Virus record (IMG/VR): IMGVR_UViG_3300045988_155207
Coordinates: 1 to 38,429 of that record
Length of the DNA stretch: 38,429 nucleotides
Reading direction: 5' to 3' (one strand)
Source of the DNA: a virus
The notes below the pieces were generated by a model. That model worked only from the letters and a program-made list of their open reading frames with translations. It was not told where the DNA came from and did not search any database. Positions 1 to 38,429 of the stretch are shown piece by piece. The translations under genes and the position numbers were made by a program. Position 1 is the first letter of the stretch. Every line of letters begins with the position of its first letter.

Positions 1-119
1 CTTTTTTTTTATATAAGAGTGTAGTATACTTCATACATTTCTTATAACTTTTATATATAGCATTTTTATATATAGGGGTTTTATAGAAATGTATTCATAT
101 AATACACTATACTACACGA
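1..119. repeat. Terminal direct repeat, copy 1 (identical to 38311-38429)
   Basis: Exact 119-nt identity between window start and end. Contains an internal 9-bp inverted repeat, ATACATTTC at 33-41 and GAAATGTAT at 86-94. Confidence 0.9.
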
Positions 120-170
120 TGTTAAAAAATGTCAATCATTTTTTGAAAATAAAATTTTTTTTGAAAAATA

Positions 171-199
171 TTGACAATTTTAGCAAATAGGTGTATAAT
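171..199 (+). promoter_or_regulatory. Sigma70-type promoter: TTGACA (171-176), 17-bp spacer, TATAAT (194-199), A/T-rich UP region upstream
   Basis: Perfect consensus hexamers with 17-bp spacing, located upstream of the scaffold/capsid operon. Confidence 0.7.
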
Positions 200-312
200 G
201 AGGGCAAAGCAAAAATTCCTCGTGCGCGTGGAGGTTTAACAGCGCGCCCGCACAGTTGCGTGAGTGAACACGCGTTTAAGCTAAATCAGGGCGGTAAGGA
301 GTATCAAGGACT

Positions 313-831
313 ATGGACGAATTGCAGGAACTTTTCGGAGACGGAGCGTTAAGCTATGCCGACTTCTCGGCAAAACTTAACGAACACGGCATTAAGCTCG
401 CCAACATCAAGGCGGGCGGGTATGTGGACAAAGGCAAGTATGACAAGCTGGCGGGCGAGTACGCAAAGTACAAGCAGGAGAACGATGTCAGCAAGTACGC
501 CGATTATGACGCGATAAAGACCGAGCTGGAAACGCTCAAAGCCGAGAAGGCAGACGCGGAATTGGCAAAGGAAGTCGCGGCGGCAAATGTGGACGTGAAA
601 TTTCAGAAGTTTGTTATGTCGGAAGTGAAGCCGCTTGTTACCGACAAAAAGGATTTCAAAGCGTGCCTTGCCGATTACCTGAAAGAAAATCCGCAGTTCG
701 TGGTAAATTCACAGAGGCAGGGAGTGTTTCAAAAAGGCTCTCAGCCGAATTTCGATGACGGCAACAAAGGTGGTGCGCCGTCAACGAACAAGAAAATGAA
801 CGAGATTTTGAGAGGAGCAAGAAAATCATGA
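313..831 (+). CDS. Head scaffolding protein (putative)
   Basis: 172 aa, charged and helical with K/E-rich repeats. Sits immediately upstream of the major capsid gene with an overlapping ATGA junction. AAGGAG RBS. Confidence 0.6.
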   Translation: MDELQELFGDGALSYADFSAKLNEHGIKLANIKAGGYVDKGKYDKLAGEYAKYKQENDVSKYADYDAIKTELETLKAEKADAELAKEVAAANVDVKFQKFVMSEVKPLVTDKKDFKACLADYLKENPQFVVNSQRQGVFQKGSQPNFDDGNKGGAPSTNKKMNEILRGARKS

Positions 832-1973
832 TTACGAGACAGAACGCGGAAGCCCTGTTTACAGAAGACCTCGTCGCGGAGATTATTCAGGGCGTGACGA
901 AGCAGTCGGCGGCGCTGAGAATGTTCAGGCGGCTGCCGAACATGTCGAGCAATATTATGCGTATGCGCGTACTTGACGCGCTGCCTATGGCGTACTGGGT
1001 AAATGACAGTACGAACAACGGTCGCAAAAACGTTACGAATGCGGCATGGGCGAACAAGTATATCGTCCCCGCAGAAATTGCGGTTATCGTTCCGATTAAG
1101 GAAGACGTGCTCGACGACGCAAGTATTGATATTTGGGGCGAAATTCGCCCGCGCCTCGTGGAGGCAATAGGCAAGAAAATCGACCAGGCAATTTTCGTAG
1201 GCGTTGATAAGCCGTCGGCATGGCGTGCTGACCTGCTTTCGTCGATTGCACAGGCTGGCGCGTATGTATCGCAGGGGAGCGGCACGCTGTACTCGGCTAT
1301 CAATGACGCAATGGTCAAGGTCGAGGAGAGCGGTTACAATCCCTCGGGTATTGTCGGCGGCGTGGACGTCAAGGGCAAGTTCCGCATGATGCTGGACACG
1401 TCGGGGCAGCCCATCAAGGGCACGGAGATTGACGAGCTGCCGAAGGCGTATATCGACAACGGCGCATGGGATAAGAGCAAGGCGCAGATGATTGTCGGCG
1501 ACTTCACGCAGGCGGTTTATTCCATTCGTCAGGACATCACCTACAAGGTACTCGACCAGGCAATCATTCAGAACCCTTCCGACGGCGAGATTATGTATAA
1601 TCTTGCGCAGGAAGACATGGTCGCGCTTCGTGTGGTTATGCGTCTTGGCTGGGAAATTCCGAACCCGATTACCGCGTTACAGCCCGATGAAACGGTGCGT
1701 TTCCCGTTCGCAGCAATTCAGGCGGCTTCGGCGCTCACTACGAATACCACGACCTTCACCGTTACCGATGACGGCGCGACGGGGTATATAGAGGGCGCGA
1801 AAGTAACCTTTGGCGGTATGGTTAGCAAAACCAACGCGAGCGGTTCTGCCTCGTTTAAGGCGCAGAACGGCGTGTATCAGTACAAAATCACGGCTAACGG
1901 CTATCAGCCGTACACGGGCAGCGTAACGGTCGACGGTACGGAAGCAGTGCCTGTAACGCTTGTGGCGAAGTAA
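828..1973 (+). CDS. Major capsid protein with C-terminal Ig/Big-like domain
   Basis: 381 aa. Gene order is scaffold then capsid, with a GAGGAG RBS. The C-terminal about 80 aa (TFTVTDDGATGYIEGAKVTFGG...YQYKITANGYQPYTGSVTV) resemble a beta-sandwich decoration domain. Confidence 0.7.
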   Translation: MITRQNAEALFTEDLVAEIIQGVTKQSAALRMFRRLPNMSSNIMRMRVLDALPMAYWVNDSTNNGRKNVTNAAWANKYIVPAEIAVIVPIKEDVLDDASIDIWGEIRPRLVEAIGKKIDQAIFVGVDKPSAWRADLLSSIAQAGAYVSQGSGTLYSAINDAMVKVEESGYNPSGIVGGVDVKGKFRMMLDTSGQPIKGTEIDELPKAYIDNGAWDKSKAQMIVGDFTQAVYSIRQDITYKVLDQAIIQNPSDGEIMYNLAQEDMVALRVVMRLGWEIPNPITALQPDETVRFPFAAIQAASALTTNTTTFTVTDDGATGYIEGAKVTFGGMVSKTNASGSASFKAQNGVYQYKITANGYQPYTGSVTVDGTEAVPVTLVAK

Positions 1974-1991
1974 TAACAGGAGAACAAGGCT

Positions 1992-2360
1992 ATGACGTAC
2001 GCGGATTTTGATTATTATCAGAATGCCTACCACGGCATTCTCATCACCTCCGCCGACGACTACGCCTATTTCGCGGAGAGGGCGGGCGACGAGCTCGCCC
2101 CTTTCGCTAACCGCGTTCCCGACACGGAAGAGGGGCAGACCGCACTCAAACGCTGTGCGTGCCGTATCGCCGATATTCTGTACGGGGATTGGAAGCAATC
2201 GAAAAACGGCGTTTCAAAAATATCCAGCGAGAGCGTGAGCGGGTATTATTCGGTATCTTACGCTACGCCGACTTACGGACAGATACGCTTGCAGGTCAAT
2301 AACGCGATCGCGCTGTATATCGGGCGGTATGTACTCGGCACCCGGCGGGTGATGATATGA
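1992..2360 (+). CDS. Head-tail connector/adaptor (putative, by position)
   Basis: 122 aa ORF with AGGAG RBS directly after the capsid gene. Confidence 0.4.
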   Translation: MTYADFDYYQNAYHGILITSADDYAYFAERAGDELAPFANRVPDTEEGQTALKRCACRIADILYGDWKQSKNGVSKISSESVSGYYSVSYATPTYGQIRLQVNNAIALYIGRYVLGTRRVMI

Positions 2361-2794
2361 GTGATGATTTAAAGTTTTCTATCCGAATAAAGGACAACTC
2401 GCAGTTAGTTCTTGAAGAGGCAGAGAAAGCAACGGAGCGCGCATTGTATGCTATCGGCGTAAAGGCAGTCGAAGGAAGCGTTGACGCTATCAGCGGTAAA
2501 TACGGAATACCTTCGGCTGTGGATACGGGTAGATTGCGTGCGAGCATTTCGTTCATCACGCCAACACAGAAAGGCGGCGGAGAGGTAGGAACGCCGAACG
2601 GAAAGCCGCAGGACAAGTTAAGCGGGAGCGCGGAAAAGAACACGGTAGTTGTCGGCTCGAACGTAGAGTATGCCGAGTATGTGCATAACGGCACGAGCAA
2701 AATGGCGGGCAGACCGTTTCTGCGAGAGGGCATAGACAAAACAAAGGACGAAATGCAGGAACAGGCGGAAAAGATATTCAAGGGGCAACTGTAA
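2357..2794 (+). CDS. HK97 gp10-like head-tail joining protein (putative)
   Basis: 145 aa with translationally coupled start. The motif ...GRLRASISF... and the position are typical of the gp10 family. Confidence 0.5.
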   Translation: MSDDLKFSIRIKDNSQLVLEEAEKATERALYAIGVKAVEGSVDAISGKYGIPSAVDTGRLRASISFITPTQKGGGEVGTPNGKPQDKLSGSAEKNTVVVGSNVEYAEYVHNGTSKMAGRPFLREGIDKTKDEMQEQAEKIFKGQL

Positions 2795-2797
2795 GCT

Positions 2798-3154
2798 ATG
2801 GCAATGGACGATTATTTTTACAAGTGCAACAAACTTGAAAGCGTGACCGTGTCCGACGGGCTGGGCGGATATAAAAATGTCGAGTACGAGGGCGTAGAGT
2901 TCAAAGGGCTTGCCGTGCGTAAGAGTAGTACCGAACAGCTCATCGGCGCATTGCGCGGGCAAGAAGAAGTACAATACACGTTCCATACCTATGCTAATGT
3001 GCCGCTTAAAAAAGACGATAAAATAAAATTCATGGAGGGCGGCGCAGCGCGGTATATCAGGCTCACGAGCGACGAGATAATCAACACGGAGCAGAGCGAG
3101 CAGACCGACTGGAAAAGTTATTCCGCAGAAAGCTACACGCCGATATTGCAATGA
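2798..3154 (+). CDS. Head closure / tail completion protein (putative)
   Basis: 118 aa, translationally coupled within the head-tail joining block. Confidence 0.4.
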   Translation: MAMDDYFYKCNKLESVTVSDGLGGYKNVEYEGVEFKGLAVRKSSTEQLIGALRGQEEVQYTFHTYANVPLKKDDKIKFMEGGAARYIRLTSDEIINTEQSEQTDWKSYSAESYTPILQ

Positions 3155-3534
3155 GCGTAAAGATACTTACCGTCGGGCAAATGCTGTATCAATGGCTTTC
3201 GCAATTCGCCACAACGTATCGCGGAGTATTGCCGGCAGGAGTAAAGCCGAAAAGCCCGTACTTGCAATTTAGCGGGTATTACGATAACTTTGCCACGCAA
3301 TTTATTCTGCCCGTGCAGATTTATCAACTGAACACAACGAGCTATGAAGGCGTGTTACAACTTGCGGATAAAATCGAAAGCGCGGTAACGGAAGCGGGGA
3401 TTTTAATATCCGACGAAAAAATTAAAATCAAAATAGAAAAAGGCTCGCCGTTTTATCAGGATAAACAAGACGAGGACGAAACGGTGCGGGCTGGGTATAT
3501 AAATTTAATAATCACGGTTTACGGAGGTAAATAA
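3151..3534 (+). CDS. Tail terminator / tail completion protein (putative)
   Basis: 127 aa, overlaps neighbours, lies immediately upstream of the major tail protein. Confidence 0.4.
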   Translation: MSVKILTVGQMLYQWLSQFATTYRGVLPAGVKPKSPYLQFSGYYDNFATQFILPVQIYQLNTTSYEGVLQLADKIESAVTEAGILISDEKIKIKIEKGSPFYQDKQDEDETVRAGYINLIITVYGGK

Positions 3535-3537
3535 GAT

Positions 3538-4104
3538 ATGCCACTTAAAACAGGGCTTACGGAAAGAACGATAGTCAACTTGCAACTCAATGCGGGCGTG
3601 CTTTTGACTGCATATACCAAGGGCGAAGATATAGAAGAAACCGCCATTCTCGGCGCAACTCGCGGCGGCGGCAGTTTTACCGCCGTGCCGACTATACACC
3701 AAGCGGCGGTAGACGGCGCGCCGACCTATACGAAAGGACTTGAACGTGTGGACGATTGGGTCATCACGCTGAACGCTACTATGGTTGAGTTGAACGACGA
3801 AGCGGTCAGCCGCGCGCTGGGCGTTGGCGTGGTAAAGACCGGCGGGAATACGGCTGATACCGTGTTCACCGTAAAGCGCACAGTCAATGACGCAGATTAT
3901 AAAGACCTGTATTGGGTCGGCGACCTGTCCAACGGGCAGAACGTCGTAATAAAGATTAAGAACGCGCTGAACACGGGCGGGCTTAACATTACTTTCACGG
4001 ACAGAGGCGAAGGCACTTACGCGCTCGCGCTTATCGGGCACTTTACCGTTGACGACCTCGACACCGCACCGTTCGAGATGACTATTGAGAGGGCGACTGT
4101 ATGA
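3538..4104 (+). CDS. Major tail protein
   Basis: 188 aa with GGAGG RBS. Positioned before the chaperone pair and tape measure. Predicted beta-rich. Confidence 0.65.
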   Translation: MPLKTGLTERTIVNLQLNAGVLLTAYTKGEDIEETAILGATRGGGSFTAVPTIHQAAVDGAPTYTKGLERVDDWVITLNATMVELNDEAVSRALGVGVVKTGGNTADTVFTVKRTVNDADYKDLYWVGDLSNGQNVVIKIKNALNTGGLNITFTDRGEGTYALALIGHFTVDDLDTAPFEMTIERATV

Positions 4105-4445
4105 GGACAGAAGACGCAATAGACAAGTTGTGTGACATAGCACCGATTATCGCGGACATCGGCGAAAAGGCGAAAAACGACCAAGAGTTCAAGGACTTTA
4201 TGGCGAGGTATAACAAAGCCAAAGACAACAGAATGTTTGTTTTGCGCGTGCTTCCTGTTCTTGTAAAAAACTACAAGGAAGATATGTACAGCATTCTTTC
4301 GATTTGGACTGAAAAGCCAATCGACGAGATAAAGGAGCAGTCGCTCGGTGTGACGATTAAGGAAATGAAAGCTATATTCGAGGATGAGGATATACGAGCT
4401 TTTTTTTCCTCGTTCTCCGAACCCAAGAAAACAGCGGCAGAATAA
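4101..4445 (+). CDS. Tail assembly chaperone (gpG-like)
   Basis: 114 aa acidic protein immediately upstream of the tape measure. Carries a T8 run at 4400-4407 near its 3' end. Confidence 0.6.
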   Translation: MRTEDAIDKLCDIAPIIADIGEKAKNDQEFKDFMARYNKAKDNRMFVLRVLPVLVKNYKEDMYSILSIWTEKPIDEIKEQSLGVTIKEMKAIFEDEDIRAFFSSFSEPKKTAAE

Positions 4446-4735
4446 TCTGCTATCTTAATGAGATACGGCGTGGTATGGGGTTGAGGGCGGTAGTCAAGTA
4501 TATTGACTATCGCCTTAAACGTGATACGGAACAAAGTTTATTTGAGCAATGGGTTGCGGAGAATTTGAGCACGATTGCGGCGGGAATGCGGACGAAAGAC
4601 CGTTTCAGCTACACAGAACAACGAGAGCGCGTGTGGGGTAGAGCGAAGCCGAAAGACACAAGGAGCGCGGAACAGATTATCGCGGACACAATGCGCAAGC
4701 ACGGTATTAAAATCAGGAGGAAGCCGAAAGTATGA
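4101..4735 (+). CDS. Tail assembly chaperone G-T fusion produced by -1 programmed frameshift at T-run 4400-4407
   Basis: The -1 frame is open from 4388 to the stop at 4733-4735. The slippery sequence T TTT TTT C lies within the overlap. The downstream ORF (track 4475-4735) has no RBS of its own. This is the canonical G/GT arrangement before a tape measure. Confidence 0.5.
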
Positions 4736-6462
4736 ATTTATTTAATCTATTCGCAACGCTTACGCTGGATAACTCCGAATACGAAAAGAAAATTAACGAA
4801 AGCGGAAAAAGCGCGGCTTCTGTATCGTCTAAAATGGGGACGGCGTTTAAGACCGCTGGGCGTGTTATAGGCGGTGTTGTTACGGGTGTTGCCGCTGTTA
4901 CCACGGCAATAGCCGCACTTGCCGTGAAAACCGTTGATTATATGGGGGACATCGACGACAACGCACAGCGTGTCGGTATGTCCACGGAAGCGTATCAGAA
5001 ATGGGCTTACGCTATGCAGTTGGCTGGCGGGGACGCAAGCACATTGCAGATAGTTATGCGTGAGCTGACGACGTTTACGAACGAGTTGTCGGCAGGACAA
5101 GGCGACGCGTTGCTTACGTTGCAAAAGCTCGGCATAGGCTATGAAGACTTTATGGCGATGCCCGTAGACCAGCAGTTGCAAGCCATTATCGAGGGCTTGC
5201 AGGGTATGGAAAGCCAGACCGATAAGACCACGATTGCACAGGAGATTTTCGGTAACAGAGCATATCAACAGCTTATGCCCATCCTTAATCAGGAAAAGGG
5301 TTACGTTGACGACCTGTTCGAGAGTATGGAAGACCTCGGTCTTGTCATCGGTGATGATGTGGTCAAGGCTGGTGCGGCACTCGGCGATAAGTTAGACCAG
5401 TTAAAACTCACGTTTAAGACTGTCGGTGCGTCTATAATGTCTGACTTATTCCCTCAAATCGAGCTTGTTATTGAGGGTCTTACGGGTATGGCTACGGGCG
5501 CGGAAGGCGCGGGAGATAAGTTTGTTGAGGGTATTATTGGTATCGTTGACAAGTTGGTTTCGGCTTTGCCTAATTTGATTGAAATTGCAGGGAATTTGCT
5601 GGTCGAAGTTTTGGGCGGTATAATATCGGCGTTGCCGTCAATGGTACCGAACATTATAGAAGTGCTTGAAGCCCTGTTGTTTAAGGTTATAGACATACTG
5701 CCGTCATTGACACAGTCGATAGCCGACCTCGCCGTTGCGCTTGTAGACGCCTTGCTCAAGGTTGACTGGGGGTCTTTGTTAATCAATTTGTTTGAGGCAC
5801 TAATCGAAATCGCGTTTGTTCAGCTTCCGAATATGTTGCTCGACGCGCTCATTAGCATATTCGATACTGTCATCAATTTGTTTACCACAAAAGACGGCTT
5901 GAAATCACTTGCGGAGTTTGGTAAGAATATCGGCGAAGCCTTAATCAACGGATTGATTGCGGTAGTTGAAAGCGGTATAAACCTTGCCGTAAAAGCCCTA
6001 AATGCTATTACTAGCGGAATTTCAAAAATATGGACGTGGACGGGTGCTGACCCTATACCCCCAATTCCCAACGTTAGTCTCCCCCGCGTGGACTTTGCCG
6101 AGGGCGGTATGATGGACGACCTCGACCTCGGCACTTATTATCTTGCGCGCGCAGGAGAAGACGGTGCGGAAATTGTGGCACGCGGAAGCAGAGGAACGGG
6201 CGTTGCCAATGTGGAACAGATAGCCGACGCGCAGTATATGGCGATGCAGGATTATGACCTGCGCGGTGCAATACAGAACGCCGCAGTTGCGATTGTGAAC
6301 GGAATTGTAACAGGGCTCGGCAATCAGGACAATAACACGGAAATAACCGTTAGAATAGGCGACAAGGACTTTAATAGCTATGTGGTGAACACGGTCAATA
6401 ACACGTTACGCGCGCAAGGTAGAAAGAGTTTGAACAGGATAACCGCATACGGGAAGGGGTGA
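4732..6462 (+). CDS. Tail tape measure protein
   Basis: 576 aa. N-terminal TM/hydrophobic segment, long helical Ala/Leu/Gly-rich repeats, and a position after the chaperone pair. Confidence 0.8.
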   Translation: MNLFNLFATLTLDNSEYEKKINESGKSAASVSSKMGTAFKTAGRVIGGVVTGVAAVTTAIAALAVKTVDYMGDIDDNAQRVGMSTEAYQKWAYAMQLAGGDASTLQIVMRELTTFTNELSAGQGDALLTLQKLGIGYEDFMAMPVDQQLQAIIEGLQGMESQTDKTTIAQEIFGNRAYQQLMPILNQEKGYVDDLFESMEDLGLVIGDDVVKAGAALGDKLDQLKLTFKTVGASIMSDLFPQIELVIEGLTGMATGAEGAGDKFVEGIIGIVDKLVSALPNLIEIAGNLLVEVLGGIISALPSMVPNIIEVLEALLFKVIDILPSLTQSIADLAVALVDALLKVDWGSLLINLFEALIEIAFVQLPNMLLDALISIFDTVINLFTTKDGLKSLAEFGKNIGEALINGLIAVVESGINLAVKALNAITSGISKIWTWTGADPIPPIPNVSLPRVDFAEGGMMDDLDLGTYYLARAGEDGAEIVARGSRGTGVANVEQIADAQYMAMQDYDLRGAIQNAAVAIVNGIVTGLGNQDNNTEITVRIGDKDFNSYVVNTVNNTLRAQGRKSLNRITAYGKG

Positions 6463-6468
6463 TAACTT

Positions 6469-6852
6469 ATGCTGACGATAAACGGAATCGATATGGAATT
6501 GCCACAGATAGGACGTGAGCCTACTATGGGCTATGCTGATGAGTATGTGGAAAAGACCATGATAAGCGGCAAGATACGCCGTATTTATAAAGGGCGCAGA
6601 TTTTACGCGAATTTTTCGTATGCTTTTCTTACAGCAGAGCAGAGAGCAACGGTCAATTCATTGCTTGCGGCACAGCGTCAGAACGGATATTTGACTGTGC
6701 AAATATCCTCTCCGTTCGGAAGTTATAACGGGCAAGCAATAATCGAACTCGGGCAGGGACAAACACGATTTGCGTATAGCGACGTGCTGGGTGAGTATGT
6801 TTGGACTAACTGGGACTTAACGCTCAAAGGGGTAGACTACGATGATAATTGA
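6469..6852 (+). CDS. Small tail protein (possible distal tail protein)
   Basis: 127 aa ORF directly after the tape measure. Confidence 0.35.
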   Translation: MLTINGIDMELPQIGREPTMGYADEYVEKTMISGKIRRIYKGRRFYANFSYAFLTAEQRATVNSLLAAQRQNGYLTVQISSPFGSYNGQAIIELGQGQTRFAYSDVLGEYVWTNWDLTLKGVDYDDN

Positions 6853-8575
6853 GGGCGTTAGAATAAATTACGGCGTTATTGACCAAACATTGCAGGACGA
6901 CACTATTACTTACGAAACAAGCTCAGACAGCGTGTACTCAGAATTGCACAACACAACGCAAAACGCCGTAGATTTTGATAAAATTGCGTACCTTGAAAAG
7001 GACTATTTTTTGCTTGACGGCACTTTTATCTTTCCAGACACAAACGGTAGCTATGACGTTGGGTGGGAAAGTGCAAGCATTGCGGACGTTAATGGCAATA
7101 TAAACGATTATATCGAGTATGTGTTCAATAATTTACACGACAGTTACGGTATACAGATAATTTTCCCGACAGATTGCGCGGCAGATACATTTACTGTTGA
7201 ATATTTTAACGGCAATAGCCTTGTCGGCGCTAATACAGTTACGGGCAATACCGCTGTAAACTATGTAAACTACGACGTGCGTATGCAGTGGGACAGAGTG
7301 CGCATTACGTTCACAAAGGTCAAGCCGCAACAACGCGCGCGGTTGTTGCAGATTGTATTCGGAATAAACGAATTATACGATGAGGATATGCTAATAAGCG
7401 TTTCAGCGAGCAGAACAACGGACTTGACGGGTGACTATGATGACAGCGGTGAATTTTCGTTTCAGTATTTTAACAACGGACGGTTTAACGTGCAGAGTAT
7501 TAACGACTTGCCTATCGGAATGCAGGAGGGTTTAAAAGTCGTTATTTATATAAAAAAGCGCGGGAGCGACGAGTATGTCATGTTCGGAAATTATTACAGC
7601 GAGAACACGAGCGTTGAAGAAAACGGCAATGTTATAACGGTCAGCGGCTATGATGAATTGTACGGATTGGGTGAAAGCGTATATCGCAACGGTATTGTTT
7701 ACACTGACGGCAGAAGTTTATACGACTGGGCGGAAGAGGTAGCAGAGGACGCGGGCATTACGCTTGCGGTTGACGACGCATTTAAGGATATTATCTCAAC
7801 GGGCTATATAACCGAAGTCCCGCACAGAGAGGCGTTACGCCTTATAGCGGAAGCAGGCAACGGCATACTCGTTATCGACGCGAACGGCAACATTGCACTC
7901 AAAAAACATACGCCGACGGAAAAAGGCGCATTGACTGCGGACGATATTGTCGAGGGCAGTTATTCCGTTGAGAATAGCGATAAACACATCGGTATAAATG
8001 TAACTAAATACACGTTCAGCGCGGCAAGTGCAGAGCAGGAACTTGGACATTTAGAAGAAATTGGGCTTACGGTAGAGCCGCAGGAAATAGAGATTGTTTA
8101 CAGCGAATATCCCGCCGTTATATCCACGATACAGGTATTCGTCGATACTACAAGTTCGGCGCAAATAACTTCAACAAAAATTTATTCTGACCGTTGCGTT
8201 ATAACATTGACAGGTACGGCGGGAGATACCACGTTCGTTACCGTTACGGGCAGACCGTATAACCGCGCTACTACAAAGGTTACACGCGGCAGTACGGCAA
8301 AAAATATAAAAGCAATCGAAAGCAATTATTTAATTACAGGCAGTATAGCAACAAGCGTCGCTAATTATCAATATGAACGCGTTGTTAATAAATATACGCA
8401 TAAGGCGGAGATAGTCAGCGAAACAGACTTTGACCTTGGCGACCACATAGAAATAGATACTGAAAACAGCACAGTATCAACGCAATCTACGGGCGACGGG
8501 CAATACATTACCAGCGTTGCGTTCAATATTTCTTATGACGAAAATGAGACTACAATAGAGGCATTAGATGAATAA
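6842..8575 (+). CDS. Tail-tip/baseplate protein (Tal-like, putative)
   Basis: 577 aa, in the position of the tail-associated protein after tape measure and Dit. Confidence 0.45.
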   Translation: MIIEGVRINYGVIDQTLQDDTITYETSSDSVYSELHNTTQNAVDFDKIAYLEKDYFLLDGTFIFPDTNGSYDVGWESASIADVNGNINDYIEYVFNNLHDSYGIQIIFPTDCAADTFTVEYFNGNSLVGANTVTGNTAVNYVNYDVRMQWDRVRITFTKVKPQQRARLLQIVFGINELYDEDMLISVSASRTTDLTGDYDDSGEFSFQYFNNGRFNVQSINDLPIGMQEGLKVVIYIKKRGSDEYVMFGNYYSENTSVEENGNVITVSGYDELYGLGESVYRNGIVYTDGRSLYDWAEEVAEDAGITLAVDDAFKDIISTGYITEVPHREALRLIAEAGNGILVIDANGNIALKKHTPTEKGALTADDIVEGSYSVENSDKHIGINVTKYTFSAASAEQELGHLEEIGLTVEPQEIEIVYSEYPAVISTIQVFVDTTSSAQITSTKIYSDRCVITLTGTAGDTTFVTVTGRPYNRATTKVTRGSTAKNIKAIESNYLITGSIATSVANYQYERVVNKYTHKAEIVSETDFDLGDHIEIDTENSTVSTQSTGDGQYITSVAFNISYDENETTIEALDE

Positions 8576-8993
8576 TCCGAACTTAGACCCGCTTATTACA
8601 GACAGAACGTCGCAAGACGTTGCTACGCGCACGCAAAAGGGGTTCTACAACGTTTCAGATATTACCCGTATAAATTCATACATAGAATATCTTTCGGATG
8701 TTTTAGACCTAAATTTGACGGTTATAGATGTAACACTCGGTCAAGCCTTGACAAGAGCGGAAATGGATAGTATAATTTCAAATATAAATGCTATACGGGC
8801 GGTGTGGTATGTAGCAAACGATACACCACAAACGCCGCAAGCGTTTAACTGGGATTATCAAAAAGCCAACGATATTGAAAAGATATTGTTGGCGTTAGAC
8901 GAGTTTTATCAGTCGGTTCAGATTGATAAACTATACAGCGGCACGTTTCGTGCTGGAAGTCAAATAAAATTTAGAGGAGCGCAACAACAATGA
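8568..8993 (+). CDS. Hypothetical tail/baseplate protein
   Basis: 141 aa, translationally coupled. Confidence 0.4.
   Translation: MNNPNLDPLITDRTSQDVATRTQKGFYNVSDITRINSYIEYLSDVLDLNLTVIDVTLGQALTRAEMDSIISNINAIRAVWYVANDTPQTPQAFNWDYQKANDIEKILLALDEFYQSVQIDKLYSGTFRAGSQIKFRGAQQQ
8748..8776 (+). promoter_or_regulatory. Internal consensus promoter TTGACA (8748-8753)-17-TATAAT (8771-8776) inside a tail gene
   Basis: Perfect hexamers with 17-bp spacer embedded in the CDS 8568-8993. Would drive the downstream fibre genes. Confidence 0.35.
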
Positions 8994-9265
8994 AAGCGGT
9001 AGTCGATAGAATTGTACAGTATGCTAACCGTTATCAGCTGACAAATGTGGCGACAAGCGAAGTATTAGGCACGTTTGATTTTGATGAAGTCACGGGAACT
9101 GTCCAGCAGGTTGGCACAACAATAGACAAAGAACTGTTTGACAGCATAGCCGCTGATTTAGCGGCGCGTGTTAAGTACACGGATAAATATATCGAGGTTG
9201 ATGACGGGAGCCACGCGGCAAGCAATAGTTTATTGATTGGGGGGATGTTTTTGCGATTACTATGA
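8990..9265 (+). CDS. Hypothetical protein
   Basis: 91 aa, coupled start. Confidence 0.4.
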   Translation: MKAVVDRIVQYANRYQLTNVATSEVLGTFDFDEVTGTVQQVGTTIDKELFDSIAADLAARVKYTDKYIEVDDGSHAASNSLLIGGMFLRLL

Positions 9266-9582
9266 ATAACGAAATTATAATTATACAGGGCGATAGCTAT
9301 CAGGCAGAGCTGGACATAAACGGACTAATAGACGTTTCCGTTGTGGACAAGTGCATTTTTTCAAGCGATTATTTAGGAATATGCAAAGCGTTAACTCTGT
9401 CAAGTGATTTGAACAAGTATGTACTTGCGTTTACGTCGGAAGAAACAAGTAAGATGTTACCAAGCATAGCAAGCTTTGACATTACGTTGTTTTTCAAGGA
9501 CACAAACGTTGCGACGGTGATTTATAAAGGCGATATTAAAATTCTGGATAAAAAAAATAAAGTGACGTGTGGAAATGGATAA
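9262..9582 (+). CDS. Hypothetical protein
   Basis: 106 aa, coupled start. Confidence 0.4.
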   Translation: MNNEIIIIQGDSYQAELDINGLIDVSVVDKCIFSSDYLGICKALTLSSDLNKYVLAFTSEETSKMLPSIASFDITLFFKDTNVATVIYKGDIKILDKKNKVTCGNG

Positions 9583-9970
9583 ACTTACCGCAAATTTAAC
9601 ACCTAATGTCTTAAACGGGAACGTGCAAGGCAAGTCATTAGTCGGAAAGCTAAATCAGACGATGACTATTCTAGCTTCGCAAAATCATGATGAGTTACAA
9701 CATCTTGATTACGAGCATAGTGGGCATACGGGCTTTGCGAGCGCGGAGCAGGTAAGTCTTCTTTTGCCGAAAGACATCAGCGTTTTGCCGAAAAACGATT
9801 TAACTAATCGTGACGCCAAGGTTTATATTTACGACCCTTCGCTAGGCACACAAGAAACGCAAGTATCTGTCGGGGATTTGTTCGACAGTAAAATAAAAAC
9901 GGTGCAGTCTGTACCCGATAATTTACAGACAAACGACTATATTTTTTTAGAGGTGAAAGAAAATGCCTGA
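9569..9970 (+). CDS. Hypothetical structural protein
   Basis: 133 aa, coupled start. Confidence 0.4.
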   Translation: MEMDKLTANLTPNVLNGNVQGKSLVGKLNQTMTILASQNHDELQHLDYEHSGHTGFASAEQVSLLLPKDISVLPKNDLTNRDAKVYIYDPSLGTQETQVSVGDLFDSKIKTVQSVPDNLQTNDYIFLEVKENA

Positions 9971-11261
9971 CACGACGAAAAAGTATCAAATACAACAGAA
10001 ACAAGCCGACGGAATGCTAACGCTCCACCCCGAAACGGACGCTGACGTTGTTATTCTTGACAGCGCAACTGCGGGTATGTCGGCAACGAACGTACAAGAA
10101 GCGTTCAAGGAAATTATGGATACCATTGACGGGCTGACGGGCGGCGGTGTGGTTACTGGCGTAAAAGGTGACGCGGAATCCGACTACCGCAAAGGACAGG
10201 TCAATATCACGAAAACTAATATCGGGCTGGGGAATGTTGACAATACGTCTGACCTAAATAAGCCTATATCGGCGGCGACACAGGAAGCGTTGAACACAAA
10301 AGCGAATACGGACGACCTTGCTGATTATATTCCGTTGACACAGAAAGGCGCGGCAAACGGAGTTGCTTCGCTCGGAACTGACAGCAAAGTACCTGTGGCA
10401 CAGTTGCCTGATTTAAGTGCGACGTACATACCTGTTACGCAGAAAGGAGCTAATAACGGTGTGGCAAGCCTTGACGCTACGGGCAAGGTACCGTCGGCAC
10501 AACTTCCGTCTTATGTAGACGATGTGTTGGAATTTGACTCGCGAGCGTCTTTTCCTCAAACTGGCGAAGAGGGCAAGATTTATGTCGATACCACAACCAA
10601 CAAGACATACCGCTGGGGCGGCACTTCGTATGTAGAAATATCCGCGTCGCTTGCGCTCGGCGAAACCGCTTCGACGGCATACGCTGGCGACAAGGGTAAA
10701 AAAAATGCTGATGACATTGCGGCGATTATAAGCGGCACACAAAAGGTTGCAAGCGCGACAACGGCGAATAATGCTACAAATGCAAGTCATGCCACAAACG
10801 CTGACCATGCGACGAGCGCAGACAGCGCGACGACAGCGGCTTCGGCGACGACAGCGGCAACGGCTACAAATGCGGGCAATGTCACTGACGAAATAAACGG
10901 CAACGCAATAACCGACATATTTGAAGATGACGGCGTAACGGTCAAAGAGGCTACCCACGCGGGCAGTGCAAACACGGCGACAAGTGCGACGACGGCGACA
11001 AGTGCGACTAAACTGGCAACGGCAAGAAACATCGCGCTTTCGGGCGACATTTCAGGCACGGCAAGTTTTGACGGCTCTGCAAATGCTAACATCTCGGCAA
11101 CGCTTGCGGCAGTAGGAACTGCTGGCACATATTCGGTTGTTACGACGGACGCAAAAGGCAGAGTTACGGCAGGCGGGCAGATTGTGGAAGTCGGAGCGAC
11201 AGCACAAGCTACACCGTCGGCAAGCCTTGCCGTGGGTGGTATATTTTTCAAAGAACTATAA
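9963..11261 (+). CDS. Tail fibre protein with Phage_fiber_2-type repeats and Ala/Thr-rich low-complexity region
   Basis: 432 aa. Three repeats of the form TQKGAANGVASLGTDSKVPVAQLP, a GKIYVDTTTNKTYRWGG motif, and ATxA tandem low-complexity segments. Confidence 0.7.
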   Translation: MPDTTKKYQIQQKQADGMLTLHPETDADVVILDSATAGMSATNVQEAFKEIMDTIDGLTGGGVVTGVKGDAESDYRKGQVNITKTNIGLGNVDNTSDLNKPISAATQEALNTKANTDDLADYIPLTQKGAANGVASLGTDSKVPVAQLPDLSATYIPVTQKGANNGVASLDATGKVPSAQLPSYVDDVLEFDSRASFPQTGEEGKIYVDTTTNKTYRWGGTSYVEISASLALGETASTAYAGDKGKKNADDIAAIISGTQKVASATTANNATNASHATNADHATSADSATTAASATTAATATNAGNVTDEINGNAITDIFEDDGVTVKEATHAGSANTATSATTATSATKLATARNIALSGDISGTASFDGSANANISATLAAVGTAGTYSVVTTDAKGRVTAGGQIVEVGATAQATPSASLAVGGIFFKEL

Positions 11262-11278
11262 AAAAAACGAGGTGAGCT

Positions 11279-12505
11279 ATGAGTTATAGACCCCAAATAA
11301 AGAAAAGCGACGGAACAATGCAGGATTTGCCACTTGACGCAGAAACAATAAAAGGGCAAGAGGTTAAGGGGCTTGCTTTTAAAGATACAATAAAAAATGA
11401 CGATATAGCAAACGATGCCGCTATTGCTCAAAGTAAAGTTAGTGGGTTGAACACTTCTCTAAATGCGAAAATAGATAAAAGCGGCGGTGAGTTGAAAGAC
11501 ACGGTTGTTACTTTTGATGATGTAAGCGGAATGGCGGCAAACATAGCGTCAGGCGAAACGGCAAAGACCTTGTTTGGCAAGATTAAAAACTGGTTTGGAC
11601 GGCTGAAAACACTTGCTTTTAAAGACACAATCAAGAATGCAGACATAGCAGGCAACGCGGATATTGCTCAACACAAAATTGACGGACTTCGAACGGATTA
11701 TGTGGCAAGCCTTTCAGTAAGTGGTAAAACGGTCACTTACAAAAACAAAAATGGCGGAAAGATTGGGACTTTTACCACTCAAGACACAACTTATAGCAAT
11801 GCAACAACTGTTTATGACGGGCTTATGTCGTCAGAAGACAAGACAAAATTGAATGGTATTGATTCAAATGCAAATAATTATACTTTGCCACAGGCGACAA
11901 GAGCGGCATTAGGGGGTGTAAAAATTGGATATACTAAAAACGGCGATAATTATCCCGTTCAACTTTCATCAAGCGGGCAAATGTTTGTCACGGTATCAGG
12001 CGGCGGAGGGGGTGGCGGCAGCGGAGGCGGAAATATAGGTTCTTATTGGGCGATGATTTCCAATGAATCAATTCCGACTTATTACGGCGACGCCTATATT
12101 TCTTTTAGCTTTACCACAAATAACGGATATGACGAAAATCTTATCCACAGCGCGGAGTTGAAAGATATTTTGCTTGCGTCGTCCGTGAATATTTACAGAA
12201 CGCAAACAGATTATGCCAATGAATATCCGGAAATGGATTTGGGCGAGCTGTATTCACATATATATAACGGAGACGGACTGGCTGACAGGAAGCAAATAAT
12301 AAGGGGCAAGGCGACACTCGCCGACGGCGGCAACACGTCTTACGATTGCCTCTTGTTTGTTTGTGAGGATGCCGGCGGTGGCAATGAAAAATTGGAACTC
12401 GGTATTATTGCTGGCGACGGGCACGTGCACATAATCAATGATATTAGACTGGACGGAACTATGTCGTTCTTTGTAGCAGTGTTCTATTTGGGCGGTTCGT
12501 ATTAA
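11279..12505 (+). CDS. Second tail fibre / receptor-binding protein (putative)
   Basis: 408 aa. Internal duplication LAFKDTIKN(D/A)DIA...IAQ(S/H)K(V/I)(S/D)GL present twice, a Gly10 run, and a position after the first fibre. Confidence 0.5.
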   Translation: MSYRPQIKKSDGTMQDLPLDAETIKGQEVKGLAFKDTIKNDDIANDAAIAQSKVSGLNTSLNAKIDKSGGELKDTVVTFDDVSGMAANIASGETAKTLFGKIKNWFGRLKTLAFKDTIKNADIAGNADIAQHKIDGLRTDYVASLSVSGKTVTYKNKNGGKIGTFTTQDTTYSNATTVYDGLMSSEDKTKLNGIDSNANNYTLPQATRAALGGVKIGYTKNGDNYPVQLSSSGQMFVTVSGGGGGGGSGGGNIGSYWAMISNESIPTYYGDAYISFSFTTNNGYDENLIHSAELKDILLASSVNIYRTQTDYANEYPEMDLGELYSHIYNGDGLADRKQIIRGKATLADGGNTSYDCLLFVCEDAGGGNEKLELGIIAGDGHVHIINDIRLDGTMSFFVAVFYLGGSY

Positions 12506-12523
12506 AGATAGAGGAGAGCAAGC

Positions 12524-12739
12524 ATGACAAACGTGTATTACATAAGTAAAGAAGAAAAAAAACGAAGAAGAGACATAAGACAGTTGAAAATGCAGCTGCA
12601 ACCTCTTAACGAGGATTTGCTGCAAGTCATGGCTGGCGTTGAAATACCGAATATAGAGGAGAAAAAAGCGGAATTTAGGCGCATTCATGGTGATATTCGA
12701 GAGTTGGAGGGAAAGCCGAGAGAAAGGCAGGGCAGTTAA
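12524..12739 (+). CDS. Small charged coiled-coil protein
   Basis: 71 aa, GGAGAG RBS. Confidence 0.4.
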   Translation: MTNVYYISKEEKKRRRDIRQLKMQLQPLNEDLLQVMAGVEIPNIEEKKAEFRRIHGDIRELEGKPRERQGS

Positions 12740-12814
12740 ATGAAATATGAGCTTTTAATGGGGAGTGAAAAAGGAGTCTTAATTGACCGAACTCCAATCA
12801 TGTTGGATATAAGG

Positions 12815-12838
12815 GACACTTTTGAGGTGTCTTTTTAT
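12815..12838 (+). terminator. Weak rho-independent terminator (GACAC-loop-GTGTC + TTTTTATT)
   Basis: Hairpin 12815-12831 followed by a T-run, ending the structural operon. Confidence 0.4.
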
Positions 12839-13188
12839 TGCCCCAAAAAGGTGCATATATAGCTATTTTTAGGGGCGAAGACAACATTGAGTATAAATCG
12901 GTAATAAAGGGTGGGAGGGTAAAACTCCCCCCTGAACTGCTTAATAAAGAGCAATATGTCAGCCTTATAGTGACTGAAGTAAATGACGAAATTGTTGTCC
13001 ATGCTTGGGTGTGCGAGCCGCTGAAAGTGACCGCCTATTTTCATTTAAGACAAAACCAGTGGCAGGTATCGGGCGGCTATTTTTTAGGAGTTGTATGGGT
13101 AAATCCTCAAAACGCCGTTACTCTTTCTGATTCAAGTTATTTGACGGCTGATTTTGTTGTTAAATTTAACACGGTTCGAACCGATTAA
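12838..13188 (+). CDS. Doubtful ORF (TTG start overlapping a terminator hairpin, no in-frame ATG)
   Basis: Track ORF of 116 aa. The start is uncertain. Confidence 0.25.
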   Translation: MPQKGAYIAIFRGEDNIEYKSVIKGGRVKLPPELLNKEQYVSLIVTEVNDEIVVHAWVCEPLKVTAYFHLRQNQWQVSGGYFLGVVWVNPQNAVTLSDSSYLTADFVVKFNTVRTD

Positions 13189-13192
13189 ATTG

Positions 13193-13221
13193 TTGACTTT
13201 TAAAAATAAATGGAATATAAT
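13193..13221 (+). promoter_or_regulatory. Promoter TTGACT (13193-13198)-17-TATAAT (13216-13221)
   Basis: Near-consensus hexamers followed by AGGAGG RBS and ATG at 13243. The track ORF start at 13210 lies inside the -10 element. Confidence 0.6.
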
Positions 13222-13242
13222 TTTTATAGGAGGAAAATCCCA

Positions 13243-13527
13243 ATGAACAAGATAAACGAAATTTCAAAACGCTATTTGTCGGATATTGAGGTTGTCAAAA
13301 AAACTGACTTTGACGCAAGATATGGACAACACTATAATTCAGTAATGCTTCCACACCTCAAACAGCTTGACGAAACTTTTAATGCAAGTGTAAATGAATT
13401 GAAGCAGAGGCTTGAGTTTGAAAAAACTGAATATGTCGCTTCTCAAAAACAATTTATTGAAAACCAAATAAATTCAGAATATGACGCATTTTTTGCAGCC
13501 ATAAAACCATTTGTAGGGGAGGCTTAA
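13243..13527 (+). CDS. Hypothetical helical protein, first gene of the AT-rich cassette
   Basis: 94 aa from the ATG with AGGAGG RBS. Very low GC. Confidence 0.5.
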   Translation: MNKINEISKRYLSDIEVVKKTDFDARYGQHYNSVMLPHLKQLDETFNASVNELKQRLEFEKTEYVASQKQFIENQINSEYDAFFAAIKPFVGEA

Positions 13528-13530
13528 TCA

Positions 13531-14001
13531 ATGCCTGAATGGGTTTCCGCATTGATTTGCTTAGCTATTGTGATTGTGGCTATATTGTTAACAAGCATTG
13601 TAAAGGTTATAATGCAAAAAGCCGCAAAACGCAAAGGCGGCGAGTTGGATTGTAAAAAATGGGAGTATCTTTTTGCGGCAATCAGCCTACTTCTTTCTGG
13701 TGTTGGTGTGTTTTGTTTTTTGAAGTTTTATTTAAAAATAACAGACATCAATGTCCTGGTAAAAACCACAGCGACGTACGCTGGTAGCGTGCAGACAGTT
13801 TATTTGTTTGGCGTTCAACTTGTAAGAAAAGGGTGGAAAGGGATGATTTTGGGAGTAAAAAAACTTTTTGTTGACTTGAAAAAGTCAGAAAAACCGATTG
13901 AAGAACTTCCCGAAATTATTTCAAATGAAACAAAGACTAAAGAAAGCGATGATATTGAACGCCTCAAAAGTGATTTTGAAAAAATTATTAACAAAAAATG
14001 A
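13531..14001 (+). CDS. Two-TM membrane protein with highly charged C-terminal tail (holin-like topology)
   Basis: 156 aa. Hydrophobic segments at about residues 5-27 and 46-68, followed by a K/E-rich tail. Confidence 0.5.
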   Translation: MPEWVSALICLAIVIVAILLTSIVKVIMQKAAKRKGGELDCKKWEYLFAAISLLLSGVGVFCFLKFYLKITDINVLVKTTATYAGSVQTVYLFGVQLVRKGWKGMILGVKKLFVDLKKSEKPIEELPEIISNETKTKESDDIERLKSDFEKIINKK

Positions 14002-14627
14002 GTAAGATAAAAGAACATTTTGGCAATAAAACAGGTGAACAAATAGTTTCCTTCTTTATGTTTGTTTTTACCGTTGCCATAATGTTCTTTTGCCTTATTG
14101 CTCGATTTTTTGGGATTTTATGGTTTAAAGCTGATTTAAATAAAATAAACATTCCGAGCGAGTTTTTGCAAGAATTTATAAAGTCAGGATTACTTGTTTT
14201 TGAGTTGATTTTTATATATAAAATTCTTTGCAGAACAAGTTGGTGGAAATGTTTATTTATTGCAATAATTCAAACAATAATAGTTGCATTTTTTGCTTTT
14301 GTGATAAAAAACAACATAGCAACAAGCATATTCAACCTTGTATATATTGCAATTATACCAATATTTTTTGTAAAAAAATGGTATTCTTTTTTAGAAAATT
14401 TGCTTTTATACGGCATAACAATGTTATATGGCATTATTTTTTCTGTTGGCAGAATAGGAATTTTTGCAAATGAAGCAGCATATAATTTTTTATATGGAAT
14501 TTTAGGCACAATTGACTATAAACTTTTTATAGTTAGTCTATATTTGTTTATAAAATATAACGGAGGTTTTAGATTATGGAAAAAGCAGAAAAGATTGATT
14601 TTTCAAACAGACCAAAAGACACAATGA
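13998..14627 (+). CDS. Polytopic membrane protein (about 6 TM)
   Basis: 209 aa with six hydrophobic stretches. ATGA overlap with the upstream gene. Confidence 0.6.
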   Translation: MSKIKEHFGNKTGEQIVSFFMFVFTVAIMFFCLIARFFGILWFKADLNKINIPSEFLQEFIKSGLLVFELIFIYKILCRTSWWKCLFIAIIQTIIVAFFAFVIKNNIATSIFNLVYIAIIPIFFVKKWYSFLENLLLYGITMLYGIIFSVGRIGIFANEAAYNFLYGILGTIDYKLFIVSLYLFIKYNGGFRLWKKQKRLIFQTDQKTQ

Positions 14628-14737
14628 ATGAAAGCGGTGGAATGCCTCACTGTCCATTTTGGTTTTTCGGCAATGAAGAAAGTGCCGATAAGGATTTGAA
14701 AGACAATTTTGAAATTGTTGATGAAAAAAAAGATTAA
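14576..14737 (+). CDS. Small 53-aa protein: charged N-terminus, central G-G-M-P-H-C-P-F-W-F-F-G, acidic C-terminus
   Basis: Not in the ORF track (<60 aa). GGAGG RBS 9 nt upstream of the ATG. Nested out-of-frame in the 3' end of the 6-TM gene. Confidence 0.3.
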   Translation: MEKAEKIDFSNRPKDTMNESGGMPHCPFWFFGNEESADKDLKDNFEIVDEKKD

Positions 14738-15344
14738 AATAACAAGGGATAAATATGAAAAAATTTCTAAACTCTATCGGTTTGGAGGTTTTGCCATAAT
14801 CGTAGGCTTGCTGATAAGTTTTAGCTCCCTTATCAGCAAGCCTGTCGAATTTTTATGTATATTTTTGCCGTATTTTATAACAAAGAATTTTTACGCAAAA
14901 CAATATCATGCAAAATCGTTAAAAAATTGCTTTGCTTATTCATTGTTAATATTTGGATTTGCAACATTAACAACTTTACCGAAAGAAATTAGCATTAGCT
15001 TTTCTATCCTGCTCGGAGTGTTAATTGCTTTTATTAGTTATAAAATTGGCGATATTCAGTTTAAATTAAAAGATTACAAATACATTTCAGAAAGATATGA
15101 AAAGTTATTAGATTTTTATAAAGAAAAATCAACACAAAAGCATTTTAATGTAAACAATTGCACAGAGGCTGAACTGATTGAACGATGCAAGTGTTTGCAT
15201 TTTTCAAAAGAAAATATAGAACTTTCTATTGAATTTTTTATAAATAAAACACGTCACAAAATCATTGCAGATAGGTTGTGCATAGATGAGAAGTCAGTGA
15301 CAACAAGAAAAAAGCGATTAAAAGAAAAATTAAATAATAATTAA
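14721..15344 (+). CDS. Membrane-anchored HTH protein (3-4 N-terminal TM segments + C-terminal sigma region-4/ArpU-like HTH)
   Basis: ATG at 14721 (the track start at 14709 is TTG). The C-terminus ...ELIERCKCLHFSKENIELSIEFFINKTRHKIIADRLCIDEKSVTTRKKRLKEKL fits a sigma-r4-like HTH. Confidence 0.55.
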   Translation: MKKKIKITRDKYEKISKLYRFGGFAIIVGLLISFSSLISKPVEFLCIFLPYFITKNFYAKQYHAKSLKNCFAYSLLIFGFATLTTLPKEISISFSILLGVLIAFISYKIGDIQFKLKDYKYISERYEKLLDFYKEKSTQKHFNVNNCTEAELIERCKCLHFSKENIELSIEFFINKTRHKIIADRLCIDEKSVTTRKKRLKEKLNNN

Positions 15345-15378
15345 ATTGTACACCTTTTGTCGGTGTACATTCTTTTTT
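15345..15378 (+). terminator. Rho-independent terminator (TGTACACC-loop-GGTGTACA + TTCTTTTTTT)
   Basis: 8-bp perfect stem, 7-nt loop, T-run. Confidence 0.65.
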
Positions 15379-15484
15379 TATGCTCTTATAATTTATGGCG
15401 TGAGGGCGGGGATATCGCGCAAGTATCCTCACTACATGCGCAATATTCCGTGGCTCTTACAATTTTTAATTGTAGGAGTAAAAA

Positions 15485-15970
15485 ATGTACAATCTATATC
15501 AGAACGGGAATATGTATCAGACGCCGTATAATGCCTCTTACGGCGGTTTTATGCCGTCGCAGGGGAATTACACGGGGCAAGCGCCTTTCGCGCCGCAGAA
15601 TGGCAATTACGCGCCTCAAACGGCGACACAGCAACAGTCTGCACAAATGAACACAAACAAAATTTACGTGACAGGCATTGAAGACGCCCGCGCAAGGCAG
15701 CTGCCGCCGAACAGCGATTTTATTTTTCTCGACAACGACAAGCCGCTTTTATACCGAAAGACGGTTGACGCTACGGGAAAAATGGAGATAAAAACGTTCA
15801 AAATTGCGGAATATACAGAAGCCGAAACAGCCTCTGCCCCTGCCGTGGATATGTCGCAGTTCGTTAGCGTGGAAGAGTTCAAGGGCGTTCAGGCAGAAAT
15901 GGGGCGCATAAAGCGTACTATCGACGGTCTGTTAAAGAAAGAGAAGAAGGGAGGCGAGGACAATGGCTAA
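15485..15970 (+). CDS. Hypothetical protein with N/Q/Y/G-rich low-complexity N-terminus
   Basis: 161 aa, AGGAG RBS. Confidence 0.5.
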   Translation: MYNLYQNGNMYQTPYNASYGGFMPSQGNYTGQAPFAPQNGNYAPQTATQQQSAQMNTNKIYVTGIEDARARQLPPNSDFIFLDNDKPLLYRKTVDATGKMEIKTFKIAEYTEAETASAPAVDMSQFVSVEEFKGVQAEMGRIKRTIDGLLKKEKKGGEDNG

Positions 15971-16205
15971 TCCGTTGGGAAATGCACCACAGCCGCCCGC
16001 AAATCCATTCTTTCAGATTGTAAAACAAATCAGGAACGGGCAGGCAAACCCGCAAGCGGTCGTGCAAATGCTTGTGCAAAACAATCCGCAGGTTGCGCAG
16101 CAGATAGACCAAATGCGCGGCAAAATGAGCTATCAAGACCTCGCAATGAACATTATGAAACAGCGAGGAATTGACCCGAACGCCTTCATGGCGCAGTTCA
16201 AATAA
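15963..16205 (+). CDS. Hypothetical Q/N-rich helical protein
   Basis: 80 aa, GGAGG RBS. Confidence 0.45.
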   Translation: MANPLGNAPQPPANPFFQIVKQIRNGQANPQAVVQMLVQNNPQVAQQIDQMRGKMSYQDLAMNIMKQRGIDPNAFMAQFK

Positions 16206-16208
16206 TTA

Positions 16209-16234
16209 TCGTTCTTTGCGCGCAGAACGATTTT
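16209..16234 (+). terminator. Hairpin TCGTTCT-TTGCGCGC-AGAACGA + TTTT
   Basis: 7-bp stem followed by a T-run. Confidence 0.4.
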
Positions 16235-16262
16235 ATAAAAATAATTAAAGGAGAATAATTCA

Positions 16263-16532
16263 ATGGATAATGGATTCGCTGAAGGGTATGCCGTAGGTCA
16301 GGGCAACGCCAACAACAACGGCTGGGGCAACGGTGCATGGGGCGCAGAATGGCTGTGGATTATCGTGCTTTTTGCGCTGTTTGGTAATAACGGCTGGGGC
16401 TTCGGTGGAAACGGCGGCGGCAATATCGGATATGAACTCGGCAAAGTAGCGACGAGCAACGACGTGGCGGTACAGGGCGGTGAAAAGCTCGCCGCGTACT
16501 ACTACGCCATTGTGGACGATGACGAGGAATAA
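16263..16532 (+). CDS. Gly-rich single-TM membrane protein (YjcZ-like; possible holin)
   Basis: 89 aa. GNG/GWG repeats flank the TM segment WLWIIVLFALFG. AAGGAG RBS. Confidence 0.5.
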   Translation: MDNGFAEGYAVGQGNANNNGWGNGAWGAEWLWIIVLFALFGNNGWGFGGNGGGNIGYELGKVATSNDVAVQGGEKLAAYYYAIVDDDEE

Positions 16533-16898
16533 ATGCGTTATCGGTATTATAACCGCCGACCTGACGGACAAGAACTACAAGATTGTGTTTGCCGTGCGAT
16601 AAGTGCAGCAACGGGCTTGAAATATGAAGCCGTCGAAAACCTTTTGCTTCTAACCGCCCACAAATGCGGGTGTGATGTGCTGACGGTAGGTTGCTACCAC
16701 AATCTACTTGACGGAATATTGTGTTACAAACGATATAACGGCAGGGGCATGACGGTTGGAGAGATTGCAGAACTCCACAAAGATAAGCGGCTTATAATCC
16801 GCATTAAAGGTCACTTAACTTGTAGCCTTTACGGAACTATCATAGATATTTGGGATTGCACGGAAAAGTGCGCCGATGTCTATTGGATAATTGAATAA
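16533..16898 (+). CDS. Cys/His-rich small protein (candidate papain-like/CHAP-like peptidase; speculative)
   Basis: 121 aa with DCVCRAISAATG ... KGHLTCSLYG ... IDIWD. Coupled start. Confidence 0.4.
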   Translation: MRYRYYNRRPDGQELQDCVCRAISAATGLKYEAVENLLLLTAHKCGCDVLTVGCYHNLLDGILCYKRYNGRGMTVGEIAELHKDKRLIIRIKGHLTCSLYGTIIDIWDCTEKCADVYWIIE

Positions 16899-16904
16899 AA
16901 AAAG

Positions 16905-16939
16905 ACAGGCAATCAGAAAAGATTGCCTGTTATTTTTTT
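16905..16939 (+). terminator. Strong rho-independent terminator (10-bp stem ACAGGCAATC/GATTGCCTGT + T7)
   Basis: Perfect 10-bp stem, 6-nt loop, and the run TATTTTTTT. Confidence 0.8.
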
Positions 16940-16971
16940 ATAAAATTTTATAAAAAAATATCAAAAAACTA

Positions 16972-17000
16972 TTGACATTTAATTTTATAAGTGATATAAT
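16972..17000 (+). promoter_or_regulatory. Promoter TTGACA (16972-16977)-17-TATAAT (16995-17000) with A-rich UP region
   Basis: Perfect consensus, at the start of the early region. Confidence 0.7.
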
Positions 17001-17045
17001 AAGTACAAGAAAACAAAGAGGGCAAACAGCCCGAAGGAATTAAAA

Positions 17046-17270
17046 ATGAACGTTGATTTTGTGGTAGAACGCGAAACAGAAAAGGCATATCAAATACGTG
17101 TTTTTGACGGATATTTCAGTTGGCAAGATGTTTATAAATGGGTTCCGAAATCGATTTGCACAGTCGAGGAACGTGGCGGAGATATTGACCCCGAAGCATA
17201 CGGCACCATTAAATACAAGGTAATAATCAATATCGCCAGTTGGTGGTGTTACAAGAATTTGAAAAAATAA
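17046..17270 (+). CDS. Small phage protein (ETEKAYQI...W.PKS motif)
   Basis: 74 aa. Confidence 0.5.
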   Translation: MNVDFVVERETEKAYQIRVFDGYFSWQDVYKWVPKSICTVEERGGDIDPEAYGTIKYKVIINIASWWCYKNLKK

Positions 17271-17319
17271 AGTCGAAACGCCCCGCGCGTCGGGCAATAG
17301 GCGCGCAAAGGAGTTCATT

Positions 17320-17712
17320 ATGTGGAAAACGATAAACATCAACAGACAGAACATCAGAACGGAGACGGATAAGGCGGTGCTGATCGCCTGCCCTCACGCC
17401 AGCGATTATAACGGGTATTGCTTTTGGCACCCGTCAAAGCTGGTGCGCGAGGGCAGACACAAGGGCGCGGTATCAATCAGCTACACCGAAGAATTTACTT
17501 TCCGTTTGAAAAAATACGGTAAAGGCAGATACAACAGCCACGAAGTTATAGACGAGATACAGCTCGGTTATGACGAATTGGAAGAAGTATTCGGAGTTAT
17601 GAACGATAATATATCTGCGCCGCAATTCAAGAACGATTATGAAACGCACAAGCCCGAGGCGGTGGAGGCGGTCAAGACAGAGGCGGACGCAAGTCTGATA
17701 GAAAATGAATAA
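17320..17712 (+). CDS. Hypothetical protein, distant paralog of the previous gene (TETDKAVLI...WHPSK)
   Basis: 130 aa, AAGGAG RBS. Confidence 0.5.
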   Translation: MWKTININRQNIRTETDKAVLIACPHASDYNGYCFWHPSKLVREGRHKGAVSISYTEEFTFRLKKYGKGRYNSHEVIDEIQLGYDELEEVFGVMNDNISAPQFKNDYETHKPEAVEAVKTEADASLIENE

Positions 17713-18913
17713 TCAGCAAGCGGCGTTTGAAAAGCTCTCACGGCTCAAAGTCGGTGCGCTGTTCATGGAGATGGGGACGGGCAAGACGAAAGTCGCGCTC
17801 GACCTCATAGCCTCAAAGCGGCACAAAGTCGATTATATCCTGTGGATTTGCCCGTACTCGCTCAAAAGCGAGATTGAGGCGGAGCGGAAGAAATGGCACG
17901 CTGATTTAAGGCTTGATATTGTCGGGTGTGAAAGTATTGGGTCAAGTGACAGAATATACCTTGAAACGCTCCGAAAGGTAGCGGGTCGGCGGGCGTTTAT
18001 AGTCGTTGACGAGAGCCTGAAAATAAAAAACCGCGAGGCAAAGCGCACGGAACGAATTTTGCGGCTGGGGGAAACGGCAGAATACAAGCTGATCTTGAAC
18101 GGAACGCCGTTATCAAAAAACGTGCTCGATTTGTGGACGCAAATGCAATTCCTTTCTCCGAAAATCCTGAATATGAATTACAATCAGTTCAAGAATACGT
18201 ATTGCGAGTATTACATTCGCGGACGGCTGAAAGGGCTTGTAAAAAAGCAACATAATGTTGAACATTTAATTGCGAAAATCGAGCCGTATATTTTCGATAG
18301 CGAGCTGGAACTTGGCAAGCGAAAGAATTATATCGACTATACCTACAAAATGGACGACCTCGCGGGATATGATGAATTAAAAATGAGCTACTTGCAAGCC
18401 CCGATATTCGACTTTATGGCGGTTTCGCAGGTTCTACAACAGCACTATTGCAAAAGCGGGGGAAAAGCCGAAATAATCGAAAATTTGATAAATGAGATAA
18501 ACGAACAAGTTATAGTGTTTGTCAAGTATTTGAGCAGTATTCCGAAAGGGGCAGCGGCTTTAATCGGAGATATGAACGAGCGGGAGCGCGAGGCGGTTAT
18601 AAACGGTTTTCGCGCGGGCAAAATCAAAGTTTTGTATGTGACATACGGGTGCGGGGCTTTCGGGCTTAATCTTCAATGTTGCAAGTATATGATATTTGCC
18701 GACCATACCTTTGACTATGCCCAGCGCATACAGGCAGAGGCGCGAATTTTCCGTCTCGGGCAAGCCGATGACGTGCATTATTACAGCTTGTGGTGTAATT
18801 GTGGACTGGAACGCCTTATAAAAGGCAGTTTAGACAAGAAAACAAGCCTCTTGAATGAGGTTAAAAAAGAAATTGATAAAAAAGGAGCGGATAAATGGCT
18901 AAGAAGTATTTGA
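17705..18913 (+). CDS. SNF2-family (SF2) ATPase/helicase, compact form
   Basis: 402 aa. Walker A GTGKT, motif II VVDESLKIKN, LNGTPL, and C-terminal helicase motifs (...GFRAGKIKVLYVT..GLNLQ...ARIFRLGQ). Confidence 0.75.
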   Translation: MNNQQAAFEKLSRLKVGALFMEMGTGKTKVALDLIASKRHKVDYILWICPYSLKSEIEAERKKWHADLRLDIVGCESIGSSDRIYLETLRKVAGRRAFIVVDESLKIKNREAKRTERILRLGETAEYKLILNGTPLSKNVLDLWTQMQFLSPKILNMNYNQFKNTYCEYYIRGRLKGLVKKQHNVEHLIAKIEPYIFDSELELGKRKNYIDYTYKMDDLAGYDELKMSYLQAPIFDFMAVSQVLQQHYCKSGGKAEIIENLINEINEQVIVFVKYLSSIPKGAAALIGDMNEREREAVINGFRAGKIKVLYVTYGCGAFGLNLQCCKYMIFADHTFDYAQRIQAEARIFRLGQADDVHYYSLWCNCGLERLIKGSLDKKTSLLNEVKKEIDKKGADKWLRSI

Positions 18914-20202
18914 AAAAGAATGTTTACGACGCAGCGCGCGAGCGTATAGCAGTTGCATTTCGTGACTTCGATAATGTACTTGTAGCGTTTTCGGGCGGCA
19001 AAGATAGCGGCGTTTTGCTTAATCTCTGCTATGACTATGCGAAAGAAAACGGACTGCTGGACAAAATGGCTATGTATTACGAGGATTACGAGGGCGGTTA
19101 TAACCTGACCGCTGAATATGTGGAGCGGACTTTCAACGGCTTTGAGGGCATAAAAAAGTATTGGCTTTGCCTGCCGATAAAGGCGCGCTGCTCGGTGTCT
19201 ATGTTTCAAACGCATTGGACGCCGTGGGACAGGGATTGCCGCGACATATGGATAAGGGAATACCCGAAAAGCCCGTATCTGATAACCGAGGACAACAGCC
19301 CGTTTGAGTTTGTGAAAAATACAAGCGGTTTTGATACTCGCGTGCTATTCTCAAAGTGGTTTTCAAATACTTACGGCAAGACTGCCGTAATGGTCGGCAT
19401 AAGAGCAGATGAAAGCCTTTCGCGCCTTGCAATTATCACGAGCGGGCAGCGGAAATATATGCACGCTGGACTGTCATATACGAAAACGATTGACGAAAAC
19501 ACCGTGAATTTTTACCCGATTTACGATTGGACGACCGCCGACGTGTGGATCGGCAACGCAAAAATGGGCTGGGATTATAATAGGCTTTACGACCTGTTTT
19601 ATCAGGCGGGGCTGTCAATCGACCAAATGCGAGTTGCAAGCCCGTTTCACGATTGCGGACAAGCGAATTTGAAGCTGTTCCGCGTGATAGAGCCGCAGAC
19701 GTGGGGGCGTATGGTGAGCCGTGTCAACGGCGTGAATTTTACGGGCATATATGGCGGCACTACCGCTATGGGCTGGAAGAACATAAAAAAGCCCGAGCAT
19801 TTCACGTGGAAAGAGTATATGGAGTTTTTGCTTTCCACTCTGCCCGAAGAAACGCGCAAGCGGTATGAGCAGAAGTTTGAAAAAAGCAAGTGGCATTGGC
19901 GTGTTCAAGGCGGCGCGCGCAGCGAGGAGTTTATCAAGCAGCTGGAAGCCGAGGGCGCATCGATACGTCGGAGTGGGCGCACGTCAAAGGCTTGTAAGGT
20001 CAATACTGACCGCGAAGTCGTATATATTGACGACTGGATAGACGATACCAGCGTCGAGGAGTTCCGCAAGGCTCCGACGTACAAGCGCGCCTGCATAGCA
20101 ATTCTGAAAAACGACGTGCAATGCCTTTACTGCGGTTTCAGCAGGACAAAGAGCGAGGAAGAAAAACGCCGCAAAGCGTTAGAAAAGTATAAAAATTTAT
20201 AG
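18895..20202 (+). CDS. PAPS-reductase-family PP-loop protein with DUF3440-like C-terminus (IbrA/DndC-like)
   Basis: 435 aa. SGGKDS PP-loop motif near the N-terminus, plus the size and architecture of IbrA-like proteins. Confidence 0.65.
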   Translation: MAKKYLKKNVYDAARERIAVAFRDFDNVLVAFSGGKDSGVLLNLCYDYAKENGLLDKMAMYYEDYEGGYNLTAEYVERTFNGFEGIKKYWLCLPIKARCSVSMFQTHWTPWDRDCRDIWIREYPKSPYLITEDNSPFEFVKNTSGFDTRVLFSKWFSNTYGKTAVMVGIRADESLSRLAIITSGQRKYMHAGLSYTKTIDENTVNFYPIYDWTTADVWIGNAKMGWDYNRLYDLFYQAGLSIDQMRVASPFHDCGQANLKLFRVIEPQTWGRMVSRVNGVNFTGIYGGTTAMGWKNIKKPEHFTWKEYMEFLLSTLPEETRKRYEQKFEKSKWHWRVQGGARSEEFIKQLEAEGASIRRSGRTSKACKVNTDREVVYIDDWIDDTSVEEFRKAPTYKRACIAILKNDVQCLYCGFSRTKSEEEKRRKALEKYKNL

Positions 20203-20214
20203 GAGAAAGGAGCA

Positions 20215-20727
20215 ATGTATCAATCACCCGTTTACTCGGTTATCGCTGTGCCGATTGAAAAAATACAAGCGAATGCATACAACCCGAACGCGGTTGCGCC
20301 GCCCGAAATGAAGCTGCTGTATCAGTCAATCAAGGAAGACGGCTATACAATGCCGATTGTATGTTATTATCTGAAAGAGCAGGACAAATACGAGATAGTG
20401 GACGGCTTTCACCGTTACCGCACAATGCTTGAACACAAGGACATTTACGACCGAGAGGGCGGCAAGCTGCCCGTCGTCGTGATAGACAAGGATATTTCCA
20501 ACAGAATGGCAAGCACGATCCGCCACAACCGCGCACGCGGCACGCACTCAATCGAGCTGATGACAAATATCGTCGCGGAGCTGGTAGAGGGGGGAATGTC
20601 CGACGCGTGGATAATGAAAAATATCGGAATGGACGCGGACGAACTGCTGCGCCTGAAACAAATCAGCGGGCTTGCCGCGCTGTTCAAAGATAAAGATTTT
20701 ACAAACGCTTGGGAGGTAGGAAAATGA
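20215..20727 (+). CDS. ParB/Srx-fold nuclease-like domain protein (IbrB/DndB-like)
   Basis: 170 aa with the motifs ANAYNPN and IVDGFHRYRT (DGxHR). Confidence 0.65.
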   Translation: MYQSPVYSVIAVPIEKIQANAYNPNAVAPPEMKLLYQSIKEDGYTMPIVCYYLKEQDKYEIVDGFHRYRTMLEHKDIYDREGGKLPVVVIDKDISNRMASTIRHNRARGTHSIELMTNIVAELVEGGMSDAWIMKNIGMDADELLRLKQISGLAALFKDKDFTNAWEVGK

Positions 20728-20851
20728 AAAATAAAGAGGCAATAAAGCGCGCGACGGGTGCTATTCAAAGCGGACGAGCTTGCAGAAATGGCGGGCGGGA
20801 TTTATCCGCTGTTATTTTGTCGAGCAATCGAAATTATAAAGGAGGGCGATA

Positions 20852-20974
20852 AATGCGGTTGTGGCACATAGACCTTATCCCGGTACTCCCACGTCAGCAG
20901 TTAACGGCGGATGGACTTTTCGCTGCAAAGAGGGACTTTTATGGAAATGTATTATATATTATACATCACTTTTA
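20852..20974 (+). pseudogene. Truncated remnant of a pyrimidine-dimer DNA glycosylase-like gene (N-terminal 40 codons only)
   Basis: MRLWHIDLIPVLPRQQL matches the conserved N-terminus of endonuclease-V/TIGR02328-like proteins. The ORF stops after 40 aa and is followed by a promoter. Confidence 0.35.
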
Positions 20975-21003
20975 AAAAAAAATAAAAAAATATAAAAAAA
21001 TAG

Positions 21004-21032
21004 TTGACATTTTATTTTTTTTATTGTATAAT
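21004..21032 (+). promoter_or_regulatory. Promoter TTGACA (21004-21009)-17-TATAAT (21027-21032) with long A-tract UP region
   Basis: Perfect consensus. Confidence 0.7.
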
Positions 21033-21079
21033 ATATTTGTAAATAAGAGATGAGGAAAACACCTCAAAGGAGTTAAAAA

Positions 21080-21454
21080 ATGTATAAAGATTATTGTTAT
21101 ATCAATGCTGGCGAGAACGAAGTTTACAGATATGGCAAGAAAGCACAATCGAAAGTAAAGGCGGCTATGGTTGCTAACGATAAGGGCTACTATTCAATAG
21201 CGGCAGACGGCGGCAGATATTGGACGATTGGAACAAGCGAAGGCAAGTTTGGCGAGTTTGCAAAGTTTCAAGACAACTTCTTTTCTGTAAATAGTGCAGG
21301 ATATGTTTATGCAAAAGCCGAAACGGAAAAGGGTAGTAAGTTTTTGAAAATGCTTGAAAGAATGCTTGAAAAAATGGTTCAACTCAACGATGAGCGTTTA
21401 AAAAATTGTAATGCTTACAATGACGAAGAAGAAGACGACGAGTGCGAATGTTAA
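21080..21454 (+). CDS. Hypothetical protein with acidic Cys-containing C-terminus (DEEEDDECEC)
   Basis: 124 aa, AAGGAG RBS. Confidence 0.5.
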   Translation: MYKDYCYINAGENEVYRYGKKAQSKVKAAMVANDKGYYSIAADGGRYWTIGTSEGKFGEFAKFQDNFFSVNSAGYVYAKAETEKGSKFLKMLERMLEKMVQLNDERLKNCNAYNDEEEDDECEC

Positions 21455-21652
21455 TTTAATTTTAAAGGAGTTAAAAAAATGAAAATTAAGTATGAAGTTT
21501 GCAATATTGTGGCTCTGTTCACGGAGTGCCGCTATTTGAACATCACTGCAAGTTTCTTTTGAAAAATGAATATGACGAAGACGGAGAGTGGGTTGACGGC
21601 GGGGATTGGTGTCTTTCGGAATTTCCAAATTATAAAGAGGAGGTGTGACGAT

Positions 21653-21814
21653 ATGAAATATTGTGATTTTGAAAAACTTGCTTATTTGTGCCAAAAGTAT
21701 GGCTTTAAAACGATGGGCGATATTGTTTTGTTTCTTAAAAAACATGACTTGAATATATATGAATTTTTTGAAATTTTGAAAAAAGGAGGTGAGAAAGTTG
21801 AAAATGCTTTCTGA
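21653..21814 (+). CDS. Small hypothetical protein
   Basis: ATG at 21653 with GAGGAGG RBS. The track ORF start at 21566 has no RBS. Confidence 0.4.
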   Translation: MKYCDFEKLAYLCQKYGFKTMGDIVLFLKKHDLNIYEFFEILKKGGEKVENAF

Positions 21815-21998
21815 ACGTATTTTAGATTTTAGAGCTAAAAAAAATATATCTGCAAAGACATTCGCCGAAATGTGCCACTTGACTGCTCAAACTATATACA
21901 ATATAGAAAATAATTTGCAAAATCCGAGCAAAATAACGAAGTTGAAGATTGAGAAAGTTTTAAAGGAGGAAGAAAAAAATGAAACTGTCTGCTTCTAA
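21804..21998 (+). CDS. XRE-family HTH transcriptional regulator (Cro/CI-like)
   Basis: ATG at 21804. AKTFAEMCHLTAQTIYNIENN fits an HTH_3 helix-turn-helix. Confidence 0.5.
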   Translation: MLSERILDFRAKKNISAKTFAEMCHLTAQTIYNIENNLQNPSKITKLKIEKVLKEEEKNETVCF

Positions 21999-22788
21999 AA
22001 TAAAATGCTACAAGTCCTGCAAGCGTGCTTATTTTTTCAAATATATAGAAGAACTTGTACCGGTACAGGACGCAGAGCCGCTTGTAGCTGGAAAAACTTA
22101 TCACTCTATGATTGAAAACCTATATAAGACAGGAGGGGTTGAAGTTGATGTCGAAAATAATCCTAAAATTTCGGCAATGGCAAAAGCCTATGAAAAATAT
22201 ATTTATCCTAAGTTTTCTGTTGTAGAAACAGAAAAAGAGTTTGAGTTTAATTTTTCAGAAGATATAAGTCTTGTAGGAAGATTTGACGGCATAGCGGAGG
22301 ACGGTTGCGTGGTTGAGCATAAGACAACCTCTCAAGATATTGACGAGGAGTACATTTACAACTTACAATGGGACGAACAGATTTTGACTTATATGCTCGC
22401 AAGTGGCAAGAATGAAATGTATTACACCGTCTGCAAAAAGCCAACCATTCGGCAGAAACAGAACGAAACAGCGGAAGAGTATTACGAGCGTTGCTGTGCG
22501 TGGTATGCAGAGGACACGGACAAAAAAATCCGCGTTATCAAAGTAACACGCAACGAAAAGGAAGTGCAGGAGCATAAAGCTCTTTTACGGCATATGGCAA
22601 GCATTATGTTCGTCGATGAAGAAGATTACAAGTTCTTAAAGGATCACGGCGACACAAGTTGTGAGAATATATTTTACCGCAACTGTTCAAACTGCACGGC
22701 ATACGGGCGTAAGTGCGAGTTTGCGAGTATCTGCCTTGACTATGACCCGAAGCTTGAATACGTTGAATTTAAGAAAAAGGAGCAATAA
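21979..22788 (+). CDS. PD-(D/E)XK exonuclease, Cas4/RecB-like with C-terminal Cys cluster
   Basis: 269 aa. LSASKIKCYKSCKRAYFFKYI N-terminus, GRFDGIAEDGCVVEHKT (D..E.K), and a C-terminal C..C..C....C cluster. Confidence 0.7.
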   Translation: MKLSASKIKCYKSCKRAYFFKYIEELVPVQDAEPLVAGKTYHSMIENLYKTGGVEVDVENNPKISAMAKAYEKYIYPKFSVVETEKEFEFNFSEDISLVGRFDGIAEDGCVVEHKTTSQDIDEEYIYNLQWDEQILTYMLASGKNEMYYTVCKKPTIRQKQNETAEEYYERCCAWYAEDTDKKIRVIKVTRNEKEVQEHKALLRHMASIMFVDEEDYKFLKDHGDTSCENIFYRNCSNCTAYGRKCEFASICLDYDPKLEYVEFKKKEQ

Positions 22789-22790
22789 GT

Positions 22791-23159
22791 ATGCGAGAAA
22801 TTTTATTTCGAGGTAAGAGTGTTTATAACGGAGAGTGGATTGAAGGTAGTTATTATCATTGTTGCGGAACAGCATACGGTTCTACATTTATTGTAGTAAA
22901 TGATTTTGGTTTTATTGAAGTTATACCGCACACAGTCGGACAATACACAGGATTAACCGATAAGAACGGAAAAAAGATTTTTGAAGGGGATATTGTAAAA
23001 AATTCAAGAGATGTTGGACTTCTGTATTATAAAGAAAAAAACTCTGCATTTACCGTAAAAGGTTGGGAATATGGTTATTGGTTATGGCACGATAAAAAAG
23101 AAGATATTGAAGTAATCGGAAATATTTACGACAACAAAGATTTATTAAAGGAGGATTAA
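22791..23159 (+). CDS. YopX-family protein
   Basis: 122 aa. MREILFRGK...GEWIEG...TVGQYTGLTDKNGKKIFEGDIV is characteristic of YopX. Confidence 0.7.
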   Translation: MREILFRGKSVYNGEWIEGSYYHCCGTAYGSTFIVVNDFGFIEVIPHTVGQYTGLTDKNGKKIFEGDIVKNSRDVGLLYYKEKNSAFTVKGWEYGYWLWHDKKEDIEVIGNIYDNKDLLKED

Positions 23160-23161
23160 AA

Positions 23162-23872
23162 ATGTATCAAAATCTTGAAGAGCTTACTCAAAAGAAAGAA
23201 CCTTACACGGCGTTGCTGTATTGTGCGCCTGGTGTGGGCAAGAGTACCGCGATAGGGCTTATCGCAGAACGGAGCGAAGGGCGTACGCTTGTGCTGGATA
23301 TTGACCGTACAATCGTTAAGACCCTTGCAAAGCACGAAGTCGTGAAAGACCTGTCGAAAATCGATGTGGAGCGTATCGATAATATCCACACATGGGACGA
23401 TTGGTCGAAGAAACTCGCCGAACTTGGCAAACTGAAAGAAGCGGGAAAGCTCGAATACAGCACAATCGCTGTCGATAACATCAGCGAGTTGGAACGTTGC
23501 ATTCTGTCCGACCTCGGCAGTCAGGGCAAGAATAAGGGCGTGCCTGCACAAGCCGACTATCAGTATATGCAGTTTAAGCTCGTGAACAGCTTGCGCTATT
23601 TGAAGTCGCTCGGAGTTAATGTGGTGCTTACCGCGTGGGAAACGGTGCGGGATATAGTCCACCCCGACGGCACAAGCTATTCGCAGTTCATTCCGAAAAT
23701 CTCGCTGAAAATCGTCGATAACATCTGCGGGCTTTGCGACGTAGTCGGCAAGATTTTGGCAAAGCAAGACGGCACGAGGGGCATTGTGTTAGAGGCAACG
23801 CAGAGCATTTACGCAAAAAATCAAATTGACAGCAGAAAGGGCTGTTTGGTTGAAAATTTTATTGAGGAGTAA
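23162..23872 (+). CDS. AAA_24-family ATPase (Sak4-like recombination protein)
   Basis: 236 aa. Walker A CAPGVGKST and Walker B IAVDNISELE. Confidence 0.6.
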   Translation: MYQNLEELTQKKEPYTALLYCAPGVGKSTAIGLIAERSEGRTLVLDIDRTIVKTLAKHEVVKDLSKIDVERIDNIHTWDDWSKKLAELGKLKEAGKLEYSTIAVDNISELERCILSDLGSQGKNKGVPAQADYQYMQFKLVNSLRYLKSLGVNVVLTAWETVRDIVHPDGTSYSQFIPKISLKIVDNICGLCDVVGKILAKQDGTRGIVLEATQSIYAKNQIDSRKGCLVENFIEE

Positions 23873-23877
23873 AAAAA

Positions 23878-24312
23878 ATGGATTGGAAATTTGAAAGAGA
23901 AGAAAGCAAGGTTTTTGAAGAGATTCCCGTTGGTGAACACAGGGTGCGCATTGCAAACGCCGAAAAGGCAGTTAGCAAATCGGGAAAGGACATGCTCGTA
24001 CTTACGCTTGACGTTAGCGGCTATAAGTCAAGGCTATGGCACTATGTCGTTTTTATGCCGGAACAGCCTCAAATAACAAATAGAAACCTTACGGCGATAT
24101 TCGATAGTTTTGGCATCGCTGATGGCGATTTTAACCTCAAAAATTGGATTGGCAAGGTTGGTGGTTGTTCCACTAAAAAAGATGATTTTGGAACAAAAAT
24201 AAGATACTTTTTAAATAAGAAACAGCAAGAAAAATTAAGTGCTTGGGTTGAACCCAATGAAGGTCTTTCTGCACTTCATAAAGTTGAAGATGATGAAGAG
24301 CTGCCGTTTTAG
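23878..24312 (+). CDS. DUF669-like protein (putative ssDNA-binding partner of Sak4)
   Basis: 144 aa, immediately downstream of the AAA_24 gene. Confidence 0.4.
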   Translation: MDWKFEREESKVFEEIPVGEHRVRIANAEKAVSKSGKDMLVLTLDVSGYKSRLWHYVVFMPEQPQITNRNLTAIFDSFGIADGDFNLKNWIGKVGGCSTKKDDFGTKIRYFLNKKQQEKLSAWVEPNEGLSALHKVEDDEELPF

Positions 24313-24325
24313 GCTTTTAAAATTG

Positions 24326-24348
24326 GAGGGCTAAACAATTTAGCCCTC
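24326..24348 (+). other. Perfect 10-bp stem / 3-nt loop hairpin (GAGGGCTAAA-CAA-TTTAGCCCTC) in an intergenic region
   Basis: Lies between the DUF669 and resolvase genes and is followed by TATTTAG. Could be an attenuator or processing/stability element. Confidence 0.4.
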
Positions 24349-24368
24349 TATTTAGAAAACGAGGAAAA

Positions 24369-24743
24369 ATGAATAATAAAAAACTTGGCACAGCCTTTGA
24401 GCGTGAGTTTTGTGAGCTGTTAGCCGCTCGCGGGTTTTGGGTGCATTTTATGTCGCCCTCCGCGAGCGGGGCGCAGCCCTGCGATATAATCGCGTGCAGA
24501 AACAACACGCCGTATCTGTTTGACTGCAAGACGTGTGAGAAAGACACCTTCCACATATCACGGTTGGAAGACAATCAGCGTTTGGCATTTCAGCGTTTCG
24601 ATAAAACGGGCAACGACCTTGCTTTCGTCGCAGTAAAGCATGATGGAAAGATTTATTTCGTACCGTACTATATGCTCGTAAAATTGCAGAGCATAAAGCT
24701 GGACGCGGCTATTTCAGCCGATAACTGGGAGTTTTGGAAATGA
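24369..24743 (+). CDS. Holliday-junction resolvase, Hjc-like PD-(D/E)XK
   Basis: 124 aa. GTAFEREFCELLAARGFWV resembles the archaeal Hjc motif. Confidence 0.55.
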   Translation: MNNKKLGTAFEREFCELLAARGFWVHFMSPSASGAQPCDIIACRNNTPYLFDCKTCEKDTFHISRLEDNQRLAFQRFDKTGNDLAFVAVKHDGKIYFVPYYMLVKLQSIKLDAAISADNWEFWK

Positions 24744-26140
24744 AATTTATTTTGGCGAACAAAGTTATAATCGAAGACCCGACCCCCGAGATGTTAGCGT
24801 ACTGTAAAAGTACGCTTTCATTTCCTAACCCCGATTATCTCAAAAGAGAGGAAAAGGGGAAATGGACGGGCAACACACAGCGCGAAATCGTGCTATTTGA
24901 GCGAGCGGGCAATCGGCTTTATCTCCCGTTCGGTACTTGCAAAAACATTTACTTGCGATTTAAAAAAGATATAACGCGCGTAGAAAGCCTTATTTGCCCC
25001 TTACGCGCCCGTGAGTATGGTAGCCATATAAATTTATACGGATACCAACAAAACGCCGTAGAAGCCGTTTTACGGGCTAAAAACGGCATACTCGTTGCGC
25101 CGTGCGGAAGTGGCAAGACGCAAATGGGGCTGGAAGCCGTTGCGAGGATAGGCGGTAAGACGTTGTGGGTTGCGCACACGACAGACCTTTTTACGCAGAG
25201 TATGAACAGGGCAAAGCAATGCTTCGGGCTGCCTGCGAGTGAATACGGCACGATAACGGCGGGGAAAGTAGACATCGGGAATACGATAACGTTCGCGACA
25301 GTACAAACGGCGTGCAATATCGATTTATCACAGTATCGTGACGAATGGGATTGCGTCATTGTAGACGAGTGCCATAAATGCGTAGGGTCACCCACGCGCA
25401 TGATGATGTTTTACAAGGTACTTTCCGCACTTTCAGCGCGTTACAAAATAGGGCTGACCGCCACGCCGTATCGCGCGGACGGATTAGAGCGTTGTATGTT
25501 TGCCTTGCTCGGAGATATTATCCACAAAGTGCCGCAAAGCGCAGTCGCGGGGAATACCGTGCCCGTGAGGGTGAAATTCGTTAGCACGAATTACACCCCC
25601 TGTATTGACAACATAACCGATGGCGACGGTACGCTGAATTACGCGAAGTTAATCAGCGATATTACGGAGAATGTCAAAAGGAATGAGGTTATTATTCAAC
25701 AAATATTCGAGGCGTCAAGAAACGGTGCAGTACTTGTATTATCAGATAGGATAAATCACCTCGAAGATTTAGAAACGGAAATCACTATGTACTCGCCATA
25801 TAACATAAAATGCGCTCGGCTCGGCATTGCCTCCACAAAGGCAGAAAAGGAACGCCGTGCAAGAATACTCACGGACTTGAACAACGGGGCGTTAAATGTC
25901 GTTTTTGCGACGTACAAGCTGGCGAAAGAGGGGCTGGACGTACCGAACCTGCGCACGGTGGTTTTTGCCACGCCGCAGAAAGACAAGACGACCGTCATAC
26001 AATCGGCAGGACGTGTGGCGCGGAAGGCAGACGGAAAAGATTTCGGCACAGTCATTGATTTTTCCGACAATTTCGGCTTGCTTTATAGCTACGAACGAAA
26101 ACGCAAAAATTTTTACAAAAAGTTTGGTTACATTTATTGA
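24740..26140 (+). CDS. DEAD/DEAH-box SF2 DNA helicase
   Basis: ATG at 24740. Motifs ILVAPCGSGKT, VIVDECHK and GLTATP, plus a helicase C domain. Confidence 0.75.
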   Translation: MKFILANKVIIEDPTPEMLAYCKSTLSFPNPDYLKREEKGKWTGNTQREIVLFERAGNRLYLPFGTCKNIYLRFKKDITRVESLICPLRAREYGSHINLYGYQQNAVEAVLRAKNGILVAPCGSGKTQMGLEAVARIGGKTLWVAHTTDLFTQSMNRAKQCFGLPASEYGTITAGKVDIGNTITFATVQTACNIDLSQYRDEWDCVIVDECHKCVGSPTRMMMFYKVLSALSARYKIGLTATPYRADGLERCMFALLGDIIHKVPQSAVAGNTVPVRVKFVSTNYTPCIDNITDGDGTLNYAKLISDITENVKRNEVIIQQIFEASRNGAVLVLSDRINHLEDLETEITMYSPYNIKCARLGIASTKAEKERRARILTDLNNGALNVVFATYKLAKEGLDVPNLRTVVFATPQKDKTTVIQSAGRVARKADGKDFGTVIDFSDNFGLLYSYERKRKNFYKKFGYIY

Positions 26141-26165
26141 CATTTACGCCCTTGTGTAGTATAAT
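26138..26165 (+). promoter_or_regulatory. Promoter TTGACA (26138-26143)-16-TATAAT (26160-26165)
   Basis: Consensus hexamers. Confidence 0.6.
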
Positions 26166-26209
26166 TGTATCAAATGAATATATTTCCATAACTTATATAT
26201 ATTTTTTTC

Positions 26210-26252
26210 GCTATATATAAAAGTTATAAGAAATGTATGAAGTATGATACAC
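26210..26252 (-). repeat. Inverted internal copy of the terminal-repeat core (matches 19-61 with 2 mismatches)
   Basis: The reverse complement of 26210-26252 is GTGTATCATACTTCATACATTTCTTATAACTTTTATATATAGC. Positions 19-61 read GTGTAGTATACTTCATACATTTCTTATAACTTTTATATATAGC. Confidence 0.8.
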
Positions 26253-26276
26253 TTAAAAAAGGAGTAGGAAAGAAAA

Positions 26277-26546
26277 ATGAAGTATCTAATGGAATGCGGG
26301 CACGTTGCGAATGCATTTGACGCTGATGGCAAACCTATATGCATTATATGTTATGGCACCCGTGACGGTTATGACAAAGTAGTAAATGAAATAGATTGCA
26401 ATAACGACTATGTACTCAAAGGACGTCACGCAAGATGCTTATATTGCAATCGTACTGTCGATAGTAGCTGGAAGTTACCATTCTTCGAGTATTTTCCTAA
26501 CAAAATTTGTGATGAATATTATTGCGGCTGTGGAGGTTGGGATTGA
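26277..26546 (+). CDS. Cys-rich (zinc-binding) small protein
   Basis: 89 aa with CGH...CIIC...CLYC...CGCGGW. Confidence 0.5.
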   Translation: MKYLMECGHVANAFDADGKPICIICYGTRDGYDKVVNEIDCNNDYVLKGRHARCLYCNRTVDSSWKLPFFEYFPNKICDEYYCGCGGWD

Positions 26547-26803
26547 TGAAGAAAAAAAACATCATAAATGACTTGTCCGTGTCTCGATTGTATACGGGGA
26601 AGGTCATAAGAAATAAGACAGAGTTGGACGACATTTTGAAAGAAGCAAATAAATTAGGTATTTCTTATGGAAAGTATAAGGCATTGCTATCATCGCCGCA
26701 GCTTTTAAAAGAAGTGATTGAAGCAAGAGGAATAGACATGCAAAAATGTAGTTCTGTTTTAGAAATGCGCAAAAAATTAAGAGAAACGGAGGTAAAAATA
26801 TGA
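26546..26803 (+). CDS. Hypothetical protein
   Basis: ATG at 26546 with GGAGG RBS. Confidence 0.45.
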   Translation: MKKKNIINDLSVSRLYTGKVIRNKTELDDILKEANKLGISYGKYKALLSSPQLLKEVIEARGIDMQKCSSVLEMRKKLRETEVKI

Positions 26804-27009
26804 TTTGTCCAAAATGTAAAAGTAATAGAGTTGCTGTTCAAGTAGTGTCCGAACAAAAAAAGAGAGGGTGTCTTGCCGCAACTCTTTGGATATTATTAGC
26901 ACTATGTACTTTTGGCATTATTCTTGTAGTCCCTTTATTGACTAAAAAAGGGAGCAAAACAAAAAATTATGCAATTTGCCAAAATTGCGGTCATAGGTGG
27001 AGGGTTTGA
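26800..27009 (+). CDS. Zinc-ribbon membrane protein
   Basis: 69 aa with CPKC...TM...CQNC. Confidence 0.5.
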   Translation: MICPKCKSNRVAVQVVSEQKKRGCLAATLWILLALCTFGIILVVPLLTKKGSKTKNYAICQNCGHRWRV

Positions 27010-27011
27010 CA

Positions 27012-27193
27012 TGGAAAAAAACTATAACTTGAAAGAGGCAGCGTACTTTTTGGGCATAAGTGTGAGGACGGTGCGTGAGTGGATACGCGCCGGAAAGCTC
27101 ACGGCTAAAAAGTATGTATGCAGAGGCGAACACGGAAAAAGTTGGTTTATTTCAGAAAGCGAGTTGGTTCGCGTTCAAAATTCAATGAAATAA
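27012..27193 (+). CDS. Excisionase/MerR-like HTH DNA-binding protein
   Basis: LKEAAYFLGISVRTVREWIRAGKL matches the HTH_17 pattern. Confidence 0.55.
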
Positions 27194-27222
27194 TATGTCG
27201 TAAAAAAAATGGAGCTAAAATA

Positions 27223-29520
27223 ATGAAAATATTTAATTATGACAATATTCCCACCGAGTTAAAAGTTCAAAAAAATTGGGTATGCTGGAGCAACGACAAG
27301 CTGCCGAAAAATCCGCACACAGGCGGTAATGCACAAAGCAACAACAAAAGCACTTGGGGAACATTTGACGAGGCGATAAAAGCCGTTGACAAATATGGCT
27401 TTGGCGGAGTGGGCTTTATGTTTGAACCGCCTTTTTTTGGTATAGATTTAGACAAGTGTCTTGATAGTGCAGAGTTCATCGAGGAGTTCGTCGAAACGCT
27501 GCAAAGCTATACAGAAATAAGCAAGAGCGGAAACGGTATTCACATAATCTGTAAGGGCACGCTCCCCGCTGGCGCAAAACGGCGCGGCAATGTGGAAATG
27601 TACAGCGAGCGGCGGTACTTCATTATGACGGGGAAACTATATTGCGATAAATATCGCAATATAGTAGATTGCACGGAAACGATAAAACCTCTCCACGCAA
27701 AATATCTTGGCGACAATACGCCCAAAGTTGCGCCGAAAATTGTAATGCCGATTGATATTTCTGACGAGGAAATTGTCGATAAAGCCCGCAGTTGCAAGAC
27801 GGGCGCAGCTTTTCAACTTTTGTATAGTGGCGGCTGGCAAGGCATTTACAACAGTCAAAGCGAGGCAGACCTTGCGCTTTGTAATCAGCTTGCATTTTGG
27901 ACGCAGCGTGACGCCGCACGAATGGATAGGATATTCCGCACAAGCGGTTTAATGCGTCCAAAATGGGACACAAAGCGCGGCGCGTACACCTATGGACAAC
28001 TTACCATAGAAAAGGCTATCGCGGCGTGTACGGACGTTTACGAGCCTAAAACGGTACAGGACGACACGAGCCTTGCTATTAGCTTTTTCCGAGACGGTAA
28101 AAGCCGTGTGGAAATGCCCAAAAACAACTACGATATGACCGACACGGGCAACGCTCAACGTATGCGCGACAAGTTCGTCGGCAATATCAAGTATTCGTTC
28201 GTTCATAAAAAGTGGTATTATTGGACGGGCAAAGTGTGGGCGGTTGACTACACCGGCGAGATTAAAAAACTTGCAGACGAGATTGTCAACGACATGAAGA
28301 AAGAGGCGTTTGCTCAAGACGATGAAGATGTGCGTGACGCTAAATTAAAGTGGGCGAACAAGACCGCTTCGTCAAGGGGCAAAGAGGCAATGATTAAAGA
28401 GTGCCAGCACCTTGACGGCATACCCGTACTGCCCGAAGAAATGGACGCGTACACGGATTATTTGAACGTGCAAAACGGTATCGTAAATCTGCGTAACGGC
28501 GAGTTAATGCCGCACGACAGCGCGTTTATGATGACAAAGTGCGGGTATGCCGAGTATGACAATACGAGTGGCAAACAGCCCGAATTATGGCTGAAATTCC
28601 TTGACGATATAACGGACGGCGACAAGGAAACGGTTGATTATTTGCAAAAATGTATAGGCTATTCACTTTCGGGAAGTGTTCGCGAACAGCAAGCATATGT
28701 TCTTTACGGTATAGGCAATAATGGCAAAAGCACATTTTTAGACACGATAAGCGAGCTGTTAGGCGGGTATGCGAGTAACGTACAGCCTGAAACGATTATG
28801 CTTCGAAGAAACGGTGACAGCGGCGCGAACAGCGATATAGCACGCCTGAAAAGCGCAAGGTTTGTCACGTCGGAAGAACCGACGGAAGGCGTGCGGCTTA
28901 ACGAGGGGCTTGTCAAACAACTTACGGGCGGTGGCAAAGTAACGTGCCGTTTCCTTTACGGCGATGAGTTCGAGTACGAGCCTGAATTTAAGATATGGAT
29001 TGCCACAAATCACAAGCCCGTTATCCGGGGGACAGATGTGGGTATTTGGCGCAGAATACGCCTTATACCTTTCGAGGTCAATATACCGAAAGAAAAGGTT
29101 GATAAAACGCTTAAATATAAGTTGCGCAAGGAATTGCCGCAAATCATGAAATGGGCGGTTGACGGCTGTATTAAGTGGCAGAAAGAGGGGCTTACGCCCC
29201 CTGCAAGGGTGGAGCAAGCCACTGGCGAATATAAAGCCGAAATGGACTTGCTGGCGGCGTTTTGTGACGCGTGTATCACGATTGATTATGTCAATGGCGA
29301 GCGCATATCCGCGACAGACCTTTTCTCGGTATATGCGGCATGGGCAAACAGCAACAATGAATTTGCGATGAGTTCGCGCAAGTTTTTTAACGAGGTGACG
29401 AAAAAGCTGCCCGAAAAGGTACGCGGGGGAAGCGGTATGTTTTATACAAAAATTCATTTGACGGACTATGCAAAAACATTTTTGCCGCGTAAAAACTATT
29501 CGATTGAGGACTTTAAGTGA
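27223..29520 (+). CDS. Bifunctional primase-polymerase / SF3 (P4-type) helicase
   Basis: ATG at 27223 with GGAG RBS. Prim-pol N-terminal domain. C-terminal Walker A GIGNNGKST with D5/P4-like region. Confidence 0.8.
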   Translation: MKIFNYDNIPTELKVQKNWVCWSNDKLPKNPHTGGNAQSNNKSTWGTFDEAIKAVDKYGFGGVGFMFEPPFFGIDLDKCLDSAEFIEEFVETLQSYTEISKSGNGIHIICKGTLPAGAKRRGNVEMYSERRYFIMTGKLYCDKYRNIVDCTETIKPLHAKYLGDNTPKVAPKIVMPIDISDEEIVDKARSCKTGAAFQLLYSGGWQGIYNSQSEADLALCNQLAFWTQRDAARMDRIFRTSGLMRPKWDTKRGAYTYGQLTIEKAIAACTDVYEPKTVQDDTSLAISFFRDGKSRVEMPKNNYDMTDTGNAQRMRDKFVGNIKYSFVHKKWYYWTGKVWAVDYTGEIKKLADEIVNDMKKEAFAQDDEDVRDAKLKWANKTASSRGKEAMIKECQHLDGIPVLPEEMDAYTDYLNVQNGIVNLRNGELMPHDSAFMMTKCGYAEYDNTSGKQPELWLKFLDDITDGDKETVDYLQKCIGYSLSGSVREQQAYVLYGIGNNGKSTFLDTISELLGGYASNVQPETIMLRRNGDSGANSDIARLKSARFVTSEEPTEGVRLNEGLVKQLTGGGKVTCRFLYGDEFEYEPEFKIWIATNHKPVIRGTDVGIWRRIRLIPFEVNIPKEKVDKTLKYKLRKELPQIMKWAVDGCIKWQKEGLTPPARVEQATGEYKAEMDLLAAFCDACITIDYVNGERISATDLFSVYAAWANSNNEFAMSSRKFFNEVTKKLPEKVRGGSGMFYTKIHLTDYAKTFLPRKNYSIEDFK

Positions 29521-30317
29521 TGAACATTTTTAATCTTTCGTTCGGTAAAGATAGTATGGCGACACTTATTCTTGCCGCCGAGCAAGGCATACCGATTGAC
29601 CGCGTTATGTATTGCGATATTCGGTTTAATAACGAAATAAGCGGCGAACACCCGCTTATGGCAGAGTGGATACCGACGGCGGAGCGGATATTGAAAGAGC
29701 GGTTTGGGATAACCGTTGAACACACGTTTGGCAAAACTTATTTGGAGGCATTTTATACTGTAAAAAAAACTGGGAGATTTTCTGGCAAAATTTACGGTTT
29801 TCCATATATTCGTGGCGCTTGGTGTAACCATATATTAAAATTAAATGCAATATCAAAATATCTTTCTCAATTCAAGAAACAAACAATAACTCAATTCGTG
29901 GGTATCGCATGTGATGAGCCACGGCGTTGGGAAAGAATGAAAGCGAAAGAAAATTCTCGAAAAAAGTATCGTTCGCTTCTTGTTGAACAAAACCTCACCG
30001 AGCAAGACGCTTTTCGTATTTGCAAAAAATACGGGCTTCTTTCTCCGTTATACAAAAGCAATGACAGCATATTCCGTGGTGGTTGTTGGTTTTGTCCGAA
30101 ACAATGTAGTGCGGATTTATATAGCCTTTGGAAAAACTATCCCGATTATTATCAAAAACTTGTTGATATTGAAAATGACAGCAGGATTATTAACAAATTC
30201 AAGCCCGACGGCAATCCGTCCGATTATGCCAAACGCTTTGAAGCGGGTTATGTGCCGAAACGGAGAAAGAAACAGCAGACGTCCGAACAGCTGGATATGT
30301 TTAAGGACTTCAAATAA
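29520..30317 (+). CDS. PAPS-reductase-like PP-loop protein, paralog 1
   Basis: SFGKDS PP-loop and a C-terminal GGCWFCPKQC motif. Paralog of 33613-34416. Confidence 0.65.
   Translation: MNIFNLSFGKDSMATLILAAEQGIPIDRVMYCDIRFNNEISGEHPLMAEWIPTAERILKERFGITVEHTFGKTYLEAFYTVKKTGRFSGKIYGFPYIRGAWCNHILKLNAISKYLSQFKKQTITQFVGIACDEPRRWERMKAKENSRKKYRSLLVEQNLTEQDAFRICKKYGLLSPLYKSNDSIFRGGCWFCPKQCSADLYSLWKNYPDYYQKLVDIENDSRIINKFKPDGNPSDYAKRFEAGYVPKRRKKQQTSEQLDMFKDFK
29547..29611 (+). repeat. 65-nt segment 100% identical to 33640-33704 (within about 170 nt of roughly 90% identity)
   Basis: Direct sequence comparison of the 5' ends of the two paralogs. Confidence 0.8.
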
Positions 30318-30396
30318 ACGCACGAAAACGCACGCGTGTGTTTTATAATCGCACGCGTGCATTTATAAAATTTTATCAAAAAATATAAAAAAATGA

Positions 30397-30425
30397 TTGA
30401 CAAATAAAGCGGAATAAAGTATAAT
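30397..30425 (+). promoter_or_regulatory. Promoter TTGACA (30397-30402)-17-TATAAT (30420-30425) with A-tract UP
   Basis: Perfect consensus. Confidence 0.65.
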
Positions 30426-30456
30426 ATACTTACAATAAAGGTTAAGGAGATAAGAA

Positions 30457-30642
30457 ATGTTTAAGTTGACTTTTTTTGTAAAGGCAGACGGTTGGATTGG
30501 CGGAGGATATGAGAATGTCCATTACTTTAGAACGAAGCGCGAATCGAAAGAGTGGCTGAAGAAGCCGTGGAACGCTTGCTGCTCGCTTATTTCGCTTGAA
30601 TATGTGAGTATGAAAGAAGCGGCAAGAGATATTATTCTGTGA
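30457..30642 (+). CDS. Small hypothetical protein
   Basis: 61 aa, AAGGAG RBS. Confidence 0.45.
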   Translation: MFKLTFFVKADGWIGGGYENVHYFRTKRESKEWLKKPWNACCSLISLEYVSMKEAARDIIL

Positions 30643-30665
30643 TATTATTCTATAAGGAGTAAAAA

Positions 30666-30851
30666 ATGACAAAGCAAGAAAAGTTGATAATTTGGTACAC
30701 GCAAAGGCTTGAAAAAGTAAAAGCCGCGTATGCTGGGGATTGGCGCAAAGATGAGTATATCGCAGCGGCTGAAAAAGACCTCGAAGAAGTAAAAAACGGC
30801 AGAAACTGGCACGAGCTTGTGATAAATACAGTAAAGGAGGCAGAGGTTTGA
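30666..30851 (+). CDS. Small hypothetical protein
   Basis: 61 aa, AAGGAG RBS. Confidence 0.45.
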   Translation: MTKQEKLIIWYTQRLEKVKAAYAGDWRKDEYIAAAEKDLEEVKNGRNWHELVINTVKEAEV

Positions 30852-30852
30852 T

Positions 30853-31173
30853 ATGAAAACACGCGAAGAACAGATTGAGGAAATGGCGAAAGCAATGTGC
30901 GAAGAATACGACACGGACATTTGCAAACACGAATGTCCAATGGCTACGGATTGCGCCAACATACTTATAGCAAAAAGGCTTATCGCCGCAGGCTACCGCA
31001 AGCAGAGCGAGGTGGCGAAGGAGTTTGTAGATAGGTTAATCTTAGAACTTATAGCGTTAAGAAGCGAGGAATTTGACGGAAAGGAGCTGGCGATAAATGG
31101 GAAAACCTATAAATATTTGGTTATGAGAGCAAAAGAAATTGCCGCTGAGTACGGCGTGGAGGTGGAAGAATGA
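30853..31173 (+). CDS. Hypothetical Cys-containing protein
   Basis: 106 aa. Confidence 0.45.
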   Translation: MKTREEQIEEMAKAMCEEYDTDICKHECPMATDCANILIAKRLIAAGYRKQSEVAKEFVDRLILELIALRSEEFDGKELAINGKTYKYLVMRAKEIAAEYGVEVEE

Positions 31174-31562
31174 AAACAATTAACGAAATTTTGGAGAATT
31201 ACAAGGAATACGAAACTTTTCTTGATGATAGATTCGGTATAAGACTTTGCAATTTCTTGACAGTAGAACAAGCGGAAAGAATCGGATTTACTTTCAAAGA
31301 TGAGTATAAAGATAAACACGTCCCAAAAGAATGGACGGAAGAAAATATAATAGAACAATTAAAAGAAGATATTCTTTTTGGTTGGGAAAAGGCTTGCGAT
31401 GAAAGGGGTATTTCCGCTAATCTTATGTATGAGGTTGTAAAAACTTGGTGTAAAGTTTTAGAAAATGAATATAAAGATTTTAATGCTTATGCGCCATACG
31501 GGAAGCCTTTGTTTAGAGCAGTTGCAAAAAAGTATAGTATAGAATTGGAGGACGAAGAATGA
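31170..31562 (+). CDS. Hypothetical protein
   Basis: 130 aa. Confidence 0.45.
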   Translation: MKTINEILENYKEYETFLDDRFGIRLCNFLTVEQAERIGFTFKDEYKDKHVPKEWTEENIIEQLKEDILFGWEKACDERGISANLMYEVVKTWCKVLENEYKDFNAYAPYGKPLFRAVAKKYSIELEDEE

Positions 31563-31642
31563 AAGCAGTTTTAATGAGCATAAAGCATAAGTGGTGCGAG
31601 CTGATATTCGGCGGCGCGAAAGACGGCAATCAAGCGTCGTAA
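31559..31642 (+). pseudogene. Truncated ASCH-domain-like gene remnant (27 codons)
   Basis: MKAVLMSIKHKWCELIFGGAKDG resembles the ASCH N-terminus (MKALLLSIKPEYAEKIF..G.K). GGAGG RBS. Stops after 27 aa and is followed by a promoter. Confidence 0.35.
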
Positions 31643-31657
31643 AAAATAAAAAAATTA

Positions 31658-31686
31658 TTGACATTTTAACGGAGGTAAAGTAAAAT
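31658..31686 (+). promoter_or_regulatory. Promoter TTGACA (31658-31663)-17-TAAAAT (31681-31686)
   Basis: Consensus -35, good -10, A-tract UP. Confidence 0.6.
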
Positions 31687-31692
31687 AAAGGT

Positions 31693-32277
31693 ATGGAACA
31701 GTTCAACATTGAATGGAAAGATATTGCAAGCGTAAAACCTTACGCCCGCAACGCAAAGAAGCACGATGAAACGCAGATTGCAAACGTTGCCGAGAGTATC
31801 AAGCAATTCGGCTGGCAGCAGCCTATCGTATGTGACGCGGACGGCATTATCATTATCGGGCATTGCCGCCTTTTAGCGGCGAAAAAACTCGGGTTGAAGA
31901 AAGTACCCGTCAAGACTGCGGATAACCTTTCCGACGAACAGGTCAAAAAGCTGCGCGCGCTCGATAACAAGCTGAACGAGAGCGACTGGGACTTTGACTT
32001 GCTCGCCGATGATATAGGCGAACTTGACTTTTCGGGCTTTGATATTGACTGGGGAATTGTTTCTCCTGATGATTACGGTGAAAGTTTTGAATTGCCTGAC
32101 GGCGATAAAAGCGAAATATGCCAAATGACATTTACTCTTCATGAGAGGCAAGCCGAATTGATAAAAGAGGCAATGAAAAACGTAAAAGATGATATAACGG
32201 AAACTTTTGGTAATACGAATAGCAACGGAAATGCTCTTTATGAGGTGGTTCGGCAATGGGCAGAGCAAAGGAAATAA
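31693..32277 (+). CDS. ParB N-terminal (ParB-like nuclease) domain protein
   Basis: 194 aa. ...KPYARNAKKHDETQIANVAESIKQFGWQQPIVCDADGIIIIGHCRLLAAKKLG... Confidence 0.7.
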   Translation: MEQFNIEWKDIASVKPYARNAKKHDETQIANVAESIKQFGWQQPIVCDADGIIIIGHCRLLAAKKLGLKKVPVKTADNLSDEQVKKLRALDNKLNESDWDFDLLADDIGELDFSGFDIDWGIVSPDDYGESFELPDGDKSEICQMTFTLHERQAELIKEAMKNVKDDITETFGNTNSNGNALYEVVRQWAEQRK

Positions 32278-33002
32278 TTGTAAAGGTAATTCCTCGAAAT
32301 TTAGCAAATGACTTTATTGTAAAACATCATTATTCTCATAAATATATGCAATCAAGTCAAGTACATTTCGGAGTTTTTTGGGGAAATAATTTACATGGTG
32401 TTATGCAATTTGGAAGCTGTATTGACAGAAAAAAAATGCAAACTCTTGTAAGTGATTGCGAATGGACTTCTTTTTTAGAATTAAATCGTATGGCGTTTGA
32501 TGACGTTTTGCCCCCAAATAGTGAAAGCAGGGCAATTTCGATTGCTATTAAATTATTAAAAAAATATGCTCCTCAAGTAAAATGGATTATTTCTTTTGCA
32601 GACGGGTGTTCCTGTGGAGATGGCACAATTTATCGTGCAAGCGGATTTGTTTTGACGGATATAAAAAAGAATTTTAATCTTTGTGAATTGCCAAATGGAG
32701 AAAAAATACATAAATTGACGCTTGAAAATAATCCAAATCAGCCAAGAAAAGAGTTAAATGGTAAAAGTTATTATGAAATTACAAGTGGAAAATATTCTTT
32801 TAAAAAATATGTTCAAGTAGCCAACGCAAAAATACTTGAAGGGTATCAATTCAGATACATTTATTTTATCGATAAATCATATAAAAAGCGGCTGACGGTG
32901 CCTATTATTCCGTTTTCCGAAATAGACAAAATCGGCGCGGGAATGTATAAGGGAGAAAAAGTAAGCCGAGAAGAACGGCACAATAAAAAGCACTCCGAAT
33001 AA
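32256..33002 (+). CDS. Mom-like (GNAT-fold) DNA-modification protein (putative)
   Basis: 248 aa, very AT-rich. N-terminal KHHYSHK...FGVFW.NNLHGVMQFGS and WIISFADGCSCGDGTIYRASGF resemble the Mom adenine-carbamoylmethylation family. This is a recollection of a pattern, not verified. Confidence 0.45.
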   Translation: MGRAKEIIVKVIPRNLANDFIVKHHYSHKYMQSSQVHFGVFWGNNLHGVMQFGSCIDRKKMQTLVSDCEWTSFLELNRMAFDDVLPPNSESRAISIAIKLLKKYAPQVKWIISFADGCSCGDGTIYRASGFVLTDIKKNFNLCELPNGEKIHKLTLENNPNQPRKELNGKSYYEITSGKYSFKKYVQVANAKILEGYQFRYIYFIDKSYKKRLTVPIIPFSEIDKIGAGMYKGEKVSREERHNKKHSE

Positions 33003-33014
33003 ACGAAGTGCTTT
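32981..33014 (-). terminator. Minus-strand rho-independent terminator (8-bp stem AAAGCACT/AGTGCTTT, then UUUUUAUUG in the minus-strand transcript)
   Basis: The U-run exists only in the minus orientation. Sits immediately 3' of the tRNA-like gene. The stop codon of the Mom-like gene lies in the loop. Confidence 0.5.
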
Positions 33015-33017
33015 GCG

Positions 33018-33092
33018 TGGAGCGTACAGGTCGGAGTTGAACCGCCTTAAACTTACAGGAATGCAAGCGCATTAACGATATGCTATGTACGC
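33018..33092 (-). ncRNA. tRNA-like RNA gene (cloverleaf-compatible, CCA encoded; atypical anticodon and T arms)
   Basis: On the minus strand there is a perfect 7-bp acceptor stem GCGTACA/TGTACGC, a discriminator U and an encoded CCA. U8 and A14 are present. The D-stem is GCAT/ATGC. The anticodon stem is CTTGC/GTAAG with a 6-nt loop ATTCCT. The T-stem is GGCGG/CCG(A)CC with a bulged A, and the T-loop is TTCAACT. The element is 75 nt long. Confidence 0.45.
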
Positions 33093-33105
33093 ATATGATA
33101 TTATA

Positions 33106-33134
33106 ATTATAGCGCAAAATTTTTATTTTGTCAA
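33106..33134 (-). promoter_or_regulatory. Minus-strand consensus promoter (TTGACA = rc of 33129-33134; 17-bp spacer; TATAAT = rc of 33106-33111)
   Basis: Perfect hexamers on the minus strand. The predicted transcription start is about 6 nt upstream of the tRNA-like 5' end. Confidence 0.6.
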
Positions 33135-33152
33135 TAAAAAAGAGGTGGTTTT

Positions 33153-33626
33153 TTGGCGCGTAAACAGGACGAAAACCTTATTCCGAATAGTCAAAGAAGT
33201 CCGAGCGAAGTTCGAGCAAACAGCTCAAAAGGCGGAATAAAAAGCGGACAGGTACGGCGGCAGAAAAAAACCGTTGCCGAATATCTCCGAAAATGGGCGG
33301 ACGGAGAGGTCAGCGAAAAGAATAAAAAGGCGTTAGAAGCGTTGGGTTTGAGTGAAGAAGCCACGAACCGAACGCTTCTCGTCGTGCCGTTGATAAAAAA
33401 GGCAAGCAGCGGCGACACAAAAGCCCTGCAAATGGCGTTGGAGCTTTTGGGCGAAGATAAGAAGAAAGAACTCGAAATTAAGAAGCTACGGCGCGAAATT
33501 GAGTTGTTAAAAGCCGAAACGCAAAAGTTGCGTATGATGACGGGCGAGGACAGGGAGGTCGAGGACTTAACCGCGCTCGGGGATATGTTGCGGGTAGATA
33601 GTGAGGACGACGATGAACATATTTAA
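33153..33626 (+). CDS. Terminase small subunit (putative)
   Basis: 157 aa with TTG start and AGAGGTGG RBS. Basic N-terminus and coiled-coil C-terminus. Positioned immediately upstream of the packaging genes. Confidence 0.45.
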   Translation: MARKQDENLIPNSQRSPSEVRANSSKGGIKSGQVRRQKKTVAEYLRKWADGEVSEKNKKALEALGLSEEATNRTLLVVPLIKKASSGDTKALQMALELLGEDKKKELEIKKLRREIELLKAETQKLRMMTGEDREVEDLTALGDMLRVDSEDDDEHI

Positions 33627-34416
33627 TTTATCATTTGGAAAAGATAGTATGGCGACACTTATTCTTGCCGCCGAGCAAGGCATACCGATTGACCGCGTTA
33701 TGTACTGCGAAATTAAGTTTAATGACGAAATAAGCGGCGAGCACCCTCTTATGGCGGAATGGATTCCGACCGCAGAAAGGCGGCTGAAAGAGTTATTCGG
33801 CATAACGGTTGACCACGCGTATAGCGGAGTGAGCTTTGAGGAGCAATTTTACAAGGTCAAACAAAAAGGTAATCACGCAGGGGATAGGTATGGCTTTCCG
33901 TATGTTGTAGGCGCGTGGTGTAATGACAGGTTAAAGCTGGGTGCGATAAGCAAATATCAGGCGCAGTTTGGCAATAACAGAATCACACAATTCGTCGGAA
34001 TTGCCTATGACGAGCCTATCCGTTGGGAACGTATGAAGAAGAAAGAAACGGAAAAATGCAAATACCGCTCTCTGCTCGTCGAGCAAAACCTTACTGAACA
34101 AGACGCGTTTGAGATATGCAAGCGTTATGACCTATTATCGCCGATATACAGCGTAGACGGAATATATCGCGGCGGTTGCTGGTTTTGCCCGAAACAATGT
34201 CTTGCCGATTTGCATAGCCTGTGGAAGAATTATCCTAAACTATGGCAAAAATTATGCGATATTGAGCCTGAAAGCCATAATACTTTTAAGCCGAATTGTA
34301 CACTTGCAGAATTACAAGCACGGTTTGAGAATGGATATATCCCAAAACGTAAAAAAGTAAAACAAAATTTTATACAAACAAGTATGTTTGACTATGAAAA
34401 AAACACAGACGATTGA
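33613..34416 (+). CDS. PAPS-reductase-like PP-loop protein, paralog 2
   Basis: ATG at 33613. Same SFGKDS and GGCWFCPKQC motifs, and a nearly identical N-terminal 60 aa to paralog 1. Confidence 0.65.
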   Translation: MNIFNLSFGKDSMATLILAAEQGIPIDRVMYCEIKFNDEISGEHPLMAEWIPTAERRLKELFGITVDHAYSGVSFEEQFYKVKQKGNHAGDRYGFPYVVGAWCNDRLKLGAISKYQAQFGNNRITQFVGIAYDEPIRWERMKKKETEKCKYRSLLVEQNLTEQDAFEICKRYDLLSPIYSVDGIYRGGCWFCPKQCLADLHSLWKNYPKLWQKLCDIEPESHNTFKPNCTLAELQARFENGYIPKRKKVKQNFIQTSMFDYEKNTDD

Positions 34417-35704
34417 TTGGAAGCCGTTCAGCGAAAAGCATAAAGCATACATACGCAACGCGTTGCGTTGCAAGATGAGCGTTGCCGAAGGATCTATTCG
34501 TAGCGGTAAGACGATTGATAACTGTATCATAGCCGCCGCCTATCTCGAACGTTGCAAGGACAAAATACACCTTGCAAGCGGAAGTACTATTGGCAATGCA
34601 AAGCTGAATATCGGTGCGTGTAATGGCTTCGGGCTTGAAAATCTTTTCCGAGGGCGGTGCAAATGGGGCAAATATAAAGGCAATGAGTGTTTGTATCTTT
34701 TCACCCAAACTGGGGAAAAGATACTAATATTCGCGGGCGGCGGGAAGAGCGACAGTTACAAGAAAATACTCGGTAACTCCTACGGGCTGTGGATAGCAAC
34801 GGAAATTAACGAACATTACGACAGCGACGACAGCCGCGAGAGCTTTATCAAAGTTGCGTTCGGCAGACAGGTTGCGAGCTATGAGCCGAAAATATTGTGG
34901 GATTTGAACCCTTGCGCACCGCGTAACAAGATTTATGATGAATATATTGACCTGTACAAAAAAACGTACATTGGCGGATATAACTATGAACATTTCACGC
35001 TCGCAGACAATTACAGCATAACCGAACAACGGCGCAAAGAGATTGAGGCGCAGTACGATCCGAACTCGGTATGGTACAGGCGCGATATACTGGGACAACG
35101 TACGGTTGCCGAGGGGCTGGTGTATCAGCAATACGCGAATACGCCCGATGAGTATGACGTGAAAGAGGTCAACCCCGCTGACCTTATGGCGGTTAATATC
35201 GGAGTGGACTTCGGCGGGAACGGCTCTGCGCACGCGTTCGTCGCTACCGGCTTTTTGCGGCGCTTTGAAAAGGTTATCCCTTTACAAAGCGTAAGGATAA
35301 CCGAAGCTATCGACCCCGAACAACTTAACCAAAGGTTTGCAGATTTTACAAAAATCGTGTATAATCAGTACAGAAAGCCGATGAACGTCTACGCCGACAG
35401 CGCAGAGCAGGTGCTTATCCGGGGATTGCGTAAGGTAGGCGTTACAGAACGCCTACCTATCGTGATACACAACGCCCGTAAATTGCCCATAAACGACAGA
35501 ATAAGGCTCGTTAATAAACTCATCGCGCAGAACCGTTTCGGGGTTTGTAGGGGCGCACAGAGCGTTAAATCGGCATTGTGCGAGGCGTTATGGAATCCGA
35601 AGAAAGAAGATGAGCGATTGGACGATAATTCGAGCGACATCGACTCTGTCGACGCCCTCGAATATTCGATTGAACCTTTCTTCGGCGAATTATCAAGAAT
35701 ATAA
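34388..35704 (+). CDS. terL: Terminase large subunit
   Basis: 438 aa. Walker A GSIRSGKT, followed by a nuclease-domain acidic residue pattern. Confidence 0.85.
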   Translation: MTMKKTQTIDWKPFSEKHKAYIRNALRCKMSVAEGSIRSGKTIDNCIIAAAYLERCKDKIHLASGSTIGNAKLNIGACNGFGLENLFRGRCKWGKYKGNECLYLFTQTGEKILIFAGGGKSDSYKKILGNSYGLWIATEINEHYDSDDSRESFIKVAFGRQVASYEPKILWDLNPCAPRNKIYDEYIDLYKKTYIGGYNYEHFTLADNYSITEQRRKEIEAQYDPNSVWYRRDILGQRTVAEGLVYQQYANTPDEYDVKEVNPADLMAVNIGVDFGGNGSAHAFVATGFLRRFEKVIPLQSVRITEAIDPEQLNQRFADFTKIVYNQYRKPMNVYADSAEQVLIRGLRKVGVTERLPIVIHNARKLPINDRIRLVNKLIAQNRFGVCRGAQSVKSALCEALWNPKKEDERLDDNSSDIDSVDALEYSIEPFFGELSRI

Positions 35705-35719
35705 AAACGGAGGAAAAGA

Positions 35720-37171
35720 ATGAACCTGAATGACATTTTGAAGCAAGTATCGGGGCGAGCCGATATGACGTACTACGACAACGCAAGCTACGTCGAACAA
35801 TGGTGGCAGTGGTATAAGGGAAAGGTGGATAAATTCCACCCGTACCAAATTTATACGGGCAAGCGGTTTGTGCCGATGACCCGCTTTTCGCTCGGCATGG
35901 CGAAGAAAGCTGCGGAAGACTGGGCGAACCTGCTTATTAACGAAAAGACCGACATCACGCTCGGCGACGAACACTCGCAGCAGGTGTTGAATGGTATATT
36001 TGAGGGCTGTAATTTTTGGCGTAAAGCGAACGACGGAATCGAAAAAGCGTTTGCGCTCGGCGGCGGGGCGTTCGTTGTTTCTGTGGATAACCTGACAGCC
36101 GATGAGAACGGCGATGTAATTACGGATAACGGCGCGAAAGTAAAGGTATCGTTTATTAACGGCAAAAAGATACGTCCTATCACGTTCGAGGACGGGGACA
36201 TCACGGAGTGCGCGTTTATTACCGTCGGTAACAAAGAAACGAAGATTGCAGTACATTTACGCGACGAGAGCGGTATTTACAAAATTCACAATATCGTATG
36301 CGACGGCGACGATGAGAATATGCTGACCGTGCGACAGGACGATTATTACGTTTTCGATACGAAAAGCACGCTGCCGTGGTTTTATGTATTCCGCCCGAAC
36401 ATTGCAAACAATATCGACATTAACAGCCCGCTCGGGATAAGCATTTTTGCGAACGCTATTGACCTGCTGAAAGAAATTGACATCGTTTTTGACAGCTATC
36501 AGAACGAGTTTGTGCTCGGGCGCAAGCGTATCTTTATCAACGCACGCTCCGCTACAATCACAAGAAATGGCGAGGAAGTAGAGGTATTTGACAGCAACGA
36601 CGTTGCGTTTTATGTCCTGCCCGAAGCCGAAAGCGATGACGGGGTATTTATCAAGAATGACACGCAAAACTTACGCGTTGCAGAGCATGAGCAAGCATTG
36701 CAGAATTTGCTGAACCTGTATTCGTATGCGTGCGGCTTCGGCACAAATCATTACAAGTTCAACGGCGGGAGCATTGCCACCGCAACGCAGGTCGTGAGCG
36801 AAAACAGCGACCTTTTCCGTAACCTGAAAAAGCACGAAATCATTATTGAGGAAGCATTGCGCACAATCGTCAAGGCAGTTTCCTATGCCGTGAATACGTT
36901 CACAAGTGAAAGCATGAACGACAACGAGATACAAATCCAGTTCGACGATAGCATTATCGAGGACAAACAAGGCGAGATGGCGAACGACCGCCTCGACGTA
37001 AGTATGGGCGTAATGAGCAAAGCGGAGTTCCGCGCAAAGTGGTACGGTGAAGACCTCGAAACGGCGCAGCGTAAAATCGATGAGATGAGCAGCTTTACGA
37101 TAACGGACACAGAACCGTACACAGACGGAACGGAAGGCGGTGAAGACAATGCCGGCGGACAAAATTCATAA
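35720..37171 (+). CDS. Portal protein (SPP1 gp6-like)
   Basis: 483 aa, GGAGG RBS, follows terL. Confidence 0.8.
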   Translation: MNLNDILKQVSGRADMTYYDNASYVEQWWQWYKGKVDKFHPYQIYTGKRFVPMTRFSLGMAKKAAEDWANLLINEKTDITLGDEHSQQVLNGIFEGCNFWRKANDGIEKAFALGGGAFVVSVDNLTADENGDVITDNGAKVKVSFINGKKIRPITFEDGDITECAFITVGNKETKIAVHLRDESGIYKIHNIVCDGDDENMLTVRQDDYYVFDTKSTLPWFYVFRPNIANNIDINSPLGISIFANAIDLLKEIDIVFDSYQNEFVLGRKRIFINARSATITRNGEEVEVFDSNDVAFYVLPEAESDDGVFIKNDTQNLRVAEHEQALQNLLNLYSYACGFGTNHYKFNGGSIATATQVVSENSDLFRNLKKHEIIIEEALRTIVKAVSYAVNTFTSESMNDNEIQIQFDDSIIEDKQGEMANDRLDVSMGVMSKAEFRAKWYGEDLETAQRKIDEMSSFTITDTEPYTDGTEGGEDNAGGQNS

Positions 37172-37967
37172 ATGGACGGACGAGGAGTTAAAGCGTTTAG
37201 AAAAACGCATTAACTCCGAATACACAAAGGCGTATCAGGAAATACGCAAGGAAATGGCGGATATTATGCAGAAAATATCCACAAATCCGAATATGTCTTT
37301 GCAACAGAAAATGGCGGAAATGAACAAGTATAACCGCCTGCAAAACCTGTCAAAGCAAATGGCGGAAGTCCTGCAAGACACGAATAAAACGGCGCAAAGT
37401 TTTATTAGCAAAAGTATGCAGAATGTGTATAAAATGAACTACAATTTTTCGGCAGAACAGCTCGGTTTTTCGTTGCTCGATAATACCGCCGTGAAGAACA
37501 TTTTGACGGGCGAAGTCAATCCGTTTACAAAGCTGTCAATCGCTGGCGAGCTCGACAAGCGCGCAATCATGCGCAAGCTGGAAAGCGAGCTGACCACGGG
37601 CATATTAAAAGGCGAGAGCATACCGAACATCGCAAAGCGGTTGAAAGCCGTTTCGGAAGGCTATCTCGGCGACACGATACGTATCGCCCGCACGGAGACC
37701 ACACGGGTAGAGGGCAGCGCAAGACAAGCCGTCGGCGATGAAGGGAAGCGCAGGGGTTTCGAAATGTGGAAAAGGTGGGTCGCCACGGCAGATGATAGAA
37801 CGAGAGATGAACACTTGGATGCAGACGGTCAGGAAGTGCCGAACGATGAGCCGTTCATAGTCGGCGGCGAACAGCTTATGTACCCAGGCGACATATCACT
37901 CGGAGCCAGTGCGTGGAATGTCATAAATTGCCGTTGTACAATCGTAAATTTTATTAAAGAGGCGTAA
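37149..37967 (+). CDS. Head morphogenesis protein (Mu F / SPP1 gp7-like)
   Basis: ATG at 37149. The C-terminal motif ...PFIVGGEQLMYPGD... and the position after the portal support this. Confidence 0.7.
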   Translation: MPADKIHKWTDEELKRLEKRINSEYTKAYQEIRKEMADIMQKISTNPNMSLQQKMAEMNKYNRLQNLSKQMAEVLQDTNKTAQSFISKSMQNVYKMNYNFSAEQLGFSLLDNTAVKNILTGEVNPFTKLSIAGELDKRAIMRKLESELTTGILKGESIPNIAKRLKAVSEGYLGDTIRIARTETTRVEGSARQAVGDEGKRRGFEMWKRWVATADDRTRDEHLDADGQEVPNDEPFIVGGEQLMYPGDISLGASAWNVINCRCTIVNFIKEA

Positions 37968-37969
37968 CT

Positions 37970-38161
37970 ATGGAATACAGGCAAGAACCGCAGAAAAACA
38001 GCAATGTGAAATACATTTTAGAGGGCGGCATTTTCAAAAAGATGTACGTCGTAAAAGAAACGGATACGGGCTTTTACCTGCGCAAAAAGAAGATTTTAGA
38101 TATTGCAGACCCCCCACAATTTTACCTGAAAGCCTTTGTTTATGACAATAACGCGCTATAA
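37970..38161 (+). CDS. Small hypothetical protein
   Basis: 63 aa, coupled to the upstream gene. Confidence 0.4.
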   Translation: MEYRQEPQKNSNVKYILEGGIFKKMYVVKETDTGFYLRKKKILDIADPPQFYLKAFVYDNNAL

Positions 38162-38178
38162 CGGCGCGTTATTTTTTT
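38150..38178 (+). terminator. Rho-independent terminator (AACGCGC-loop-GCGCGTT + T7)
   Basis: GC-rich 7-bp stem followed by ATTTTTTT. Confidence 0.7.
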
Positions 38179-38310
38179 ATAAATTTTTATAAAATTTTGG
38201 CTCGGCTGATCGTGCTTTTATTTTGTGTAAAAATATGTGATAGACTTTTCACTCAATTTTCACTTTTCTAAAATGTCAATTTTTTATAGATATACTTTTA
38301 TATTTTTTAT

Positions 38311-38429
38311 CTTTTTTTTTATATAAGAGTGTAGTATACTTCATACATTTCTTATAACTTTTATATATAGCATTTTTATATATAGGGGTTTTATAGAAAT
38401 GTATTCATATAATACACTATACTACACGA
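38311..38429. repeat. Terminal direct repeat, copy 2 (identical to 1-119)
   Basis: Exact identity with the window start. Confidence 0.9.

Follow-up and report, generated by a model that had tools for sequence, protein, structure and literature searches.

A Promoter-associated AT-rich Palindrome in Two Inverted Copies as a Candidate Replication-control Element of an Uncultured Gut Phage

Introduction

What role is played by a non-coding sequence that a phage genome carries twice, in opposite orientations and some 12 kb apart? The DNA analyzed here (the window) is a stretch of 38,429 nt from an uncultured gut phage, in which one copy lies beside DNA-replication genes and the other between head genes. 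In a first-pass annotation, an internal 43-nt segment had been recognized as an inverted copy of the core of a 119-bp terminal repeat, and an operator, a packaging element or a set of origin iterons had been proposed as its function. Here, the extent, reality, conservation and surroundings of the two copies are described, and the possible functions are weighed as the relevant evidence is presented.

Results

Anatomy of the Repeated Unit

The inverted match, reported as 41 of 43 nt, was confirmed between positions 18–61 (+) and 26210–26253 (−), where 42 of 44 nt are identical (two mismatches) and for which shuffled sequences gave no matches. The 43-nt extent was real but understated. This segment is the best-kept stretch of a homology of 118 nt, between 26136–26253 (+) and 136–18 (−), that includes a reverse-strand promoter and in which 96 of 114 ungapped columns are identical. 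A local alignment score of 108 was determined for the complete homology, compared with 21 ± 3.4 for shuffles. The repeated unit consists of a sigma-70-type promoter followed by an imperfect AT-rich palindrome of ∼100 nt, and the −10 box lies inside the outer arm of the latter.

The internal palindrome (26154–26253, + strand) occupies the gap between a helicase gene ending at 26140 and the primase operon, whose first gene starts with the ATG at 26277. The associated sigma-70-type promoter (26137–26165, +) matches the consensus at 12 of 12 positions, as do those at 171–199 and 21004–21032, and its −10 region, GTGTAGTATAAT (26154–26165), forms the outer left arm of the palindrome. Given its location downstream of this promoter and before the ATG at 26277, the internal copy sits, as previously suggested, in the 5′-untranslated region of the primase operon. 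Reading along the + strand, it comprises box B1 (26154–26163), box B2 (TGTATCA, 26166–26172), box A (ATATATTTC, 26178–26186), a centre at about 26188–26226, box A′ (GAAATGTAT, 26230–26238) and box B′ (TATGATACAC, 26243–26252). Predicted folds gave z values of −2.4 to −4.6 as RNA and −3.4 as DNA, and the covariance model scored this copy at 84.5 bits.

The second palindrome (18–117), the junction copy, aligns with the internal copy through its reverse strand; its predicted DNA fold has an energy of −13.6 kcal/mol (z −5.1), and model R1 scored it at 98.3 bits. Described on the + strand, it contains box B (GTGTAGTATA, 19–28), box A (ATACATTTC, 33–41), a centre with two copies of TTTTATATATAG (50–76), box A′ (GAAATGTAT, 86–94) and two B′ boxes (98–107 and 108–117). 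Boxes A and A′ constitute the 9-bp inverted pair that had already been noted at these positions. A reverse-strand sigma-70-type promoter at 106–135 (TTGACA at 135–130, a spacer of 18 nt and TATAGT at 111–106; 11 of 12 consensus positions) is homologous to the promoter at 26137 and reads into this palindrome; nothing is encoded downstream of it.

The repeat is a symmetric palindrome and not a set of direct iterons. The 9-mer GAAATGTAT occurs eight times in the window, against an expectation of 0.66, with two occurrences in the duplicated end and three more within the two palindromes. It was rejected as a dispersed operator motif, given that outside the palindromes it falls mostly in coding DNA or on start codons and is not conserved. 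The site at 20942–20958, previously counted as a third related copy, shares only the 9-mer plus a few bases; it was missed by both an nhmmer profile and the covariance model and is not present in the closest relative, and its status as a conserved member of the element is not supported. Repeats of TTTTCAC were also discarded as iterons: they number seven genome-wide compared with 9.9 expected, and only the nearer relatives have them.

The Terminal Duplication and the Junction Region

Positions 1–119 are repeated exactly at 38311–38429, as described in the first-pass annotation, and through this overlap the sequence of the junction palindrome reappears at 38328–38427. The interpretation of the duplication as a physical end was not borne out. 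The first position of the contig is no more than one base away from the smallest k-mer of the genome in co-lexicographic order, the reverse complement of positions 2–119 being the smallest 118-mer on either strand; from 76,620 possible start positions, the chance of such a start is estimated at ∼3 in 10^5. Assemblers that use a sorted de Bruijn graph would be expected to begin at the smallest k-mer when they traverse a loop, and the default list of MEGAHIT includes a k of 119. The contigs of relatives end elsewhere and cross the junction region once, as internal single-copy sequence. Given the position of the contig start, the agreement of the repeat length with an assembler k and the single copy in relatives, the 119-nt repeat almost certainly reflects an overlap left by the assembly of a circular or circularly permuted genome, and not a physical terminus. 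The premise that the internal copy matches the core of a terminal repeat therefore fails.

An exact direct repeat that lies at both window ends and covers the palindrome is what would be seen if it represented the ends of virion DNA and the palindrome were the recognition site of the terminase. For the reasons just given (contig start, MEGAHIT k, and the single crossing of this region in relatives), that reading is extremely improbable, and the gene content also argues against it. A 68%-identical homologue of the large terminase is named PBSX-family by NCBI, and the terminase gene is accompanied by an SPP1-type portal and a Mu-F-like gene; such a set is typical of headful packaging. The palindrome does not adjoin the presumed small-terminase gene (33153–33626) but lies ∼4.5 kb downstream, after the portal and Mu-F genes. 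Because of this gene set, this distance and the origin of the repeat as an assembler overlap, a packaging role is unlikely.

The junction copy follows the Mu-F-like gene (37140–37967; Pfam PF04233) and a 63-amino acid ORF and precedes the scaffold gene (313–831). An intrinsic terminator (38147–38173, +), found in the same place in relatives, ends the portal/Mu-F gene block, and the 12/12 promoter of the scaffold/capsid operon (171–199, +) stands back-to-back with the reverse-strand promoter at 135. Together, this terminator and the promoter at 171–199 bracket the palindrome within a stretch that has no obvious + strand transcription.

Conservation in Related Phages

The loci of relatives were retrieved with the terminase as anchor; a Mom-like protein, tried as an anchor for fetching both copies, was abandoned because its gene is mosaic. 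Through the scaffold and terminase proteins, ∼100 relatives were seen. Conservation in relatives, a check suggested with the original observation, was found in all nine genomes examined, comprising the window and eight related metagenomic phages. The junction copy is present in each of these, over a range of terminase identity from 93% down to 72%, and is always inverted, always located between the Mu-F-like head gene and the scaffold gene, and usually without a promoter. In the six relatives whose loci also span the replication module, a second copy lies 12–15 kb upstream, after the helicase gene, and always with a promoter; the spacing of the copies is 12.1 kb in the window and 12.7–14.8 kb in L051, L053, L057 and L064. 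The resulting set comprised 18 full-length copies (nine junction and nine internal, window included), plus one partial copy in L040. The palindrome is conserved while the flanking non-coding DNA diverges.

The two classes of copy differ in their promoters. All nine internal copies carry a promoter, matching the consensus at 10–12 of 12 positions, at a fixed position. A strong promoter at the equivalent position accompanies only two of the nine junction copies, those of the window phage and its closest relative, while six junction copies have no promoter at all, and for that of L055 the one match, at 10/12, is located elsewhere. The statement that all copies sit next to strong promoters consequently describes the window but not the relatives, and a dyad with a promoter in fixed geometry is not found at every site. 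Given that so few junction copies have their own promoter and that they are seated between a terminator and the next promoter, the conserved role of these copies is unlikely to need transcription.

These observations bear on whether the element is an operator. A phage regulator, such as the small HTH_17 protein encoded at 26969–27193, the XRE-type protein encoded at 21789–21998 or an unannotated protein, could bind the boxes and block RNA polymerase at or after the early promoter of the primase operon, with the junction copy as an additional target through which the reverse-strand promoter at 135, the late promoter at 171, or both would be controlled. The fusion of every internal copy to a strong promoter at a fixed distance, with the palindrome overlapping the −10 box, speaks for this proposal. 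It is also consistent with the genome of L053, in which two promoter-palindrome units head two operons, with the presence of small HTH proteins encoded nearby in every element-bearing relative, and with arms that are equally conserved and have box A best conserved on both sides, as symmetric half-sites would be. Such an operator is nevertheless considered unlikely. Most junction copies lack the promoter on which it would act, and the distance of the palindrome from the late promoter varies from ∼45 to 80 nt among relatives, which leaves no fixed geometry. The dyad, at ∼100 bp with half-sites ∼53 bp apart, is unlike operators of 14–20 bp, and the element is missing from the remaining consensus promoters of the window (16972, 21004, 30397 and 31658). 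The two copies of one genome, moreover, differ in their centres while each remains self-complementary.

A comparable arrangement is that of lambda-type phages, in which OL/PL and OR/PR with nutL/nutR, or putL/putR of HK022, are also pairs of homologous promoter-proximal elements placed in opposite orientations in one genome. The lambdoid elements flank a repressor gene, drive divergent early operons and are short operators or defined RNA elements, whereas the reverse-strand promoter of the present phage has no gene to transcribe and is not conserved, and there is no Rfam match.

No palindrome was found upstream of the primase in relatives with ∼65% identical primases, and possession of the element thus does not follow the primase family. 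When IMG/VR was scanned for exact matches to a 29-mer from the element, there were no hits, and a looser 22-mer scan recovered only the closest relative plus chance hits. The looser scan yielded three true relatives (L029, L030 and L040) among 23 hits in metagenomes, and four chance hits and no host in GTDB genomes. A megablast search of INPHARED phages with 25 kb of the window gave no match. By protein search, cultured relatives are distant: the portal is ≤41% identical to its matches (human faecal phage contigs and Acutalibacter phage Fontainebleau), and the primase is ∼48% identical to those of Listeria phages.

Structure of the Palindrome

Across the copies, two invariant boxes of 8–9 bp (ATACATTT and AAATGTAT) lie ∼53 bp apart around a centre of alternating AT. 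As single-stranded DNA, 17 of the 18 copies are predicted to fold as one long hairpin (z −2.8 to −6.0), and by this modelling the palindrome can form a hairpin or cruciform. In the true register, 79–80% of pairing cells pair, compared with 27–60% when the partner is slid. Double changes were observed in 20 cells, compared with 14.1 in shuffles, a count equalled in six of 500 shuffles. Changes of the TA↔CG type occur in the centre stem, the most highly conserved pairs are invariant, and chimeric copies, that of the window junction included, break the lower centre stem yet persist; covariation across copies is weak. A C-G to A-T change in the closest relative that had appeared compensatory was not general, the position being mismatched in many copies. 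Within one genome, the copies differ in the centre yet each stays self-complementary.

The two arms are equally conserved over the 18 copies, with top-base frequencies of 0.82 and 0.84 and with box A the best conserved on both sides; the notion that one arm is far better conserved, as a strand-specific signal would be, was dropped once the model-based alignment had given these values. The two palindromes are the second and third least stable 100-bp stretches of the genome. Given that the promoter regions of this genome are all AT-rich, low duplex stability is not specific to the palindromes.

A function at the level of RNA was also considered, in which the transcript from 26137 would start ∼5 nt before a long AU-rich stem-loop that stabilizes its 5′ end, serves as a site for a double-strand-specific RNase or modifies elongation, while the junction copy would give a similar small reverse-strand RNA. 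The predicted RNA hairpins (−15 to −25 kcal/mol, z −2.4 to −6.5) and the transcription of every internal copy from its own promoter agree with this, and in the window the reverse-strand promoter at 135 would yield a leader copy of the same sense. Even so, a leader hairpin seems quite unlikely to be what is conserved, given that six of nine junction copies have no matching promoter and are located after a terminator, and that the outer stem includes bases of the −10 box or the start site, which such an RNA cannot contain. Wobble (T-G) cells are no commoner than the C-A mismatches that correspond to wobble on the opposite strand (about 16 compared with 15 in a tally of pair counts), and no T-run follows the hairpin. 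Rfam covariance models gave nothing at the gathering score in the window; around both copies, only spurious weak hits were obtained, such as mir-466 at 23 bits. A tRNA scan detected no tRNA or tmRNA gene.

Sequence Exchange between Copies

Sequence has been exchanged between the copies. The junction copy of the window is a chimera of a junction-type left arm (AAAACCCC) and an internal-type right arm (AAAAGTTATA), the internal copy of L030 is nearly identical to the junction copy of the window, and both copies of the closest relative carry the same substitution, GAAG to GAAC. It could be argued from this that an ordinary early promoter with its leader has simply been copied or converted between sites by phage recombination, so that the likeness reflects recent exchange without shared function and the main use of the repeats is as sites at which modules are shuffled. 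The mosaic gene content after the internal copy and the Sak4, exonuclease and resolvase encoded by the phage fit with such a history. It would explain the high identity of the copies, but not the retention of a promoter-less palindrome in the same place and orientation down to 72% terminase identity despite diverging flanks, and the breakpoints of homology between phages fall at ∼26315–26321, inside the first gene and not at the palindrome. Exchange as the whole explanation is accordingly judged improbable.

The PeSL cassettes of T4-type phages resemble the present unit in pairing a repeated early sigma-70-type promoter with a stem-loop at the heads of variable gene blocks, with sequence exchange and mosaicism. 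In those cassettes, the stem-loop precedes the promoter and acts as a terminator, and the copies are generally transcribed in one direction. In the present phages, by contrast, the palindrome comes after the promoter and overlaps it, one of the two copies is inverted, and a promoter is lacking at most junction sites.

Discussion

The reading favored here, tentatively, is that the two palindromes may be paired replication-control DNA sites for the NrS-1-type primase-helicase of the phage. Of the functions first proposed, an origin-type role is favored by position, which parallels that of oriL and oriR of Bacillus phage SPP1, although not in the form of direct iterons. The candidate trans-acting partner would be the primase-polymerase encoded at 27118–29520 (+), which combines an NrS-1-type helix-bundle domain (Pfam NrS1-1_pol-like_HBD, 8.4e-33; PDB matches to the NrS-1 primase-polymerase at ∼3e-37) with a D5_N/SF3 helicase and a Pox_D5 C-terminal region.

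Under the replication-control reading, both copies would be DNA-level cis elements of phage replication and functional counterparts of oriL and oriR. Transcription from the strong 26137-type promoter would help to open the internal copy; the boxes would be bound by the primase-helicase or by the small HTH_17 protein whose gene immediately precedes that of the primase-helicase; and replication would start at this copy. The junction copy could be a second origin, or a bound barrier or cruciform aiding the switch to recombination-dependent concatemer synthesis. The phage encodes an exonuclease, a Sak4 annealase, an SSB and a Holliday-junction resolvase (24369–24743), which could supply what this latter step needs. 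What the sequences show is the anatomy, conservation and placement of the copies and the exchange between them; any binding, melting or initiation is inferred. A promoter next to an AT-rich region is a feature of several known phage origins; a transcriptional role would account just as well for the invariable fusion of the internal copies to a promoter. GC skew increases steadily from one end of the genome to the other, without a turning point, and marks no origin.

In SPP1, oriL lies in the replication genes and oriR in an extended gap between genes, behind gene 7 and ahead of scaffold gene 11, the two being 12–13 kb apart (PMC6316719, PMC3485210). Both origin segments were located in record X97918, where they align in direct orientation. 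This positional layout is also found here: of the two homologous non-coding segments, one lies within the replication genes, and the other follows the homologue of gene 7, a gene of Mu-F type, and precedes the scaffold gene. The two phages are further alike in that these segments are AT-rich and occupy the same genomic positions, 12–13 kb apart on the circular map, in that all genes are on one strand, and in having an SPP1-type portal and their own exonuclease, annealase, SSB and resolvase. Each SPP1 origin consists of short iterons (AB boxes) repeated in direct orientation next to an AT-rich unwinding element, with oriL inside gene 38, whereas the copies described here are mutually inverted palindromes of ∼100 bp without sequence similarity to them, the internal one being intergenic and promoter-fused. 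The initiators also differ. G38P is the origin-binding protein for oriL and oriR in SPP1; no G38P-like protein was detected when most, but not all, window ORFs were scanned against PHROG and Pfam, and replication here would rely on an NrS-1/D5-type primase-helicase, no G38P/G39P/DnaB-type set being seen. Given the inverted palindromes, the different sequence and the different initiator, the parallel with SPP1 is best taken as positional only.

Another helix-bundle primase, RepB′ of the IncQ plasmid RSF1010, starts on two hairpin sites on complementary strands (PMC8567376). These sites, ssiA and ssiB, are highly similar hairpin-forming sequences of ∼40 nt. In the phage, two segments sharing 42 of 44 nt lie on opposite strands, and both replicons encode a primase of archaeo-eukaryotic type with a helix-bundle domain. 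In RSF1010, the sites lie side by side in one oriV beside RepC-bound iterons, whereas the phage copies are 12 kb apart; in the phage, the arms are equally conserved, with no clear strand-specific signal, and the GTG is 5′ rather than 3′ of the hairpin. A two-site switch operating through DNA secondary structure and not through iterons can be envisaged, in which the promoter-driven internal copy would open into hairpins on which the NrS-1-type primase-polymerase/helicase starts, while the promoter-less inverted copy, placed like oriR, would form a cruciform or arrest the fork and be cut by the Holliday-junction resolvase, the resulting double-strand break leading to concatemers. This more specific scheme is rather doubtful.

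The 119-nt “terminal repeat” of this contig provides no basis for assigning genome ends or a mode of packaging, a lesson that is more certain than any function of the palindromes. If these are indeed replication-control sites, they would mark the start of replication, or a switch in its mode, in an abundant lineage of uncultured phages of gut Clostridia. The layout of SPP1 would then recur in phages whose initiator (an NrS-1/D5-type primase-helicase) and DNA element are both quite unlike those of SPP1, and the palindromes would provide a defined DNA target for experiments on start-site choice by primase-polymerases.

A Promoter-linked Palindrome at Two Sites in the Genome

The first-pass annotation had described an inverted match between the two ends of the window and an internal site. 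This match was confirmed as 44 nt with two mismatches between 18-61(+) and 26210-26253(-), with 0 such matches expected by chance. The three 12/12 promoters and the two 9-mers (33-41 and 86-94) were likewise found at the positions originally reported. The full homology is longer, extending over 118 nt (26136-26253(+) and 136-18(-)), in which 96 of the 114 ungapped columns match and the alignment score is 108, compared with 21 ± 3.4 for shuffled sequences; the 44-nt match is simply its best-kept stretch. Given that the homology spans a promoter and the sequence 3' of it, the repeated unit is a promoter with downstream sequence. The internal promoter is a 12/12 match at 26137-26165(+), and that at the window start is an 11/12 match on the reverse strand, TTGACA(135-130)-18-TATAGT. 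An imperfect palindrome of ~100 nt lies 3' of each, at 26154-26253(+) (the internal copy) and 18-117(-) (the junction copy). The outer box is GTGTAGTATA, and the internal copy has its -10 hexamer within this box; a second box, ATACATTTC, a centre of alternating AT and the inverted boxes GAAATGTAT and TATACTACAC follow. A proposed third copy, GGAAATGTATTATATAT at 20942-20958, has a 9-mer in common with the palindromes and sits where the genome is least stable. Given that it was missed by both the profile and the covariance model and that the closest relative has other DNA in place of this intergenic region, it was not counted as a member. The 9-mer otherwise occurs mostly in coding DNA or at start codons.

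The 119-nt "terminal repeat" (1-119, identical to 38311-38429) spans the palindrome nearly exactly. Among the 118-mers of both strands, the co-lexicographically smallest was the reverse complement of window 2-119, the k-mer ending in the A9 run of the genome. The contig therefore starts at most 1 base from the first sorted k-mer, among ~76,600 possible positions. A sorted succinct de Bruijn-graph assembler begins a closed-loop walk exactly at this k-mer, and the default k list of MEGAHIT includes 119. The closest relative, IMGVR_UViG_3300045988_085615 (40,369 nt), matches the circularised junction at 95% over 455 nt, and there, as in seven more contigs, the junction region is single-copy and internal. 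The large terminase (34388-35704(+)), a 68% identical homologue of which carries the PBSX family label, is accompanied by an SPP1-type portal (35720-37171(+)) and a Mu-F-like protein (37140-37967(+)), a set usually found with headful packaging. From this combination of k-mer start, internal single copy and gene set, the region is treated as ordinary intergenic DNA of a circularly permuted genome, and the repeat as an artefact of assembly overlap. The assembly-overlap evidence and the single-copy internal region in relatives likewise contradict a packaging site, which is highly improbable.

Genome Organization

At ~38.3 kb, the window represents a complete phage genome, and every gene lies on the + strand. 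The scaffold (313-831), major capsid (828-1973) and tape measure (4732-6462) genes precede an SNF2-type helicase (17705-18913), an XRE-type helix-turn-helix protein (21789-21998), an exonuclease (21979-22788), a Sak4 annealase (23162-23872), SSB (23878-24312), a Holliday-junction resolvase (24369-24743) and a DEAD/ResIII helicase (24734-26140). Four small ORFs, one encoding an HTH_17 protein (26969-27193), separate this helicase from an 800-residue primase-polymerase/helicase (27118-29520), and DNA-modification genes lie between primase and large terminase in gene order. No close cultured phage was found, megablast with 25 kb of the window against INPHARED phages giving no match; portal identity reaches at most 41% (faecal phage contigs and Acutalibacter phage Fontainebleau), and the primase is ~48% identical to those of Listeria phages.

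Several other features were observed. The first gene 3' of the internal palindrome, 26277-26546(+), encodes an 89-residue cysteine-rich protein that matched no family. About 15 codons at the start of this gene are kept among relatives, and between-phage homology breaks within it at ~26315-26321. A 211-residue membrane protein (14709-15344(+)) matches Pfam AgrB weakly, at 24.4 bits against a cut-off of 23. Its gene lies within a stretch of low GC content (28% at 14-15 kb) and is a possible moron from a Firmicutes host. The likely modification set (18895-20202, 29517-30317, 33601-34416, 20215-20727, 31693-32277 and 32256-33002) differs strongly between relatives and comprises three PAPS-reductase-like paralogues, of which one has DUF3440 and the remaining pair are 84% identical over 214 nt of DNA, as well as two ParB_N-domain proteins and one Mom-family protein. 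The sole gene-like feature of the reverse strand, 33134-32987(-), consists of a tRNA-like RNA (33092-33022) flanked by a 12/12 promoter (33134-33106) and an intrinsic terminator (33014-32987). The RNA, which has a 7-bp acceptor stem (GCGTACA/TGTACGC), a T-loop TTCAACT and a CCA end, reached 22.5 bits with the Rfam tRNA model, below its gathering score of 29 (E 0.012); ARAGORN made no call there.

Distribution among Related Phages

Relatives were collected by pattern scans and terminase-anchored look-ups, and copies were located with a profile HMM and a covariance model. Eight relatives carry the element (metagenomic loci L001 and L014 of the IMG/VR relative, L029, L030, L040, L051/L052, L053/L054, L055/L056, L057/L058, L059/L060 and L064, with L061 weakly). 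These models found no copy in L062 and L063, whose terminases are ~70% identical, in relatives with 57-68% identical primases or ~60% identical capsids, or in GTDB genomes. The junction copy was present in each element-carrying genome covering that region, always inverted, with the Mu-F gene and small ORFs on one side and the scaffold gene on the other. The internal copy, in + orientation immediately 3' of the helicase gene, was found in all genomes covering the region except L061, and L053 has an extra + copy immediately 3' of its primase gene. Mobile insertions absent from the window were seen in relatives (L051 1-1445, L064 1-412, L053 12963-14630 and L064 7468-9027), including intein domains in the helicases of L051 and L064 and the Mu-F protein of L053, and an IS605-type TnpA/TnpB pair in L064.

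A promoter of 10-12/12 occupies one fixed position in 9/9 internal copies. By contrast, a strong promoter accompanies only 2/9 junction copies, those of the window and its closest relative; a third (L055) has a 10/12 match at a different position, and 6/9 have none. Junction copies are bracketed by a terminator and the scaffold-operon promoter, at a variable distance of ~45 to 80 nt from the latter. In L055-L059 the flanks are too diverged to align, whereas the palindrome is kept together with the late promoter and the leader of the latter. An operator bound by a phage regulator would account for the symmetric boxes and for the fact that internal copies are strictly fused to a promoter, but it leaves the promoter-less junction copies and the variable late-promoter distance unexplained and is considered rather unlikely.

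Near the junction, TTTTCAC occurs twice, 11 nt apart, at 38246-38263(+), upstream of the palindrome. Two to four copies are kept in nearer relatives only (junction regions of L051, L053 and L064), with no genome-wide enrichment; these repeats could be binding sites of some sort. A structured leader at 215-305(+), between the 171-199 promoter and the scaffold gene, matched Rfam RF02991 (GP20-a) over its full length, below threshold (31.4 bits; gathering score 47.2; E 9e-4). It is kept in relatives as far as L063, with apparent compensatory changes, and occurs as three tandem units in L062.

Folding and Exchange between Copies

Folded as single-stranded DNA, 17/18 copies gave a single long hairpin (z -2.8 to -6.0); leaders folded as RNA gave z values of -2.4 to -6.5. 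Pairing was observed in 79% of alignment cells with the true partner, compared with 27-60% with a slid partner, and double changes were modestly enriched (20 cells versus 14.1 in shuffles, 6/500 of which reached 20). Where conservation is highest (ATACATTT with AAATGTAT, TGTA with TACA), the pairs are invariant and therefore uninformative on pairing. A hairpin acting in the leader RNA, on stability, processing or elongation, would be consistent with the internal copies but inconsistent with the junction copies; its outer stem would lie at or before the transcription start, a poor fit, and it is without an Rfam match. Such a role is considered unlikely. Conservation of the two arms was equal across the 18 copies (top-base frequency 0.82 versus 0.84), the inner box A being the best-conserved part of both, and thus gave no clear strand-specific signal with one better-conserved arm.

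The centre stem switches between TA and CG pairs among copies, being CCCATATA...TATATGGG in junction-type and AACTTATATA...TATATAAGTT in internal-type copies. Several copies, including the junction copy of the window, are chimeras in which a junction-type left arm (AAAACCCC) is joined to an internal-type right arm (AAAAGTTATA), with part of the stem broken. The L030 internal copy is nearly identical to the junction copy of the window, and in the closest relative one GAAG-to-GAAC change is present in both copies. Given these three observations, the best explanation of the 42/44 identity is that the two copies have recently exchanged one arm. A promoter cassette spread by recombination, with no common function, would account for the chimeras but leaves the conserved promoter-less copy unexplained, and is considered unlikely.

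A Possible Role in Replication

The position of the palindromes is the strongest clue to their likely role. The Bacillus phage SPP1, which resembles this phage in its portal and Mu-F types and in having all genes on one strand, has two origins 12-13 kb apart, oriL within the replication genes and oriR in a long intergenic gap that breaks head-gene order after gene 7 (PMC6316719, PMC3485210). In the SPP1 record X97918, the origin segments lie at ~4866-4948 (between genes 7 and 8) and ~35927-36018 (within gene 38); they align directly, with 74% identity across 93 nt. The two copies in the window occupy equivalent places with a spacing of 12.1 kb (12.7-14.8 kb in relatives). In the model for SPP1, oriL is where replication begins, and the fork is stalled by the origin-binding protein at oriR, leading to concatemer synthesis via the phage resolvase, exonuclease, annealase and SSB, all four of which are also encoded here. 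The elements themselves differ from those of SPP1, being palindromic, mutually inverted, fused to a promoter and unrelated in sequence, and GC skew gave no origin signal for the genome.

The two copies rank second and third among the least stable 100-bp stretches of the genome. An NrS-1-type primase-polymerase is also encoded by the phage itself; the protein carries a helix-bundle domain and an SF3 helicase, and its C-terminal region is of Pox_D5 type. A precedent for a helix-bundle primase is RSF1010 RepB', which initiates at two hairpin sites located on complementary strands (PMC8567376). Given the position, low stability and phage-encoded primase, a DNA-level role in starting or switching replication is tentatively favoured. 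Replication would begin, or change mode, at the palindromes through the DNA itself, and the promoter would aid opening of the internal copy. In summary, the palindrome is a real conserved repeat, restricted to one clade and without counterpart in Rfam or sequenced phages. It would belong to a familiar kind of element, the paired cis element linked to replication or early transcription.

Follow-up and report, generated by a model that had tools for sequence, protein, structure and literature searches.

What is a ParB-fold gene doing directly upstream of, and overlapping, a mom gene at the edge of a phage packaging region, and does anything else belong to the pair? We analyzed the 38,429-nt stretch of IMG/VR virus record IMGVR_UViG_3300045988_155207 that contains such a pair (hereafter, the window), together with related loci from viral and bacterial genomes. 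The reading we favor, with moderate confidence, is a three-part hypermodification module in which a Mom enzyme would work with a ParB activator and a dedicated tRNA-like glycine carrier.

A ParB-like and a Mom-family gene precede the terminase genes

The protein-coding features and the promoter-like site on which the analysis rests are as follows.

18895–20202: PAPS-reductase+DUF3440 gene
20215–20727: ParB_N gene, following the preceding one
31658–31686, plus strand: sigma-70-type promoter-like site upstream of the ParB gene, TTGACA-17-TAAAAT, 11/12 consensus positions
31693–32277, plus strand: ParB-like protein, 194 aa (Pfam ParB_N, PHROG, PDB profile, AF2 fold match)
32256–33002, plus strand: Mom-family GNAT, 248 aa (Pfam, PHROG, phmmer against 8bv8, AF2 fold)
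33153–33626, plus strand: probable small terminase (PHROG 2412)
33601–34416, plus strand: inserted PAPS-reductase-like gene (PHROG 424)
34388–35704, plus strand: large terminase (PHROG 2)

The initial annotation had described the ParB and Mom reading frames as a pair overlapping by 22 nt, and both are present with the lengths and overlap that it gave. It had assigned the second protein to Mom by pattern recognition, and that assignment was borne out by sequence and by fold. The Pfam search that it had suggested returned a full-length match to PF25680 (E = 4e-55, 187.2 bits against a cut-off of 27.1, profile positions 2–201 of 202), PHROG 1384 ("Mom-like") matched with E = 8e-52, and phmmer against the Mu Mom crystal chain 8bv8_A gave E = 5.4e-27. 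The AF2 model (pLDDT 84.7) had 8bv8 as its top PDB match (E = 5e-20, TM 0.62–0.76), followed by GNATs, and the beta6-beta7 GNAT insertion is present and longer than that of Mu. The motifs that had first suggested Mom map to Mu Mom residues, i.e., KHHYSHK to H58/Y59, FAD to D149, and DGTIYRA to Y159. All six residues defined by mutagenesis in Mu (H58, Y59, R111, S124, D149, and Y159) are found in the window protein as H25, Y26, R78, S91, D116, and Y126, and they are also conserved across the ParB-linked Mom clade. By analogy with Mu Mom, we predict an enzyme that modifies DNA at N6 of adenine and depends on aminoacyl-tRNA.

The first protein had been described as carrying a ParB N-terminal domain, which all searches confirmed: Pfam ParB_N (PF02195; E = 4e-7, 30.3 bits against a cut-off of 26.3), PHROG 620/930 (E ~1e-40; PHROG 620, E = 6e-40), and a profile search against PDB that retrieved Spo0J (E = 1.7e-9). 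It comprises an N-terminal ParB/CTPase-fold domain (residues ~1–100) that an acidic linker joins to a C-terminal domain (residues ~135–194) of high conservation. The AF2 model of the N-terminal domain (pLDDT 80–94) best matches the fold of B. subtilis ParB-CDP (6sdk; rmsd 2.4 Å over 98 columns). Residues N20, K22, and R59 align to NTP-site residues of ParB. In Box I, N20 and K22 replace the canonical Q and R; in Box II (GHCRxxAAKKLG), G56-H57-C58-R59-x-x-A62 compared with GERRxRA retains the G, the second R, and the A, with the catalytic E replaced by H and the first R by C. From these positions NTP binding is plausible and NTP hydrolysis uncertain. The protein has no ParB HTH domain, as there is no HTH Pfam match and the PDB matches cover only the first ~100 residues, and no ParA gene was seen among the window genes scanned; by these ParABS criteria it does not qualify as a partition protein. 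Neither Pfam nor a PDB profile search gave a match for the C-terminal domain, and its AF2 monomer has pLDDT <50; a beta-alpha-alpha pattern suggests, without proving, a ribbon-helix-helix.

The pair had also been described as promoter-driven, and this holds for the phage's own lineage only. The window has 11 promoter-like sites with at least 11/12 consensus positions, whereas 0.8 were expected from Markov shuffles (maximum of 4 in 200); the coding strand carries nine of them. The site upstream of ParB is 100% identical in a close relative (L027), whose homology to the window starts at position 31646. The +1 position inferred from spacing would be the A of the ATG at 31693, which implies a leaderless ParB transcript. 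Only the window and L027 carry this promoter; a dedicated ParB promoter is absent from the other lineages, where ParB directly follows another ORF and has an ordinary Shine-Dalgarno site. The promoter was thus rejected as a general mark of an independent ParB-Mom unit. The AT-richness of mom reported earlier is real (GC of 0.33, compared with 0.45 for the ParB gene and 0.46 for the downstream flank), but was rejected as a property of the Mom family given that the GC contents of Mom and ParB are equal in most lineages. In the window lineage the dS of mom is threefold above that of ParB, which fits allele replacement of mom; the N-terminal third of Mom is divergent between the alleles of the window and L027. 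A megablast search of positions 30000–35000 against 50,697 phage records had zero matches, indicating a phage without a sequenced close relative among isolates.

The ParB-Mom pair is a conserved module at the terminase junction

Among 22 viral loci with upstream DNA, ParB was directly 5' of Mom in 21, one more being cut by the contig end, and the same order was found in all 77 bacterial genome loci from many phyla, usually with an overlap of 8–34 nt. It recurs in different phage backbones and in the isolated Psychrobacter phage Y8A. ParB was not found beside seven stand-alone Moms of the Mu type. Far from being an isolated arrangement, the ParB-Mom pair is a module at the terminase junction that one Mom clade strictly maintains. 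No fusion of the two proteins was detected among the 120 best ParB homologues or the 150 best Mom cluster representatives (longest, 346 aa); a fusion would be the strongest genomic evidence for physical cooperation.

The gene order in the window is ParB, Mom, tRNA-like gene (see below), TerS, PAPS-reductase-like gene, TerL, and portal. The next large ORF after ParB-Mom, examined in 62 related loci, was a terminase large subunit, a ParB-MTase fusion (n = 14), or a PAPS reductase (n = 11), and the terminase large subunits belong to several Pfam families. The initial annotation had noted a second ParB/modification pair in the same genome; it exists, as the PAPS-reductase+DUF3440 gene and the ParB_N gene behind it, and the suggested layering of DNA modifications fits a gene content of three PAPS-reductase-like and two ParB genes.

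The constancy of this location raises the question of whether ParB has anything to do with Mom catalysis. It could instead be a DNA-binding protein for packaging or transcription at the terminase junction, for example one marking the pac region or regulating late genes, with the modification genes as mere cargo. The module always adjoins packaging genes, the same site also holds ParB-MTase fusions and PAPS reductases beside terminases of several Pfam families, and Iyer and Aravind described ParB-Tls loci with methylases for which a role at the packaging step is predicted (PMC4738411). Between close phages, moreover, dN was 0.02 for ParB and 0.215 for Mom, and Mom alleles are swapped while ParB stays the same. 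However, the link is specific to Mom, with ParB directly upstream in every locus (77/77 and 22/22) and usually overlapping the Mom start. The accompanying ParB-MTase has a second ParB domain of its own, which suggests one ParB per enzyme, and the experimentally studied phage ParB with this architecture is an enzyme activator. We thus consider the cargo explanation unlikely.

A tRNA-Gly-like gene lies downstream of mom

The most informative part of the locus had been missed by the initial annotation and was previously unannotated. It is a short tRNA-like gene, found via a minus-strand promoter/terminator pair and RNA folding.

33106–33134, minus strand: promoter of the tRNA-like gene, TTGACA-17-TATAAT, 12/12 consensus positions
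33018–33092, minus strand: tRNA-Gly-like gene, 75 nt (covariance model R1; relaxed ARAGORN)
32987–33014, minus strand: intrinsic terminator of the tRNA-like gene, an 11-bp stem followed by UUUUUAUUG (terminator scan)

The gene is on the minus strand, 19 nt past mom. The -10 element of its promoter ends ~14 nt before the first acceptor-stem base, and its terminator hairpin includes the mom stop codon (33000–33002). The minus-strand RNA of 32978–33100 folds with -40.1 kcal/mol (z = -4.5). The element has an acceptor stem GCGUACA/UGUACGC with discriminator U and an encoded CCA, a T-loop UUCAACU, a T-stem GGCGG/CCG(A)CC with one bulged A, a D-loop AUCGUUA without GG, and a 6-nt anticodon loop AUUCCU that contains UCC.

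Bacterial GlyRS recognizes U73, G1-C72, C2-G71 (G3-C70), C35, and C36 (PMC9976931). The window element has this set (G1-C72, C2-G71, G3-C70, U73, CCA, and CC in the loop), whereas the features needed for decoding, i.e., a seven-nucleotide anticodon loop, G18G19, and a regular 5-bp T-stem, are absent. On these features it should be filed as tRNA-like and not as a tRNA gene. ARAGORN with a relaxed threshold reported it as tRNA-?(Glu|Gly), while default ARAGORN and Rfam at gathering thresholds, including Rfam tRNA, found no match over the window, which we attribute to the element's shortened anticodon loop, its bulged T-stem, and its lack of G18G19. More generally, the Rfam tRNA threshold was passed by 5 of the 18 Mom-adjacent elements tested, and the other 13 reached no Rfam threshold.

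For covariance model R1 we used 37 elements from other loci, leaving out the window. Over the whole window its sole match was the element at 33018–33092 (62.2 bits, E = 3.4e-14), whereas a genuine tRNA-Gln scored only 12 bits, and there was no match over the seven stand-alone-Mom control loci. In the seed alignment 95.5% of cells were paired, compared with 74% after shuffling and 41–52% after sliding, and 0/500 shuffles were as good; as ARAGORN, which requires a cloverleaf, chose the seed elements, part of this pairing follows from how the seeds were selected, which does not account for the covariation, for the invariance of the identity positions, or for the fixed location. Compensatory changes were found in 15 of 20 pairs. 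Acceptor pairs 4–7 are free to vary, whereas pairs 1–3 are fixed. Across 77 distinct elements, GCG/CGC at 1–3/70–72 was conserved in 74, U73 in 75, and CC in the loop in 75; CCA was encoded in 59, and the T-stem bulge was present in 61. The window element is identical to that of L027 at 75/75 positions, while the neighboring genes have dS of 0.7–0.9.

The element was detected downstream of Mom in ~80 of 111 loci (~72%), within 60 nt in 65 of them, and its orientation is usually that of mom. It was undetected in ~25–30% of ParB-Mom loci, and a filters-off search in two of these was also empty; the RNA is therefore accessory, and host tRNAGly presumably suffices in its absence. Canonical tRNAs also occur at Mom loci and were tRNA-Gly in 11 of 18 cases; at two loci (L014 and L016), tRNA-Thr occurs together with tRNA-Gly.

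Such a gene need not be the donor for Mom. It could serve in counter-defence, as a decoy or as a stand-in for host tRNAGly when toxins that target tRNAs attack the latter; it could also be a signal for RNase P/Z that cuts mom off a late transcript, the remnant of a phage attachment site, or a regulatory sRNA complementary to the 3' end of mom. Phages are known to use tRNAs against defence systems that target tRNAs, and tRNAGly and tRNAThr are targets of toxSAS FaRel2 and TacT-type GNAT toxins; the tRNA-Thr genes at the two loci above would fit this. For an antisense or sRNA role, the terminator in the window shares positions with the stop codon of mom, which is on the other strand, and the element has a weak full-length likeness to the Rfam sRNA SpF41 (23.5 bits against a threshold of 52), an uncharacterized and strain-specific family. 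Yet the usual orientation, the same as mom, means that an antisense role cannot be general. In 65 loci from diverse phyla and phage backbones, no more than a few tens of nucleotides separate the element from Mom, and the element is absent from the controls with stand-alone Mom. A translation decoy needs a working anticodon, but here the anticodon loop is destroyed while the positions read by GlyRS are invariant. As for an attachment-site relic, the elements occupy internal positions in prophages rather than the ends, and phage-specific compensatory changes are present in their stems. Taken together, roles other than that of donor appear improbable, and a glycine carrier for Mom is the preferred interpretation.

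The proposed mechanism and its chemistry

Mu Mom transfers glycine from Gly-tRNAGly to the N6 of adenine in dsDNA, with all tRNAGly isoacceptors but not with tRNAAla (PMC13219725). By analogy, Mom of the window would take glycine from glycyl-tRNA and, after replication, modify adenine N6 of the double-stranded phage DNA to N6-carbamoylmethyl-adenine, which would shield it from host restriction enzymes. The module sits at the early/late boundary, just ahead of the packaging genes. The tRNA-like RNA may be charged by host GlyRS via G1-C72, C2-G71, U73, CCA, and C35/C36, and, barred from translation, may be reserved as glycine donor for Mom. The ParB-like protein, translationally coupled to Mom, could activate it or hold it on duplex DNA. 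This role is suggested by a similar phage ParB that does so for the thymine dioxygenase 5mYOX176, an enzyme that requires its cognate ParB on dsDNA; that ParB, ParB176, consists of a nucleotide-binding and a C-terminal domain without a DNA-binding domain (PMC13229309). Since Mu Mom needs nothing beyond host tRNA for activity, the fold as such does not demand either partner. More tentatively, and with slightly less than even confidence, we propose that one large Mom clade is three-component throughout, needing the ParB-fold partner for duplex DNA and using as donor the phage's own translation-incompetent tRNA-Gly mimic, charged by host GlyRS.

The clade enzyme might nevertheless use another acyl donor or target than Mu Mom, so that its product would not be N6-carbamoylmethyl-adenine. 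Mu residues R151, W48, and W181 are replaced in the window protein by C118, N15, and K or R, respectively, and the R151 position is C or T across the ParB-linked clade. In Mu Mom, R151 is essential and W48 is at the dimer interface. The clade has its own invariant motif FAD[GA][CT][SQ]CGDG (containing C118 in the window), the longer beta6-beta7 insertion, and a conserved C-terminal tail, PFSxIDxxGAGMYKG, not found in stand-alone Moms, and it lacks the N-terminal extension of Mu. These unconserved residues mean that substrate handling, possibly including donor or target, may differ from Mu. R151 is missing in several stand-alone members too, and so does not define the whole Pfam family. On the other side, the linked RNAs keep glycine identity and tRNA-Gly predominates among the canonical tRNAs at these loci, which points to glycine transfer; a different donor or target is thus distinctly unlikely. 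A ParB-docking role for the tail was also considered; in the AF2 model most of the tail is packed against the domain (pLDDT 73–95 to ~residue 230), which speaks neither for nor against docking.

It is very unlikely that ParB is a nuclease or toxic effector against host or competitor DNA from which Mom protects the phage's own DNA, as in a restriction-modification-like pair: ParB-fold domains can be nucleases, PHROG relatives are named "ParB-like partition nuclease", and jumbo-phage Moms carry fused REase domains that have been interpreted as a restriction component (PMC7824862), but in structure and sequence the protein is closest to the NTP-binding domains of chromosomal ParB, Noc, and KorB, the Box I/Box II phosphate-binding positions (N20, K22, and R59) are kept, no nuclease motif was found in the ParB-like protein, and the arrangement fits an activator of the ParB176 type.

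The three-part module thus remains the preferred reading. Mom was an enigma for 40 years, and the use of glycine from charged tRNAGly was shown only in 2026, in Mu, with host tRNA and no partner. The comparative genomics presented here gives independent support for the tRNA dependence of Mom, and suggests that most Mom-type systems of gut and environmental phages are more elaborate than that of Mu. If the proposal is true, Mom would be the second enzyme class with a dedicated ParB partner, after the T-dioxygenases, and its systems would often include a dedicated tRNA-like donor overlooked by standard annotation. This would be a new use for tRNA mimics, would open a way to study the diversion of aminoacyl-tRNAs away from the ribosome, and would provide a compact three-gene cassette for sequence-specific DNA aminoacylation. 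It is also a warning that "hypothetical" intergenic DNA beside modification genes can conceal RNA cofactors.

Comparison with known systems

The window protein shares its family, fold, and core residues (H58, Y59, R111, S124, D149, and Y159 in Mu) with Mu Mom of the com-mom operon (8bv8), but the two are only ~32% identical. In both systems an upstream gene overlaps the mom start, i.e., com in Mu and D108 and ParB in the window; Com is a zinc-finger translational activator, whereas the partner here is a ParB-fold protein. The location of mom also differs, at the genome end in Mu and before the terminase genes in the window, and Mu relies on host tRNA whereas the window phage has its own tRNA-Gly-like gene.

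The 5mYOX176/ParB176 system likewise has a short ParB with nucleotide-binding and C-terminal domains and no HTH beside a post-replicative modifying enzyme (PMC13229309), and Box I has N rather than Q in both (N14 in ParB176, N20 here). The enzymes differ, 5mYOX176 being an Fe/2OG dioxygenase and the partner here a GNAT, and the likeness to ParB176 noted here is one of architecture and of this Box I residue. The ParB-Tls loci of Iyer and Aravind (PMC4738411) also place ParB and modification genes immediately 5' of the terminase, and in related loci this slot holds ParB-N6/N4 methylase fusions and PAPS reductases. The descriptions of these loci name methylases; in the papers searched, Mom cargo and a linked tRNA-like gene were not mentioned.

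The closest parallel for the RNA is the non-proteinogenic tRNAGly of S. aureus, which evades EF-Tu and is used by FemXAB for peptidoglycan bridges (PMC9976931). Both keep GlyRS identity. Changes in the T-stem region read by EF-Tu keep the staphylococcal tRNAs off the ribosome and may do so for the Mom-linked RNAs, and, if the donor role proposed here is correct, both are dedicated glycine donors for a GNAT-related transferase. The staphylococcal tRNAs have a normal anticodon loop, whereas many Mom-linked elements have 4- or 6-nt anticodon loops and a bulged T-stem, some without a D-arm; the glycine acceptor would be DNA for the Mom-linked RNA instead of peptidoglycan. If true, the tRNA-Gly mimic would be the viral counterpart of the staphylococcal cell-wall tRNAGly. 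With canonical tRNA-Gly (RF00005) it shares the cloverleaf, the GCG...CGC-U-CCA acceptor end, and a TψC-type loop, and the series that runs from normal tRNA-Gly genes to mimics whose loops have 4 nt or whose D-arm is lost would then record the retirement of a tRNA from translation into a cofactor.

Identity of the Mom and ParB proteins

The initial annotation had read this region as a promoter-driven gene pair, encoding a ParB-N-terminal-domain protein and a very AT-rich Mom-like protein, and as written it is correct: both ORFs lie at the coordinates it gave, their 22-nt overlap and the promoter at 31658 are present, and GC is 0.33 in mom versus 0.45 in ParB. The plus-strand features, with the near-perfect promoters of the window, are as follows.

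31658-31686 (+): promoter TTGACA-17-TAAAAT, 11 of 12 consensus positions matched
31693-32277 (+): ParB ORF, 194 aa
32256-33002 (+): Mom ORF, 248 aa
171, 8748, 13193, 13310, 16972, 21004, 26137, 30397, 31658 (+): near-perfect promoters, at least 11 of 12 positions
33134, 135 (-): near-perfect promoters, at least 11 of 12 positions

All tests applied identify the second ORF as a Mom-family GNAT. The Mom-like assignment held in a Pfam search of 32256-33002, which matched PF25680 at full length (187 bits). The PHROG match was 'Mom-like', phmmer matched the Mu Mom crystal chain 8bv8 directly (E = 5e-27), and the AF2 model (pLDDT 85) had 8bv8 as its top PDB match, followed by ordinary GNATs. The family is large, with >8000 proteins in a word-indexed search, and 1513 clusters were found at 50% identity.

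Mu Mom moves glycine from Gly-tRNAGly onto the N6 of adenine in double-stranded DNA, and a subsequent rearrangement of the glycyl group on the base yields N6-carbamoylmethyl-adenine (ncm6A); R111, S124, D149 and R151 are essential or near-essential, and H58, Y59, Y159, W48 and W181 are also of importance (2026; PMC13219725). Our alignment showed that H58, Y59, R111, S124, D149 and Y159 (Mu numbering) are conserved in the window Mom and its entire clade, that C or T takes the place of R151 inside an invariant FAD[GA][CT][SQ]CGDG motif, and that W48 and W181 are replaced. Compared with Mu Mom, the clade lacks the N-terminal extension and has a longer insertion; its conserved C-terminal tail is absent from stand-alone Moms (those without a ParB neighbor). 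The catalytic core is thus intact, but the way substrates are handled is probably different.

The ParB-N-terminal-domain assignment was likewise borne out, both by Pfam, PHROG and PDB profile matches to the ParB nucleotide-binding domain and by fold, as residues 1-100 were confidently modelled (AF2) with CDP-bound B. subtilis ParB as the best match. An acidic linker and a C-terminal domain, the best-conserved part, follow; no HTH domain of the ParB type was detected in the protein. Box I has N instead of Q, and Box II is GHCR, with the catalytic glutamate missing. The phage thymine dioxygenase 5mYOX176 needs a cognate ParB (ParB176) to act on dsDNA, and that protein combines a nucleotide-binding domain with a C-terminal domain and lacks a DNA-binding domain (2026; PMC13229309). 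The window's ParB shares both this architecture and the Box I replacement of Q by N, and the 5mYOX176 case is a direct precedent for the role of such a ParB. In five ParB homologues (P0161, P0162, P0165, P0169 and P0226), a C-terminal half nearly identical to that of the window's ParB is joined to an N-terminal domain that has clearly diverged (GHGR, 'IGIWGK'), which indicates probable recombination between the two domains.

Transcription and allele exchange

Taken alone, a single 11/12 promoter site could arise by chance in AT-rich DNA. The window holds 11 such sites (nine on the coding strand) against 0.8 expected from shuffles, so its phage clearly uses consensus sigma-70-type promoters; ten of the 11 have 17-nt spacing, and consensus host-type promoters appear to punctuate the genome. 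Six bases separate the end of the -10 element from the ParB ATG, which places the predicted +1 at the A of the start codon, and the sole GGAGG near the start lies within the promoter spacer, 16 nt upstream. From this spacing we infer a leaderless ParB message. Among the lineages compared, only the window and its close relative L027 have this promoter upstream of ParB; in the others a different ORF precedes ParB, whose ribosome-binding site is normal.

Homology between the window and L027 begins at 31646, shortly before the promoter, with no difference in the promoter and start region. ParB identity is 88-98%, Mom identity drops to 60-63% in the first third, and the spacer between mom and terS is 98-100% identical. 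Nei-Gojobori estimates gave dS 0.30 and dN 0.02 for ParB, dS 0.89 and dN 0.215 for Mom, and dS 0.73 for TerS. Together with a GC drop in mom that is limited to the window's lineage and a few others, the divergence of Mom relative to ParB indicates that mom alleles were likely swapped under a constant ParB. A 27-codon ORF at 31560-31642 (MKAVLMSIKHKWCELIFGGAKDGNQAS), whose end coincides with the start of L027 homology, looks like a candidate N-terminus of an ASCH-domain protein and may be a scar from insertion of the promoter-ParB-Mom cassette.

ParB-Mom synteny

The synteny of the two genes is strict. In 26 viral contigs that encode a related Mom, the gene directly upstream is a full ParB in 21 and a ParB truncated at the contig edge in one; the other four have no upstream DNA. 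At 79 loci from species-representative bacterial genomes, all 77 upstream ORFs present encode ParB, usually overlapping Mom by 8-34 nt. Most of these hosts are gut Clostridia, and the others include Treponema, Prevotella, Alistipes, Collinsella, Planctomycetota, Chloroflexota and Myxococcota. A ParB neighbor was absent at seven more distant stand-alone Moms (Mu/D108, with com; JD024; Y8A ORF69; and phages of Enterococcus, Bacillus, Porphyromonas and Arthrobacter). No ParB-Mom fusion was found among the best 120 ParB homologues and the best 150 Mom cluster representatives.

About one fifth of the loci have two tandem Mom paralogues behind a single ParB (L001, L002, L008, L017 and about 18 genome loci, e.g., L043, L057, L067, L073 and L084), with about 56-63% identity to the window Mom; these may reflect two sequence specificities. 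At L067, L073 and L084 a tandem pair of tRNA-like genes comes after the two Moms.

The module lies immediately 5' of the packaging genes. The first large downstream ORF at 62 loci encodes a terminase large subunit (several Pfam families), a ParB-N6/N4-methylase fusion (n = 14) or a PAPS reductase (n = 11). This position agrees with the 'ParB-terminase locus' that Iyer and Aravind described as a home of phage DNA-modification genes (PMC4738411).

The isolated and published Psychrobacter phage vB_PmaS_Y8A (L031; OQ059336.1) has the same ParB-Mom arrangement as the window. Its ORF17 (7125-7778), annotated as 'hypothetical', is in fact a ParB-linked Mom 51% identical to that of the window, and ORF69 is a Mu-type stand-alone Mom. 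Phage Y8A would serve as a ready experimental system.

A tRNA-like element follows Mom

The over-conserved mom-terS spacer pointed to an element on the minus strand, bounded by the following features.

33134-33106 (-): promoter, 12 of 12 consensus positions
33014-32987 (-): intrinsic terminator, with the mom stop codon inside

The RNA between them folds much more stably than shuffles (z = -4.5) and forms a cloverleaf, GCGUACA-UA-GCAU-AUCGUUA-AUGC-G-CUUGC-AUUCCU-GUAAG-UUUAA- continuing into GGCGG-UUCAACU-CCG(A)CC-UGUACGC-U-CCA. It was undetected by default ARAGORN and by Rfam; relaxed ARAGORN reported tRNA-?(Glu|Gly), giving it an anticodon loop of six bases. A weak full-length likeness to the Rfam SpF41 sRNA (RF02435) spans the tRNA-like gene together with its terminator, 32982-33095 (-) (23.5 bits versus a gathering score of 52). 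The consensus of SpF41, an uncharacterised and strain-specific small RNA of streptococci, likewise has an acceptor-like stem, T-arm and terminator; SpF41 may be the same sort of element in streptococcal prophages.

ARAGORN called aberrant 'tRNA-???' genes directly after Mom in many related loci, and 11 of the 18 canonical tRNAs at these loci were tRNA-Gly. The RNA is real and conserved: when 37 elements were aligned with the window left out, 95.5% of cells supported the cloverleaf pairing (74% shuffled, 41-52% slid), with compensatory changes in 15 of 20 pairs. Run against the 38-kb window, the derived covariance model matches a single site, 33018-33092(-) (62 bits, E = 3e-14); a true tRNA-Gln scored 12 bits, and the seven stand-alone-Mom control loci gave zero matches. 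An element lies downstream of Mom at about 80 of 111 ParB-Mom loci, in 65 cases within 60 nt (median 26 nt), and one locus lacks it even with search filters off; the element is therefore frequent, but accessory. Six loci share the window's arrangement, with the element on the strand opposite to Mom, and one of these is a Candidatus Scatosoma contig, the closest genomic relative. Two copies are present at four loci, including Y8A, where an unannotated D-arm-poor, tRNA-Gly-like pair (about 7786-7926) lies between ORF17 and terS.

The element has a glycine-type acceptor end and a non-decoding anticodon arm. Across 77 distinct elements, positions 1-3 are GCG and positions 70-72 CGC in 74 each, U is the discriminator in 75, 59 encode CCA, and the anticodon loop contains CC in 75; acceptor pairs 4-7 vary freely in the alignment. 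Judged by sequence, the invariant positions are those given as read by GlyRS in bacterial tRNAGly, for which the U73 and G71 combination is said to be exclusive (PMC9976931). The decoding parts are degraded: anticodon loop length is 7 nt (30 elements), 6 nt (18) or 4 nt (29), the D-arm is missing from some, and only 5 of 18 tested pass the Rfam tRNA threshold. An extra nucleotide occurs in the T-stem 3' strand of 61/77; pairs 49-65 and 50-64 covary, which confirms the register. EF-Tu reads the T-stem, and T-stem changes divert three non-proteinogenic tRNAGly of S. aureus to cell-wall synthesis (PMC9976931).

Two loci carry small tRNA clusters upstream of ParB-Mom (L014, 2314-3022; L016, 1836-3768), each with two tRNA-Gly plus tRNA-Thr. 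The toxSAS FaRel2 is reported to target tRNAGly and tRNAThr, and these canonical tRNAs might serve counter-defence besides Mom.

Other modification genes in the window

The other ParB/modification pair that the initial annotation placed in this genome is present within 17705-20727, where a SNF2-type helicase gene, a PAPS reductase+DUF3440 gene and a second ParB_N gene lie in this order, the last two presumably an IbrA/IbrB-like pair. The window's two ParBs are barely alike (39% identity over 31 residues). The 38-kb phage has three PAPS-reductase-family (PP-loop) genes (33601-34416, 29517-30317 and 18895-20202), and the two short ones were unseen by Pfam and found by PHROG 424. That at 33601-34416, between terS and terL, is absent from this site in L027; it is a paralogue of the PAPS-reductase gene after the primase, with 72% nucleotide identity to the L027 copy.

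A proposed three-part module

These data are read most simply as a momylation module with three parts: the enzyme, its ParB partner and an RNA that serves as its own carrier of glycine. GlyRS would charge the RNA, Mom would use the charged RNA, ParB would activate Mom or tether it to duplex DNA, and the product would be ncm6A. The absence of R151, the quarter of loci without the RNA, the absence of fusions and the independence of Mu Mom from both partners count against such a module.

In its main text, the paper on the Mu Mom mechanism regards the tRNA as host-scavenged (PMC13219725). The searchable literature yielded no publication linking Mom to ParB or to adjoining tRNA-like genes; an earlier mention is possible. 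The ParB-Mom finding alone fits kinds already known, i.e., the Mom family and the ParB-terminase locus; an obligatory ParB partner with a linked tRNA-Gly mimic makes this a variant of the Mom system that is new and directly testable.

Follow-up and report, generated by a model that had tools for sequence, protein, structure and literature searches.

A tRNA-Gly-like RNA encoded beside a phage Mom-family gene is a probable glycyl carrier for DNA modification

In the window, the whole 38,429-nucleotide stretch of viral DNA analysed here (IMG/VR record IMGVR_UViG_3300045988_155207), we found a 75-nt cloverleaf RNA on the minus strand (33092-33018), between a Mom-family gene and the terS side. This RNA is probably a phage-encoded, non-decoding derivative of tRNA-Gly that carries glycine specifically for the Mom-family enzyme encoded next to it. 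We observed directly its anatomy, the covariation of its helices, its glycine determinants, its loss of decoding features, its linkage to Mom in both directions and its framing by a promoter and a terminator, and we infer that it is expressed, processed and charged, that it is kept from EF-Tu and the ribosome, and that Mom uses it. The RNA belongs to a family that is widespread and previously unannotated, and of which we found no earlier description in the literature.

A minus-strand tRNA-like gene and its neighbours

The locus has the following features.

32256..33002, plus strand: Mom-family GNAT gene, 248 aa (Pfam PF25680 and PDB 8BV8 matches)
33106..33134, minus strand: sigma-70 consensus promoter, TTGACA at 33134-33129, 17-nt spacer, TATAAT at 33111-33106 (score 12/12)
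33093..33099, minus strand: predicted 5' leader with ...AU at its end, some 6-7 nt long (deduced from a -10 hexamer lying 13 nt from the RNA 5' end; single-stranded when the transcript is folded)
33018..33092, minus strand: tRNA-Gly-like RNA (sequence, cloverleaf minimum-free-energy fold, model R1, four-helix covariation, feature table)
33092-33086 with 33028-33022, minus strand: acceptor stem, perfect 7 bp, GCGTACA/TGTACGC (sequence)
33083-33069, minus strand: D arm, stem GCAT/ATGC, loop ATCGTTA (sequence)
33067-33052, minus strand: hairpin at the anticodon position, 5-bp stem (sequence)
33062-33057, minus strand: loop at the anticodon position, 6-nt ATTCCT (AUUCCU), with CC at 33059-33058 (sequence)
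33046-33029, minus strand: T arm, stem GGCGG/CCGACC, T loop TTCAACT (sequence)
33021, minus strand: discriminator U73 (sequence)
33020-33018, minus strand: encoded CCA (sequence)
32982..33014, minus strand: intrinsic terminator, 11-pair hairpin at 33014-32987 followed by a U-run (terminator scan and fold)

The element forms a cloverleaf of four arms, its acceptor stem has 7 bp and it ends in CCA; U8, A14, the D arm and the canonical T loop are all in place, just as had been read from the sequence of the window in the original prediction. The departures from a normal tRNA listed there are also present. The anticodon-position loop has 6 nt, and is not the 7-nt loop with U33 and a purine at 37; the T stem carries an unpaired A (33031); and GG is absent from the D loop, so that the elbow partners G18 and G19 of T-loop U55 and C56 are missing. 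When folded thermodynamically, as had been suggested, the element adopts the cloverleaf as its minimum-free-energy structure (z=-3.1 for the 77-nt body). For the whole transcript as predicted, the fold consists of the leader, the cloverleaf and the terminator and has an energy of -39 kcal/mol (z=-5.5); none of 200 shuffles did as well. In the fold, the 6-nt loop can collapse to a UUCC tetraloop. A family covariance model (R1), built from 16 sequences of which the window sequence is one, matches the window RNA at full length with 65.5 bits (E=7e-12).

Every long ATG-initiated open reading frame lies on the plus strand, in agreement with the earlier statement that all credible protein genes do. 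The window has 11 sites that match TTGACA-N17-TATAAT with no more than one mismatch, where 0.28 would be expected, and seven of them are perfect; the sole perfect site on the minus strand is the promoter of the RNA, which had been described correctly. Transcription is predicted to start near 33099, giving a short 5' leader that RNase P presumably trims, and the terminator predicted behind the element is found as a hairpin and T-run that overlap the final codons of the convergent Mom gene. Among the metagenome loci, the RNA is co-directional with Mom in 40 and inverted in 7, and 8 loci, the window included, have the RNA inverted relative to Mom. In three of the inverted relatives the promoters score 12/12 (L047), 12/12 (L048) and 11/12 (L072), with the -10 hexamer ending 12-14 nt from the 5' end of the RNA and a terminator following. 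A hairpin and T-run come after the RNA in all 7 other inverted loci, and those of L047 and L048 are homologous to the window terminator and contain compensatory changes. The recurrence of promoter, spacing and terminator framing in these independent relatives upholds the earlier claim of a self-contained antisense unit, and supports the view that the window RNA is a self-contained minus-strand transcription unit that would be expressed. Because the 8 inverted loci have a promoter and terminator of their own, the RNA can be taken to act in trans. Its placement on the strand opposite to the genes is incidental, since the RNA and Mom point the same way in most of the family (40 vs 7).

The neighbouring gene product matches the Pfam Mom family (PF25680) with 187.2 bits against a cut-off of 27.1, and the crystal structure of Mu Mom (8bv8_A) with E=5.4e-27. 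The equivalents of Mu Mom H58, Y59, R111, S124, D149 and Y159 are identical and invariant in a 12-sequence alignment, and the equivalent of R151 is Cys or Thr in the RNA-linked Mom clade, so that six of the seven named active-site residues are kept. The clade to which the window's Mom belongs is without the N-terminal extension of the Mu protein and has a conserved C-terminal tail. The 3' end of the RNA (33018) lies 15 nt past the Mom stop codon (33002). Around the RNA, the region examined contains genes for a ParB-like protein, Mom, terS and terL; no integrase was found in it. The Mom gene is the most likely partner of the RNA; it had served the original prediction only as a landmark, and both the glycine identity of the RNA and its partnership with Mom had been missed.

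Standard tools pass over the element. ARAGORN called no tRNAs in the window and Rfam at its gathering threshold gave no matches, two checks that the original prediction had proposed, and the Rfam tRNA model (RF00005) had no match even at E<=10 on 351 nt. Among the relatives, ARAGORN misses nearly all and calls a few as tRNA-Gly, and the Rfam tRNA model misses all. The cultured Psychrobacter phage vB_PmaS_Y8A (Y8A; OQ059336.1) carries two tandem copies of the RNA at about 7786-7925 of its record, yet tRNAscan-SE found no tRNAs according to its publication. The best Rfam match of the window region is a sub-threshold one, to the SpF41 sRNA (RF02435; 23.5 bits, E=0.15, gathering threshold 52). SpF41, from Streptococcus phages and satellite phages, is likewise tRNA-shaped, has a terminator behind it and lies shortly before terS, but it lacks a GCG start and a CC loop and is found beside a DUF4417 gene rather than Mom. 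Since the match is below the gathering threshold and SpF41 loci reach only 22 bits with R1, we rejected this identity and regard SpF41 as a different element.

Conservation, glycine identity and loss of decoding features

The stems of the RNA are kept by compensatory change, as the original prediction had proposed to check. Among 74 distinct sequences, 94.7% of positions are paired and compensatory changes occur in 20 of the 22 pairs, across all four helices. A MAFFT alignment, which put the anticodon arm in inconsistent registers, had 92% of cells paired against 37-50% when the partners were slid, with 13 of 22 pairs showing compensatory changes; the feature table was made with an anchor-based parse. 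This covariation spans Moms of 26-77% identity and several phyla, and members of the family occur in phages of Clostridia-type gut hosts, Verrucomicrobiota and Gammaproteobacteria.

In bacteria, the determinants read by GlyRS are G1:C72, C2:G71, C35, C36 and U73 (PMC10464925). Pairs 1:72 (G:C) and 2:71 (C:G) are invariant in 73/73 sequences, and both are present in the window RNA. Among 72 distinct elements, 68 begin with GCG at the 5' end, 71 have U73 and all 72 have CC in the loop at the anticodon position, which in the window is the 6-nt loop. The window RNA therefore appears, by its sequence, to carry the bacterial glycine identity set, the presentation of the 6-nt loop to GlyRS aside. For the L. 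plantarum enzyme, an overall L-shape is needed and the preferred combination at 4:69 is purine with pyrimidine (PMC10464925); the window RNA, unlike this preference, has U4:A69.

The features needed for decoding are variable or lost. The loop is 6, 7 or 8 nt long in 10, 38 and 24 of the 72 distinct members, only 14 of which have a canonical 7-nt loop with U33 and a purine at 37, and positions 32 and 38 could close as a C-G pair in 56 and covary as a pair. An extra nucleotide is found in the 3' strand of the T stem in 57/72, the CCGACC of the window being the commonest type (22/72); GG is present in the D loop of only 31/72, and some members have no D arm. Loops of the form N-UUCC-N recur: locus L007 shares the core ATTCCT, and ATTCCA, CTTCCA and others appear in the set of loci selected by a T-arm motif (see below), which obeys the same sequence rules as the 72-element set. 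Because loop length varies between 6 and 8 nt and most members are without U33, these data support the interpretation of the RNA as a non-decoding tRNA mimic, the first of the possibilities raised in the original prediction. Another, that it is a decaying tRNA, does not survive the comparison, as the family has conserved its N-UUCC-N loop, the unpaired base in its T stem and its D loop without GG, with compensatory changes alongside. Of the roles suggested for the mimic (decoy, primer or enzyme target), the only one near to our reading is that of a phage-enzyme target, the RNA most likely being a co-substrate of Mom. Canonical tRNA-Gly scores about 56 bits with R1, and the family therefore grades into ordinary tRNA-Gly(UCC).

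Linkage between the RNA and Mom

The association with Mom was seen from both sides. When metagenomic Mom loci were chosen by the protein alone, the RNA was present within 300 nt downstream in 47 of 73, with a median gap of 14 nt, and 46 of 51 RNA matches fell in the corresponding 7.8% of metagenome-locus sequence (P=2e-45). The RNA was likewise present at 22 of 25 informative viral Mom loci and at 10 of 11 Mom loci from genomes and MAGs, one of these a Verrucomicrobiota locus with a Mom that is 39% identical. In the reverse test, an 18-nt T-arm motif used alone as the query selected 80 viral loci, of which 73 have a Mom homologue; 4 of the remaining 7 lie at contig ends. In 27 of the motif-selected loci, the RNA is immediately upstream of distant Moms, Mu- and JD024-like proteins included. 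Many loci are near-duplicates from the same phage lineages, so all of these counts exceed the number of independent events. Mom is the only conserved neighbour of the RNA, and a consistent defence or toxin neighbour was not found.

In L027, the closest terS/terL relative of the window phage (terL 95% and terS 88% identical), Mom and the RNA are both absent, and homology to it resumes just beyond the RNA promoter. A search for relatives based on terS returned only two loci, with Mom and the RNA in neither; one of them is L027, which serves as a control for absence of the cassette. BLAST of the 211-nt region and of its 8.4 kb context gave no match among 50,697 cultured phage records.

About 30% of the Mom loci in the RNA-linked clade are without the RNA within the available sequence. 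A sensitive, filter-free search with the model over the 24 RNA-less metagenome loci together with L037 and L021 added one weak match, and within the available sequence the absences at these loci are real. No such RNA lies within about 4 kb of Mom in Mu, JD024, pAEv1818, Lactococcus PMBT69 or Enterococcus Stockyards.

Proposed function and rival explanations

Mu Mom, the type member of the family, is a DNA adenine N6-modifying enzyme that depends on Gly-tRNA-Gly and does not use Gly-tRNA-Ala; it was shown in 2026 to be the first enzyme that modifies DNA with a charged tRNA (PMC13219725). It accepts all three host tRNA-Gly isoacceptors, and its authors think that the acceptor end is mainly what the enzyme reads (PMC13219725). 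We propose that the window RNA would be transcribed by host RNA polymerase from its own consensus promoter, that RNase P would cut the leader of about 6 nt, and that 3' trimming of the terminator trailer would expose the encoded CCA. Host GlyRS could then glycylate the RNA through G1:C72, C2:G71 and U73, together with the two C's that occupy positions 35 and 36 of the anticodon. The first three pairs of the T stem determine EF-Tu affinity (PMC7826273), and the extra T-stem nucleotide would lie in this region, while the loop would have the wrong size or shape for the ribosome; the glycylated RNA would therefore be kept out of translation and be free for Mom. The enzyme would move the glycyl group onto N6 of adenine in phage dsDNA, and the product would rearrange to N6-carbamoylmethyl-adenine, blocking restriction enzymes. 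A private tRNA is not strictly required, because Mu Mom uses all three isoacceptors and, in its authors' view, reads mainly the acceptor end; the roughly 30% of RNA-less Mom loci are consistent with this. The carrier reading is further weakened by the U4:A69 pair of the window RNA, by its D loop without GG, by the existence of D-arm-less members and by the gradation of the family into ordinary tRNA-Gly(UCC), and a 6-nt loop collapsed to a UUCC tetraloop might not offer its two C's to GlyRS.

A cloverleaf with CCA, glycine determinants and a UCC triplet might also be an ordinary decoding tRNA-Gly(UCC) that supplements the host pool for GGA/GGG, its adjacency to Mom being coincidental; the 14 of 72 members with fully canonical loops, the few that ARAGORN calls as tRNA-Gly and the good scores of canonical tRNA-Gly genes with the family model all agree with this. 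However, the window loop has 6 nt, loops in the family have 6, 7 or 8, most members are without U33 and most have the covarying 32:38 closure. In addition, D-arm-less members exist, the Rfam tRNA model misses every member, and linkage in both directions to a single enzyme gene (P=2e-45; 73/80) is unexpected for a codon-usage tRNA, making this reading very unlikely. The tight linkage could instead reflect an RNA that is no glycine donor but binds Mom or controls it, whether by restraining a toxic enzyme (inhibitor or antitoxin), by serving as a scaffold or by setting specificity. Expression of mom in Mu is described as toxic and heavily regulated (PMC3378877), and the C-terminal tail of this clade and its loss of R151, which is essential in Mu, suggest an altered interaction with RNA. 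We nevertheless think this unlikely, as such an RNA would have no need to keep a distal CC (72/72) together with G1:C72, C2:G71 and U73, which is the exact GlyRS set, nor the encoded or addable CCA end that is kept as well.

It is similarly improbable that the RNA titrates, as decoy or sponge, a factor acting on tRNA-Gly or Gly-tRNA-Gly (a host anticodon nuclease or a GNAT toxin), or is an effector of host GlyRS regulation or of T-boxes, and in this way shields or steers the glycine-tRNA supply of the host as Mom depletes it. Glycine identity combined with a lack of decoding capacity and independent transcription in trans would suit such a role, and taking over charged tRNA may have harmful effects, as the authors of the Mom study remark (PMC13219725). 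Against it, Mom is the only conserved neighbour and there is no consistently nearby defence or toxin gene; an anticodon-nuclease decoy would be expected to retain a canonical anticodon loop; and T-box regulation fails to explain the members in phages of Gammaproteobacteria and Verrucomicrobiota. Finally, tRNA genes are common targets of phage integration, and the non-canonical features of the RNA, like its co-directional position abutting the mom stop codon in most relatives, might indicate a decaying tRNA pseudogene, an integration-site remnant or a cis-acting structure that processes or stabilises mom mRNA and has no function as a free RNA. This is the least probable of the readings, and highly so. 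Compensatory substitutions preserve the four helices in loci whose Moms are 26-77% identical and come from several phyla, and the supposed defects are themselves conserved; the 8 inverted loci with their own promoter and terminator exclude a cis role on mom mRNA; and an integration remnant is at odds with the late-gene position by terS, with a complete cloverleaf in place of a 3' fragment and with the region examined, where no integrase was found. Three specific candidates, an attP or integration remnant, a cis mRNA element and a frameshift-suppressor tRNA, were rejected in view of the covariation, the inverted self-contained copies and the variability of loop length among close relatives.

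The glycyl carrier that we favour has a functional parallel in S. aureus, where a non-proteogenic tRNA-Gly is dedicated to a GNAT-fold transferase (PMC7826273). The staphylococcal NP1-NP3 (S. aureus and S. epidermidis) are of tRNA-Gly(UCC) type, are charged by the normal GlyRS and act as glycine donors for FmhB, FemA and FemB (PMC7826273). The proposed likeness is that glycine would pass to a GNAT-fold aminoacyl-transferase outside translation, partitioning the Gly-tRNA pool. NP1-NP3 are chromosomal, restricted to staphylococci and biochemically proven, with a peptidoglycan precursor as the acceptor, whereas the phage RNA is virus-encoded in a cassette with the enzyme gene, has DNA as its putative acceptor and is known from sequence alone. 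It also differs in its 6-8-nt loop, in its often unpaired T-stem nucleotide and in the lack of a D arm in some members. The window RNA is not filed as an NP member because that lineage is restricted to staphylococci (PMC7826273), and the analogy would be functional only.

Compared with Mu Mom (Silva et al., Nat Commun 2026, PMC13219725; bioRxiv 10.1101/2023.03.24.534169), the window protein belongs to the same enzyme family and the same glycyl-to-N6-adenine chemistry is proposed, but Mu encodes no tRNA and uses any of three host isoacceptors, whereas the window phage encodes an RNA. In the searchable text of that paper and its preprint, co-encoded tRNAs are nowhere mentioned. Ordinary phage tRNAs, such as the canonical clusters in L014 and L016, are also phage-borne cloverleaves, often with an encoded CCA and presumably processed by RNase P. 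They decode, however, are detected by ARAGORN, tRNAscan-SE and Rfam, tend to occur in clusters and show no bond to one particular enzyme gene, in contrast to the Mom-linked family, which fails those detectors and is linked to Mom in both directions.

More tentatively, it is possible that Mom and this RNA form a portable two-part hypermodification cassette present in many phages, in which an orthogonal aminoacyl carrier RNA, stripped of every translation feature and keeping only what GlyRS needs, would be chargeable across bacterial hosts; the R151-less, C-tailed Mom clade may be specialised for, or dependent on, its carrier. Should this be so, no virus-encoded non-proteogenic tRNA and no dedicated RNA co-substrate of a DNA-modifying enzyme would have preceded it.

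The 2026 work on Mom assumed that host Gly-tRNA-Gly is scavenged. In our data, a large share of the phages that encode Mom supply a putative glycine carrier of their own, a tRNA derivative freed from the constraints of decoding. If confirmed, this would extend the concept of non-proteogenic tRNAs from one bacterial genus to viruses. It would also reveal a class of tRNA-like genes missed by standard annotation, as in Y8A, published as tRNA-free with two copies in its genome, and would supply natural minimal substrates for recognition by GlyRS and Mom (D-arm-less forms, 6-8-nt loops); such a compact orthogonal pair of RNA and enzyme could serve engineered DNA modification. For the phages themselves, it would reveal a way of evading rivalry with EF-Tu and translation over an aminoacyl-tRNA.

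An antisense tRNA-shaped unit between Mom and terS

Reading the minus strand across 32800-33300 confirmed every element listed in the original prediction: a promoter, a tRNA-like body with an odd anticodon loop, T stem and D loop, and a terminator. As had also been noted, the unit runs antisense to the genes of the window, whose long ATG-initiated ORFs are all on the + strand. The region is laid out as follows.

32256-33002, + strand: Mom-family gene (Pfam PF25680, 187 bits; Mu Mom crystal structure 8BV8, E=5e-27)
33014-32982, minus strand: intrinsic terminator, an 11-pair hairpin and U-run directly 3' of the tRNA-shaped RNA
33092-33018, minus strand: tRNA-shaped RNA of 75 nt, from the sequence reading of 32800-33300
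33134-33106, minus strand: promoter TTGACA-17 nt-TATAAT, 12/12 in the promoter scan
33153-33626: next gene downstream of Mom, the ORF originally named terS, with no Pfam match

In the RNA the 7-bp acceptor stem (GCGTACA/TGTACGC) pairs perfectly; the other parts are U8 and A14, a 4-bp D stem with a D loop lacking GG, a 6-nt anticodon loop (AUUCCU) on a 5-bp stem, a T stem (GGCGG/CCGACC) with a single unpaired A, a UUCAACU T loop, and a U discriminator followed by an encoded CCA. Its body folds as a cloverleaf at -23.8 kcal/mol (z=-3.1), and a fold of the full predicted transcript gives leader, cloverleaf and terminator at -39 kcal/mol (z=-5.5), with 0 of 200 shuffles as good. ARAGORN found zero tRNAs over the window, Rfam at gathering thresholds gave no match, and the Rfam tRNA model failed to match the element even at E<=10. 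By curated models, the element is not a canonical tRNA member.

Perfect TTGACA-N17-TATAAT sites occur seven times in the window, at 171, 8748, 16972, 21004, 26137 and 30397 on the gene strand and at 33134-33106 as the sole perfect minus-strand site; when up to one mismatch is allowed, 11 are observed against 0.28 expected by chance. Textbook sigma-70 promoters appear to punctuate this phage genome.

A family of RNAs with glycine identity

Among Mom relatives from viral contigs, the Mom stop codon is followed directly by a tRNA-like gene at one locus after another. These RNAs have in common a 5' GCG, a U discriminator, CCA and a hairpin loop at the anticodon position that always contains CC, and they commonly share the irregular T stem of the window RNA. 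Because these features match the determinants of bacterial GlyRS (G1:C72, C2:G71, C35, C36 and U73; PMC10464925), we infer that the window element is a derivative of tRNA-Gly(UCC).

The cloverleaf is supported by a MAFFT alignment of 16 elements, built blind to structure: 92.3% of cells were paired, compared with 37-50% when the partners were slid; both-sided changes were seen in 13 of 22 pairs, and the observed score was reached by 0 of 500 shuffles. R1, a covariance model built from 16 sequences with the window among them, gave the window element 65.5 bits (E=7e-12). When 74 distinct sequences were aligned to R1, the paired cells rose to 94.7% (36-48% when slid), G1:C72 and C2:G71 were invariant, position 32:38 covaried as a Watson-Crick pair, and 20 of 22 pairs were compensatory.

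Features of 72 distinct Mom-linked elements, from a register-aware tabulation
5' GCG: 68/72
U73: 71/72
CC of CCA encoded: 47/72
CC within loop: 72/72
Loop length 6 / 7 / 8 nt: 10 / 38 / 24 of 72
Loop ends able to close as C-G: 56/72
Canonical 7-nt loop with U33 and R37: 14/72
Extra nucleotide in T-stem 3' strand: 57/72
GG in D loop: 31/72

The loop core of the window, ATTCCT, is also found at another phage locus (L007), and N-UUCC-N loops are common in a second, motif-selected sample. What had been considered possible decay is therefore better described as a set of conserved family traits, with glycine identity apparently kept and decoding features relaxed across the family. ARAGORN calls just a handful of family members and the Rfam tRNA model none; canonical tRNA-Gly likewise reaches about 56 bits with R1, and the family therefore grades into ordinary tRNA-Gly.

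Framing, linkage to Mom and the Mom protein

As in the window, the RNA is inverted relative to Mom at seven other loci. The promoter scores 12/12 at two of these, L047 (Mom 77% identical) and L048, and 11/12 at a third, L072, with the -10 hexamer ending 12-14 nt before the RNA 5' end in these three and 13 nt in the window. A hairpin and T-run overlapping the Mom 3' end follows the RNA in 7/7 of these other inverted loci, and the hairpins of L047 and L048 carry compensatory changes relative to that of the window. This matching framing supports the earlier proposal of a self-contained transcription unit and, because the inverted copies have a promoter and terminator of their own, shows that the RNA should act in trans, not as part of the mom mRNA. 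At co-directional loci (L006 3745-3769, L003 ~2262-2298, L005, L009, L017), a GC-rich, terminator-like hairpin and T-run lies just upstream of the RNA, overlapping the Mom stop codon and ending 3 nt before the RNA 5' end (...TTTTTTCAT, then GCG).

The RNA was present in 22 of 25 informative viral Mom loci and in 10 of 11 prophage/MAG loci, which were mostly from Clostridia-type MAGs (Christensenellales, Ruminococcaceae, unclassified Clostridia/Bacillota) and included one Verrucomicrobiota locus with a Mom just 39% identical. A profile scan of metagenome contigs, from which the best 80 of at least 557 relatives (those most similar to the window Mom) were kept, yielded 73 informative loci; the RNA lay <=300 nt downstream of Mom in 47 of these, at a median gap of 14 nt, and 46 of 51 RNA matches fell within the stretch just 3' of Mom that makes up 7.8% of the sequence (P=2e-45). 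In the reverse test, viral sequences were searched with nothing but an 18-nt T-arm motif, which brought up 80 loci, 73 of them with a Mom homolog; in 4 of the 7 others the motif was at a contig end. At 27 of these loci the RNA directly precedes a distant Mom (26-47% identity; Mu- and JD024-like Moms are among them). Throughout these counts, many loci are near-duplicates of the same lineages. The arrangement thus varies (downstream, upstream, inverted, duplicated), and proximity to Mom is kept. Two tRNA-Gly-like copies with differing loops occur on each of two contigs, L122 (1088-1162, 2539-2613) and L126 (1030-1105, 2483-2558), in the latter flanking Mom on both sides.

The partnership is frequent but facultative: the RNA is absent from about 30% of loci in the window Mom clade, even by filter-free search, and was not found in five cultured phages, Mu and JD024 among them. 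Judged by its packaging genes (terL 95%, terS 88% identical), L027 is the nearest relative; it has neither Mom nor RNA, and its sequence becomes homologous to the window again immediately beyond the promoter of the RNA. Mom and RNA behave as one cassette.

The neighbour originally called Mom-like is a true Mom-family protein by PF25680 and 8BV8, and keeps six of seven named Mu Mom active-site residues. In the RNA-linked clade R151 is replaced by Cys/Thr: the Mu motif DERCG, which contains this essential residue, becomes D[AG][CT][SQ]CGDG (protein alignment A3, window 32256-33002 against Mu, L043, and JD024, L042). In the same alignment the clade lacks Mu's ~36-aa N-terminal extension and carries at its C-terminus an additional conserved tail, LTVPxIPFSxIDxLGAGMYKG. 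Such differences could mean that these proteins bind tRNA in an altered way.

Several phages have the Mom-like gene as a tandem pair of diverged copies that share 56-63% identity with the window Mom: L001 3001-4480, L002 1923-3429, L008 12-1509, L064 169-1634 and L082 83-1469, with the RNA, where present, 3' of the second copy. At L021 1528-2252 and L024 3-715, both without the RNA, tblastn breaks the gene into two overlapping segments, which may reflect a frameshift or pseudogene; the RNA's absence is consistent with co-loss with Mom, in what is effectively one lineage. Genes for a ParB-N-domain protein and a PAPS-reductase-like protein are found repeatedly near the pair, in varying order (window 31693-32277, 33601-34416; L003, L005, L006, L041), which suggests a larger DNA-modification or late-gene module.

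A candidate glycyl donor for Mom

Mu Mom, a GNAT-fold enzyme, takes glycine from Gly-tRNA-Gly and attaches it to adenine N6 in dsDNA, after which a rearrangement gives N6-carbamoylmethyl-adenine; the enzyme accepts all three E. coli tRNA-Gly isoacceptors, but not Gly-tRNA-Ala (Silva et al., Nat Commun 2026, PMC13219725; preprint 2023). S. aureus has non-proteogenic tRNA-Gly that GlyRS charges, that have little affinity for EF-Tu or the ribosome, and that supply glycine to the GNAT-fold transferase FmhB; the same source gives the first three T-stem pairs as almost the sole determinant of how tightly EF-Tu binds the tRNA body (PMC7826273). The extra nucleotide of the phage RNAs falls in this part of the T stem. 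We think it probable, with some reserve, that the window RNA would be transcribed from its own promoter and matured, glycylated by host GlyRS, withheld from both EF-Tu and the ribosome, and would serve Mom as a private glycyl donor in protecting the DNA. Against this, Mom has no strict requirement for a special tRNA, and L. plantarum GlyRS wants an L-shaped tRNA with a purine at 4 and a pyrimidine at 69 (PMC10464925), where the window RNA carries U4:A69 and its D loop lacks GG; the CC of the RNA sits in a 6-nt loop, and how the two C's would be presented to GlyRS may likewise count against a donor role.

The variable loops, the misses by detectors and the specific tie to Mom contradict a reading as an ordinary decoding tRNA-Gly. 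Readings as a decaying pseudogene, attP remnant or cis element conflict with the covariation and with the inverted self-contained copies. That the RNA regulates Mom seems improbable, and we give a similarly small chance to its being a decoy for some factor that targets tRNA-Gly; both explain less well why the exact set of GlyRS determinants is conserved.

The proposed glycyl donor is closest in its way of working to the staphylococcal non-proteogenic tRNA-Gly with Fem transferases, and in enzymology to Mu Mom with host tRNA-Gly. SpF41 (Rfam) was rejected as the identity of the window element: it is an analogous but distinct tRNA-shaped phage sRNA that adjoins DUF4417. With its terminator, it occurs in Streptococcus phages and satellite phages (L247 3001-3105, phiNJ2; L248 3001-3103, Javan115), immediately upstream of terS, with the DUF4417 gene and a small hypothetical ORF just before it.

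No mention of tRNA genes encoded alongside Mom turned up in the main text of the Mom paper, in its preprint or in the wider literature searched. In Psychrobacter phage vB_PmaS_Y8A (OQ059336.1), for which the genome paper lists no tRNA genes, an unannotated 165-nt gap between the Mom-like gene and terS contains a tandem pair of D-arm-reduced tRNA-Gly-like copies (L041 5662-5804, about 7786-7928), and this cultured phage offers a ready experimental system for the RNA. What we infer to be new here is a virus-encoded, non-decoding tRNA-Gly that would be dedicated to an enzyme.
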